Of a stretch of DNA of 64,000 nucleotides, positions 1-64,000 are shown in pieces. Positions within the stretch are counted from its first letter, which is position 1, and each line of letters starts with the position of its first letter. The stretch spans positions 930,001-994,000 of the forward strand of contig CP089278.1 of NCBI GenBank assembly GCA_023920165.1, in the 5' to 3' direction. This stretch comes from Curvularia clavata (Eukaryota). The translations under genes were made by a program, and so were the position numbers. The notes beneath the pieces are model-generated. The model saw only the letters and a list, made by a program, of their open reading frames with translations, was not told where the DNA came from and did no database searches.

Positions 1-1260
1 GCCATACTCGAATTTGTCTGACAGCTTTGGTACAGAAGGATTAGCTTGAACGTCGTCGTTCCATGTAGAGTTCAGTCCGATAATGGGGAGACCTCCGACA
101 AGCTCGTTTGTGTAGGTGACGTTGAAGTCCGTGGTATCGTACCATGACCAGGGGTCCAATATGCCACCTCGATCCTGTTCTGGCACGCTGTTTCTGTCCT
201 TGCCCGCCAGATTGCTGTTCGATGGCTCAGATGACGCGCTCCCTGTGGATCCGCCCCCTGTGTTGGCAGAGCTACTGTTCTTGCCTGATAACACAACCGC
301 CACGGGTATGATAATGGCCAACAAAAGAATAACAGAAAGTACACCTATCAGTATACGCTTCCGTTTCTTCTTCCGTGCAAGCTCCTCCTCTGAGTATACT
401 GTTGGTGCACCGCCTCCTCCACGCTTCTCCATCATATAGCGGTATTCAGAATCGTCGTCGATGCCTCCTTCTTCAGCCAATGGACCGCTGATGACACGCC
501 GTTTTTTCTGCTCAGTCCTGTGCTGCTTGTCCTGCCGTCTCCGTTCCCTCCTCTCTTCGGCCTCTGACTCTGTGTATCTGGATTCACGCCGCCGTCTCCG
601 CTCCTCTCTTTCATCTTCAGTGTAGGAACCCCGCTTCCTATCGAGTTCATCTTCAGTTTGACTTGCTTTCAACGCAGCTGCTTTCCGCCGTTCTTCACGT
701 CGCCGTCTCGCCTTTTCTTCATGCATGGCTGCATCGCTCTCTGCAGCACGCCGCCTGGCTTCCTCCTCCTTTTCCTGCCTCCTCTTCTCCGCACGTTCTT
801 CCTTTATCCTCTCCTTTTCAAGGTTCTTCTCTTTCCTCCTCACCTCCTTGAGATAGTCCTCGTCGTAGTCGTAGGTTCCCCAGCCTCCTGACTTCTTTGC
901 GTTGGTCTTGTCAAGCTTTGCGAGGGCTTCCAAGCTCAAGGGCGCAGAGCTCCGGCTGCCGCTTCCATCTGTCCTGGAGTTGCGACGGGAGCCCCGCGCT
1001 TTGCGGGGAGCTGGAGACTCATGTTCCGTATCGCTCTGTTGTCTCGAGCGGCGTTGGGGCCGCGGTAGCACATCTCCCTGTGAGTCGGTTGCTCGGTGGC
1101 CCTTTCTTCGCCTCCCTTCAGCATCAGGTGCCGCTCGTTCGCCATGGGATTCTCTCCGCCGGCGTCGTTCCGGGTCGGTATCACCGTGCGATTCTCTGCG
1201 TCGTCTTCGTTCATCGCCATGGGGCCGTCTACGTGACGGATCACGATCGCGGTCGCTCAT
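1..1260 (-). CDS. exgD: Glucan 1,3-beta-glucosidase D-like (GH5 family, type II membrane protein); 5' part only, runs off the window edge
   Basis: Not in the ORF track because there is no stop in the window. Manual translation from ATG 1260 gives an open frame: a long Arg/Glu-rich N-terminus (MSDRDRDPSRRRPHG...RRVISGPLAEEG), one TM helix (RILIGVLSVILLLAIIIPVAVVL), then DPWSWYDTTDFNVTYTNELVGGLPIIGLNSTWNDDVQANP, which is typical of ExgD. Confidence 0.85.
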   Translation of the reverse strand, partial: MSDRDRDPSRRRPHGDERRRRRESHGDTDPERRRRRESHGERAAPDAEGRRRKGHRATDSQGDVLPRPQRRSRQQSDTEHESPAPRKARGSRRNSRTDGSGSRSSAPLSLEALAKLDKTNAKKSGGWGTYDYDEDYLKEVRRKEKNLEKERIKEERAEKRRQEKEEEARRRAAESDAAMHEEKARRRREERRKAAALKASQTEDELDRKRGSYTEDEREERRRRRESRYTESEAEERRERRRQDKQHRTEQKKRRVISGPLAEEGGIDDDSEYRYMMEKRGGGGAPTVYSEEELARKKKRKRILIGVLSVILLLAIIIPVAVVLSGKNSSSANTGGGSTGSASSEPSNSNLAGKDRNSVPEQDRGGILDPWSWYDTTDFNVTYTNELVGGLPIIGLNSTWNDDVQANPSVPKLSDKFEYG

Positions 1261-2361
1261 TGCTAGAGGATGACTGGGTGCGAAGAGCTCTGGTATGTCG
1301 GGAATGCCAAAGCGCGGTGAAGGGTCGTGGGGCTAGAAGCACTTCATATGGCACTGGCCATCGCCAAAAGAAAACACACTGTTGACACGGAATAACGATA
1401 GGTTGGGCAGCAGACTCGGACTTGTATTCAGGCGATCAAGGGTTTGCGCATTGGTGACGAATAGGTACAATGGCGGCTGGCTGCAGCATGGGTTAAGCTT
1501 GCTGCGATGTTAAGGTGGTTGCTGGGGTGATTTGTGTTGATAGCGTACCTGACGTGGCGGAGCGGGCTGGGCACACCCTAAGCCGCTTGGGTTGCGGTCT
1601 TGGAAATGCGGCAAACAAGAACTTGGAATAAATTTGCAACCTGATTTGCTAAACAGGATTGGTATTTCTTGGGATGTACGTGCCATGCAGTGGTGGACTT
1701 GTCAGCACATACTCGAGACGTAGGCACGTGTTTGTACCCGTTGGGACCAATCTGTGCCCTCTAGTTCTTCGTGTTGGTGCATGTGTGCCAATTGCAGCCT
1801 AGAACGCAGGCGGTCAAGTCCGAAGCCATGCACACAATCCTCTGGTACGTCATGCGATAATTGCCGCAACCAACTGGAGCCGTGCATCTGGTCGGGAAGA
1901 ACGGAATGGCCAGCCAGCCCTGCATCGACGAGACGGATCTGCTCAGCCACCTGCACGGCTCGAGTGTATGACATCACAACACATGTCTATGTGTGTGCAA
2001 CCCCTTGACCCTGGCTCAAGCATGTGTAAAAATTATAATAAGAGCAGTGTATTTAGTATGTATGTGTGGTATCATAACGGAAAATGTAGAAAAGGAATGC
2101 GCAGGGGAGGGGATAGGCCTTTATGCTATCCGCCAGTAAGGCCTGCGAAGGCGCACCCGTGCCTCTCTATAAGCTGTTGTATGTGTAGTAGTGACGGTGT
2201 AAGATAGCATCCTTTTTATGGAACCAGATCAAAGTACCGCCCAAACAAAATGTGAGCCAGCGTCCATGGCAGCAAATGGCGCGGCAGTCCTGTCGGAAGT
2301 GGCAGTGCGCTGTAGCGCTCACCGTGGGAACGGATAGAAGGTTGCGAGGTCAAAGCAAGCT

Positions 2362-3458
2362 TCAAGAAGCAGCTACGCTCTGCGAAGAACCAGGGGCATC
2401 CGCAGAGACGGCAGCTTTGCCTTTGTCGGCGACCTTTTTGTCATCGTCGCTGTAGAGGCCATGCTCGTAGATGTAGTCGACGACCTTGTCAGGAATGTAG
2501 TAACGGATGCTCTTACCACGCTTGCGGAACAGGCGAATCTTGGTGGATGAGACATCGTTCTGGATGAGTTGGGGAATGACACGGATGTTGTGTCTCCACT
2601 GCTGCAGCTGAACCAGGGCGTCGTCTGTTTCAAATCAGTGATTGCCGGAAAAGCGTGTGAGAAGTTGGACATACCAATATCAGTGCCGCTGCGCTCGAGG
2701 ATGAATGCTCCGTAGTGGCCCAAGATCCTGCTTAGATCCTCGCGAGCCCAAAGTCCGGGCGTGCTCATGGTCTGGATGAGGTCGGCACCCGCGAGGAGAG
2801 CAACGTGAATGCGGCGCTTCTCGCCGTTTTCAGTCGCAATTCCTCCCAAGACTTCGTTCAGCTCATGGTCAAAATGGTCTAGCACCTTGACAGTGGGGAG
2901 ATATTCCTTGTGCAGCGGCTCCCATGGGTCGACGCCAATCCAGGTCGAACTATCCTGGACAGCGATCCTTGTCATGTTGATTCTGTGCTGTGCGGAAGCC
3001 AGTCCGGCCTTCTTGTATGCGTCGCCGACAGGACTGAAGAAGCCGCCGACGACTTCAAAGTCGGTCTCGAATTCGCAATAATCAGCCGCCTCTTCGAACA
3101 TGCGCAGATGGAGATTGGTTGGTGGGGAAAAGGAGCCACAGGAAACCAGGACGAGGGGCTGCTTGTTAGGGTTAGACAGCGTCTTTTTCAGTCTCTCCTT
3201 GGGGAATGTGTAGTTGTCGAGCGACATGACTTGGGCATCGGGGACTCCAGCGTCGAGCAGGATATCGCGATTAGTAGTCGAGGTCATGGTCGCAGCGTGT
3301 GAGGGGGTTGCGACGGGTTGCCGGAGGGCAGCGGGAGGAGACGGGCGGCGAGGAAAGAGAAGGCGGTTATGAGCAAGTGGGCGAAGAGTCGGGGCAAGGG
3401 TGGGGCCTTTTAAGGTCAGTCTAAGAGGAAGAGTCCATTGCAGGCGGGAGAGAGACAT
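2362..3458 (-). CDS. NMA1: Nicotinamide/nicotinate mononucleotide adenylyltransferase (NMNAT); alternative starts at 3458 and 3287
   Basis: Motifs GSFSPPTNLHLRMFE, GADLI and WAREDL. An intron at 2625-2674 (GTATGT...CTGAT...CAG) restores QNDVSSTKIRLF..SIRYYIPDKVVDYI, with TGA at 2362-2364. Confidence 0.95.
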
Positions 3459-4685
3459 TTATGAGTGTTTGGCTTACGAATGCTGCGATAAACGGGGAGC
3501 CCGGTCGTCTAACGGCAGGCTAGGCAGTAGTGAGAAGTGAGTCGGTAGGGGTCTGGCAGTGTCGCGGGGCTGAAGAGGCGACACCCGAGGGTTTGCGGTT
3601 TGCACGCGTGCGGCAGAAGGGAAGGCGCGCTGAGTGTTGGCCAAAGTGGGCGTTTGAATACGAGAGCAATGGTTTACTTGAGGGCGAGAGGTGCGCATAT
3701 AATATAGGCACAAGAGAGTTGCCAGGGCGGGTAAAGGGCGGCCATGTTTTGTAATGTACATTCTCTTACGGCACCGCGGTTGAGACTGTTTCCCGTGGGT
3801 GGGCGGTGGCGGGGCTGCCCAGGCCCCCTTCGCTCGCTCGCAAGATTGTGTGAGCAACCGCAGATCTGGCCGCGCACCGGGGCCCTCCGTAGCCAGCCGT
3901 TGTCGACTTCGCACTACGGAGGTTTGTACAGACATGGCGCGTCAGTCGCCTACTTGGCCCATACAGCGGCGCGCATGCAACCCAAGTCTGCGCCGTTGTG
4001 CGGGATGGAAGCACCTCACGTGGGCGATGTCGGCATTTCCCCGACCCCACAAGCCTGTCGCGGAATCAGTGGGCGCGGGCCGTGGGATGCACAGTCAAAT
4101 GATGAACAAATCCAGACTGACGAGGCGGCGCCTTGGATCCGGCCGTGGAGTAGGCCTTGTTGGCTTGACTCAACGATAGCACCAAGAGGGACGGGTGCAG
4201 CACCTCAATGGCGGGGGATTACATGTCCATGGCCCATGTGCACAGTAGAGTCAGGCTGCCGCTCCGTCATGCAGACAAGAGCCAGCCGACCTCTCTGGCT
4301 AATTTGCAAGTTGGAAAAATAAAATCAGCCAAAAATAAAATCTAATAAACCTCCGCCGAGACAAGGCAGCAGGTGCCCATGGCAGATGGTACAGCACAGC
4401 ACAGCACGCACAGCACGCAGGTTCGCTATCGATAACGGCGGGCGCTAGTCGGTCACGTAACTAGCTCCGCCGACTGGGCGTCGAGCATATCCAACCTCAA
4501 GTCTTCGCCAGACTCAACGCAGTATTACCACGTCTTTCTATACCCATCACCACCATTCCCGGGCAACTCACTCGTTTGCTCCCCCTCAATCTGCCTCCTC
4601 TCACCTCCCGCCCCACAAAATACCCGCCTTTGTGTGTTTGCTCTCTCCGTACTCGCTCGAGCAACCGCCTAATGGCGCGTTCTTG

Positions 4686-7600
4686 ATGGCATCCAGAGGA
4701 CCTCGTCAAAGGTAAATACCGCTCGCTTTACTCGACCCTTCGTCACTGCAGCAATCTCAACTCCACCGCTCAACTCCATCTCCTGCTGCCGCTGCCTCAG
4801 CCTTGTCTCATTTTTGCTTTGTCGACACAACTGCTGCAACCCACCGGCGCCACCCTGCCGGAGCACCTCGCCATTGCACAAGCCTAAAGTCTGAATCTCA
4901 TGTCGTCCAGAGTCACTCGCTCGCAAAGGCGCCAATCAGCCAACAACTCCATCAACAACAGCGACAACCCCCCGCCGACAACATCCTCGCAACCTCCCCC
5001 GACGCCCACAGCAACCCGTAAGAGGAAGTCTGCTGCGTCCGACCACAGTCCACCCCAGCTAGACAACACCGTGGCACTTCCTCCCCGTGGAGCCCGTAAC
5101 AAGCGCTCCAAGATTGACTCTCAAGACCCACCCCCACAACAAAAGACCCGCTCCACAAAGGCAAAGGGCAAAGCCGCAGCTGCCGCTGTCGCCATGTCTT
5201 CCACTGGGTCGGTGCCAAGCGCATCTTCACACGGCCGTGTGCTGACTGAAACCAGCCCCCCATCATATCCCATCGACGAGAAGTCGACGCCACAATCCTC
5301 AAAACGCAGTAGAGGCGTCCGCAAGAGTGGAGCCGATAGCTCTCGGCGGCACCCAAAACCTTCTTCCCACACCGACCCCGACGCAGACACACCCTCCGCA
5401 TCCCGCCGAAGCTCGCGAAAGTCAAACAAGATGGAAACCGATACCAACATGGATGACGCGCCTCCAGCCGGCCTTGAAGACGACGCTCGCCATTCGGGAG
5501 ACGATCACAGCAGTGACGACGAACACGCTGACGACCATCGGAACCGCTACGATCACGACGAAGACGAAGATGACGACGATGATGACGATGACGACGACGA
5601 TGAAGAAGAAGGCGACGACGACGACGATGACGATCCCTTCACCAGTGGCTTTCTCGGACGTAACTCCCATAGTCTTTCTGCTCTTAGGCAGCTGACAGGA
5701 ATCATGGCGGGCACTACGCAGCGCCTACGTGGTATCCTGGAACAACTGCGGTCGCCTGACGACTCTGTACAACTGATTGCTCTCAACGAGCTTTCCGAAG
5801 TGCTCCTTATCTCCACCGAAGATAACTTGGCTGGCCACTTTTCTCCCGATGCATACGTCAAGGAGCTTGTCAAGCTCATGCAACCCAATGAGTTTACAAT
5901 GGAGGAGAATCCAGAGATTATGCTACTCGCCTGCCGCTGCCTTGCAAACTTGATGGAAGCCCTCCCTCAAGCCACTGCCAACGTCGTCTATGGTGGCGCA
6001 GTCCCTGTCCTTTGCTCAAAGCTACTCGAAATCAATTTCATCGACTTGGCCGAACAATGCTTGAGCACCTTGGAAAAAATTTCCGTCGAGTTTCCAGGAG
6101 TCATTGTGCGCGAGGGTGGTCTTACCGCTTGCCTTACATTCCTCGACTTCTTCGCCACCAGCACACAGCGAACAGCCGTCACAACGGCAGCAAACTGCTG
6201 CCGTAACATCCCAGAAGATTCGTTTCCCGTTGTGCGCGATGTCATGCCTATTCTAGAAAACATCTTGAACAACAACGACCAAAAGGTTGTCGAGCAGGGC
6301 TGCATCTGTGTATCTCGGATTGTTCAGAGCTTCAAGCAGCATGAGAGCAAACTCGAAGAGCTCGTCAGCCCAGGCCTTCTACAGGCCATTCTTCGACTTC
6401 TTCTACCAGGCACCACCAACTTGATTGGGGCCAACATCCATACCATGTTCCTCCAGGTCCTCGCTTACACGGCCAAAGCTAGTCCACGCCTATCGGCGGA
6501 GCTGTTGAAGATGAACGTTGTCGACACCCTGTATCAGATTCTTACCGGCGTCTCGCCTCCTAGTGGTACCGAGGATGTTGCAGCCAAGATTGACTCTGTA
6601 GTCATCATGCAAGCGCTTATCCATCGGCCCAAGGATCAGGTGTTTGAGACTCTAAATGTCATTTGCGAACTCCTACCGGATGTTCCTCAACAGGGCCTCT
6701 CGTATCTCGACGACCTGTTCGATGCGGGCTATCCTGGTGACGACTTGCTTCCCCTTTCGTCATCGAACAAGAAGACTACGAATGAGAAGCGTGTGCAGTT
6801 ACTGGAAGGATGCAAACCCGAAGTTAAGCGCTTTGCCGTCATTCTCCTACCGACCCTGACAGATGCCTATTCCAGTACTGTCAACCTTAGCGTTCGACAG
6901 AAAGTACTGACTGCCCATCTCAAGATGTTGTCGAACCTCGACATTGACATTTTGGAGGAAGCCCTACGGCCCGTGCCGTATGCTTCGCACTTGGCATCGA
7001 TATTCACACAACAAGACCACCCGTCTCTCGTGACGTACGCCCTACAGGCCGCCGAGCTGTTGCTCAAGCGATTGGAGTCGATATATCGCTATCAATTCTA
7101 TCGCGAAGGTGTCATTTCAGAAATCCAGCAACTAGGAAATCGTCCGTGCAAGACACTGGATGGTCGGACCAAAGAGCCAAAATCAACATCGGGCGTCACC
7201 ATGACTACTTCTGGCGATAGTGCTGCCTCATCTGCTGAACCAGAAGTCGAGCCAGAAGCCAATAACCTGAATGAAGGGGACGACATGGAAATGGGGTCCG
7301 ATGGCGAGGGCGACGAAGTGGACCTCGACGAGGATCCACATGAGAGCAGTCAGAACCGGGATGAGGACGATGAATCAGACTCTTCTTCATCCTCTGATGA
7401 CCAGCGTGAACCGCCTCCAATGCCCAATATCGAGGACATCATTACCCTTCGCGCAAAAAAGTTTATTGAGGCGCATGAGAAGGACAGCGACAAGCCTACA
7501 CGAGACAAAGCAACTGCAGTCTTGGATGACCTCAAGATGCTTGCCAATGAAATCAAAGCTTGCAGCTCCAAAGGTACTACTACAAACAACTACATGAACC

Positions 7601-10600
7601 TGTTCACACGATTGGCGTCTTATTTTGAGGGCGATGCGCTTGAGAGCATCACTAGTTATGAGCTCAAGTCGTCCAAGATTGTTGAAGTGCTGTTGGAGGT
7701 CTTCTCCAAGCCTATCTCGTCAAAGGACGTCGACCCTCGACCCATCTTCTTGGAGGCCTTCATGGGTGGAAGCAGCCAGAGTAAGATCAAGACAGCAAGC
7801 ACAGCATCTCCGGCGACACCTTTCAGTGTTTTGGTCCACAAACTTCAAGATCTGCTCAGTAGGTCTGAGCATTTCGACGTCATCACTGTGCACCAGAACA
7901 TGTACGATAGTCGAGGCAGCGCGACCTCTATGCTAGCTAAACAACTTCGGCTGAAGCTTGTTGCTGATGAGGATTCCGGAATTCCCAAGACTTACCGAAA
8001 CATCATGGTGTCTATTCATGCTATTGCGACGTTCAAAGCCTTGGACGACTACCTCCGTCCTCGCATCAGCCTTGCAGATCGACCCCGGCCACCCCAGCCG
8101 AGAGACCAGTTCGCTCGTGATCAGTTTGAAGCCATGTACGCCCAGGCTCTCGCTGAAGGTCGTGCACCTCCGCCTCCTCGAACACCATCCGATCCAGCGA
8201 GCCGTGCACCCAAAAAATCTTCACGCTCCAAGCCTGGCCCGCCAGAATCACCTCAACCAGGACCTAGCTCTGCTACGCGTGAAAAGACGCGACGATCGAG
8301 CAGGCGCCAGCAGAACCCTCCGCTGCCACCACCTCCCCCACCACCCGCTATGCCCCGCTCCAACAGCAGCCAGGATCCTGTTGAATGCGCCGATGAAGCC
8401 CAGCTTTCCGACCCCGAGTCCATGGACGAGGACAGTGCCTTGAACGCTATTGTGGACGATTTAGAGGAGGATTTGGACGAAGACATGCCAGACCCTTCTG
8501 CGGTCAGCGTCGAGGTTGCATCAACAGGGAAAGCGACCGCTCATCAGGAAGATGGCACAAGGATTGCGACACCAGTTCAGGGCACACCAATGGCAAAGCC
8601 ACCCTCGGAGGCCAGGACTCCTGCTTCACGACTGTCTGCCTTGTTACAGAGTTCTGCTATGCGACAGAGTTTAGGAGGGGCGGCTAGCGCTCTTTCATAT
8701 GCTGCCGCCGTCCAATCCACTCCTCAGGACTGGCACATCGAGTTCAGTGTGAATGACCAGCCTCTCTCAAATGAGACAACCATCTACCGCGCCGTGCACT
8801 TCACGCGACCTCAGCCATCAGAAGGCCCACAGCGCTCTGTATGGAATGGCATCCATACCATCAAGTTCAAACGGGTGCAGGGTCCACCACCGAGCGAATC
8901 CAGCTCCTTGACGCCGCCGCCCGAATCCAAGTCTGAAGCTTCGGGCATGCCAGCTTCGTTGGATCAGCACCCCGTCACATCTGGTATCCTCAGGTTGCTC
9001 AGTATTCTTCACGGATTGAATTCGCATCTGGATGATATTCTTCTGGCGAACAAGGAGCAGATCAAAGTGAATGCAGAGCCACTTTCGCAGTTTGTCAACA
9101 CAAAGCTTACAGCGAAGCTCAATCGTCAACTGGAAGAGCCCCTCATTGTGGCCAGCAACTGTCTTCCCAGCTGGAGCGAGGACCTTGCTCGCTTTTACCC
9201 GTTCCTGTTCCCATTCGAGACTCGCCATCTCTTCTTGCAGTCTACCTCGTTTGGCTACTCACGGTCAATGACTCGATGGCAGAACTCGCAGCCTACAAGC
9301 GATTCACGAAGCGACCGACACCGGGATGAGAGGCCCTTCTTGGGCAGACTTCAACGCCAGAAGGTCCGTATATCAAGATCACGCATTCTTGAGTCTGCCA
9401 TGAAGGTCATGCAGCTCTACGGACACTCTGCCAGTGTCTTGGAGGTTGAATATTTCGAAGAAGTAGGAACTGGCCTGGGACCAACTCTCGAGTTCTATTC
9501 GACTGTATCACGTGAGTTCTCCAAGAAGAAGCTCAAGCTCTGGCGCGAGAACGAATCCAACGACGATGATGAATATGCTTTTGGCAAGCGAGGTCTGTAT
9601 CCCGCGCCAATGAGCGAAGAAGAAGCAAACAGTGAGAACGGTGAGAAGCGCCTCGAGTTGTTCAAAGTCCTCGGCAAATTTGTAGCCCGTTCCATGCTGG
9701 ACTCCCGCATCATCGACATTTCCTTCAACCCGACTTTCTTCCGCATTAGCGATGGTTCCAGCTCAGCGGTTGTGCCGTCTCTCGGAGCTATTAAGACTGT
9801 CGATGAGGGATTGGCTAAATCTCTGCTACTGCTCAAGCAATTTGCCGACGCTAAGAAGAAGGTTGAGGACAGTGACATGAGCCCAGAAGAAAAGGCTCTA
9901 GCGCTTCAAGAAATCGTCATACATGACTGCAAAGTGGAAGACCTTGCACTCGACTTCACACTGCCTGGTTATGAGTCGATTGAGTTGATCGAAAACGGTG
10001 CGAATACACCTGTCACAATCGACAATGTCGACACCTACGTCGATAAAGTCATCGATTTCACTTTGGGCTCCGGTGTCGAGCGCCAGGCAAATGCTTTCCG
10101 TGAGGGTTTCACAGAAGTGTTCCCGTATTCTGCACTCAAAGCCTTCACTCCTGACGAGCTGGTAATGCTCTTTGGCAGGACCGATGAAGATTGGTCCCTC
10201 GAAAGTAAGTTTCAAATACCTCGTGAGAAGTATAACAATGCTAACGATACCTCAGCACTGATGGACTCGATCAAGGCGGACCACGGCTACAATCTTGACA
10301 GCAAGAGCGTGCGGAACCTGCTGGCTACGATGAGCGAATTCAATGCGCAAGAGCGTCGAGACTTTTTGCAATTCATTACTGGCAGCCCCAAGCTTCCTAT
10401 TGGAGGTAAGTCCTATATACTAGTTCTCACAATAGAGAGTAGATGCTAACCACTTCACAGGCTTCAAGGCTCTCACACCAATGTTCACCGTCGTCTGCAA
10501 GCCCAGCGAGCCACCCTTCACATCAGACGACTATCTCCCCTCTGTTATGACCTGTGTCAACTACCTCAAGATGCCAGACTACAGCAGCATCGAAGTATTG

Positions 10601-10657
10601 CGCGAAAAGCTGAGTGTTGCCATCCGCGAAGGCCAGGGTGCTTTCCATCTTTCTTAG
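4686..10657 (+). CDS. UFD4: HECT E3 ubiquitin ligase, Ufd4/TRIP12 family
   Basis: ARM-repeat region, then a HECT domain ([14 protein letters not shown]-terminal exon [17 protein letters not shown]...GAFHLS*). Predicted introns are 4712-4910, 5208-5255, 10205-10255 and 10406-10460. The start could alternatively be ATG 4900. Confidence 0.95.
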
Positions 10658-10974
10658 ACTGTGCGTGTGCAATGGGAGGAGTGTCCGGTGTGTTCTTCTT
10701 CTTTTTTTTGGGAAAGGATGAGGGAGTGAAAGATGTATGAATACTCCTGAGGTGTGATTTACTATCTTACCTACTTTTCTTTAGGGCGTGTGCGCGGAAG
10801 GGGAGGGGCTGGAAATATCGATATCCATGACAGCTTCTTCTTGTTTTTTGGAAGATGGAAGATGGCGCTTTTCGTTTTCTTTTTTTTCAGAACTGATTAA
10901 AGCGTGCATGGATTGAAATGCAGCTTAGGATTTGGTATCAAATGGGCTTTTTCTCAAGTATGCATTGCGGGTAG

Positions 10975-11017
10975 TTTTTTTTTTTTTTTGCTGCTATCTT
11001 CCTGGGGGGGGGGGGGG
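10975..11017. repeat. Adjacent poly-T and poly-G homopolymer runs in or downstream of the UFD4 3' region
   Basis: A run of about 15 T followed by a run of about 14 G. Confidence 0.8.
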
Positions 11018-12375
11018 TTTGGAAGGGGCTGGTGGATCGGGCGTTTAAAGCGCAAACGGTTTCTTCTGCTTCTGCTCAATCTACTTGGCAAAGTAGTAAG
11101 TAGGTAGCTAGGGTCGGTTGGTTCTGTGACGAAGTACAGAGTACAGACAGAATCATTAGAATCGCAGAAATATTTCACAGCATTTCTTTCTCTCTTCTCT
11201 TCTTAGTCATATTGGCTTCAGTTCATTAGACAAACCAGACCCAGCGAAGGAGAATGAGTGGAAATATAGAACGCGGTTCAAACAATAATCTACCCACCTG
11301 TCTAACCATAGCTCATTACCTTTGGCTCCCTCTCTACTTCCTTTCCTCAGATGATTAAAAGACCCTGCATCCTTCCATCCGCTGATTGCCTTTTCCTTCC
11401 CCTCCCTCCTATCTCCCTTCGTCTTTTGTAACATACCCAAGCATCCAGCCCTCCTTTGAGCATACATACATTCCAAGCATACCCAGCGCCCAATTTAAGG
11501 AGGTGCTTACTACCATCAGAGAGAAAGAAGAGAGGGGGGGTAGAGCGGGAGCCGTTGACGTGCGCACAGCGCAGACGCTCGCACCACCCGCATGTCTGTC
11601 CTGTTTGTTCCGTCTCCACAGTTTATTTCACATGTCCATGGGAGCGTGTGCCTTTCCATGGCCTCTACGTTTGTGGTCTTCTGGGTCCGCGAACCCCCAC
11701 CTGCCGTGCTCTTCAAGCAGGCAGCGGAGTGGATTGCTTGGGTTAAGGTTGATGGGTGGGAATGGTTGGTTGAGGGCGGCGAAATTGGGTCTTTGTAGAT
11801 CTCTCTCCGTGCTGTGAGCACTTGGGTTCGGGATTTTTAGTTTTCTTTTTTTTTTTCAAAAACTCGATTGAAAATCGGAAGGATAGTTGGTATGCTGAAA
11901 AACAGCTTTATCGCATTCTTCGACACATGGTGGACGTCCGTTCAAATGGGACGTGGTGGGGAAAGGGAATGACTCGCAGAGGCTGTGCGGTGAGTTTCTT
12001 GTTTGTACGTGCAGAAGGAAGATTATGGAGACTAAAAGCAGCGATTTTCATATCTTTATTAAACCCTTTCTCCTGACTGCTTTAACCCAGACGCGCGTGC
12101 GTGTGCGTGTGCGCGCGGTTGCTTTGGGGCCTTGCTTTTGCTCGCCTACCATCTGCCTATCCTCCTCTTCCTCTCTCTCTCTCCTATTATGCTTTATTGG
12201 TGATTGTTTTTTCTTTCCTTTCCTCCTTATATATTATATTTTTGCTCAATTCCCTCGCCCGTTCACGCCGTTTTTTGCCAATCTCTTTCCTCCCCCACTT
12301 TCACCGTTGTGAGATTCGCAAACGTCCAGAGTCAAGTCATTCGTCCTCACCAACTGGACCGTCGTCGAACCCACA

Positions 12376-12765
12376 ATGCCTTCATCCACACACTTTGGCG
12401 CATTCCTAGTCGCCCGTGATGAATCTCATGGCTTTTCAATCTTCGAGAATGATTCGCAAAAGCGCGGGTTCATTATTGTTATTATACTCAGTCTTTTCGC
12501 TACGGTTGGCATGCTCGGGCTCATCCTTACACTCATCATGCTGAAGAATAGACGGGATCGTAAGAAGAAGAAGGCGAAGATGGATGCGGATAAGGAGACG
12601 GCCTGGCCGGGGACAAAGGGGCGGTACCAGAAGGTTGACGATGAAGAGAAGGATGGCGTGTGGAGTGCGGAGATGGAGATGGATGATAGAGGGGTGTACA
12701 ATGGAAGGGGATACGGGGAAAGTGCTGCAGACGTGAGCAAGGAACCGTATAGGCCGGTGAAATGA
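12376..12765 (+). CDS. Small single-pass membrane protein, unknown function
   Basis: ATG in good context (CACAATG) after a pyrimidine-rich leader. One TM segment (FIIVIILSLFATVGMLGLILTLIML) is followed by a basic stop-transfer stretch (KNRRDRKKKK). Confidence 0.6.
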   Translation: MPSSTHFGAFLVARDESHGFSIFENDSQKRGFIIVIILSLFATVGMLGLILTLIMLKNRRDRKKKKAKMDADKETAWPGTKGRYQKVDDEEKDGVWSAEMEMDDRGVYNGRGYGESAADVSKEPYRPVK

Positions 12766-13602
12766 GGACCCGAGACAGGTGCGAGGATGCGAGTTGAGGC
12801 CAGCGGTGTGGATTATGATGCGCCTGCATCAGATTGAAGAGGTTGAAACATGGGCTGCGAGTCCTACCGACTATTTGGCGTTATTCAGGCGTATTTTTTT
12901 TGGGAACGGGAAAGGAAACAGGTTGCCACGGGGGAATTCTCTTAAGGTCCTCGAAGAAACGTCGGCGCAGCTTATTGAACTCAAGCTCGATTGCATCGTC
13001 GATTTACTATATTTGGCTGCGGGCAAGCTTCCCATTTTAGAACTTTCAACAACCGTAGCGGCAACGGCTTGGGGGAAAAAGAAAGAAAGACATGATCCAT
13101 AATTCGTTGGACCAGTGCCTCTTTACTATACTACAAATGGTCCTTGAGATACTTGTATCCATCAACTTCCTTTTACTGGCAGAACACGAAATCTTCTCCT
13201 GATCGCATCGCCATCATGGTTCTTCATTGGAGATGCTGCTCCCATTGAATTAAATTATTGCATCCATCTATTTCCTTTCGCACTGCCATACTCATACCTG
13301 TTTTGAAAGAGATGGCCACGTCCTTATGTAGTCCAACACTCATGCAGGGCAACCCGGACTTTGTTTCAGATAGCAAATTTATGTTATGAACAAAGCAGCC
13401 AAGCTATTAACCTACATGTTATTTCCTCTTGTGCACAAATCATTATTAGAGCGAGATCGATGAGCTCCAAGGGAGATTTATACTCCAATCATGATTCATA
13501 TTCTATACAACGTTGTCCCTACATATGTCTCTCTCTTCAGCTGCTATACTCTTTCTGAAAATCAGCGCTTTTGCTGACATGAGCTGTTCCACCTGCGTAC
13601 CC

Positions 13603-14202
13603 TCAAGACTGTCCATTCTTCTCTGCCAGCATCTCCTCAATGTGCTTGTTTAACCAATACTTCCTCAGTGTCTCAACTGGCATATCCTTTGCGCCCGTGA
13701 TCTGACCCCTGCACTCTGAGGTCTTGCAAAGGCAATCGAAAGGCTGCGCCATGCTCCATTCCGTGCTTGGATAGAAGAATGTCAACTCATCGCCCTCTTT
13801 CAATCCCTCGCCTTGCTCGCTAACCCTGACCTCCCATCTCTCCATGTCGAAAACCAAACTAGGTTTGCAACTGTGGTTAATGTACAAAAGGTCGCAATTC
13901 AGCTCAATGTGTAGGTCGCGTCCAGCTTGTACGGATGAGTACGCGACTGTGGCGGGGGTGGGGTTCGTGATGCGCGCGAAGACCGCACCAGGCGGCAGAT
14001 TGACGAGTGAGACGGAGCGGCTGGTAAAGGAACCAGGGTTGTGCTCTACTCGCAGCAGACGAGTAAGATCGGGTTGCACCCACGCAGGAATTTGCGTCGT
14101 GTTGTTTGAAGCTGGTGACGTAACGTGATTGGTGTTCGATTTTCCATTCGCGTGGGGGGTCGCGACTGCAGAGGTGGTCGGAGGTACAGCTGAGGGAGAC
14201 AT
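13603..14202 (-). CDS. Small stand-alone SET-domain protein with post-SET zinc cluster (putative lysine methyltransferase)
   Basis: SET motifs YINHSC.P and GDELTFFY, plus post-SET CLCKTSECRG. Likely start is MSPSAV at 14202. Confidence 0.85.
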   Translation of the reverse strand: MSPSAVPPTTSAVATPHANGKSNTNHVTSPASNNTTQIPAWVQPDLTRLLRVEHNPGSFTSRSVSLVNLPPGAVFARITNPTPATVAYSSVQAGRDLHIELNCDLLYINHSCKPSLVFDMERWEVRVSEQGEGLKEGDELTFFYPSTEWSMAQPFDCLCKTSECRGQITGAKDMPVETLRKYWLNKHIEEMLAEKNGQS

Positions 14203-16640
14203 GCTTGTGACGATGATTGAGAGGAAAATCTGGAATATGTACAATACTTGGTATCAATTGGTCTTTGCAGTTCAGCAAGGAGATGAGAAAGCTAGAGGGG
14301 CAGTTTCTCTTTAGTACTCGGCTCTTCTGACTTCTGATTGCCAGTCGACCGAGGCATTTGCTCAACTACCGTCCCACATGAGTACAAGGTCCACTTGAAA
14401 ACGTAGCCTATCCTTCTGTTCGGAGATGTCACGGCTTGTTCCATGTTCTGGTCTGCGCCTCACTGCGGTGCAGTAGCGTATCCCGTGACGCAACACTGTA
14501 CAACTCGCACTTGTAAACAAAACGAATGAAATATGCCAGCGTGGCATTCGGACTAAGGGAATCTGCAACAAAAGATGAGAGCTCCTCTACCGACCCTAGA
14601 AACGATAGATTCCGTGGTTTTCTTTGCACACTGCATGTGAAGTGTTCACAGGAGAGTGGAAAGAGAGGAAGAGAATTACACTCTCTGCTATATGTTGTGT
14701 TTATTAAACAGCTCATTCGGTATGACGGTATGCCTTCCCCGCGCCCATGCCTAGAGCATGATCGCACGGTATGGTTTTTTGATTTTCGGCGGGAACCACT
14801 TCGGCTTGTGGAAGCCCCATGAGGCCTAACTACTTGTATAGTAGTGCCAATCTAAACTGTAAATAGCAATGCTCGGTTGTAAACTTCACCTCGGCTCCTT
14901 TTCTGTGAAATAGTAGGAAATTGATTCAGTGTAAAGAACGCAATAGCGTTGTGCCAAACACTCCTGAGTCTAGCTAGCTTTAAATGTAATGTCTAGGCTG
15001 CTTCCCTTGCTAAGTTAGCTTGCAAATCACGACGCTACCGAAGAAAACGCCAGGATATCCCTTCCATATTTCAGATATAGAGGTGCCGGATTAATAACAT
15101 AGGTAGAAGCTGTCGGTTCCAGCGAGTAGAAAGGCATTTACATTAGCCTATCAGCTACAAATAACTCGTCACAATGTGACACGACATTTCCTATTGATTC
15201 AGTGGCACTGGAGATGCTACACCATTCGCTCCTTCTGCTCTATTATCTCCAGCGCCCAATTACACAGTTCCGTGCCACCACTATGGGCTGCCCATTGCGA
15301 TTCGAAGGTCTGTACAGAGAAATATTCCCTAAGCCGCGAGGTCTCTCACGCGCCTGCTTCCCAACGCTTTAAATATGATTATGTGGAATACACCGCCATT
15401 ATATTTTGCTTACACTCAGGTTTCTCTTTGTCGAAATTTTTGTCAACATTCCAAACTCCTCTAACAGCAGCCTTAGCAACCCTGTCAAACGAGCGAGTCT
15501 TAATTCTGGTACCGTGGCTTTGAAAATACACTAATGCTATATTCAAGGTTGAAACGAATGAGGTGGTTACGACAAGTGTCTAACCAGAAAGTGTATAGAG
15601 GGTTTTTGTTGTTTAGCAGAAGGAAACTCGATTCACTCGTGGCCCAGAGAATCGCAATAAATACTTCACCAGATTAATGAGCTGTAAGCCCACTGTACAA
15701 CACTCCCCCAAAGCATTCCTTCCAATAGGCTGAACTTCAAATGCTTGAACAAAAGATCAGCTCGTCCCTATACGTACGTCATGTACATTTCAGGTAACAG
15801 CGCTGTCATCATGGTCTTACCGCTAGTCAGTCGGAACACGACACGCGTAATAATCACTACCTAAGTAACTGAAGGGGCGATGATCTCCAGAAACATTTAG
15901 TCTATGTGGGATAAATCATGCATACTCTTACTCTTACTCACATTTGTGAGAAATTCAACCTAAATATGTAATCATCGCTTGGGCCATGACTCTTAATACT
16001 CGGACTAGATATTTCAACCTGATAATCTGCTGCATTCGGCGCTACTATAGAAGCTCACCGAACATTCCACCGCCTAGATAGTCATGTACCTGTTACAGCG
16101 GGCTGTTGATCCCTTTCTCTACACGTCAGCTGTGCCGCCACTAGTACGAGGTACTCACATCCATATTCATAGACTTTTTCATCTAGGAATGGCTTTTCGA
16201 TTGCGACGCGGCCTCTTCATTCTTGATACCGTGGCCTCTAAGCGATCCTTATTGTATCAGAGTGCTTCTCCTGTTCCTATAGTCATCCTGGTAGAAACAT
16301 CTTTTTGGGTGTTCTTTATAGGGTTTATGATGCATGTTGAAACCCATCAAACCACCTATCAAGTCAGTGCATGACACCTTTCCTCGTGTCTTCTCCACTT
16401 TATCGTTCCTGCATACGGTCCGACCCAGCATTATATACACGACCCCAATCAATGAGTTGCATGTACCACCTTACTGGGGAAGTACGAGACTCAATACTGG
16501 TGTGACATAGGTATATCAAACGAGAGTAGAACCATCCCCTCGGCTGAGCAGTATTTAAACCTCCGCTCATCATCGCTAAGTGACTATCACACAGCAACAA
16601 GATCGCCTTTCTCACATCTGCAATTATTTCCGCCTCAAAA

Positions 16641-16923
16641 ATTCGTTTAATTCTTCTTTCAATCGCACTCGCTTCCGTAACTTCTGCGGCTTTTCTCGAG
16701 CCCGAGAACGATGACAACCCGACTCCGTCTAAAGTGGTACCGGAATTCGAAGCAAGCCCCAAGGTACCTTCCCTCCTTCGAACTCATCGAACTTCCTGGC
16801 ATAAAAACTAACCGAAACTTTTTCCCTTTTTCTCAGAAACGAGCTTTGGGGTGCGATGGGGCTTACTGCGACTGCGTAAAAAATTGCTCTACCGTCAATC
16901 CTCGCGTGCCAGGATACCCGGCC
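16641..16923 (+). pseudogene. Disrupted small secreted cysteine-rich (effector-like) protein gene
   Basis: TATTTAAA at about 16552. CAAAA-ATT sits where an ATG is expected, followed by the signal peptide (M)RLILLSIALASVTSA and an acidic pro-region. A phase-0 intron at 16764-16836 (GTACCT..CTAAC..CAG) leads to a Kex2 KR site and ALGCDGAYCDCVKNCSTVNPRVPGYPA. The frame then runs into the inverted repeat at 16924. Confidence 0.7.
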
Positions 16924-17235
16924 GTCGACCAACCCTCTTTAAAACCTCCCTGTTCGTTCGCGACAACGTACAGCCGCGATGAGCTCGGCGGACTATAGAG
17001 TGAGCTAAGAAGGCAGAAATTAAGACTGCAGCTATAAAAGGTTACTTTAAGGTGGGAACTGTGCAGTTCGGCAGTTTCTCCGTGTAGATAGCAGGAGCGT
17101 CAGAATATGGCTAATCAGCTGTGCATCTTAAGCGGTGTTAGCCATACAGTAGTGTGCTGAGATGTCTGCGACCCTTGCTCCGAGTTGTGGCTGAGGACGG
17201 TGCCTCTGAGAGTAATACTCTAGGCAGATCTGGTT
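16924..17235 (+). repeat. Left long inverted repeat
   Basis: Aligns by eye to the reverse complement of 21140-21438. Shared blocks include GTCGACCAACCCTCT, CCCTGTTCGTT, AGAGTGAG, AAGACTGC, TTTAAGG, TGTGCAGT, TTTCTCCG, TCTTAAGCG, GTGCTGAGATG, CTGCGACC, TGTGGCTGAG and AGGCAG. Confidence 0.9.
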
Positions 17236-17499
17236 TATTCTAGGCCCTGCGGACAGGCGTCTGTCCAGTCGCGCACACAAGTTGCAAGAAGCTACCTCTC
17301 CAGCTTATGTCAACCAACCTTCTCAACAAGTACTAATTAAAATAGATGATGCGTATTTAGCAAATAGACTGACTACATTAATAAACTCCTTGAGAAGCTA
17401 GCCATGTAAGATTGGTAAGCTTAAACGCATGTAACTTCGCGATCTAGTAACAGACAAAATAAACGCGTTAACTAACTAGTTAACTATAAGTTGCTGAAT

Positions 17500-20400
17500 T
17501 TATTCTGCTTGCCAAACATTTAGCGCCTTAAGTGACGACCGCGTATCAGGGTGTTGCCTTCCAAGGATGTGCTGGCGCGACTGAAAGCATTTTTGCATTA
17601 TCGTAAGGGCTTCCTCTAGACGATCTTGTGAATGCAGCGTATAAGCAAGATTGTGCATGCTGGTCAGCGTGTCTGGATGCTCTTCGCCAAGCACTCTCTT
17701 GCTCGTCTGCATCACTTGAGCGCCTAGCTCTTCGGCCTTGCCCCAGTGCCCTTGGTTCCAGTACGTCGACGCTAGGTTAGCCATGCTAGTCAGCGTAGAA
17801 GGATGCTCGTCGCCAAGCACTCTCTTACGAGTCTGCATTACTTGTATAAATAGCTCTTCAGCCTTACTCCAGTACCCTTGGTTCCTGTACGTCGACGCTA
17901 GATTAGCTATACTAGTCAGCGTGTCTGGATGCTCGTCGCCAAGCACTCTTTTGCGAGTCTGCATCACTTGTACAAATAGCTCTTCAGCCTTGCCCCAGTA
18001 CCCTTGGTTCATATACGTCGCCGCTAGATTAGCTATACTAGTCAGTGTGTCTGGATGCTCGTCGCCAAGCACTCTCTTGCTCGTCTGCATCACTCGAACG
18101 CCTAGCTCTTCGGCCTTGCCCCAGTGCCCTTGGTTCCAGTACGTCAACGCCAGGTTGGCCATGCTGGTCAGCGTGGAAGGATGCTCGTCGCCAAGCACTC
18201 TCTTACGAGTCTGCATTACTTGCATAAACAGCTCTTCAGCCTTGCCCCAGTGCCCTTGGTTCCTATACGTTAACGCCAGATTAGCTATACTAGTCAGTGT
18301 GTCTGGATGCTCGTCGCCAAGCACTCTCTTGCTCGTCTGCATCACTCGAACGCCTAGCTCTTCGGCCTTGCCCCAGTGCCCTTGGTTCCTGTACGTCAAC
18401 GCCAGATTAGCCATGCTAGTCAGCGTAGAAGGATGCTCGTCGCCAAGTACTCTCTTACGAGTCTGCATTACTTGTATAAATAGCTCTTCAGCCTTACTCC
18501 AGTACCCTTGGTTCCTGTACGTCGACGCTAGATTAGCTATACTAGTCAGCGTGTCTGGATGCTCGTCGCTAAGTACTCTCTTGCGAGTCTGCATCGCTTT
18601 CACAAACAGCTCTTCGGCCTCTTTATACCTCCCATCATCGTACAGAGTTACGGCACATTTCCATACAAGATCCAGCCTTTTCTTATCGTTTCCTTCTGTC
18701 TGAATGTGCGAAAGAGCATACAGGGCATGCGGAAGTAAGCGCCTCCACTTGCTTCTGTTAATATAATCACCGTTCGGAAACACCTGGACTAACTGTGTGA
18801 TGACGTGTCGAGTCCAATGTTGGAGCTGTCCCTGAGCTTGTAGTCTAGCACGTAGGGCATCATGCACTAGCCTATGGACGTCTAGTGCTAATTCGGCCGG
18901 GCGTCTAGTGATAAGCGCATACTTTTCTAGCATCTTAATGGATTCTTCCCGGGCCTGCGGAGACGATGCCTCAAGAAGGTCGAGCGCAATATCTTTTCGA
19001 TCCACGCATGCAGTAAGGAAAAGATAGTCTGCAGCGATTGTGTTTCTGTGGCGAACTTGGCTGATAGACAGAGATAACGTAGCAGCAATGGGGCTTTCTA
19101 AACCGCAGTTCTGCGGCCTGTGCTCAAGCAAGTCATTGTTGTACTCGTGAACTATGCTTTTGTACTTGTCGAGTTGTGTTGCGTACTCTTGCACTGTCAT
19201 CTCACTAGCGCTCATACACGCGGCTGCATGCACGATTGCTATAGGCAGGTATGAAAGCTCTCTAAGCAAGAGGACCGACTGTTGTTGCTCTGTGGGCGAG
19301 AGTGGCCTTGACAAACTGTTTTGCAGCATTCTTAACGCCGTGTCTGCCGTTAGCTCATGTAGCGCTATGGCATTTTGTCGAGCAAGCGTCTCAGCTATTT
19401 TGGTGCTTGTTGTTGTGAAGATCACAGAACATCGTGTGGACTGTGGCAGGTAGTCAGCTAAGCCTGTCGCATCTACCGTTGACGAGCTGCCAGATAGTAG
19501 AGTGATGTCATCTACATTGTCGAACACCAGCAAACACTGCCGCTCCCTCAGCTCTACCACACAGTGCTTTATGATCTGCTTTATATCTGCCAGATCATTG
19601 TTATCCCATCCAGGGATACTAAGCTTCTGCGCAACGCTTATATACGATTGGTAGAGGCTATCCTTGTGGCTCGCATCCATCCAGAACACCGCGCAGTCTA
19701 TATCGTGTTGCCTTGCTCGGTGTGCAACCTCGAGTGCAAGCTGTGACTTGCCCGTTCCGCCAGGCCCAACGATCGCTAGGGTAGTAGTGCTTTGCTTGTT
19801 GCTAAAGAGCTTCGCCTCTAGCTCCGCGAGCTGCGGTTCGCGGCCCACAAAAGACTTGTTCCGCGAGAACGGAATAATAGACGGTGCGCTGCTAACTCCC
19901 TGTATCTCAGCCTGCAGTCTTTCTAATGCGCTCTCCTGTCCTTCGCCATATGTTGCGGGTATAGAGACGTCAAGAACTCCAAGTAGACAGTATACTATAT
20001 CCTCTTCCTCAGTTGTCACACGATTTTCGGCCCATCGCATGCGCTCAGATGTGCTGAACTGGTTGAGGGGACAGTTGCGCAGCGCTGCAAGCGGAATGCT
20101 AGTGATGGTGTTGAGTAGTTGATCAAGCGACGTTTTGTCGCCTATGCGCAGTCCTTCGCGCGAAAAGAACTCCACGGATAATGGCGCAATTAGCTCTTGC
20201 AGTGTCCATCCGCGAGTAAACCACGCGCTTGCACGGAATGACGCCTCCCAGTCGCTGCGCTGCACTAGCTCTGTTACAGTCGACACTGACACATCTGACA
20301 GAAACACGTAGCATCGTGTCGCATTCTTGTACCACTGAAACATAGAGTTGATGGCCCTTGAGCGCTCGTTATTGTTCCATCGGTCGATGCAGCATGTGTC

Positions 20401-20622
20401 GATCCAGAAGTACTGCAGCTCGTCCTGTACCGCTTGCCTGGCGCAAAACATAAGCTTCTTATAGCCTTCCGCTTTCTTCTTGTACATCTCGCTTGCTATA
20501 TCTTCGATGAGAATCTCCGAGTCGCTCCATCTGTGTGATAGGATAGCGTAAGGTGGAATACGTTTGCCGCTAAAATCTGTCAGGACGAGCCTGCTCAACG
20601 CGTCAAAATGAAGGAGTCGCAT
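17500..20622 (-). CDS. Fungal NLR: HET domain - NB-ARC - TPR (1040 aa, intronless)
   Basis: HET motifs YAILSHRW, YFWIDTCCID and WFTRGWTLQELIAP. Walker A GPGGTGKS, Walker B LLVFDNVDD, LSYLPIAI and VHRLVH. C-terminal 42-aa TPRs of the HPDTLTSMANLA type. Confidence 0.95.
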   Translation of the reverse strand: MRLLHFDALSRLVLTDFSGKRIPPYAILSHRWSDSEILIEDIASEMYKKKAEGYKKLMFCARQAVQDELQYFWIDTCCIDRWNNNERSRAINSMFQWYKNATRCYVFLSDVSVSTVTELVQRSDWEASFRASAWFTRGWTLQELIAPLSVEFFSREGLRIGDKTSLDQLLNTITSIPLAALRNCPLNQFSTSERMRWAENRVTTEEEDIVYCLLGVLDVSIPATYGEGQESALERLQAEIQGVSSAPSIIPFSRNKSFVGREPQLAELEAKLFSNKQSTTTLAIVGPGGTGKSQLALEVAHRARQHDIDCAVFWMDASHKDSLYQSYISVAQKLSIPGWDNNDLADIKQIIKHCVVELRERQCLLVFDNVDDITLLSGSSSTVDATGLADYLPQSTRCSVIFTTTSTKIAETLARQNAIALHELTADTALRMLQNSLSRPLSPTEQQQSVLLLRELSYLPIAIVHAAACMSASEMTVQEYATQLDKYKSIVHEYNNDLLEHRPQNCGLESPIAATLSLSISQVRHRNTIAADYLFLTACVDRKDIALDLLEASSPQAREESIKMLEKYALITRRPAELALDVHRLVHDALRARLQAQGQLQHWTRHVITQLVQVFPNGDYINRSKWRRLLPHALYALSHIQTEGNDKKRLDLVWKCAVTLYDDGRYKEAEELFVKAMQTRKRVLSDEHPDTLTSIANLASTYRNQGYWSKAEELFIQVMQTRKRVLGDEHPSTLTSMANLALTYRNQGHWGKAEELGVRVMQTSKRVLGDEHPDTLTSIANLALTYRNQGHWGKAEELFMQVMQTRKRVLGDEHPSTLTSMANLALTYWNQGHWGKAEELGVRVMQTSKRVLGDEHPDTLTSIANLAATYMNQGYWGKAEELFVQVMQTRKRVLGDEHPDTLTSIANLASTYRNQGYWSKAEELFIQVMQTRKRVLGDEHPSTLTSMANLASTYWNQGHWGKAEELGAQVMQTSKRVLGEEHPDTLTSMHNLAYTLHSQDRLEEALTIMQKCFQSRQHILGRQHPDTRSSLKALNVWQAE
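17540..18640 (-). repeat. 126-bp (42-aa) TPR tandem array: 7 near-identical core units plus degenerate flanking units
   Basis: GGATGCTC(G/T)TCGC recurs at 126-nt spacing from about 17675 to 18557. Confidence 0.95.
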
Positions 20623-21139
20623 GACGTGTGTGGCCTTATTTTAGTTAAGAAAAGAGGAGAGCGAGTAATTTTGCTAAGTTAGGTGTATAACAACAAGACC
20701 ATGAGGAGGCAGAGCAAGCTTAATCTAGGCTCCCATGAAGGCAGCCTTGGGAGGCAGTGCATCTAGCCAGGCTGAGGGGGCTGAATACGTGGACCACTCA
20801 GGGCCGTTCCGCCTCACAATCTGGATTTGGACAGTGTTTGCCTTGTCGATAACTATATCTTAGGAAACGTGCACGCATAAGTAAAGCGTAAGCAGGCAGA
20901 GTAGTTATACAAGCAAAGGTTATCGTAGTAGCTCGCCCCAACACTACTGTCAGCGGAACAGCTTCTGTCACAACCTAGATCGTGACAATGCAGAACCAAT
21001 ATTGTATCGCATGCGCTTTAGACGTGATATAACATACTTTAGAGGAGAAGTTGAATGCGCTGCTAAAGAGCAGTACTGGATTGAGCTTGCCACTCCCTAG
21101 CAGTAAACGCGTATATACGACTGGGAAGTGCTGCCGGAA

Positions 21140-21438
21140 ACAACAGCTGCCTGGGGCACAATGCTCAAAGCCGTAGTGCTCAGCCACAGCGCGCAACAAA
21201 GGTCGCAGGCATCTCAGCACGCTACAGTAGCTGAAAGCTCGCTTAAGACGCTGCGTTGTAACGATTCTACAGTCCACGCGGAGAAATTGCCGGACTGCAC
21301 ACTCCGTGCCTTAAATTGACTTTCTGAGGCGGCAGTCTTCATCTTCGACTTCTCAACTCACTCTCTGACCCGCCAAGCTCTTGGCGACCATGCGTAGCCG
21401 CAAACGAACAGGGGGGTTCTTAGAGAGGGTTGGTCGAC
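21140..21438 (-). repeat. Right long inverted repeat
   Basis: Its reverse complement aligns with 16924-17235; many of the differences are C/T or G/A transitions. Confidence 0.9.
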
Positions 21439-21845
21439 AGCACTAATAAAAAGAGTGACAGCACAGTTGGCAACGCGTTCTCTGATGTCGGATGGGGACG
21501 CAGTAGGAGAACGAGGACTATAATATATATTCACACTAGACCGGCCAGTTCATATATACCGTGTGAACATGCCGGGCGTCCCGGCACGTGAGGATCGACA
21601 TTAATGAGGCCTGTAAAACTACTTGCAAAAATGGGCACTGCTCCAATGCTTTCTCAGCAGGATCTTCTTACCCCCCTGAGTGTTCTAAGCAGGTTGGTGG
21701 TTAATTACAACATGTAGTTAATAAATCTACATTATCTACGTCATCTGATTCTCAGCGACTCGAACCAATTGATCTTAGGGTCGAGATCCATAGTCCAGCC
21801 CCTTGCCCTCGTGCATATTTCATAACTCCGTCGATTCGCATCTGT

Positions 21846-23587
21846 CTACTTTTTGTAAGACTGATCCACTGGCACGACGTTCTCATCGCTATCCACACTT
21901 GTCGCTGGTACGCCCTGCAAGCCCATCATGCTCGTGTCATATCCATTCGCCGTGAGATATTCTCTAAACTTGATATCCTCTTGGTCGATGGTATTCTGCC
22001 CAATGTGCGGAAGCAACAACACCAAGCCAGCTGCCAAAAAGGCAAGAGAAGACGCTACAAAGAATGGATTGCGTCCGGCCGCAATCTCGTCGTCGCCAGC
22101 TGCTTTCTGTATCGCGTCGAGCGCATAGGAACCAGCGAAAGCACCGATTTTGCCTACTGCGGCTGCAATGCCGTAGTATTGTCCCCTACAAACTTGTTAG
22201 TCCAAGATCTTTGTAAGGTGAAGATTAAATTCGATCCGTACCGAATGCCAGTCGCACACGTCTTGGATGCCACCAAACCAATATTATCTCCAGGGCCAAA
22301 CTCTCCAAGCGCAAGGAAAATGCCATACACAACCACAAACCCAGCGACATTCTCAGGCTTACTCAACCACGGATAGCACCCTGCCATGATGAAACCGATA
22401 GCACCCTGCAAGGTGACTCCGATGAACAGCGTCTTCTTAGGGCCCATGGAAGGCAGATCGGCGACAAAGGCGCCAGCAAGGCATCCAGGCATATAGAAAA
22501 AGTTGATAAGAATATTCCACGCCAGACTTTTCCACAGAGGCGCCGACTCTCCGAGTAAGTTAGCCAAAATCGAGGTCGCGTAAATGCCGAAAGAATAGGC
22601 GCTAAAGTCATAGATAAACCAGATGATGCTGACGACACTGAGCCGGAACCAGTAAAACTTCGCAATCAGCAACCAGGGAGTTTTCGCCTTGGCTAGAGAT
22701 TCACGCTTGAACGCCTCTGGCTCTTGCAGTTTGAGACGGAGGTACAGGAGCGATAGAGGCGGGATGATTCCAATGCCGAGACAGACACGCCAGGCGACTC
22801 GAAGATGGTTTTCTCCAGTAATCAGAACAACAACGGTGGCGATGATTGCGCTGATGAAGAAGGCTAGATCGATTTGGACGTTGGTGAAGAGGATGAACCA
22901 TTTATTTCGTGTCCCTTCTTTGAGCTCGCCCGTCGATTCGGCGCAGCCTACACTGCCGGCTGGGTACTCTCCGCCAATACCTGGGGTAGTTAGCAGGGTG
23001 TTGTTTGGTGTCCAGATTCGCTAGCATACCAATTCCCAGGAAGAAGCGGTACACGACCAGCGCTGTCAGCAGACCGCTTGGGTTGCCACCTGCCCCGTAC
23101 GAGGCCGTGCCCAAAATCGCAAATAGAATGATTATAATTGTTGACGTAAATAGAGACCATTTTCTCGAAAAGTGGTCGGACGTGTACCCGAAAAACAACA
23201 TGCCGACAACCGTACCGGCGAATGTGATACTCGAAACATTTGCTTGTGCCGAAGATGACGCGTATTCCTTGGGATAGATAGTCTTGAGCATAGTATTGAC
23301 AGGCCCGATAATCTAGCCATGGTGTTAGCAATCTCATGTCTCCAAAGTTGTCCTTTTCTTGACGATGCTTTGGGCTAGGTTCTTGTCGCGCTGGGAAGTG
23401 GTGTCGCTTGTTGGGTCGGTCGTACATTGTTCAGGTAACCATCACTAAAAAGACCAGCGCCGCACGCAATCACAGGCCATAATCGCTCCCATCTCCCTTT
23501 CTCAGTCCTCGCAACACTGCCTCGCTGTTCCACATCTTTCTCAGCAGTGCGCTCCGGTTGAGACTTCACGTCCATAGCAGTAGCCAT
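21846..23587 (-). CDS. GIT1: MFS glycerophosphoinositol/glycerophosphodiester permease
   Basis: Spliced exons give RLWPVIACGAGLFSDGYLNN, FGYTSDHFSRKW, GIGGEYPAGSV, GEFGPGDNIG and GQYYGIAAAVGKIGAF. Confidence 0.9.
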
Positions 23588-23939
23588 GGTAGTGTCGCTG
23601 CTGGTAAATTCACCAAGATCAGGATCGGCTTGGTGTATACGTGAATTGCTGGACTCCACGCAGCGTGGCAGTTGATCAGAGGTGCTCTGTGGCAATAGCA
23701 GTCGAAAGGTTCGTTTGCGGGGCCAACTGATCATTTAACGGCTTCCCCGACCTTGGTCTTGTTGTTCCGCGGTAAGTGGCACCAACCACTTTGCCGCAAA
23801 GACCCTGTGATCAAGTTTTCTTCTCAACCGGGTTGGGCATAGTGCAGAGAAGGAGACGCACATCGGAGTCCAGTAGCCACTCAGATGGGAGAGCCTTTCC
23901 ACCGGTGTGTATTTTCCTGTGGCGGAGGGCTGCCTTTTG

Positions 23940-23945
23940 CACGTG
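23940..23945. promoter_or_regulatory. CACGTG E-box, candidate Pho4/NUC-1 phosphate-starvation site upstream of GIT1
   Basis: GCACGTG lies about 350 bp upstream of the GIT1 ATG, and yeast GIT1 is Pho4-regulated. A single hexamer could occur by chance. Confidence 0.4.
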
Positions 23946-25065
23946 ACGATACCGAAAGCAGAAGGTGTCAATATCCGGTACGGGAATACCGAGTAGTGAA
24001 GTCGTCACCAGCATCTTGAACATGGGGGTACTGCCAGCTTGCGCGGCCACAACGGCATCCAGACTTGAACCACAGTAGTTGCGGTGCAGTATATGTCACT
24101 GAAGATCAAAATGGCATCAAAAATCTTGCGTTTAGTCTTCTTCATTGACGTTCAGAAAAAAGCTGCAAAGTCAGCATGGTGACGACATTCAAGCTTTCGC
24201 CATGCTTCATGGATGCAGCCGAAATATCCGCGCCAAGTCCCGCGCGGGCGGCTAGCGCCCATCCTACCTAAAGCTTATCGTGCAAATGGCCATCTGATGC
24301 GACATGTGAGAGGCTAGGTCGCAGTCTCAACAGCGGCTGATGTAGAATGCTGTGTGACTCGGTGCAAAGTTTGGACGGATGACCATCTGCGTTTGTGGCG
24401 CAACAAAAGTGCGCTTAGTATGCAGCAAAGGGCTCAAAATGGGGCCTCAACGGACAACAGCGAAATCACCGAAGTTATCCCATTTCTCGGTCCAAGGAAG
24501 GTACGTAGGCGCCCAGCCTCATAAAACGGGTACGATGAACTACGCCGTCACTCCGTCAGACGATCTCGTTGTGGAGATGAGATAACGGTGCAGTTTGGGC
24601 CATGACTCTTGAGCAGCCGCCCCGAAGATAGTGTAGCGACAATCGCGGTTGCCTGTAACCGAATTTGTACAGTACATTTCCAAGAAGAGCGCCCCAGTGT
24701 CGCGCACAATTTACCTTAGTTGCTACTGTGTGCATGCTTTACATACATGGTCCGACATGGCCCCGGAACATGGGACTTTACTTCTGCACTCGCTCGTATA
24801 AATCGGACCGACGGGGAGCAGAGCTATGACACCGAGGGCCGAAGGCATTTGTCAGTGATGACAACTTTAACGACACGAACTGACAATTTGGCAACTTATC
24901 CTACATACTTTCCATGCATGAGTATTAGGCTCGCTTGATACGTGTGCTACCTACTACGTAGTGAAGGAAAAAAACGAGAGCATATTTGCATATTACTACA
25001 GGGTATCACGTAAAAGAAGGATAACAAAAAAGCTTGGCCAGCCACTCATCTTAGTATCACTCCAC

Positions 25066-26733
25066 CTACTTATTATCAGACGTTTTGATGCGCTCAAATG
25101 GCACCGAAGTTTTCTGGACACTCGTCGTCATCTGTCTGTGCGAGTTGACCCTATCCAACTCTGCAAACCAGTCATCCCCGTCGCTCCTCGCTAGACTGTT
25201 CGAACTCTGGTCCTCCTTGGCAGGAATCTGGTACAAATGGTGCGAGGAGTCTTGGCTCGGACGAGAGCCAAGCTCAGCAAATGGGTGATTGACCGTCGAG
25301 GCATTGCTAGCCTTACGTCCAGTGAAGCCCATACCCATGGGCCTGCCAATGGACGAGGTGGCACTGGTCTCTCGTGCGTGGTTGCTCTGGTTAAGCATCT
25401 CGCCCGATTTGCGATGAATGTGATCCGAAATCGTAGCTGTAACCATGCCCAACTTGCTGTCCCCACAGGGTGAACATTTTCTGTCAGTCAGACTGATGCC
25501 GCCATTTGAGTCGAAGCTCTCGTGTCTCGACACATCCTCGACACGTATTTCAACTTCGTTGACGACAAAGATTTTGTTGGTTGCAAGCGTTGCTATGGCA
25601 GGCCAGAATATCGGGATCGAGGCGGTAATGATGGCAAAGTTGACCTCGAGAACGGCGAAAAGGTATATAATGGGCGTGTGGAAGGTCATGTCCAAGACAG
25701 GCACTGTACCAGCGCGGTTGATCGTGAGTGCGATCAAGCGACCCATCGCCACCACTACTACACTATATTGAAGTTAGAATTGTCCTTTTGTTTTAGTAGC
25801 CATCAGATTTGCTCCACTTACATGAACCCTAATGTGAACAAACCCACCAGTCCCGCCCGGCTCTTACCTGCAATTCTCAACGGAGTGATGAATGGTACAG
25901 GGAGCAGCAGGACTATAGTATCAAGCAGGGAATTGCTGAGAGAATGTCCCAGAAACACGGGGTAGAACTGGTCAGGGTCTTTGGTACCCCAGCCAATACA
26001 TCTGCCTTCCAAACCTGGGTTCCAGTTTTTTGCAATGGGACGACATGAGAAGACTGCTAACAGGAAGAAGGTCAGGCCCCATATCGAACAAAGCACAATC
26101 ATACACCACGTAAGGCGTTTAGCTATGCGATAAACATAGGACGTTGTTGTCGGTGCGGCTTCGGCAAACAGGCGTAGATATTGAAAGAGGATGGCAAGTT
26201 TGATCAGTGTCGCACTGGCAGCATACGCGCAATTAGTCGAGTAAACATGCTGTTTCTGACGTCAGTATAAACTCATGGACATCATCAAAAGGATATGGTC
26301 GTACCCTAAAATATGCTACGAGATGCCTGCTGTCGAGTGTCCACAGGTGTAGACCTAGCCCATCGTCCGGCACTGGAGTACATTGGTCAGCTGGCGAATT
26401 TCTATCAGTCATGGAATATAGCATACTTAGACACACCAAAATATCGCCAACAAAACTCGCGGTACCAGCAAGAACGACAAATGCATCATCCCAGCCCCAA
26501 AGATGGTCCCTTATACGAACCCATAGCCGCAGACTCAAGGTGATGAATGCAACGCTCTGGTGATGGTTAGTGATTGAACAAAACAGGTCTTGACTGAACA
26601 AATGTCAGCTCATCCTACCTACCAGGAAAGCAATAGTGGTCCCTAAGACTGTAGCTGGCTGGTTTGATGTGGGTAGATTGGCGTTATCTGGGTGTTGTCG
26701 TGGGTCTGTTATCATGCTTACGCCGGCGTGCAT
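25066..26733 (-). CDS. Pth11-like integral membrane protein (fungal rhodopsin-like domain, no CFEM domain)
   Basis: Motifs LRLWVR...WGWDDAFVVLA, GLGLHLWTL, IKLAILFQYLRLF, CRPIAKNW, DTIVLLLPVP and LEVNFAIITASIP across several introns. Confidence 0.88.
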
Positions 26734-29700
26734 GGCTACTTGCTCGTAGCAGAGATGACGTGAAAGAAGGTGTTCGGAGGCGGTGTCGATTCACGTTCCA
26801 AAAGAGCGGCTCGTATGGGTAGTGATTAATTAGTTGCAACCAAACTCCCTTACATAGCTTAATCCTTTCTGGCCTGGCGCAAAGGTTTCAAGTCAAAGCA
26901 GAGCTAAACACTGCTTCAGTGGGGTCCGGATTGTACTAGCGAGCGAGGCTGAATCTAGAGAGGAGATGCAGTGTCCTAATAAGGTGCAACGAGTGGGCCC
27001 TGGGAGTCGACTGTCAATGTCATGACCTGCATACGTTACACACCACCCTGAGGCACATGGTTTAAACCCTGCTGTCCCGCATGGAGGATCAAAACTGGGT
27101 CATGCAGCCAAGGGCAGGGTGAATACTGTGCGAGTACAAACCCCTGCCACAGTGGCTGTAGTGGGTGGTCCCAAAGGGCTTACCACCACAGATGATCTTG
27201 AGACGCTACCCGCGGTCCCCGTTAACGTTTTTTCTTTAAGCTCCGTGTGCTAGTGCTCAAGCCAGTAGGATACTAGCAGTAATGCGTTTTGGATGGTGAA
27301 TGGGGAGTACTCTTAGGGTTGTCCGAAATGGGGGGGACTAGGCAACTTGGAACCGGCTCCTATCATTGGCAAACTGCCGACCATGGTCTAATCATACTCC
27401 ACCTGCTGAGAAAATTAGCCTTTGAGAAACGCATCGAGTTGGCGAGCTAGAAGCAGGGCGGATGCTGAAATGGCAAATGCTATTGGTACCCACGGAGAAG
27501 AATTGCTTCATGGACGCCTGAAACGCCATAGTTCTGAACTCTGTTCTGCAAGGAGCTGAACAAGCGCACTATTTTCTTGTTTTTTTTTCTACTTCTAATG
27601 CTGCAAGCTGTAGGCGACAGGTGTGCCGCAATGTCGCTTACCCCAAAAACAAAGAGCACAGGTCGACCCCTGGTCAGACAAGACAATGATGCTGGTGATA
27701 ACGTAGCTCTATAGCCAGGGGAGACTGCGTTGGAGATCAAATCCTTTGCAAGGCCGTTCCCGCTCGACGGCGCCTGCTGTACGCGGAACTGGGGTAGAGG
27801 TTGAAGTGCAAGGCCAGTTTATTCAGACCCTCGTGTTTGCGAGCTCGATGACTCGGGGGTCAACCCACTCTGGGGTCCACCAGTCTGAAGCGAGCAAGTA
27901 CCTCGACCAACCCCTGTCGTCAATGTTTCACTTTGTCGATCGCAAGTGAGGGGACGATCTCGGCCGTACCGGTACCGTACCGTATGACTAGACGAACGGT
28001 TCGCATTGCAAGCGTCTACTTGGGGCGGCCGGTGCCTGAACATAGCTCTCTAGATGCCTCTGGTGCGTACAGTTTGCCAGACCATCAGTCTGGCGTGCTT
28101 TTGGTGCGGCGGTATTTTTCCGGAGTGGACAAGACAGGGCTCTTGGGGCGGGCCGGCCAAGGCCCCTCAGTGTGCCGCTCTTGTCCCTACGACGTTAAAC
28201 CTCCTATTCGTCGCGACTGTGCCAGCCAGGGCCATACCGGGGGTGTAGTCCATTCGAGAAGATGCCTCGGGCCCAAGTCGGCAATCAAGGCCGTGATGCT
28301 TCCCACTACACCCACTGCATGCGGCCTACTTACACGGCGTTCGAAAGCGGTATGCATCTTCCCTGGGCTGTTATTACAGGCAAGTTGGCACCACAACAAG
28401 CAATGCCAGGCGCCTATACATACTGTATCGGGCCATGGCAGTGGAGAGAGCAGCCGTGGGCACGTGTCGCAGGCCTGTATGCCCGGCACCCATCAGTGAC
28501 GGCGCGGGCTCTCTGTCTCACGTCGCTCGTGAATTCCAACGTAATGTTGCCAGGGCATGCGTCTGGGTAATGTTAATGGCATCCGTCAGGAGGGGCAGTG
28601 AAACTATAGGGTGCAGGGGAGGCGTTGATGAGGGGACGATGATATACACGGTTCTCCTAGGGTAGGTGTGGCAAGAGCAGGCGAGTAAGATCAACAAGGC
28701 AGTTGAAAACGTTGCTGCATGGCTGGCGCGCACACGTCCCTCGCCTCTCCCAAAGCGTCTGACCTTCTGCAGACGCCGTGCAGCTATCACATTGCGTTGC
28801 TGTCACCATAACCGAAGCGAATCTTTCGTACCCGGGGGAACACCGCGAAGACGACCCAGAACATCTCTAACGTGGACCGCTAGCGCCTGCAACGTAGGTG
28901 ATGGCATTATCCTCGAAGTGGATACTTGCGGAATCACCAGTCCCATTTGACGTATAGCTTCAACAAGCAATTACTCATGGCTTCCTTGAGAACCGTCACA
29001 CTGCCAATGCTCCCCGTACCATGTATAGGACCGAACCACCGGGTCTCGTCCAACATCTGACCATGCATGTGAATGCATCATCAATACAAAAGAACCTGTC
29101 AAGAAAACCTCAATCTATACAGTACACCGATCGCCTTCTCTCATCTGGCCCATGTAGGATCCGGTGGACATGAGTGGACGGTGCCTTTTTGAGCAGCAGG
29201 TACAGATCTAAGCACGACAGTCTTACTCAGGCTGAGTCTAGGCACTGAACTTGGCGAAGACCTCCATGGCGAATACCGGCCCACGTCTTGCTTGTGAAGT
29301 CTTCAAACATCGCCGCGCGGCCTGCTCCGAAACAATCCTCACCCAATGTTCATGTTCATGCTACACACGCTCTCCGATCTTAACCACGTGGTGTTTGCTG
29401 AAACTTGGACCATGCAGGCGTTACCCTGAAGAGACGCTTTTCCGAAGCTCGCAGCTCGAACCCCATAAAAGCATCTCCACTGAGTGATGACTGACACGCA
29501 ATGTAATCTGGCCGTCATTCCCGCTCGACCCACAAGTCCCGTCGCGGCCGCAAATACGGTTAAGCCTGGGATTGCTTTTGTTATCGTATGTTCACGACTC
29601 GAAGAGCGTTAGCGTGCATGCAGCAACACACCATCTCGGACAAAGTAAAAGAAAAAAAAAAGAGGACCGCTAACCGGGTCTCCCGCTATCTGGTACCAAT

Positions 29701-31281
29701 TGGCTATATGCCAAGTGATTTTGATTGTCCTTGATCGATCTGTGCAGATGAAAAAGAATCGATCAATTCACTCAGCCAACACAACTCTGCATCGAGTCTC
29801 TAGACTTGGCAATGCATCTACTTTTTCCGTCTAGATTGAGCCAGGTGGCAGATTGAGGAGCCAGCTTCTCGAAAAGAGCAAAGATGACAATCTGTAGGAT
29901 GTCAGCTTCCGTAAAAAGATTGTTCAACACGAGAGGGGGCCAGGGTATCCAACCACGCATCTAGACCCCTCTGTCATTCACACAAACACAAGCTTAATCA
30001 AGACCACATCTCCACTAGATTAGGGAGTTTATGTACGCCCACGTGCGTGCACCCACGTGCTCGCACGGGTAAATGCCATCATCCTTCCTATCAATGGACA
30101 CAAAACACGCTTATGCCACGGCATCAGCCAGATACCCGAGAAGTGACTAAAGACGCGAAGGAACAACTCCCCCTCTGCACTTTTCCGCCAATACCGTTCA
30201 CAACGCTCAGCCGCACCTGACATACCCCCTCACCTCTCCCCTCCCCAGAAAGCAAGTACAATCATCGCCCGTAAAAACAAATACTCTCATCACTGCCTGC
30301 AAAAGCAAAGCAACAAGAAAGAAAAGAAACCCAGAGTACATGCACCTCGCCCGATATAGAGCCGTGCGCCACACGTTGAAAAGGCAAGTGGGCGAGGCCA
30401 ATTAGGCCACGCTACCTACCTATCTGATACATACCCATATACCGAGGTAAAATGCCACCGGTCTAGGCGTTATGTATGTGTGTACCTGACAGTGCCGCCA
30501 AATTTTCTGCATGCTGCAAGAATAGAATGTGCGTTCAAGTGTATCTCGTATTACCCCTCTCCTCCCCTCATGCTCTTGGATGTGGCACGCGAGTCTTTAC
30601 TGTGGCTTTTCCCCTGCATGGCGCTAGGTGAGAGGGAAGCAGGGTGCGGAACGGGATGAGATAGAAGGTATAGATTGTGGCTGTTCAGATGAGTAGGGTC
30701 GCTGGGATTTAGAAGCGGGGTCTAGGAGGTGTGAGGGGATTTAGTGATATCTATAACGAGCCTCGAGGAGGGGAATCGGGTAAGTGAGGTTTGGCTGGAT
30801 AATCTACGGATTCTACTCGTGCCATTTGACGTACTGTCTTCTATGCAAAACTGCAAGGTAACACAGGTAGAAGTGTTTGAGAAAGACTAGTTGCTTCACT
30901 CGGCGGTGGACATGACACTGCGAGTGTTTCTCGTTACACTTTCCGTGACTACTGATGTGTATCTCTTCCACTATGTCATGATAAGAGCTGTCACATCTCG
31001 TATTCGGCAACGAACAGACCCAGTTTTTGGATACAAAAGTGGAACAAACGTCACACCTACAAAGCTCTAGCAACAAGGCCTCCAGTCTAGAGAGCTCTCA
31101 GGAACAAGGAAAGCAGAAGACGACCGAAAAGGGATCAGAACAGACATGTAACTGCAATTAAACAAAGTGTATCCATCTCACAAGCCATACTCAAAAGAGG
31201 CAGAATGTATCCACCTTTTTTCTCCAACACTCCGCATTTCCCGCGTCCACCTAAAGCACAGAAATCTTACATACCCTCTCT

Positions 31282-32173
31282 TCACGCAGTCTTCTTCCAC
31301 TGTGCCCACACTCCCAACAGCGAACTTGTGGTTCCAGCCAAGCCAACGATGCCATCATCCAGATCAACCCAGCCGAGCGCCGAACTGGGAATTGTGATAT
31401 CACACAAGTCGCTGATCAACTGAACCTTGACAGCATTGAGCTCCACCTGCAACTTCTTCGTCTCGACGACCTTCTCCGGGTCCGAGGACTGCGTGATAGC
31501 CTTGGAGCGCTGGAGCAAGTTGTAGTAAGAGTAGATGCCGGAAGCGATGGAGAAGGAGATTCCGGCGAACCAGGCACGGTAGCCTTCGCGGAGAAGACGT
31601 GGGGCAAAAGAGGATTTGCGGATAGCGGTTGCGTCGAGCTGAAACGTTCACATGTTAGCACAACGCCCCCAAAAAAACATGCCGCAGAACTCGGTATAAT
31701 ATCTGGGCAAGAATAAAAAAAGAGAAAACGTACCACGCAAGCATTGTCGCAAAGCATGTAGAATGCGTATCCCAACTGCCTTCCAATGGCCGTGAACCTC
31801 AGCACTGGATCCATGCTCTTTGCATCGCTGGCGATAGCCGCGGCCTTGAAGTGCTCAACAAACTTGCCCACGCGCATCAGCTTGCGCGTCTGGCCGAATG
31901 TCTTCTTGGTGGCATCGAAGGGCGCGATGGTCGATGCCGGGCGGTTGGTGCGGTACAGATACCATGCCAGGAAGCGCGAGAAGTATTGGAGGGTACGGAG
32001 CACCTTATCGCGCCCGACTGTTCTTATGTCAGATGGGATGAGAAAGACAGCCAGGCGGGCCAGATATAGTTTGTCCGCGAAAACCAACTACAGAAGAAAG
32101 ACATACCAGTCGTCGCGACAAACTTGAGGTAATGCGATACCGTAGGGTGGTACACTAGAGCGTCTGCAACCAT
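31282..32173 (-). CDS. PEX11: Peroxisomal membrane protein Pex11
   Basis: MVADALVYHP..., GRDKVLRTLQYFSRFLAWY, RKLMRVGKFVEH and C-terminal QWKKTA*. Introns at 32018-32106 and 31639-31733. Confidence 0.95.
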
Positions 32174-32204
32174 CTTGTCTGCTTCGCTGGATCCGAATAT
32201 CAGG

Positions 32205-32425
32205 CCGAGGAGATATCGCGAGGGCGAGAAGTCCAGCTCCAATCTGTAGTAGCGGAACGGGAGAGAATCTGGTAGAGGTAGAGAAGGAAGAGAGTCTGGG
32301 GCGGAGATATGTGGGTTGAGAAAGGGAACGTCTGGGGATGCGACCAGTGCGGAGCCCAGGTGCGGAAGCGTAGGGAGTCAGTCGGTCGCTGAACGTGATT
32401 GCCGGGGAAAACGCGACCACCTCGG
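32205..32425. promoter_or_regulatory. Two CCGAGG/CCTCGG FarA/FarB-type fatty-acid-induction motifs upstream of PEX11
   Basis: CCGAGG at 32205-32210 and CCTCGG at 32420-32425. This motif is the established FarA/FarB site of peroxisomal and fatty-acid genes in filamentous ascomycetes. Confidence 0.55.
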
Positions 32426-32892
32426 CAACTCGATCCACACGTCACATTATCGCGAGCGAACACGCTTAGGACGCTCGGAGCCATATTCGCAAAGACATGT
32501 GAACCTTGTGTCCGATTTTTTTTTACTGACGCACAGTTATTTGTGGATACAGCTGTTCTTCTTGTCACAACAGCCATCGCCATTACAGACGCTGCGGCAC
32601 AGTGTCGTGGAGCTCCAGATGCCTCTGTTTTGCTTGCTTGCGCTGACTCGTCACCAAGGAACCTTTCTGCATTCTCATGTTGGATGGAAGTATACATTCA
32701 TGAGCTCATTGCATTGATAAATTACAGAGATAGCATCTCTGGTTTTTATCCACCATGTGTAAAACCCTGAACCACAATTCCACTTAGCTTGCTCAATCCC
32801 ACCAGGACACCAGGACATTGCCAGGTGCAGATAACCTTTTCGCAGTCATAATAGATACAAACCAGACCACAAACGCCGATAATACTGTCCAT

Positions 32893-34272
32893 CTAGACCT
32901 TATAAAAACAGAAGGCATGGTAGAAGTCCGCCGCCTCCAACTCCTCCTCCGAAGTCAACAGTCGGCCTGTGGCACGATCCCTGACCTTCATGACCTCACT
33001 CAGTGGACCCAGGACTGGATCATCCTTTTGCTCCTCCCAAATCTCTCTGAATGGCTTACGGTACTGTAGTTCGAGATTGAAGTCTTCGGCCAGTGCTCGG
33101 AAGGCTTCCCACGGTACGACGTATTCAGGTGCCTCAACCGCTTCCGTCAGCCAATACGAGTACTTCCAACCATAGGGTGGACGGAACGTTCCATCTGGAG
33201 GTGTCTTGCCAGGGAACTTGACGCTGTAAATGCTGTTCCCGAAGCTGAATCCTTCGTCTTCAACTTCACCGTCCTCTTGTTCCTCCTTTGGCTGTTCCTT
33301 CGCTTCTGCCGGCTTATCGCCATTCTTGTGCTCCGTATCTGCAGGTTTGGGGCTATCGAGGCTTTTCTCGGGGTCCCAGTCGTCCTCATCGTCGCTTGCA
33401 AACGTTGGACGGTCATCATCGTCCTCGACATTGTCATTCACCTCTGGTGGTGCCGTGCCCTTGGCCTTGTGGTGCTCAATGACCTTTTGCGACAGGATAT
33501 CCGAGTTTGGAATGCAGCCAATGAACCGCCCTCCTTTCTTCAGGGCGCCAGCGACATTTCGCAACATGCCCCTGGCTTTGGTCTCGCTCTCAAATGCGTA
33601 GTGCATGCAGAACATCATTGTAACCATGTCCCATCCGCCACCCCCCCAGCGCTGGGCCATGGCATTTCCCGCGCCAGCGCCAGGATCAATGCCTACCTCC
33701 TTGATGATGGGTATGTCGCCCAGCCACTCTCCAAAACAGTCTTTTGCGTAGAACTCGCCGTGGAAAAGACGTCTATTCTTCCTCTGCATTTGAGCAAATC
33801 GATCTTTGGCCTGCCTGATCGACACGTCGGCAGGATCACAGCCTACATAGAGCTCGACCTTTCTCGACTTTTCCCATTTTCCCAAGTCACCGCCCTTTCC
33901 ACACCCGATATCCAGGATCTTGAGATTCCGCTCGTCGCCGATGAACTTGTGAATAATGGATGACTTGATCCAATTGTTGAAACTGCGCAGTCCTTTGATT
34001 TTGCTGTCTGTGTTGCGCCATTCGCGACCTCGCTCTGGAACCATGTTGTAATGCTGCTTGACGACATCGTGCACACCTCGTTGCGCAGCCTCCTCATGCG
34101 CCCTTCTGGCAGCTTCTTCTTCTCGCGCTTGCTGTCGCTTCCGAGCAGCCTCTCTGTCGGCGGCAGACACACGTGCACCTGCTCCAGGGCGCTTTCGTTG
34201 ACGGGGCGGTGATCTAGACGGTGATCTCGAGGGCGAGCGTGCGCGTTTGTTATTCTGAGTGACGCTCGCCAT
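32893..34272 (-). CDS. ABD1: mRNA cap guanine-N7 methyltransferase
   Basis: LRSFNNWIKS, SAM motif ILDIGCGKGGDLGKW, MFCMHYAFE and EYVVPW. Confidence 0.96.
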   Translation of the reverse strand: MASVTQNNKRARSPSRSPSRSPPRQRKRPGAGARVSAADREAARKRQQAREEEAARRAHEEAAQRGVHDVVKQHYNMVPERGREWRNTDSKIKGLRSFNNWIKSSIIHKFIGDERNLKILDIGCGKGGDLGKWEKSRKVELYVGCDPADVSIRQAKDRFAQMQRKNRRLFHGEFYAKDCFGEWLGDIPIIKEVGIDPGAGAGNAMAQRWGGGGWDMVTMMFCMHYAFESETKARGMLRNVAGALKKGGRFIGCIPNSDILSQKVIEHHKAKGTAPPEVNDNVEDDDDRPTFASDDEDDWDPEKSLDSPKPADTEHKNGDKPAEAKEQPKEEQEDGEVEDEGFSFGNSIYSVKFPGKTPPDGTFRPPYGWKYSYWLTEAVEAPEYVVPWEAFRALAEDFNLELQYRKPFREIWEEQKDDPVLGPLSEVMKVRDRATGRLLTSEEELEAADFYHAFCFYKV

Positions 34273-34684
34273 GATGTAGCTCGTTATGTAGTGTATTGAT
34301 TGGCGGCTTCTGTGTCCGACGCGTTCTTGAGCATGCGATGATTGTATGGAGTAGTGTGCTGAGCCAACCGAAGAATCGAGTCGAACTAGTATAGGGAATG
34401 GGGGAGGCAGTCTCTACCTAGTCCAGAAACACGAGCCAGGTGGAATAAAAGGAAGAAAGCAAGCAAGTCAGTGAGTAAAGGGACCCAAAAAGCCCAGGTG
34501 CGGCTGCTCTAGCTTTCCGCGAATCCATGGTTCAAGGGCCGTGCGCGAGCTTTACCTGCCTGCGGAAGTCCAGCGGCGGCGGGCTCGACACTCCCGTCAT
34601 CATATCAACATCGCCCACGACTCAACCCCGTCTGCTGTTGCCTCGCCACCACGTCACCCTCTCCATCTCACACGTACCACCACA

Positions 34685-36252
34685 ATGGGCGACCCGCAAT
34701 TCGCAAAGTATCCTGACCTCCAGCTGTCGCAGCAGATCTTCCAGCTCACAAATCCCGCCGCCTCGAAACAAGCGAAGCAAGCTGCTTTGAAGGCTGTTCA
34801 AGATGGCATCACCGAGAACAAGATGGCGCCGCTCTACCGGTACCTTGCACATCCGGTAGACGGTGTCCTTAATGCACAGGGGGAAGGAAGTGCGGACCAG
34901 CCGAGCAAGAACCGGAGACCTTCTGCGAGCTTAGCGACGATGCTTGCCACGCGGACCCCAACACTAGAAGTGCCACTACCTTGGGACGAGAAGCTGTACG
35001 AGAGCCTGAAAGCCGATTGTGAGAAGGAGTTGGAGGCGATACAGAAGGAGGAAGAAGAGGCAGAGGAGAAGGCAGGCGAGACTGAAGTGCAAGCCGCGCG
35101 GGGAAAGCGGGCAGAGCTGTACAACCGCATAGGCGACAAGGTATGTCGACGGAAAGCTTCTATACGGCAAGGGGATAGCGCTGACAACAATAACAGGATA
35201 AAGCCATCGCCAGCTATGAAGCCATCTTCGAGAAGACGGGCATTCTGGGTACTAAGATCGATCTCGTCCTTGCCATAATACGCATTGCGCTCTTCTTTGG
35301 CGACAGGATACTGGCCAAGAAGTCGATCGACCGCGCCAGCGCATTGGTAGAGAGTGGTGGTGACTGGGACCGTCGCAATCGTCTCAAGGCATACACTGGA
35401 CTGCACTACCTCACGGTCCGATCACACTCACAGGCTGCTCCCCTGCTGCTTGACAGTCTGTCAACCTTCACCAGCTACGAGCTGTGCAGCTACTCGAACC
35501 TTGTCGTCTACGCCATTCTTGCGGGCTCAGTGTCGCTCAAGCGTGTCGATTTCAAGTCCAAAGTGGTGGACGCGCCAGAGATCAAGGCGATTGTGGGCAC
35601 TTCGGAAGAGAAGCTTTCTGCCATTACAGGACAGGCTTCGGCAGGACCAGCAGCCGGCGACGAGGAGATGGCGGATGCATCAGGCTCAACAGCAACACCT
35701 ATGCCGACAGTCGTTAACCTTACCACACTGGGTGGTCAACAAGAACAAGAGGCGGCAGTAGACTTCTCCCCGCTGTCCAAGCTGGTCAAGAGCCTGTACG
35801 AGGGTGACTACAAGGGCTTCTTTGGTGCTCTTGGAGAAGTCGAGACCAACTTCTTGAGCCAGGATCGCTACATGTACGAGCACCGTGGCTGGTATGTGCG
35901 CGAGATGCGTCTGCGGGCCTACCAACAGCTTCTCCAGTCTTACCGTGTAGTGGGTCTGGAGAGTATGGCCAGAGACTTTGGTGTCACTGTCGACTTCCTC
36001 GACAAGTAAGTAACCTCTTTGTACACATGTTGTGCACACACGCTGACTACTATGACTAGGGACCTTGCTCGCTTCATCGCTGCGGACCGCATACCATGCA
36101 CCATTGACCGGGTCAAGGGCATCATCGAGACCAACCGCCCAGACGACAAGAACAAGCAATACGCAGACGTGGTCAAGCAGGGTGACCAGCTCATCACCAA
36201 GCTGCAGAAGTACGGCCAAGCCGTTCGGCTGAGGGGAAGCGAGCGTGGTTAG
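34685..36252 (+). CDS. RPN7: 26S proteasome regulatory lid subunit Rpn7
   Basis: GGDWDRRNRLKAY and YVREMRLRAYQQLLQSY (PCI domain). Introns at 35141-35196 and 36006-36059. Confidence 0.96.
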
Positions 36253-37216
36253 ACACGTGCCTTGACTAGGCTCATGTATAATGATGATGGGATAATCTAT
36301 GTATGCTTGGACGAAACCAGCGCAAAGACAGCTGTATAAAATACTAGAGTAAACAAGCGCGTCAACATGATGCCGATTCTGTGCTAGTCGTTACTGTGAA
36401 GGTTTCGGTGCCCGTGGTGCATTGCCCTATCTGCGACTTGCTTCGTAGCCCCGCTTATCTCCGCGTTGCAGGCCAGCGGGAAGGCGGCAGCGCGATGCGG
36501 TCAGATCGCATGGGATATTATATTTGTTTTTTGCCCCAAGATATCTAATGTCCATCACGCGCCCTGATTAGGCGTCGCTTTGTATCATCGCGAGACTCAC
36601 GCCCACACTACGTTGCTCGTCTCAGGCTCGATTCGACGCCTTCGGTCCCAGAGCCCACGCCCGGTGTGGGGTGGACATCGGCTCCAGCAGCGCCGCCGAT
36701 AAGCATCCAGGGTCCAGAAACAATGTCGCCGTCATCGGCATGGGCGCAGGCGTCTGCCCGTTCGATTTGCGCGGGTGCCAGCAGGGAGAGGCGGATGGGA
36801 GGCAGCGTGGGTTCACGAGGTATTTCGTTTTCCAGCCCTGTTTGTAATCCCGTCGGTCACCAGATACGATGCGGTAGTAGTACACGCCCGCACCGCGCCG
36901 CTGCCAACGAGGGGCTGCGTTTGTCGTGGGAGCACCACTAAGTATGAGTGGGGCACTACACGGCGCAGCATAAAAATATCGACTACTTCTTGACGCTTAT
37001 ATCTCCGACGGGTTTCGAGTGTGTCGCGGGAGCTAGCATCTCTTGCAGAAAAATAGTTTTTGCTCGAGTCATACTTTACTACCCAGACTTGTGCTCACCA
37101 CCTTAGTTCTCTCTAGGCACTTCTCATTCACCCCTCGCAACCTTCCACTTCTACTACCAACGTCACCGGTCCGACCCGCCCAATTCTCGTCGCACCATCC
37201 ACATACACGCACAGCC

Positions 37217-38808
37217 ATGTCCAAGGCACCGCAGAAAGCGCTGAACATTGGCAACATCAACCCGCACGTCAAGGCAGCCCAATATGCTGTGCGCGGTGAA
37301 CTAGCTGTCAAGTCAGAAGAGTACCGCGCCAAGTTGGCAAAGGGTCAGGGAAACGACCTGCCTTTTGATACTGTCATTGCCGCCAACATCGGAAACCCCC
37401 AGCAACTAGACCAGAAGCCCATCACATTCTTCAGGCAGGTTGCGAGTATACTCGAGAACCCGGGACTGCTCGAGCACGAGGATGTTTTGATCAAGAGTCT
37501 GGGATACAAGCCCGATGTTGTCGAGCGTGCGAAGAAGCTTCTGAAGGAGGTCAAGAGCGTAGGCGCATACAGCCAGAGTCAGGGTGCTCCCGGCATCAGG
37601 CAGAGCGTAGCAGAGTATATTGAGCGTATGTACCACAGTGCCTCCAAATGCAGGCTTCCAGCTGACAGAATACAGGACGAGATGGCTACCCGGCCAAGTT
37701 CGAGGACATCTACCTCAGCAACGGTGCCTCATCCGGTGTCAACACACTTCTTCATACCATCTGCGCCAAGCCCGAGACCGGTATCATGGTCCCCATTCCT
37801 CAGTATCCTCTTTACACTGCTACTCTTTCTGTCCTCGACGCTCGCTGCGTACCATACTACCTTGAGGAGGAGCAGGCCTGGGGCACATCGCTCGAGTCCA
37901 TCCGAACAGCCTATGAAAAGGCCGTTAGCGAGGGCACCGATGTCAAGGCCATCTGTGTCATCAACCCAGGCAATCCTACAGGTGCCTCGCTTTCTGCCGC
38001 AGATATCAAGGCTGTTCTCCAGTTTGCCGCTGAAAAGAGCCTGGTCGTCATCGCAGACGAAGTTTACCAGACCAACGTCTTCATTGGCGAGTTCATCTCT
38101 TTCAAGAAGGCTCTCCGTGACCTGCAAAAGGAATCACCAGGCCAATACGACCACCTGGAGCTGGCCTCTCTCCACTCTGTTTCCAAGGGCATGGTTGGCG
38201 AGTGTGGACACCGCGGAGGATACTTTGAGCTCGTTGGTTTCGACCCAGAGGTTGCGCAGGAGGTTTACAAGTTCATTTCCATTCAGCTGTGCCCACCAGT
38301 CGTCGGCCAGTGCATCGTCGAGATGATGGTCAACCCACCCAAGGAGGGTGAGCCGAGTTACCCGCTGTACAAGGAGGAGTACGATGGCATCTTCAATGGA
38401 TTGAAGAAGCGCGCATACGCTCTGTATGAGGCATTCAAGCAGATGGAGGGTGTAGAGTGTGACGAGCCCCAGGTCAGTGCAATCCCGGGGTCCCCCTTGC
38501 TATTCTTCTTACCTCGGAACATCGAACACACAGCATACTAACAATCAATCTAGGGTTCCATGTACCTCTTCCCCACCATCCACCTTCCAGAGAAGGCCGT
38601 TCAGCAGGCCAAGAAAGAGGGCCGCGCTCCAGATGAGTTCTACTGCTTCCGCATGCTGGACGCAACGGGTGTTTGCGTCGTCGCTGGAACCGGTTTTGGC
38701 CAAAAGGAGGGCACCCTGCATTTCAGGACAACCTTCCTTGCGCCCGGCACTGACTGGACCGGGCGTATTGTCAAGTTCCACGAGGACTTTATGAAGGAGT
38801 TCAAGTAG
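37217..38808 (+). CDS. ALT1: Alanine aminotransferase (PLP-dependent, class I)
   Basis: YAVRGEL, ANIGNPQQL, INPGNPTG, ADEVYQ, PLP-lysine motif SVSKGMVGECGHRGGY and HFRTTFL. Introns at about 37626-37675 and 38473-38553. Confidence 0.95.
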
Positions 38809-39304
38809 TTTGCACGTTGATCTAAGATGGGGACTGTGAAATGAAGAACACATAGGATCTCGCCATGATGAAAATGGCTGCATTAGAAATGATAGAGATT
38901 CACTTTCAACCAGTCTCCTGTCTCCTATTGTGTTTCTACTATGAATACTGCATCTGAAGTTAGTCCCGAGGAGCAGCATCACGGCGAGGTGGGGCGGGGT
39001 AAACACTGTTCCCGGCCTAGGAGCGCGCATTACAACTGCCGTGGTGTACCTGAATGGACCCCGGTCTTGGTCCGTGCAGCATGACATCGGACGTGTAGGT
39101 AGCGGCAGCGGCATATGTACGTGCTTGCACGCCTTTACATCGTGTTTAGCCATGTGATCCAACCTAGATCCTCTTATCTGCATTCTTTCACCTCTGTTTC
39201 TCATCTGTCCTGTCCTGTTTCTTTTTCTTTCCCGTGCTTCTACAAATTTCCTATCACGTCTCATACATACCAACCAACCACCCCCCTTTGCGCCCACAAC
39301 CAAC

Positions 39305-39784
39305 ATGTGTTCCTCACGACTCGAAACCCTACCCGATGAACTCGTTGACCTCATCATGCAACACATTCCAGATCGCCGTACCCTTTACTCTCTCTGTCTC
39401 GTATCCAAAGATATCAATCGCATCGCCACCGCGCGCCTCTATGCAAACATCGAACTCGAGAAAGACGACTTCAAGCATCTGCGGCCCCTAGCCCTTTTAT
39501 TCTGGACTTCACCACCCCACCGTGAAGCCGTGCGTTCCCTCTGCGTCCGACATGCATACGGTGGCAATCTGGATCCTTGGCCTCAGCACCCGCAGCTCGA
39601 TGCTATTATCAGGAAGAACCTTGAGTTGTATGTGAGAAGAGGCGATAGGGAGCAGTGGTTCAATGAGGTGAGAGATGGTGCGGATTCGACGAGAATTGCG
39701 AGTTTGCTGTTGAGGAGTCTGCCGCATGTGGTGACGATGCAGTTGCCGGGGTTTGAGTTGGTGGATCCGGCGGCGAGGAGGTGA
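39305..39784 (+). CDS. Short F-box-like protein
   Basis: N-terminal LETLPDELVDLIMQHI...LYSLCLVSKDINRIATARLY fits the fungal F-box-like pattern. Confidence 0.7.
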   Translation: MCSSRLETLPDELVDLIMQHIPDRRTLYSLCLVSKDINRIATARLYANIELEKDDFKHLRPLALLFWTSPPHREAVRSLCVRHAYGGNLDPWPQHPQLDAIIRKNLELYVRRGDREQWFNEVRDGADSTRIASLLLRSLPHVVTMQLPGFELVDPAARR

Positions 39785-40493
39785 AGGGAGGTGAGGGAGA
39801 TGCGTGGGGTTGCTTGAATGTGGTGGCTGGGACTGAAATATCGATGTATCCTCAAGTAGTTAGTCTTTATCCTAAACAGTGTATATATTAAAGTATAGGA
39901 GCTACTGTGTTTTACGAACGAATTGTTCAAGGTTTCTTTCTTTGTCGTAGAAAGTGTAACTGGCATGTAGAAGCCGTCTTAATCATGGTAGGATTTTGCA
40001 AGAACAGTTTGCAGAATAGGGGAAAAAGGTTGGCCCGTGATAATTTTCAGGATTCTTAACTGCCAAGCTTACCTTCCAAGAGATGGTTTCACTACTTGGT
40101 GGGTTCTTTTCAAGATCTGAATATTCTCTGATATGGTCCTTGTAAGGGCGCGGCCCCTCGACAGTGCTGCAATATCGGCACACGGATGTATAACTGGATA
40201 CAAAGACTCAGAGACCCATATTAGACTACTTAACCCACTACTAAGGGTACTACGCACCTATGGCGTAGTGAGGGCGTTGATCAGGCGTTCTGTAAGACCT
40301 ATCATCTGCCCATATAAATATAGAGAGCTAGAGCCCCGAGACAGGCATAAGTCAATCTTGCACCTTCCTCGCTCATTGCTCGCTGCTACCTGTCTTCTTA
40401 CAATCCCAGAACTAAACAATTTGTAATTGCATTTGAACTAAAGCCTACTCTACATAGTCCGAAATGTGAACATTTTATTTGTTTATACAATCG

Positions 40494-40749
40494 CTACTTT
40501 CCACTACCACCTGTCTGATTCGCATTCCTGTCGCCAGCTGATTGAGCACGCGCTGCGAAACCACCTGAAGACATGTCCTTTCCACCAAGAGCCTTGACAT
40601 CAGGTCAGTATCTAGCCCTAGTCGAGCATTTCAATCATGAGACTGACCTGGGAGGACTGAATTCTAGAAGCATCAGATTGTGTCATTGAGTTTGACTTGG
40701 CTCCGCTATTGTCGGAAGCACCGCCGCCTTTGGAGTTTGAGGAAGGCAT
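40494..40749 (-). CDS. 66-aa seed-maturation-protein (SMP/LEA-like) hydrophilin
   Basis: Missed by the ORF track. Exons 40648-40749 and 40494-40592 with intron 40593-40647 (GTCAGT..CTGAC..AAG) give MPSSNSKGGGASDNSGAKSNSMTQSDASRIQSSQALGGKDMSSGGFAARAQSAGDRNANQTGGSGK*. TATAAA lies about 85 bp upstream. Confidence 0.85.
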
Positions 40750-42194
40750 TGTGAAGTAGAAGTTTACCTTAGCTGTGAAATGTCTTAAGGGGGTTGTTGT
40801 GAACTGTCTATGCCTGACTTCGTAGTGGCCTTTATAGACCTTTGTGTGGTAAGAACGAGAACTGAGACCAAAACATGTGCGTGTAGTACAAACCCTCCAA
40901 AAGGGATGTTGGGACGCTGATCTATTGCCACCGTATTCGATCCCTTCTACATAGTAGCGGGAGTTTGATCATTCCACTGAGGAATATTGAAGTCTGCTTG
41001 TCCTTTCCAATCAGAAAGGGGAACGTAGACCGTTAGTACAGCCACCTGCGATTGCATTTTCACCCTCGCAGGTAGCAACATCGGTGAACTGTGATCGACT
41101 ATTTCTCTCTATTTGATCCTTGACAGTGAGCGATTAACTACGTACAAAAGACAGGGGCTGGAAACAACGGTATTTGTATCAGTGTTGGAGGTGAAGCTAT
41201 GCCTAATCGCCAAAGACTGTAATCTGTCACTGCTCATCTGTTCCATGTCCAAAATTGGGACCAAATACCACAAAGCAATTTCTGGCGCGCGAGCTGCACA
41301 GGATCAAATGTTGAATTCTAGTATTATGTATGACACTCGGATATTCAACAATGATCAGCAAAGTCAAGCGTAGACGAGCCAGCAAACCGCTTACTAATAA
41401 CGTGAGGGGCTGAGAGTTGTGACACGACAGCCCTTTGACTAGTTATTGACGATGATTAGTCGCTCACAGCCGAATGTGATTGTAAGCCGCGTCATTATCA
41501 CGCTCATGTTGGTGCGTAGCTGAGAATATACGACCCCTCTTTTTGTGATACCAACCGCATACGTGGTAAAGCTGGTAGCAGGTAACAAAGTTACGTAACA
41601 TCACCTTGCTGTCTCAGCCACCAAGGCTCTGACTGAAGATGCAGCTGCAAAGACCATGTTGTTGGGACTGTGATAAAACCTCTCATATGGAAAGATACTA
41701 CCAGAGACTGTATACAGCTAGGAGACTATTCAATATTGGCTTACTGCAACAGGATTTCCTATAACTCGTGACAGCGCCACGTCCTGTAGCTTCATCGGAG
41801 CACGGAATCAAAAGCTGGCTGTCTTAGTAGCAACGAATTTGGAATTGGGATTAGATTGAAATTTGCGAGGGACAGAGTAGCCCAGTAGCACCTCACAACA
41901 TACTGTAGCCCTTTTCGTTGAACAGGGGCGGTACTGATGCTCTCTTGTTAGTATACCCTTCCGCATTACATAATTGCTTGTCAAAGTATCCATAGGAATT
42001 GGTTTCGTGGACAGTTCGATTGTTCGACTAGACATCACTCTGCTGCTTGTACCGTATCTGTCATATCCTGTGGTCTTGCAATAGATACAATGAAAAGAAA
42101 AAGAGAAGAAGCAATAAAAACCTCTCCAAACTAAGAAATTGAGAATCTTAGAAAGAACTTTTGCCCTATCACACAGCCAAATCACTTCTCTGTG

Positions 42195-45100
42195 TCAACA
42201 ATATCTCACCGGCTTATGCGAATTGAAAACAAACCCAAACGGCACCCAAACAAATGCAAACAGCGCAATAGTCGTTATCGTCGGAACAGACGCATTCTGC
42301 CAGTCTCCCGGTGACTTGGTCAGCCAATAGATCCAAAAGGCAAAACTCGACAGTAGCGGGATAAGGTGGTATACGCAAAGCATCCAAAAAGAGAGTGTGT
42401 ACTCCGCCTCAATGCCCCACGCAGTGTCTTTGAGAATCTGCTTGCATTGAACGGGGAATTCGCTCTTCTTCTTAGGTATGCAGGTTATCTTGTCGCAGAG
42501 AGGTGGGAGCTGGAAACAGTCATGTAGCCATGGTCCCAACAAGGACCACTTGCAGTCGTCTTCGCAAGATTGCAGGCATACTGCAAACAAGCCTGGTTCA
42601 ATTAAGGGAATTTTTCCCTGTGGAGGTTTGGGATTGTAGTCATAATCGTCTGCGAATCCGTTGGAATCTGGTAGCCCCTCGCCGAACGAAAAGACGCGAT
42701 TGACATTGAGCTTTTCGAACTGGAGAACGTTGGTTTTATAGCGTTAAGTGGGATGTGAAGGGAGACTCACTTTGACGAAATTGCAATATTGGAATTGGAA
42801 GGGAGAAAGTAATCGCTGAAAAGACCACCGATGCTTCTTGTATCGGCTGTTCAATTCTCTGAAGAAGCGTTGGTCGTTCATTTGGCTGCAGATTTCGATC
42901 TGCTCAATCTCTAGTGACCTTCGCATACCTTGGATTCCGAAGACGACTCGGGTAGCCGCCTTTGGTGCATTTGGAGCTGGAATGGTTGGGGTGCATCTTT
43001 GTGCCTGCAGATTATTTCCCGCTCCATTATTGCTGTTGTTATTTGGTACCACACCAGATGCGTTTGTTTCGTGCGTTGCTCCAGAGGACGAAGTTCCAGG
43101 TGTGTTATTGCATGATGGTGTGTAAGCCATGGCTGCTTTTGAAGAGGTATTTCCAGATGTGGCGCTTCGTTGCCTGTTACTTTGCATGGATCTCAAGGAT
43201 GTTCTGAACATATCTTTTAGCAACATGAGCCATCCAGTTGAAGACCTCGCCACACAGCAATGACAGTTTGGTGGATGCTCGGAAGCTAGATCTAGAACCC
43301 CGCGTAAGTTTTCCGCCTGTTCCTGTGTCATCCTGGTGTACAGCATCCTCTTATGCAACTATTACAATTAGCATGACATGAGTAGCTGGTTGAAGTTTCT
43401 GATACGCACTTTCCACTGGAGATGTTGCTCTCCAATGTCCAAGTTTGGAATTCTTGGTGCCAAGGGCCACCAGTCCCACTTGTAGCCAGTATGTGATTCC
43501 AAGAATGCTTTCGCGTTGTTAACCCAACTTGTGTCGTTATTTTCGATAACTTGTAACGAACACTTCGGCGTTGTCTCGACTATTTGACGAAGAGAATGCG
43601 GCAACATCAAAAGTCGGATGTCCAGCACGAGGTTATGAAACGCTAAGCCTTGCTGCAGAAATCTTTCCGCTCCGTCGATATTGGTGAATTCATCTTCAGC
43701 CTCGGTCTCCGGCTCAGTATCAAACCCGCTATCGCTGCCACCGTCTTCCAACTGGAAATCGTTGAAGGGTGGTTGCTGAATAGCTAAAGCTGATCTTTCG
43801 TACTCTGTACCCTGCATTCTCCCCAACCAGTCCTCTAGGTATTCCTTCTCCGCTGGTTGCGCCAAGAACTTTTCCAGCGATGGCTGTTCGTTTCCGTCCT
43901 CAACTCAAGTCGATCTGCAATGCCTTCAGCTATGCCTACTCTATTTCTTCTCGATTGAAGGACTCGGGTGACTGCTTTTTCGGTTGAACTTGCTGCCTCT
44001 TTCAATAGTCTCTTGTAGTATGATTTCAGGATTCTTCTGTAGTTTGAAATGAACCGCCTTCTCTGAATTTTCTGAAGAGCCACTTCGTGTAGTAAACGCA
44101 GATCATCTAGCTGTGCAAAGAACGTCGCAAGATGATTGACAGCAAAAAGCTCCGCCCTCGACCTTGTTGTAGATATCTTTGAACCGATACTCTCATTATC
44201 TGATTGTATAGACCGAATGTCATCTGGGTATGTTTCCTCGTCGCAATAGCCAGGGGTTTGGTCAATTGACTGGTTCCCTGTAAGAGAGTCGTGCAGAACT
44301 CCTGGATCCGGTAGTGATGGAGATATGACACTGAGTGCCTGCCTCTGTGAGGCATAACCAGAATCACTTGGTGCAACGTTCGACCCGGTATTGGACTTAG
44401 AAAACTCAAGAATAAGATCCACGATAGAAATATGCCCACATAATCTAGCCGCATTTATCGCACTTCCAAAATGACCCCCTTGTGCGCTAAAGTCGGCGCC
44501 GTTGTTGAGTAGTATGCTGACTACGTCTAAGTGACCCTTAGAAGCAGCTGCTTGAAGTGCGCTGCCGTAACGTCCACCTTGTGCGTTAACATCAGCACCT
44601 TGTTGTAGTAGAAGCGTCGTGATTGTACCTAAGCCTAGATGTGCTGCGTAATAAAGCGGAGTTGCTATGCTCTCTAGACTCCTTTCCAAGTCTGCCTCAC
44701 TAAAACGATCTCCATAGTTATATAATCCGATCCAAATAGGAAGGATTAAATTTTCTTCTGAGAAGACGCGCATCGCCAACGGGATTAAGTCCTCTTTATC
44801 ATCTCCTGCCATTTGAAAGTGCATGACCCAAAACTTCGCTGCGTAATTTAGAAGTGGAGATGCCTTGAGAATACCGTGAGGAAATGGTTGCTGCAGCAGA
44901 TACTCTAAACAATCCTTTGCTATTGTTTTTTGACAATTCCCTTCTTCTAGACTGTACTGATACGCCCGTCCTTGCTTGATCCTGTCGGAAAAAAGATACT
45001 GCCGGATAGAACAGGATTGCGGAAAATCGTAAGGACGCTGTCGCGCAACCATGATATCTTGCTGTTCCGAGCCCACAATTCCCATTTTACTTAATGAATG

Positions 45101-47011
45101 GTCGATGAGAGCATGTGTGAGAGCTGTGGAAGCAAAATTTGGATATTCTGCGAGGTCAAGAGCAATAATTTCCTCAATGTCGAGGGATTTCAGAGGCCGC
45201 GCCGAAAATGCCAACCACTTTAATATACGCCGAAAATTTGAGGCGGTTTTCTGACCTATTGAGCAAAGTATACTGTCATATTGATCATCTTTCCATTTTG
45301 CCAAGCGCTCGTCATGGCGTAGCCTTTGAATATCTACCTGTATATCTTCCATAGACACAACTTCTCGCGCATTGAAATAGCGTCCCAGCGGTTTCGCAAG
45401 CTCTACGTGTTCTCGACTGGTCACAAGGATGTGTATTTTATTAGAGTGCCAGTCCATTATTTGTTGAATTGTCCCCATTAATACATTACGTCGCATCCGG
45501 CATTCATCGAGAGCGTCCAGAACAATGTAGATGTGGGTGAAATATGGCCATAGGTGCCTCAGACATCTTAGAAGTGCGCCAGTTGACCGTTTCCAGCTTT
45601 TCAAGTCGGCTTGGTGAGCTTTGAAAAATACCATAATATCATCAGGTATCGTAGTCAAATTTTGCAGAAGTTGGTGGAGCAACGAACGAAGCATTGGTCT
45701 TGCATCCTGTTTTTGTTCATCATTGATGTCGAAATAGAAATATGCCGCCACCATGCTCGCATCACCATGGCAGTGTTGCTGTAGATTTTCAATCACAGTG
45801 GCACTCAAGATTGTTTTTCCAGATCCTGGGGTTCCTTGAACCCATAATCTTGATGAAACCACGCGGTCTTTCCATTCTCTGAATTCTGCACTATTCAGAA
45901 ACCATAGTCCAGTGCCAGGTTCTCGTTGCTTGAGAGCTTTTCGGTAATTTGTGGAAGGATCAGGTGCCAAAAGCCAGCGATAGATCTTGTCACGCCGATC
46001 TTTGTCCTGTGTTGCTTTCTGTAGCTGCTCCAGTGCGCGTGCTTTGTCCTCAGCGGATGCTGTAAGCGTTGAACATCCAAACATGCCAAGAAGACAGTAT
46101 ACACTGCTTCTTTTGCAGATTGCTCTTCGACGTTGAGATAAAGGCAAGACTACTTGAGGATCTGAGAGAGGCAGATTGTTGAGTAGAGACAAATCAGTCA
46201 CTGATAAAGTCTTGCTAGCGCACCCCATGGCCTCTTGTATAACATTCAGCAGCGACGTTCTGTCCCCTAGCCGTGTTCCGTCTCTAGAGAAAAACTCCAC
46301 AGATGAAGGTACCACAAGATCCAGGAACGTATAACAGTGAGTGAACCAAGTAGATTTCTTGAAGGCCGACTCGCCTTCGCCCTCTAAGGACCTACTATGG
46401 ACGTCTGAGAGGAGGACATAGCAAGTTTGAGCGTTCTTAAGTAGTTCAAATGTAGCGTCGATAGTCTGTTTTACCTCCGAGCTGTGTGCGCGGTTGACGC
46501 AGCAAGATTCAATCCAGAAGTAATTTAGGCCATGATCCTTCGCCTGTTGTGCGCAAAAATGAATCTTTTCCCAGCCATTCCCTTTGATGGCACCAATGTT
46601 CCGTCGAAGACGAGGACGAAGACGCTTCAGATCATTATAAGCCACATCGCCGTTCTCCGATGCATACGAGACGACTGCGTACGGAGGAATGTCATCATGA
46701 AGAGTGTCGAAATGTTTCAGGGTGAGTTTCCCATCACGTGTGATATGTAGCAGTCGCATGGGTTGGTAGGCGAAAACGTTTTGTTCGTCTCCTAACCCAA
46801 CGAGCGAACTATCAACCCTCATGTCCATGACCGTGTCGTCGACCTTCCGGCTATCGCTGAGCACCTCGAAGTTATCATCGAAAAGCCAGTCAAGATCCTC
46901 GCTTTCAGAACTCGCAAGTCCGTTGCCGGCTTTGAGGTAGTTGCCGTTTGGCTCACTGGTTTGGTAGCCGCCGTCTTTGTCATACTGATTGCCGGCCGTA
47001 TCCATTGTCAT
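42195..47011 (-). pseudogene. Degenerate HET-NACHT-ankyrin NLR fused to a C-terminal two-TM uncharacterised domain; frameshift at about 43901 (a truncated product ending at 43835 is still possible)
   Basis: HET-like region from 46759, Walker A GTPGSGKT, Walker B IVLDALDE and ANK repeats (TPLYYAAHLG, SALQAAASKG). A -1 shift near 43901 joins EDGNEQPSLEKFLAQPAEKEYLEDWL...WDWWPL. Introns at 43359-43409 and 42720-42770 lead to WGIEAEY..FWIYWL..GDWQNASVP and TGA 42195. Confidence 0.75.
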
Positions 47012-48329
47012 GGGACGCTGGTCAGTGTTGTCACCCCGATTTGGGCATATGCAGTGCCGATATCTGGATGTGGAAAGGATTTCTAGATCTTCGCAGCAAA
47101 TTGGAAGAGACGATACCGAATGATTGATTCGCTCGTGTAGATTATGTGAATTGAGCTGTGAGGGAGTAGCTGAGTGCAGCTCTTGTTGGGGCAGGCTGAA
47201 TCTAACAGCCAGCCTGGTAGGCTCAGCCACACTGCGGGGTGCAAGGCAAGGCACGCAAGGCTGAAGGGTTACAATCGCGATTGGCGGCCTCTCATAGCGC
47301 GAGAGGAAGTCTTTGCCTCACCTACGATCTTCGTAAGCTGTAGCCTGCTGTAAGCGCCTGTTAAAACTCTGCACAGCTGACTTCCTCTGCTGTAGACTCG
47401 AAGTACAGCGCAGCGACGACGACCTAGATGCAGAATGTTTTTAAAGATAATCGAGAATCATCAATAAGATGGTCGTGTTTTGAGATTACGAGATTAGAAG
47501 AGATTCGCATGGTCAGCGGCGGACGTAGGTTTCATGATGGCTACATTTTAGACCTAGATAGAGTTGAGATTCTAACGAAGGATGTAATATATTATCAAGA
47601 TCAACATGTCTTCATTTCAGCTGACAAGGCGATAACGTAATAGAATTGTAGTTAGTAGAGGTATTGTTAGAGAGTCGAAGCATGACAAGCGCTTAACAAA
47701 GTATAGAATAGCTAATAGTATAGTTACAAGTCTTATATACAGCCCGGCAGTTAGGTAGAGGAAGTCACAACCCTATTGCCAATGACTAGTTTGTTTATAG
47801 GAATAAACCTGTGTGTAGGCTTAAGTCACTATATGTTTGATGCGTTTCTTATTTTCTTCGGGACATGGGTGTCTTTCGCCACACAGGGTGAGGTTAATTG
47901 GTGATTGGTGGTGGCGACGCCAGTAGTAGCCTGGCGATGCCAACAATTACACTAGGGAGTTTTCACCACTCCTCGCTGCAGCATTATCAGCCGTACTGTG
48001 ACAACTCTCTGATTTCGTTGGCTCAGTGCTGCTGGCACTTCAGCTATGGCTATGCCGTGAGGCGCTTTCGTCGCTCCCTCCGCATAGACTGATTGGCTGA
48101 CTACTTGCTTATAGCGCCTAGTATGCAGTATCACTAACCAAACTCTACGCTCAGCTGAATCGAAACCTAGACTAGTGATCAGAACGCGATACCTCACAAC
48201 TAAGCCACGACGATCCAGTTTCGCACTAGGGAATGCCTTAAGCCAATCCACCCAGATTAAATCACGAATATTTAGAGCAGTTCAGCGCCGCCCGGCATAG
48301 GTCAGACGCTGCCGCCCTCTCTAGCCACC

Positions 48330-51300
48330 ATGGATACTCAGCGCCCTACAGTACCGTCAGATTTCAAGAAGAGGGACTTGTGGAGGGAAGCAACCAAAAG
48401 ACTGAGTGATGAAGAACAGAAGATCCTTGAAGCTCAAGACGTGGGAGGAGCTAATCTGGCTCAAGCCGCACTTGAAGCAACCAAAACTCAGCAAAGTAAA
48501 TGTAAAGGGAAGCAGTGGTCATTCTCTTTCAAGGGAAAGCAAATCTTTGTACGAGATATTCTGGACAGTATCATAGCCTGGATCGAGAAGTTTAAGGAAA
48601 TTGTGGATTTTGTCGTGTCTATGGATGTTTCTGGCCATGCAGCTCTCCCCTGGGGTTGCGTCAAGTTTTGTTTGGAGGTAGACGCGTCTCCTCATTGCTT
48701 TTTTCTAGAGCACACGGCTAACCGGGCCTCAGATGGCTGGAAAGGACGTCCAGAAATACGGCAGTATGTTGATCGGCATCGAGATTGTGACAAAAGAGAT
48801 CAAATTTTACACGCTTTTTGAGGCAGTCTACCTGACGAAACCATTACAGTCTGCGAACCAACTCGCAGATACACTTGTGGAAACCTATGAGAACCTTTTG
48901 AGATTTCTGGCCAAAGCGTGCAAATACTACAGCACAGGCACCTTTGGTATAAGTCACCCGATTTCTCGCTTTCACTCCATTGCTAACGCCAGGAGTAGCC
49001 CGGGTAATTAAGGCCCCATTCAGCGAAGATGGTGTGGAAATTTTGACGAATAGTATGGAACAATTTCGAAGTCTTATCGAACGGAATGCACGTTTGATAG
49101 ATAGAGAGATTTCCGATCAGGAACAGCGAGATATCGCCGAAGGTAAAACCCTCGCTACGCCTTTTTGCGTACGACTGCTGACATAACCTTGCTGCAGCCA
49201 TCAAAACATGGAATGAACCATTGGAGTCTATGCGTACGCAGGTATCCGAAATCAATAGTCTCATAAAGGAAGTGCATTCCGGTAGGTTCCATATTCAATC
49301 CTCAGACGGAACATCACCCGCTTACGCTGAGCTCAGCGGTGGTCGTGAAGCACTCAGCACCAGAAGATCCCCTGACTACCATTCGGAGCTCATTGAAACT
49401 CCCTCATAAACGCGATATCGACAAGAAATACAGGGAGAACCTCGAAAAGATTTGCAAAGGAACGGCGACTTGGATCCTCGAACGACCAGAGTTTGAGAGC
49501 TGGAGCCGCGGCGAGAAGCCAGTGCTCACCATTCGAGGAAGTCCAGGCTGTGGAAAGTCGTTTTTGTCGACCATGGTGGTAAAGCATTTTCTTGAGAACA
49601 AGGACCAGCACATACCCATCGGGTACTATTATTTTCGCGGTGATGATGAATCTAAACAATCCGTCAACAATGCGCTATGCGCTATGATTTATCAGATTGC
49701 TGATCAGAATCTACGATTTGCGGAGCGCGCGGCTCGAACCTGTTTGGAACTGCAGAATTCACTGGCAGCGACACTTAGCTCCACCTGGTACGACTTCTTC
49801 CATGAGAATTTTGATTCCGATTCCGAAGCCCAGGCGTATCTCGTCTTCGACGGCATCGACGAAGCAGCACAAGACGATATAGAAGAACTGGTCAAGCAAT
49901 TGAACGACTATTTCGCCTCTTGCGCGAACATCAAGGTCCTTCTAGTCGGTCGTCCAGAGACGCAAGCCACTACTTGTTCTCTGGATTGTTTTTCTGCGGG
50001 AAACATCGACGTTTCGAGCACCCTCAACTCTCAAGACATCTCCCTCTATGTTGATCACAGCTACAAAGTATACCTCTCCCATCACAAAGTCAAAGGCCTG
50101 CGCAAAGCCGTCAGCGACTCACTACGAGAAAAGGCGAATGGGATGTTTCTTTGGGTGGATCTCGTGTGTCAAGAGTTGGCCAAAATCAAGATGGTCTCTG
50201 TCCTGAAGCAACACTTGGACAGCATGCCCACTAAACTCTCTGAGCTTTATGAGAGAATCTTTGAACGAATGGCGAAAATGGTACCGAACCCGAAACATGC
50301 AGCGCAGCTACAAGAGCTGTTCTGTTGCCTTTCTGAATCCACAGAACCACCGAGCGTTTTTCATCTCAACAAAATCATCCAATATGTCAGCGACGATCCT
50401 GAGTTCGACGTGGAATCGATGATTGAGAAGTATTGCGCATCCCTTCTCGTTTGTGAGGAAACCGGTAGTCAACTGTTCCGGACAAAGATCAACTCAGAAA
50501 ACAAGCAAAAGGACAACTCCAGCTCGGCTGAAAGTGTCTATAATAGCGGAGAGAGCGCTAACGAGGCAGAAGATGACTGGGATGAGGACTTTCTGGATGA
50601 GGACGCAGCCGACCGACAAGTAGAATTCCGAGAGACTGAAACTAAGGTGAAAGTTCGCCACGCATCAATAAGCGATTTTCTTCATAGCAAGGAGCTGAAG
50701 ACGTCCCCCATCTTGTTGAATCGTGTGGATGCCGCTTTTCACGCGGTCGAACTCAGTTTAAGAATCATTTGCGAAGGTGATTCTCCTGAGCCTACGATTT
50801 CGGAGAGCCTTTGGCTGTATGCCATGACCAACATCTTCGACCAGCTGCACAATCTCGATGAAGGAGCTGTCTCTCCACAACAGACAGAATATGTCATCGA
50901 AAAGTTGTGGCAACTTTTCAACTCAGAACCTCTTGCCCGGTTCATTTCTCGACACCATTCAACACGAACGGGTTACCCTCTTCACAACAGCTTTAGTTTT
51001 GGATTCAACACAGATTTGGATAACACTAACCGCAAAGCTGTTCAAAAATGGGTCAAGAAAGCTAACGAATCCAATATTCACATGAAGCCGGCAACTCGCC
51101 AATGGGTCGAGAGCATCATTCAAACGCCGTTGCAGCTGCTTGCGCCTTTGACGAAGACGTGCATCCGTGAGTGGCTGTGCAGTGATGAAACGCCTGTTAA
51201 ATTGTATTGGAGATTCTGTTTCGCTTGGCTTTGCCTTGTGTCTGTGAGTTAGGAAGAGATGACCTTTGTCGCAGCCACATACTGATCGATTCAAACAGAC

Positions 51301-53125
51301 AGACCTCATCCCGTCATGCAATCCCTTTTCATGGGATTGTGATCTTGATTACCCACTGCTCGGAAGCAGCGATAGATTCAATGCGTTGGCTAACATAATC
51401 GAATCGGAACGCTCTGTAGACGTGCATTGTCGCATTGCCAAAACTGCAGGATTCATCGACGAGGGAAATATTGCCGCAACAGAATGGAACAAAGCGATCG
51501 CGCTTGCCGAAGTCACTGGAAAAAATGATAGATTGAAGGACCTGTATTACCAGTCTATCCAGTCCCTCACAGATATTCGCCTCCTGCAGTGCGAACCTAT
51601 AGTGGTTGAATTGGCCGAGAAATATCTGGCTCTGGATTCCTCCAATGCTAGGATTCGTGCATGCCTAGGGCTAGCCCGCTTGCTACACCTTGGGGACATC
51701 AATGGAGCCATCGACGAATACCGGAGGGCTCTATCACTGGATCCCCGAGATAACTCAATTTTAAAGGCATTGATGGATGTTCTGTGGGACCAACGTGATA
51801 TGAAAGGGATTTTGGAGCTGTTCGAAAACGGAGACAATGACCTCACCAGTTATCGAATTCGTGCTTATACGGAAGAAGACCTCTACCAGGACATTCTGGA
51901 GCTAGCAGCACGAGACTTAGGGAAGATGGATTTTCTGGCCAAGTGTTACGAAACTGCGATCTCTGCCAATTGGGCGGAGCCGCCAATTGGCAAAGAATAT
52001 GATTCACTAGAGGATGACGGTTGGGGAACGTTCGGAGAAACTTTTGGTAACCTAAACCAAAAGGAATTCTACTCAGGGGGTACCGCACTTCTCAAATGCC
52101 GATTAGCTCATCTCCACGGCCGATATCGAGGTGACTCTAGAGCAGCCCTTAATTTGTGGACGGCGGTCTTTCTCGAGCAATCTGAGATATTCGGACTTGA
52201 TGAGTTGAGTAGTGAATATACTACGAGAACCATCCCTATGCTTATGGACACGTTCGCTGAACTGCTTTACGAAGATGCGCTGAAGTCGGACGGCTGCGTG
52301 AACGAAGAATCACTCAGGTTACTGGAGCGGCTGCGTAAGCGGCATGATTGGTTCCGCGAGCAAGATGATTTTGGATCATCTCTCACTAATCAGCGGAACC
52401 TGAACCTGTTCCTGGCCAAACTCTACCGTCAAACAGGACGAGATGCGGAGGCAAAAGAGCTGCTTAGAGAACAGTTTGAGCGAGGCATCGAGCTCCTCAA
52501 CGATCAGATCGATTGGAATGATAATTACGGTTACCATGTTCTCTCCAAGATACTGTTCACCTGCCATCAGAAGGATAATGCCGCAATTGCACAGTCTCTC
52601 CGTCGCTACTATCGGTACCAGCCGGAAGAGTACGAAATCATGGATGGAAATGAAACGAGTTTGAGTACTCCCAACACTTCAGAGGGAGAACAGACGAGCA
52701 CCGAAGAATCACAAGTCCCATCCGAAGATGATAGCAACGACGATAGCGACGACGATAGTGACAGAGAAGAATTTCCTAGAGGGATAGTAGCACCCTATGG
52801 CATGACAGGCTATGAATTCGGATGCTCTATGTCCTACGACTGTCCCGATTCCGCGACTCTGACTAGGAATTCGCCGTTCTTTGTCTGCATGACCTGCGCT
52901 GAGGTCCAGTTCTGCGAAGGCTGCTATGCGACGCACACTTCTAGAATCGATAAAAGCACAGCGTACAAAACAGATGCAGAGGATAAGAAGCGTATCTCAA
53001 TATGCAGCCCACGACATGAACACATCAAAGCCCCAATGGATGATTGGAGGCTAAAAGATGATGTCATGACGATTGCGGGCAAAGAGGTACCAATTGAACA
53101 ATGGCTGGAAACGTTGAAGCTCTAG
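48330..53125 (+). CDS. Fungal NLR: helical NACHT N-terminal domain - NACHT - TPR-like - C-terminal ZZ-like zinc finger
   Basis: DLWREA...HAALPWGCVKF N-terminal domain, Walker A GSPGCGKS, LVFDGIDE, GMFLWV, TPR-like helices and CMTC..QFCEGCY...C...HEH. Introns at 48678-48732, 48947-48998, 49143-49197, 49282-49336 and 51244-51298 keep the frame open. Confidence 0.88.
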
Positions 53126-54028
53126 GCGCCATTTTCACCTTCTTTAAGCCAATTAAAGCACATTGGGTCGCCCTAGCTCCCCGTCATCCTCGTTTCTCTT
53201 CCACTGGCTCCAGCTGCTGCAAAAATATGGGCGGCAACACTGATCATGCCTATAAGGGGAAATGATGAGCGTGGACCATCAAGTGTAGTTAAGGTAGATT
53301 ACAGGTTGATTTCATAGTTCGCCAAATTTCTTGTTGAATCTGCGCCATGCTCCTGCGCGGTCTCTTTTGAGCTCATCCATGTCCAGACTTGAGTCGCCCA
53401 GGACCTTTATCGGACTTTTCCTCGCGGTTCAGACTAGTATCTGATTAAGGCATCTTATCCCATGGCGATCTTCCACCCTGGTCTATGTTCGGCCACTTTA
53501 CTCGGACTTTAAATTTCATGGCGAAAGACATGTAGGATGTCTTGGCTCAACTCCAGTTGAGGCAACATGCATTGAGCAACACGATAGACGGCAAAACCGG
53601 CCAATCGTACTACTGGGAACTGCACAGGTAACCTATGTGCAATTCCAAAGAGTGCCTATAGCACTTTCTTCTAGTCGTATCATTGCTGAGACGTGCATAG
53701 TGCTCTGCTGTCCAAACTACGTGAAGGAAACATACACGGCGCCCTTATCTCGGTCTTAAATAGCATGTAATACGAAAACTCCACTACTGCACTCTAAAAC
53801 TGTTCGCCGCTAGTATAGAATCACATGTACCGAACTACCTCTCCAGAGCCACAACTCCACGCCATCTATCAACTTCAACATCAAATTCCCAACTCTGCAC
53901 TCCAAAATATGCATTAGCTATGCACTCCACGCATCGCTCAAAATCCTCCCAAGTCTCTTCAACCCAAACCTCCCCTGCATTCTACCCTAATACTTCCCAT
54001 ATTACTCCTCTCCCTCTCCCTCTAGCCC

Positions 54029-55069
54029 TTAACCCCCCCTCAACCTCTCCACCCTCCACCTCGCCACCTCACACCTCCATCTCGCCTCCTCATACCTCCG
54101 CGCCGCCTCCTCGTACTCCCTTCTCCTCAAATTAAACTCATGTGTCGCCCTCTGCACCGCTAGCACCCTGGCCTCCATATCCGCCTCTAGATCCCGATCC
54201 ACGCTCATGCGACCCTCTTGCGACTGTGGCTGCGGCTGCTGCTGCTCTAGCTCCGTATCTGGATACGCGACCATAGCTTCAGCCTGCGCAAACTCTTCTT
54301 TCAAGTGGTTGAAGAGGGGCGTGAAACTGCTTTGGACGGGGGGAAGAGACGAACTTGGGGAAGGGGAGGGCGGGTGTGAGGTTTGGAGGGGAGGGAGGTG
54401 CGTGAGACGTTTTTGTGTGTGGGGGGTGGGTGGCGGAGCGATGATGAAGTGGGATGGGGTGGACTGAGGGTTGTCTTCTCCGGTATCTTGGAAGGGTGTG
54501 GGAGTGGTGGCGGTTGGGGTGAGCATGTCGAAGTCGTGGATTGCGAGCGATTGGTCTGGTTGTGCATCGGATCCCGTGCGGTCGGTGGAGTTTGAAGCCA
54601 AATTTGGTGTGTCCCATTTGGTTTGGTCGCGTTCTTTGCTTCCTCGTAGATTGAATGGAAGAGAGGCCTTCTGTGAGGATGAATCGTTTCCTTGATCAAT
54701 TCCAATAACATGTTTTTCTGATGAAGGAACGAAGCTTTGCAGCTGCATTACTCTGTTCATTTTCGCCGCACTCTCACACGCCTTTTCGACATCGCTTACT
54801 TCTAATACTGCAAAGGCACTCTTCTCCTTTCCGCCATAGTTGCCTTCTCTCATGCGCGCTTGATGATAGGTGTTTAGTAGCCTCTGTGCGCGCTCCCGTT
54901 GCCCGACCGTCAGAGCAGAGAGGGAGTGTATGGCAGCTATAAGGGTGGGCGGGAGGCAGGAGAAAGGGATGCCGGCGAGTAGAGAAGAAGGGAGTATCTC
55001 ATTATCAGAGCTAGTACGGGGTATGGACCAGTTTTCCTGGATCGATTGAATGACGTTTGTGGTATCCAT
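54029..55069 (-). CDS. Hypothetical protein (Pro/Ser-rich middle, coiled-coil C-terminus)
   Basis: 346-codon open frame from MDTTNV with no recognisable domain. Confidence 0.55.
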   Translation of the reverse strand: MDTTNVIQSIQENWSIPRTSSDNEILPSSLLAGIPFSCLPPTLIAAIHSLSALTVGQRERAQRLLNTYHQARMREGNYGGKEKSAFAVLEVSDVEKACESAAKMNRVMQLQSFVPSSEKHVIGIDQGNDSSSQKASLPFNLRGSKERDQTKWDTPNLASNSTDRTGSDAQPDQSLAIHDFDMLTPTATTPTPFQDTGEDNPQSTPSHFIIAPPPTPHTQKRLTHLPPLQTSHPPSPSPSSSLPPVQSSFTPLFNHLKEEFAQAEAMVAYPDTELEQQQPQPQSQEGRMSVDRDLEADMEARVLAVQRATHEFNLRRREYEEAARRYEEARWRCEVARWRVERLRGG

Positions 55070-55564
55070 GATGGAATAAAGTGTGGGTTTGAACAACGAG
55101 GGTTGGAAAGTTTTGCAAAGGTGTTGCTGTGCAACAAAGAAACAGCGGTATGAGGTCGTGTGCGAAGCACATGCTTTGTTTCCGTCCGGAGTGGGAGGTG
55201 TTAGAATCTGCTTTGTTTCGACCCCACAGAAACGTCCGGAGGCTATGCTTGATAAAGTCGAATCATTGTGCCAAAAGAACGGGCATGACTAGAATAGTAT
55301 CGCGATCTCTCCAGATCGAAGTCGCGGGACATTAAGAGGGAAGAAATAAAATACGACGAAGACAGCTATGTTAATATTGACGATGTATATTTTATATCAA
55401 AGAAGGCGAAACATTAATAGCTAGCAGATGGAAAGGACACTGTTAATTCTAAAGTAATGGACCTAATTATCAGGTGACCGGAGACACCCCAACGAGGTTG
55501 GGTGATGAAATTGCAGGGTCCAAATATTTAGATCAAGAGGACACGGTGGCACATGAACGCGAGA

Positions 55565-58344
55565 CTAATTAGGCCAGGCAGTCAGCTTCGGAGGGTCATG
55601 CCTGTACCTACAGCGGGCATTTGTACAGCCAGCGGGACTGTTTTGCCACCTGCAAGGTGTATCTGAAACGGGAACAGGGCCTGGTTTGCCAGGCTTGTCA
55701 GTAGTCTTACCAGCGGCCCGGATGAGCTCATCGAGATGATACAGGTTGGAGTGGAATTCAGACTGTGTCTTCTGTGGTTGTGAAGCATATTTTGAACTAT
55801 CGTTTGAAACACAGGGAGCGGTTAGGGGCGGGTCATGGCTCTTGTGATTCTTACCAGCGAGGCGAATAAGGTCATCGAGATGCTGCAGGTTTAGTTGTAG
55901 GTCATATTTTCTCTGTAGTGATGAAGCATATTGTGACCTGTCATTTGAACCGTCGTTCTGTGTAATGAAGAGCGGATCGTGGCTCTTTTTACAAGTCTCA
56001 TCTGTGAACCTACAACCCCCTTTCATGAAGAATGAGCAGGGTGAATGTGCGAACTTGCAGTTGAAGCCCTCGCTGCAAGCATCGTTCAGGTAATTCCTAC
56101 AAGCCTGCTTCTTTGGTTGGACTGACTGGTTCAATCCTTGGCTCAAGTCTGATTGAGCAGCTAGAGGATTGAAGAGACTGCCACCATTCTGTAACTCGGA
56201 AACATGAGCAAACGGGATAGAAGTATCTGCTTTCTCATGCTGGGTTCTGCTGCGGACAAACAAGGCATTTGGTGCTTTGGGCGCAGGTGAATGCGCCCAG
56301 CTGGTCTGCATTGGTGGTTGAGTATCGAGAACCTGGTTCTCTGGAACCATGGAGGTCGCACCTGCTTGCAGGACGTTATTAGTAGCGACCTTTTCTACAA
56401 AAGGGTTCTGACTTGGCAAGGGCTGGAGCTCAGACTCCCCGAGAAAGAAAGGATCGTGACTTCTGTAGCACTTCTCGCCATGGTGACAAACACCACTTAA
56501 CCAGCGACGGCAAGCCTCATGGGGGAAGCGGCATTTCTTGCCGCGTCTACACCTACCCAGCTTGAAGTCACGACAAGCCTCTTTGAAAACCTTATCCTGT
56601 CCTGGATCGGATTGTGGAGCCATTCCATTGGCCACGTTCCTTTCGAATCGGTTAACTTGCCCTGCAAAGAATAAGTTTGGACGCGGAACGCTGCTAACGT
56701 TAGTGTTTATGAACGAGTCAATGTCCATTTCACCGTCATTTGATTTGCCGTCATCGACAACCTCCATGGCTACTGGAATATCCTGATGTACCGCAGGCAT
56801 GGTAAGCTGCTGGTGACCATGTGGCTGACCGTTTGCATGACCACCTGTCAGCTTACTAGGAACGGCGTCCGAAGAAACTAGAATTTCAGGGAAGCCATGA
56901 TTAGTATTCAGATTGCTATTGTCAGGCACACCAATCGACACGTCCATTTGGTCGGTAGCTTGTGCTACCATCCGGGCAGCATTTGCTTCGATGGAAGCAC
57001 TTCTCTCTCGCTCGGCACCCAGAGCAGTATTGAGTCGTTCAATCTCTTTGCTTCTTTGCGCCTCGATGGCAGCATTTCTCTTTTGCTCGGCGCTAAGAGC
57101 AGCGTTGAGTCGATCGATCTCGCTCTTTTGTTCAGTGATTTGCTTGCGATGCTCTTTTTCAAGTTCAGCTGCTGTGGCCCAAGTCTTCTCCTTCAACTTG
57201 TGCTTGGCAGCCTGCTCTGCTGCAGCTAGCTCTAGCGTCTTGACGTGGTCGGTCAACCGTGCCCTGTCTGCCATAGCTTTTTCAAGTTGCTCTTTCAAGA
57301 GGTTAATTTGGCCCATCCGTTGCTCGGCCAGCAAATCGGTTTTGGTTATCCGTTCTTCCAATAGATTTATTTTCTTTTTTTGTTGCTCTTCAGCGCTTGC
57401 TGCTAGCGCTAGACTGGCGCCACTCTGCAATGGGCTCACTTCAGCCTTGCCGGAGCTTCTCTCGGTCTGTTGCTGAAGTTTGTCAATGACAGGCGCTGTC
57501 AGACACGTCGGAGCTTCGACAAAAGGGGGCGGCAGGGTGAGCCACCTCTCCATGTCGGAGATATAGTCCGAAAGGTCGCTGACGAAGTGACTCTGCTTGG
57601 GATTGGCGACAAAGTTCCGCAACAAGGGGAGGCATGCTTTGGGCAATGGCGTATATGGGATAATAGTGCGCCATCTAGGGCTTCCAAGGAGAGTCACGTG
57701 TAGGCTGGCAACACAGTCACGTATAGAGGTTACCAAATCAAGGTCGGCCTGATGGCCACCACTAAGGATATCCTGGATGAGCAGCAGATCCTCTTGGACG
57801 GTGTCGTAGTGTTTGATAAACTCCTTGACAGTTGCAGTTTTGTCCTTTTTGGATCGGAGCGCGATACCTGCCAAACGGGGAATCATGTGACGAGCCGCTG
57901 TGTCTTGTCTAAATGAGCCTTTGGAATGGGCGTGCGCGAACATGCAGGTGAGATCCTGTCGATAGTCTTCTTCGACATGCCAGGGATAGCTGGCCATACC
58001 CGCTTCATGGATGCGCTGCATGTGTGCCCCGAAACACATATGAGCCATGTACTAGATGGTTTTGTTAGGAAAGTAGGGAGCACGATGATACTGCATACCT
58101 TGGGGTTATATTTATCGTCATTGTGGCATATTTTCTTTGAGGGAGCTTGTGTAGAGCTGTCATTGCCGGTCTATACGATATTCTAGTCAGCCAAGAGTCG
58201 GTTAGTGGGATCATGCTAGGGGCAGCGTACTGGACCGGAGTCATCGGCAGTAGCAATTAACTTTCTCTTGGTGCCAGCCATGGAAAGTGCATAGGTTTGG
58301 TACTGATCAACCTTGCCATGGCGCTGAGCCATGAGGAAAGGCAT
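55565..58344 (-). CDS. CCCH zinc-finger protein with coiled coil (putative RNA-binding)
   Basis: Five CCCH-type fingers (e.g. CRDFKLGRCRRGKKCRFPH and CRNYLNDACSEGFNCKFAH). Two upstream exons are joined through introns 58171-58230 and 58052-58098. Confidence 0.8.
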
Positions 58345-59190
58345 AGTAAGCGTCTTGGTATATTTATTGGGGAAAATGGTCCGGTTGGTGATTTGGGAAG
58401 TAGCATGGAGGGGGATGCAAAGTACAAGGACTTGGCTGGTATTTGGGGAGTAGTAACTGCAGATGGCTGAGAGAAAGAGTGACTGGCTTGAGGACAGGCC
58501 TGTGCGGGGGACACTGTGCAAGACGGGAGTCAAAGAATGGTGCATCAAAGACGGAAACAAGGGCTGGGAGAGAAGAAAGAGGCACATTGCCATTGGCTTG
58601 AAGATGCTGGTCAGCACAGTGTTGGCATGCGAAAGCGAAAGCGCAGTCTTCATGGACATGGCAATGCAGAGGAGCAATACGTGAATGAACTGCCGGATAG
58701 CGGGTGCAGGGGGCCATGGTACGCCTATCGACAAAGACGGTCATAAGCTTTGTGGAAGATGCAGACTCTGTAACAATGGGCGGCGCAGCGCACAAGACGT
58801 TCTCTCTTTTTTTTTGGCCGAGTTGTACAGAGTAAGAAGCAGCACAAGCCGGTCCACCCTAGGGCCGTGGCAGCATAGATGGCGACCGTTGGAGAGTCGA
58901 TAGCCGAGTCTGTACGAGCGGGCCGGAGAGACAAAACGGCAAAACCAGCGAGGAGCGGACGCCAGAGAGGGGCGGAGCACGGCGGAAAAGGGGGCGACGG
59001 ATTGTTAGTGGGCGGCGGCGGCACGGGACAAGCAGCTAGCGCCGAGGATGTGGAGAGGTGGGTGGTGCAGAGAACAAGGCGCGTGGAACCGGGATGGGGC
59101 CTCTGTGTCTCAGTAGCTCTCAGGCGGCTGTTATTGTGGCGGTCGTCGTTGTCGAGGCTGTTGTCGTGACATGCTCTGTTCATCGCAAAC

Positions 59191-61522
59191 ATGCGCAATC
59201 CCGTAGCCTGCGTCTCGTGTCGGTCGGCCAAGCAGAAGTGCATCCACGAGGACCGGCCGCCGTGCGACAGGTGCAAGCAGAGTGGGCGCGCCGACGCGTG
59301 CGAGTTTCCCGGTACGTGGTCGTGGTTGGTGGTGAGGGTCGTCGTGGGCGTGGGTTGTCGTGGTGGAGAAAAGCTACTGACCGAGAACAGCGCCCGGAAC
59401 GAGTGCCATCCACCGCAAGCCCAAGCGGCCACGGCATTCTGAAGACGCAGGAGACACGCCGCCGTCCCACACAAATGCACCTCAGAGCACAACGCTCGTA
59501 GCGGCCCAGCAGGGCGGCCGCAATGACGTACCCGTGCCGACCGGCAACAATGCCGCTGCCGCAACACACATCTCGCCGACGGCGGCATCTGCTGCCCAGC
59601 TGCTCGACGGCCTCGATCCCTTTGAGCTGCTGACCGACGAGGTCAAGAACAGCTACCTACGATGCTCCTACAAGTGGAGCTTCCACCATACCCCGACCCT
59701 GCTGCTGCGCATCCGCGACCGCACCCTCGAGCCATGGATGGCCTGGGCGATGCTGGCGCTCGCCATCCGGTACCACTCCTCCCATTCACTCTGACCCGCT
59801 GCGGCTGATGCTCACCTCGTCCAGATTCGTCAAAGACCCTCCGCCCCCCTTCCGCTCCCAGACTGAGGCCAGCAATGCCTATGCCGCCCACGCCCGCCAG
59901 ATCCTGCAGCAAGATCTCGAGACGCCCTCCATCAGCCGTGTCCAGGCCCTTCTCATGCTGACTGGCCATGACTGGGGCGCCGGTAATGGCAGGAGGGCCT
60001 GGATATATCTGGGCATGGCCATACGCCTCGTCGAAGTCATGGACCTCACCCGCGAAACGGGCATTCCCCGCAATCGCGTGCCGACACGCGAGGAGTTCAT
60101 CGAGGCCGAAGTGCGCCGCCGCACTGCCTGGACCTGCTTCCTCATGGACTCGCTGCTGAGTGGCGGCAAGGGCCGTAAAAGGTCCTTGACAGCCGCAGAC
60201 ATGTCTATCCAGTTACCCTGCGAACGTGAAGACTTTGTCTTTGGCGAGCCCAAATGCACTCCCCAGCTGGACAACACGCAGCGCATGCCCCCAGTCGCCC
60301 TACCCATAGGCGAAATCGGCATCATTGGTTACAGCATGCGTGCCGCAAACATCTGGGGCAAGGTTGCCCGCTGGGCATGCAACGAAGACCTCAAGAGCGA
60401 ACTGCCCTGGTCATCGTCCTCTCAGTTCCAGCAGCTCATCTATGAACTTGAAGGCTGGAAGTCCTCCCTGCCCCAGCGCCTCCAGTACGACCTCTTTACC
60501 ATCCACAGCCACAATGCCGTCGAACAAGGACAGGCCTACTGTTACATGCACTGCATCCACTTTATGAGCTACATGTTCCTGCATCGCGCATATTTGCCCG
60601 TGCTCGGCCCCCACCAGAATGGCGCCAGCGCCGAGGAGAAGCACAATTCATATGACGAACATCGCGACATGTGGAAGAAATGGGAGAGGTCTTCCCGTAG
60701 AGAGCTGTTCAAGGATGCTGTCATGGTCCTCGACATGCTTGAGGAGATGCGTACGTTTGGTGTCTATTTCCTTCGCGGACTCGTGCCCTGGGTTGGTTTC
60801 ACTATCTATACTGCCGTCGGCGCCATGCTCTACTCTTTCAACTTTCCCAGTGGTGATGATGACCCGCGCTGGCAGGAGAAGGCTCGAAGGAGCGTTATAC
60901 AGGGCTGTAATTTTCTCAAGGAGATGAAAACACAGTGGCCCATGGCAGAAACTTGGGTAAGTCAAGTCCAATCATGTCCAGTCGACGCCCGCTAACAACA
61001 GACTCTGCAGTTCGATACCATAAGGCGAATGCAAGCTTACTACCGCTCCGTCTTGGGCCAGGACGGGCCAGCTTCTCCAGAAGAGCGTCAAGCTCTCCGT
61101 CACGCTATGATTGACTACGGCGCATTACAGCCGTCGCCGGTCCAGAAGCCAAATGAATCCTCCAGAGTGGCTGAATCTCCCGGGGTCACTTCGAGCCTGT
61201 CACCGACGGACCATCACACCCATGTAGGCTTTGTTGAATCACTGTCTACACATCTGCTAACTCCTCCCAGCGCAAGCCTATCATCGCAAACATCACAAAT
61301 CCCTCGCTCGGCAGCCCAATGCCTGCGACAGCCGCTACTCCCAACAGTTACACACCAAATTTTGCATGGAACACGCCACCAGCAGTTCCACCTCTTGAAG
61401 CCGACGAGACTTTTAACCTCGATTCCTTCGACCTTACAAACGAGGAACTTGAGGCCATGATGATGAATGCTACTCAGGAATTCTGGGCTAGTTTCCCAGG
61501 TGAAGTCGGCGTCGGATACTAA
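59191..61522 (+). CDS. Zn(II)2Cys6 transcription factor with fungal-specific TF domain
   Basis: ACVSCRSAKQKC...PPCDRC...ACEF, then AWIYLGMAIRL...EVRRRTAWTCFLMD. Introns at 59312-59390, 59770-59824, 60957-61010 and 61224-61270. The start may lie further upstream. Confidence 0.92.
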
Positions 61523-62158
61523 CCAATGGATGAGGGCGGCTTTTTTTGGATCATACTAAAAGTTCAAATGTAGCAATATGGGGTGTTTTGGCGTCGGTCT
61601 CGGTTCTTCTCTCAATATATAATGCTCATACTCCATTCTTTGGTACTATATCTTCAATAAGACTGATGTATCGCCACATTCACAATGAACATGCGTATAT
61701 ATTGCATTCTTCATGAAATTGAGTTTGGGTGATTCACACGTATGTGTAACTAGTATTTCCAGCTCTGTACGCCAATTATTCTGTAGGACGTCAGTCGCTC
61801 GCCTTCAACATTGCCGACGTTGAATTAGGTAGTTTGGTTATGTCATGACGCTAGCCTAAAAGGTCACCCGTGCATTAATAGCAGAGCAGTGTGCTTTATC
61901 CCTGCCTGACGCATGAAAGGCCCAATGAAATCGCGTTTCTGTCTCAAACTCCATTCCCTGCGGCAGTATGCATTGATGATGATGCTGTGAATACGACCTT
62001 CCAAACTTCCTCACAGCATGCAATGACCAAAATGCCCAGCAGAGGTAGTCCCTTGGCAGACAACAAGGTACTCGCTCTTGTGAGCGGAAACCGAGATTTC
62101 GGTTCAACTCATCAGACCCTCTGTACAATGCATATTCGTTCTCCACGTCGCCTAGAAG

Positions 62159-63618
62159 ATGCGATCATCTTTGCTGCTCGTCTTAGCGGGGGTGACATCG
62201 GCCTCGCTTGGGGCCGCTGAAGCTTCAAGTCAAGCCGCCCAGGTCCCACAGCCCACCGACATACCAATACCAGAGATGGATATGATCAAGGGTGCTCTCG
62301 GATATGCGCAAGCCGCACAAGATACTTTGAACATGGGCGCAATGCCGCCTAGCAATACGCTACCTTCACCCCGCCACAGACAAGAAAAGGCCCATCTCAT
62401 GAAACGAATGGATCGCAAGAGCGGGAAATGGACAACAAATCATCCACGGTACAGGCTGCTTGAGGCACTCTGGGCATATACCCGTCATCGCGAGCGGCAC
62501 ATGGCTGAGCTTGATCGCTGGCGTAGCTTGTACAAGAGCGTGAGCAAGAAGCAGATGAAGGCACGCATTCAACCTTTCATAAATTCTCCATACAATTCTA
62601 ATCATCCCATAGACGCTAGAATCCGTTGTCAGCTACAAAAAGAGACTAGATGAAATCGAAGAACTAATATACACCAATGCAGCCATTTGCCAAAGCATGG
62701 TCCGCCACGCCATGCAATTCTACAACATCGATCAGAAAGAGCTCGATGATCACATGACACGAGCTGAGAAAGATGGACGACAAGCAGATCGCTTTGCAGT
62801 GGCACAGACACTAAAGCACTATGTGCGAGACTGGGCTGATGAAGGGGCCAAAGAGAGAAACGAAGCTTTTCCGTGCATATTGAGCTTGCTAGAAAGTATC
62901 AAATCAGAGTCGTCCGAGGAAACCAAACTCAAGGTTCTGCTACCGGGCTCTGGAATGGGACGTCTCGGCCACGACGTGGCAAAGTTGGGAGGTCTTCTAC
63001 CCCTAAATGCCAGACTTGTGGTGCATATCGCTAAGCATTCGTCTAGGATTCGAAGTAACTCTCAATGAATGGTCCATGTATATGAACGTAGGCTACCGAT
63101 ACATGGACTCACAAACCGCCGTTAATAACCTAACCTTTCATCCATTTATCGACGCCATGTCGCACCATGCCACGCGAGAAGATATGCTCCGCGCTGTATC
63201 CGCACCCAATATCCACCCTCACCCCGACGTCCTCCTCGTCGAAGGCGACTTCAACACCGTTTTTGTCGACCAAACTGCACATTTCGACATCATCGTGACT
63301 CATTTCTTCATCGACACGGCGCGGAACCTCATGGCGTACTTTGACACAATATCACGTGTTTTGAAGCCTGGCGGCCGCTGGATCAATTTTGGGCCGTTGC
63401 TATATGGAACAGGTCCGTTTGTGCAGCTGAGTCTTGATGAGATTGTGGCGGTGGTGGAGGAGATGGGGTTTGTGTTTGAGGATATTGGAGAGGAGTGTGG
63501 GGAGCTGACGTTTGAGGGCGGGAAAGTGAGAAGTAAGGAGGCGGAGTATGGGTTCAACATTAGGGCGTTAACGAGGTATGCATATTTGGCGCAGGTTTGG
63601 ATGGTTAGAAAGACTTGA
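62159..63618 (+). CDS. N2227-family (carnosine N-methyltransferase-like) SAM-dependent methyltransferase
   Basis: LKHYVRDWADEG..ER, VLLPGSGMGRLGHD, VEGDF, VTHFFIDTARN and WINFGPLLY. Introns at 62561 (or 62540)-62612 and 62992-63046. Confidence 0.9.
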
Positions 63619-64000
63619 GATGTATGATTATTTCTCTAATATCGCAGATGTTCATCAATGAAATGTCTATCTAGGGTCTCAAACTTGTATATATACGAAG
63701 GGAGAAGGAGTTTGAAGATATGACTGCCTGGGGTACAAAATGCGATCCAACTCAGAAGATGCATCATGCATCAGCGAGTAAGCGCGCAAAGGATCAAGGT
63801 CGAATATGTTTACATAAGACTCTAACTCACTTTATACCTGGAGTGTGCCGATCTCAGCCCCTGATTTCCTATGACTGGGTACCCTGAACATATCTTAGAG
63901 TTCTTTGCGCGTTCTGGACTCGATCATATCCGACACCATGGTTCGAGATACGATGATAAAGTATGTTTTGGCACGGACCCCTTGCTCCTAGTATGATTAC

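Follow-up and report, generated by a model that had tools for sequence, protein, structure and literature searches.

A TA-flanked, long-inverted-repeat element with a complete fungal NLR gene as its sole gene: a probable copy of a non-autonomous transposon family

HET-NB-ARC-TPR proteins are fungal NLR-type receptors of non-self, and their copy number and location are highly variable. Among the systems that may be compared with the locus discussed here, the Pack-MULE and Pack-TYPE elements of plants are non-autonomous elements with terminal inverted repeats (TIRs) that contain host-derived coding sequence and are moved in trans. They are of the Mutator or CACTA type, make duplications of 9 or 3 bp, and carry mostly gene fragments. 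Stowaway-type MITEs are also non-autonomous, duplicate TA and are presumably moved in trans by Tc1/mariner-type enzymes, and MITEs are non-coding and shorter than about 800 bp. In fungi, ToxhAT has been linked to the hAT superfamily, and the giant elements called Starships are reportedly the subject of Gluck-Thaler et al. 2022.

In the excerpts of the literature available to us, it is an open question how fungal NLR repertoires come to differ in copy number and location, and Starships, which are fungal mobile elements with NLR genes among their cargo (PMC13449251), are the sole vehicle named in that context. ToxhAT is described as a transposon of 14 kb by which the effector ToxA is carried in Pleosporales (PMC12506042). 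In Pyrenophora tritici-repentis, Manning et al. 2013 (PMC3538342) describe a Tc1/Mariner transduplication, in which the transposase is kept together with a captured ORF with an osmosensory coiled-coil domain, and near-identity is seen among 31 of 46 copies.

Here, we analyse a 64-kb stretch of DNA, called the window, in which an NLR gene lies between long inverted repeats. We consider it probable (roughly 0.8) that positions 16892-21601 represent one copy of a TA-inserting, non-autonomous cut-and-paste transposon family with long TIRs, with a complete NLR as the sole gene. We found no account of an NLR within a small TIR element in the full texts at PubMed Central and bioRxiv.

The NLR gene and the extent of the element

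The NLR gene consists of one intact ORF of 1040 aa without intron on the reverse strand (17500..20622). Its product has the build of the fungal HET-NB-ARC-TPR type, with an N-terminal HET domain (residues 25-122, Pfam E-value 7.9e-12), a central NB-ARC domain (residues 264-488, 1.1e-14) with a Walker A motif at residue 286, and a C-terminal TPR part that matches TPR_10 in nine stretches (3.2e-124) and contains nine 42-aa units. These tandem units of 126 nt (17519..18700, reverse strand) show high internal conservation, being 64-94% identical to a reference copy over 300 nt, and 81-94% in the case of the six inner copies. The protein has 5594 homologues, of which the named ones are from Pleosporales, and judging by its domains it may act in non-self recognition or cell death. 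On the same strand, the 3' untranslated region is assigned by position only to 17297..17499, and the upstream region occupies 20623..21104, with a block at ca 20702-20820 that is conserved in loci L001-L004 and L006 (blastn, 71-83%). Among the 52 window ORFs of at least 110 aa, no match to a transposase, recombinase or reverse transcriptase was found at E<=1e-5. A preliminary description of this DNA had proposed an intact gene of this type between repeats, with none of these enzymes encoded, and both statements are confirmed.

The inverted repeat pair comprises 16921-17236 and 21138-21441. Repeat finding gives it as three collinear pieces that are 71-83% complementary, blastn as a single alignment of 319 nt with 69.6% identity (E 1.9e-34), and global alignment as 225 identical columns of 323, the substitutions being 49 transitions and 30 transversions. 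There is a perfect match over the outermost 15 nt, and the earlier estimate of repeats of about 300 bp, about 70% identical and perfect over their first 15 nt, is thus accurate. This is the only pair of long inverted repeats in the 64-kb window, as both reported pairs are part of it, and no third arm copy is detected there by blastn (next best E 0.23).

The boundaries of the element turn out to be different from those given in the preliminary description, which let the repeats end at GTCGAC and read GTCGAC or TCGA as the target duplication. The true termini lie at 16892 and 21601, which gives an element of 4710 nt. Its two ends are of the type ATGTCGATCC..., with TA next to each of them. The right arm (21105..21601, reverse strand; nhmmer profile 1-558, E 6e-128) is of full length, extends 160 nt past GTCGAC and ends in the family terminus. 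The left arm retains its true 29-nt terminus (16892..16920, forward strand), assigned by its match to the right one, with agreement at 23 of 30 positions (P about 4e-9). When a 24-nt terminus is searched with at most six mismatches, 16892-16920 is among the 7 hits in 524812 positions; nhmmer alone gives an E-value of 5.6 for it. The remainder of the left arm (16921..17296, forward strand; nhmmer profile 191-565, E 5.7e-95) pairs with 21105-21441 and bears the edge of an internal deletion, by which ca 130 nt directly inside the terminus are missing. Because the right arm continues and the left arm keeps its own terminus, GTCGAC is a deletion edge, and neither terminus nor target. With the true termini found, GTCGAC, TCGA and CG are ruled out as target duplications, and the real one is the TA present at 16890..16891 and again at 21602..21603 (no strand assigned).

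Sister loci, termini and insertion sites

Five metagenome contigs (L001-L005) were found in which a family arm lies upstream of an NLR gene, and the arm-NLR architecture is therefore present at six different sites, including the window, with a constant orientation of the arm relative to the gene. It should be noted that all five were fetched via NLR homology, so that neither the exclusivity of the arms to NLR genes nor the number of copies per genome can be inferred from them, and that four of the five share one assembly record, which may represent one organism or several. A DNA pattern of the best-conserved arm core had 0 matches in metagenome contigs. The preliminary description had asked whether paired arms recur around other HET/NLR genes and around an autonomous transposase or recombinase. 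The arms do recur around other NLR genes; a transposase sharing their termini was seen neither in the window nor in the 32 loci.

The distance from the terminus to the start codon is 898-1058 nt in the window, L001, L003 and L004. It is 544 nt in L005, where the arm has an internal deletion, and the L002 contig stops before the terminus is reached. Besides the window, L004 is the only copy with both arms. It is complete, with an inverted downstream arm of 561 nt (78% identical, E 4e-130). In L003 and L005, homology is lost after the TPR region, though the contigs continue for 3.5-5 kb, and the contigs of L001 and L002 stop before the 3' side. In L001 and L004, terminus, arm, spacer and NLR align collinearly over 3137 nt at 86.8%. 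Between sisters, the identity is 84-90% for the NLR and 75-86% for the arms, and between the window and the sisters it is 73-75% (nucleotide level) and 59-64%, respectively, i.e. arms and gene diverge together. The element measures 4.1-4.7 kb, and neither an inner terminus nor a separate duplication is present at the arms. Three arms contain a 94-codon stop-to-stop frame, which lacks an initial start codon and is absent from the upstream arm of L004, and we judge it to be a by-product of close similarity. RIP as the origin of the stop codons in L003 and L004 is not supported: C>T and G>A together account for about half of the private changes, and a clear CpA context is absent.

Seven termini are available in total, and homology ends at the same base in all of them. 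The 30 nt inside have a mean identity of 83% (21 pairs), and identity falls to the random level of 25% over the 40 nt outside; the flanks are unrelated. Six of the seven termini adjoin TA, the exception being L005 with TG. The preliminary description had asked for the flanks to be compiled to obtain a target consensus, and had itself excluded the TA rule of Tc1/mariner elements by eye. The compiled flanks overturn this exclusion.

The L004 insertion lies within a pogo transposase gene. The left flank of the insertion matches DDE_1 (E 7.8e-5) and has 91 pogo-type homologues. On P0123, the left flank corresponds to residues 284-354 and the right flank to residues 356-396, and in all eight full-length references exactly one residue (W) is located between the two. 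The W codon is composed of one TA and the next base, so the host gene rejoins with a single TA. The one-residue gap shows that L004 is a precise insertion with TA duplication, and duplications of 8-9 bp or 3 bp are absent there. L001 adjoins a Tc1-like transposase (DDE_3, E 4.5e-15), the N-terminal end of which is truncated exactly at the TA. The arms themselves show no similarity to these adjoining pogo and Tc1-like elements.

Also at the window site, a reading frame is restored when the element is removed, in line with the earlier claim that the unit interrupts another gene. The left half (16838..16889, forward strand, read from the sequence) has 17 codons with 5 Cys, and the right half (21604..21705, forward strand) continues in frame with 33 codons, 5 Cys and a stop, such that 17 + 1 + 33 codons form a single open frame with 10 Cys. 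As background in the window, 611 of 127802 33-codon segments (0.48%) are open and have at least 5 Cys, and 0 of 127694 51-codon segments are open and have at least 10. A search with the 33-aa right half, the left one being too short, gave no homologue; a single hit to an ankyrin-repeat protein (E 1.1e-6) was judged spurious. The left half is preceded by what may be an intron and, upstream, by an exon in which one stretch resembles a signal peptide.

Four of 16 sequencing runs (X1, X3, X5 and X6) were examined for an empty site. A contig from the related organism D spans the left junction, which places the window copy at the same site there. In run X6, the right junction is not counted as bridged, since the piece in record 27 starts only 30 letters inside the right end, where 31 are required. 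No empty-site allele, or joint skipping the element, occurs among the 15 joints listed out of 98, and those stretches of X3 and X5 that lack cover are uninformative on this point. The sides of two joints, 17196->18054 and 17875->21188, are short (38-50 letters). Run X1 (organism A) has extra contigs that match the right arm with differing letters, to at least 21567, which indicates at least one further arm-like sequence in that run; in the runs examined, such contigs are drawn by the right arm only. The preliminary description held that synteny in relatives without an empty site would refute a mobile cassette. This is indeed the situation of the window copy in organism D, whereas the family as a whole recurs around other NLR genes.

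Proposed mechanism and competing explanations

According to our proposal, an intact element of the family would have TIRs of ca 560 nt, insert at TA with duplication, and carry a complete NLR together with the region upstream of this gene. The Tc1/mariner/pogo superfamily would supply a DDE transposase, with its gene at another place in the genome, and this enzyme would act in trans: it would bind the conserved terminal ca 30 nt of both arms, excise the entire cassette and reinsert it at a TA. New NLR loci would result, which could then diverge, decay or become fixed. In the window, the insertion would have split the small cysteine-rich ORF and left the receptor gene intact. The architecture, the termini, the TA duplication, the precise insertion and the presence at several sites are observed; the enzyme, the mobilization in trans and any benefit are what we infer. 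The window copy itself is an old and probably immobile insertion, because its arms are only 70% alike, the left arm is deleted internally and the same site is occupied in a related organism. The copies are at best 84-90% identical, with no sign of recent activity.

A 2-bp TA duplication together with TIRs defines the Tc1/mariner/pogo superfamily (ITm), and the family has this duplication, conserved terminal inverted repeats, and varied sites with unrelated flanks. Another option considered was that the cassette is mobile by other means, i.e. through an undescribed family of TA-targeting transposases or by passive carriage in larger elements. It is favoured by the lack of a partner transposase in the window and the 32 loci, by termini that are unlike the neighbouring pogo and Tc1-like sequences, and by the ca 560-nt arms, which would be unusually long for the superfamily. 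We nevertheless regard it as improbable, as the signature of the superfamily was measured in both L004 and the window, and a larger carrier is contradicted by the seven termini, all of which lose homology exactly at the TA, meaning that the moved unit is the cassette itself.

Less probable still is a spread of the NLR family by segmental duplication and ectopic recombination, in which case the arms would be conserved DNA from the flank that had undergone an inverted duplication. Duplication does expand fungal NLR families, and the joint divergence of arms and gene, the missing 3' arm in L003 and L005, and the synteny of the window copy in a relative would all fit. However, recombination predicts neither base-precise boundaries nor a 2-bp duplication, and what is observed are seven termini that end alike with TA and unrelated flanks, a Tc1-like transposase gene cut at the TA in L001, and a frame that rejoins across the window unit. 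The exact rejoining of the pogo transposase across the L004 unit in 8/8 references, together with the common termini, largely refutes this explanation. Finally, that a short dispersed repeat (MITE or solo LTR) inserted twice, independently, around a resident NLR, to which the unequal look of the arms in the runs examined might point, is refuted for L004 and the window and has next to no probability, considering the constant orientation at six loci, the similar terminus-to-start distances in four of them, the collinearity of L001 and L004, the absence of inner termini or duplications, and flanks that rejoin only on removal of the whole arm-gene-arm unit.

Returning to the NLR-carrying transposon family, a further-reaching reading is that the NLR is no chance passenger: a whole clade of Pleosporales HET-NB-ARC-TPR receptors would be transposon-borne and have co-evolved with its own long TIRs, and much of the growth and turnover of the repertoire would be due to transposition. 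This is suggested by the arms and the gene diverging in step, from about 90% to about 74% nucleotide identity, and we hold it to be conceivable, though rather doubtful. It is even conceivable that the element profits from the cell-death receptor, for instance if the latter works as a 'greenbeard' in allorecognition or as an addiction-like module, so that carriers have an advantage once hyphae have fused.

The element would be a small NLR vehicle with ends defined at base level, located at six sites, one of them within the gene of another transposon, and mobile cassettes of this kind offer a mechanism by which the immune-receptor repertoires of fungi could turn over rapidly. With the 30-nt terminus, cassettes can be counted in Pleosporales genomes and their transposase can be sought, and population data can relate insertion polymorphism to incompatibility groups or defence phenotypes.

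Comparison with known systems

If the proposal is true, the family is unusual among non-autonomous DNA transposons of eukaryotes in that it carries a whole functional host-type gene and not fragments. The preliminary description spoke of a non-autonomous, Pack-like vehicle. Its view of a gene-carrying element that disperses NLRs is upheld by the six sites and the precise L004 insertion, while 'Pack-like' is only loosely apt, since the cargo is an entire gene together with the region upstream of it. Pack-MULEs have 9-11-bp duplications and Mutator-type TIRs, whereas here the flanks share TA only. Compared to Stowaway MITEs, the element is large, with 4.7 kb enclosing a 3.1-kb gene.

Starships have sizes of tens to hundreds of kb, many genes and a DUF3435 tyrosine recombinase 'captain'. 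The present element has 4.1-4.7 kb (4710 nt in the window), one gene and a TA duplication, with no recombinase family among the 52 scanned window ORFs. ToxhAT is a TIR-bounded DNA element in the same fungal group that moves an ecologically important non-transposon gene; it is, however, larger and has several genes including an effector, while the gene here is an immune receptor. The P. tritici-repentis element comes from the same order, Pleosporales (the host order here being judged by the named best protein hits). It differs from the present family, which lacks a transposase and has an NLR as its sole gene, arms of ca 560 nt and copies that are old (<=90% identical).

Arms, receptor gene and sister loci

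The preliminary description had reported a long inverted repeat around a HET-NB-ARC-TPR gene without transposase, recombinase or reverse transcriptase, and both observations are borne out. A repeat search of the window gives three collinear inverted pieces (16921-16950/21412-21441, 16943-17105/21256-21418 and 17123-17236/21138-21251) with a complementarity of 71-83%, which blastn merges into a single 319-nt alignment with 69.6% identity (E 1.9e-34). When the two arms are aligned globally, 225 of the 323 columns are identical, with 49 transitions, 30 transversions and several indels, and the outer 30 nt are the most alike part (87%). The arm pair is the sole long inverted repeat of the 64 kb window, and blastn finds no third arm copy in the window. 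Between the arms lies a single intact ORF of 1040 aa (17500-20622, minus strand). Its product combines HET and NB-ARC domains with nine stretches of TPR_10; a Walker A motif is present at residue 286, and the 42-aa TPR units hardly differ from one another. The window is fungal, the named best matches of the receptor being all from Pleosporales, and none of the 52 window ORFs of at least 110 aa matches a transposase, recombinase or reverse transcriptase.

The window contains two further NLR-type genes, at 43838-47317 (minus strand; NPHP3_N/NACHT and ankyrin repeats) and 49267-53122 (plus strand; NPHP3_N and TPR), and the repeat search of the window detects no inverted repeat around either. The ORF earlier described as SET-like (13606-14253, minus strand) has no Pfam match (E<=1e-5), and 2.6 kb separate it from the element; the region between them (14300-16500) is devoid of long ORFs and has a lower G+C content of 43-48%. 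An ORF with a CCCH zinc finger contains a direct repeat of 66 nt (55705-55914; 71% identical, 144 nt apart).

Related loci were obtained by querying a metagenome contig collection with the first 640 residues of the receptor, which yielded 32 loci. The closest five contigs, L001-L005, carry genes with 70-72% protein and 73-75% DNA identity to the window gene, and 84-90% DNA identity among themselves. No metagenome contig matched a pattern made for the arm core; using blastn and nhmmer profiles made from the arms, the arm family is found upstream of the NLR, in the same orientation, in all five. L004 has in addition a second, inverted arm downstream of the gene (561 nt, 78% identity, E 4e-130), and L001 aligns collinearly with L004 over 3137 nt (86.8%), starting at the outermost arm base and taking in the spacer and the gene. 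The L002 contig begins within the arm. L003 and L005 are 3'-truncated, their homology ending past the TPR region. The reading frames are open in L001, L002, L005 and the window, and L003 and L004 have two in-frame stops each within the first 1914 nt. Since arms and gene co-diverge, the two have been stably linked for a long time, and did not come together in a single capture event in the lineage of the window.

Some further features of these contigs should be mentioned. Directly past the NLR stop of L005, at the expected place of the 3' arm, there is part of a pogo transposase gene (3405-3602, minus strand; N-terminal ~46-66 residues), and the 3' end of this copy may have been lost by pogo insertion or rearrangement. 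A common 94-codon stop-to-stop frame runs from the terminus inward in L001 (1387-1668, plus), L003 (220-501, plus) and L004 (3991-4272, minus). This frame does not open with a start codon, the upstream arm of L004 does not preserve it, and it probably just reflects the similarity of the arms. L007 (4607-5121), L008 (4154-4745) and L009 (several places) have short repeats, inverted or dispersed, upstream of NLR genes that are more distantly related (48-57% identity). These repeats, with a length of 140-190 nt and an identity of 70-90%, show no relation to the arm family, and the NLR genes are not enclosed by them.

Termini and target site

In the alignment of all arms, the homology extends well past 21438, where the preliminary description had placed the right end, and all copies end at one identical base. 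Their terminus has the sequence ATGTCGATCC..., with TA directly before it. As the homology of all arms stops at this common base preceded by TA, the right arm of the window ends at 21601, with the TA at 21602-21603. On the left side, the arm profile matches the 27 nt directly left of 16924 with an E value of 5.6, which is not significant alone. In a direct comparison, however, 23 of the 30 positions of 16892-16921 agree with the right terminus (P about 4e-9), and this stretch is preceded by TA at 16890-16891. The left arm has thus kept its terminus and the inner 376 nt, while ~130 nt between them are lost. The GTCGAC motif, originally taken as the end of the element and, in this form or as TCGA, as the target duplication, is the border of this deletion; the termini are at 16892 and 21601, and TA stands beside both.

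The 24-nt terminus, with up to 6 mismatches, occurs 7 times in the 524812 positions searched, compared to 0.2 expected by chance, and all seven are arm ends. In their 21 pairwise comparisons, identity amounts to 83% over the 30 nt inside the element and to 25% over the 40 nt outside. TA flanks six of the termini, and TG the remaining one (L005).

Insertion as a unit

Two of the five sister copies, L001 and L004, lie inside other transposons. In L004, the element is flanked by DNA (213 nt on the left side, 123 nt on the right) that codes for pieces of a pogo-type transposase. The left one has a DDE_1 match (E 7.8e-5) and 91 homologues, many of them named pogo/DDE-1 proteins of Pyrenophora, Alternaria and Stemphylium. 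In eight of eight full-length references the two pieces are exactly one residue apart, the skipped residue being W in each, and in L004 this position corresponds to the codon formed by one TA and the next base. That the pieces rejoin with one TA codon indicates that the arm-gene-arm unit inserted at a TA of an already mutated pogo copy, with duplication of the TA. In L001, a Tc1-like transposase ORF (625-1385, minus strand; DDE_3, E 4.5e-15; partial HTH_Tnp_Tc3_2) beside the element is missing ~80-90 residues at the N-terminus, the break falling precisely at the adjoining TA.

When 16892-21603 is removed from the window, the flanks likewise form one continuous open frame (17 codons from the left side, 33 from the right) that contains 10 cysteines and terminates with a stop at 21703-21705. 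Only 0.48% of the 33-codon windows in the 64 kb are open with at least 5 Cys, and no 51-codon window is open with at least 10. The earlier suggestion that the unit interrupts another gene is therefore supported, for an ORF that has no homologue found and no evident start codon. Upstream of this frame, 16552-16764 contains a TATA-like box and a hydrophobic stretch that resembles a signal peptide and has no ATG, which may be the decayed start of a gene for a small secreted cysteine-rich protein, inactivated by the insertion.

The common ends, the TA duplication and the rejoined flanks uphold the proposal of a non-autonomous, gene-carrying NLR vehicle, and we estimate the probability that the window unit is, or was, a transposable NLR cassette to be about 80%. 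TA duplication and terminal inverted repeats are the signature of the Tc1/mariner/pogo superfamily. We are less confident that an enzyme of this type was the mover, because no partner transposase was found; the adjoining pogo and Tc1-like sequences do not have the termini of the element. It is possible that a different enzyme family moves the cassette, as the missing partner would allow, and arms of about 560 nt are unusually long for the superfamily. Spread of the NLR family by segmental duplication is improbable, as it predicts neither base-precise ends, nor a 2-bp duplication, nor the exact rejoining of two host frames. That the two arms are independent solo repeats is ruled out by the fixed architecture and by flanks that rejoin only when the whole arm-gene-arm unit is removed.

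As the cassette encodes no transposase, it would have been moved in trans, by an enzyme supplied from elsewhere. The window shares 60-90% identity with the sister loci over the terminal 30 nt, compared to 59-64% over whole arms, a pattern that would fit a transposase-binding end. By eye, the sister arms (e.g. L004 217-270) show two copies of a 10-nt word in their first 50 nt, at a distance of 19 nt. In the right arm of the window (21572-21601) the second word is absent (34-nt gap), and the first lies within a short palindrome. These words may be putative transposase-binding sites, the second copy being a candidate second site.

Age and known systems

Part of the stretch is contained in 16 sequencing runs, four of which were compared, all as contigs. 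In a related organism, D (run X6), one 13.4-kb contig spans the left flank and the left end into the gene (16344-17682). Because it crosses the left junction, the element is at the same site in a relative differing by ~5-7%. The right junction is probably bridged there too, the listed piece beginning 30 letters inside the element and hence uncounted under a 31-letter rule. No joint skipping the element, i.e. an empty site, is among the 15 joints listed of 98 in the four runs. Organism A (run X1) has further contigs with other letters on the right arm, reaching at least 21567, which means that X1 contains at least one more arm-like sequence extending past 21438. The depth values of the runs are totals over contigs and do not represent copy numbers. 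The insertion in the window is most likely old, fixed and no longer able to move, its receptor gene being intact.

The cassette bears on the question of fungal NLR repertoire turnover. In a Pyrenochaeta genome, 42 HET genes are noted near repeats, with no mechanism given (PMC6034849). Another study names NLRs as known cargo of giant Starships, and finds a stronger TE association for NLRs whose repeats are highly conserved, TEs being suggested as possible movers (PMC13449251). No description of a small TIR element that carries an NLR and no other gene was found in PubMed Central/bioRxiv full text. The cassette belongs with the known gene-carrying non-autonomous DNA transposons. The closest published case found is a Tc1/Mariner element of Pyrenophora tritici-repentis with an ORF between TIRs, amplified to 46 copies (Manning et al. 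2013, PMC3538342); it shares with the window element a gene held between TIRs, but has kept its transposase, while the window element has none.
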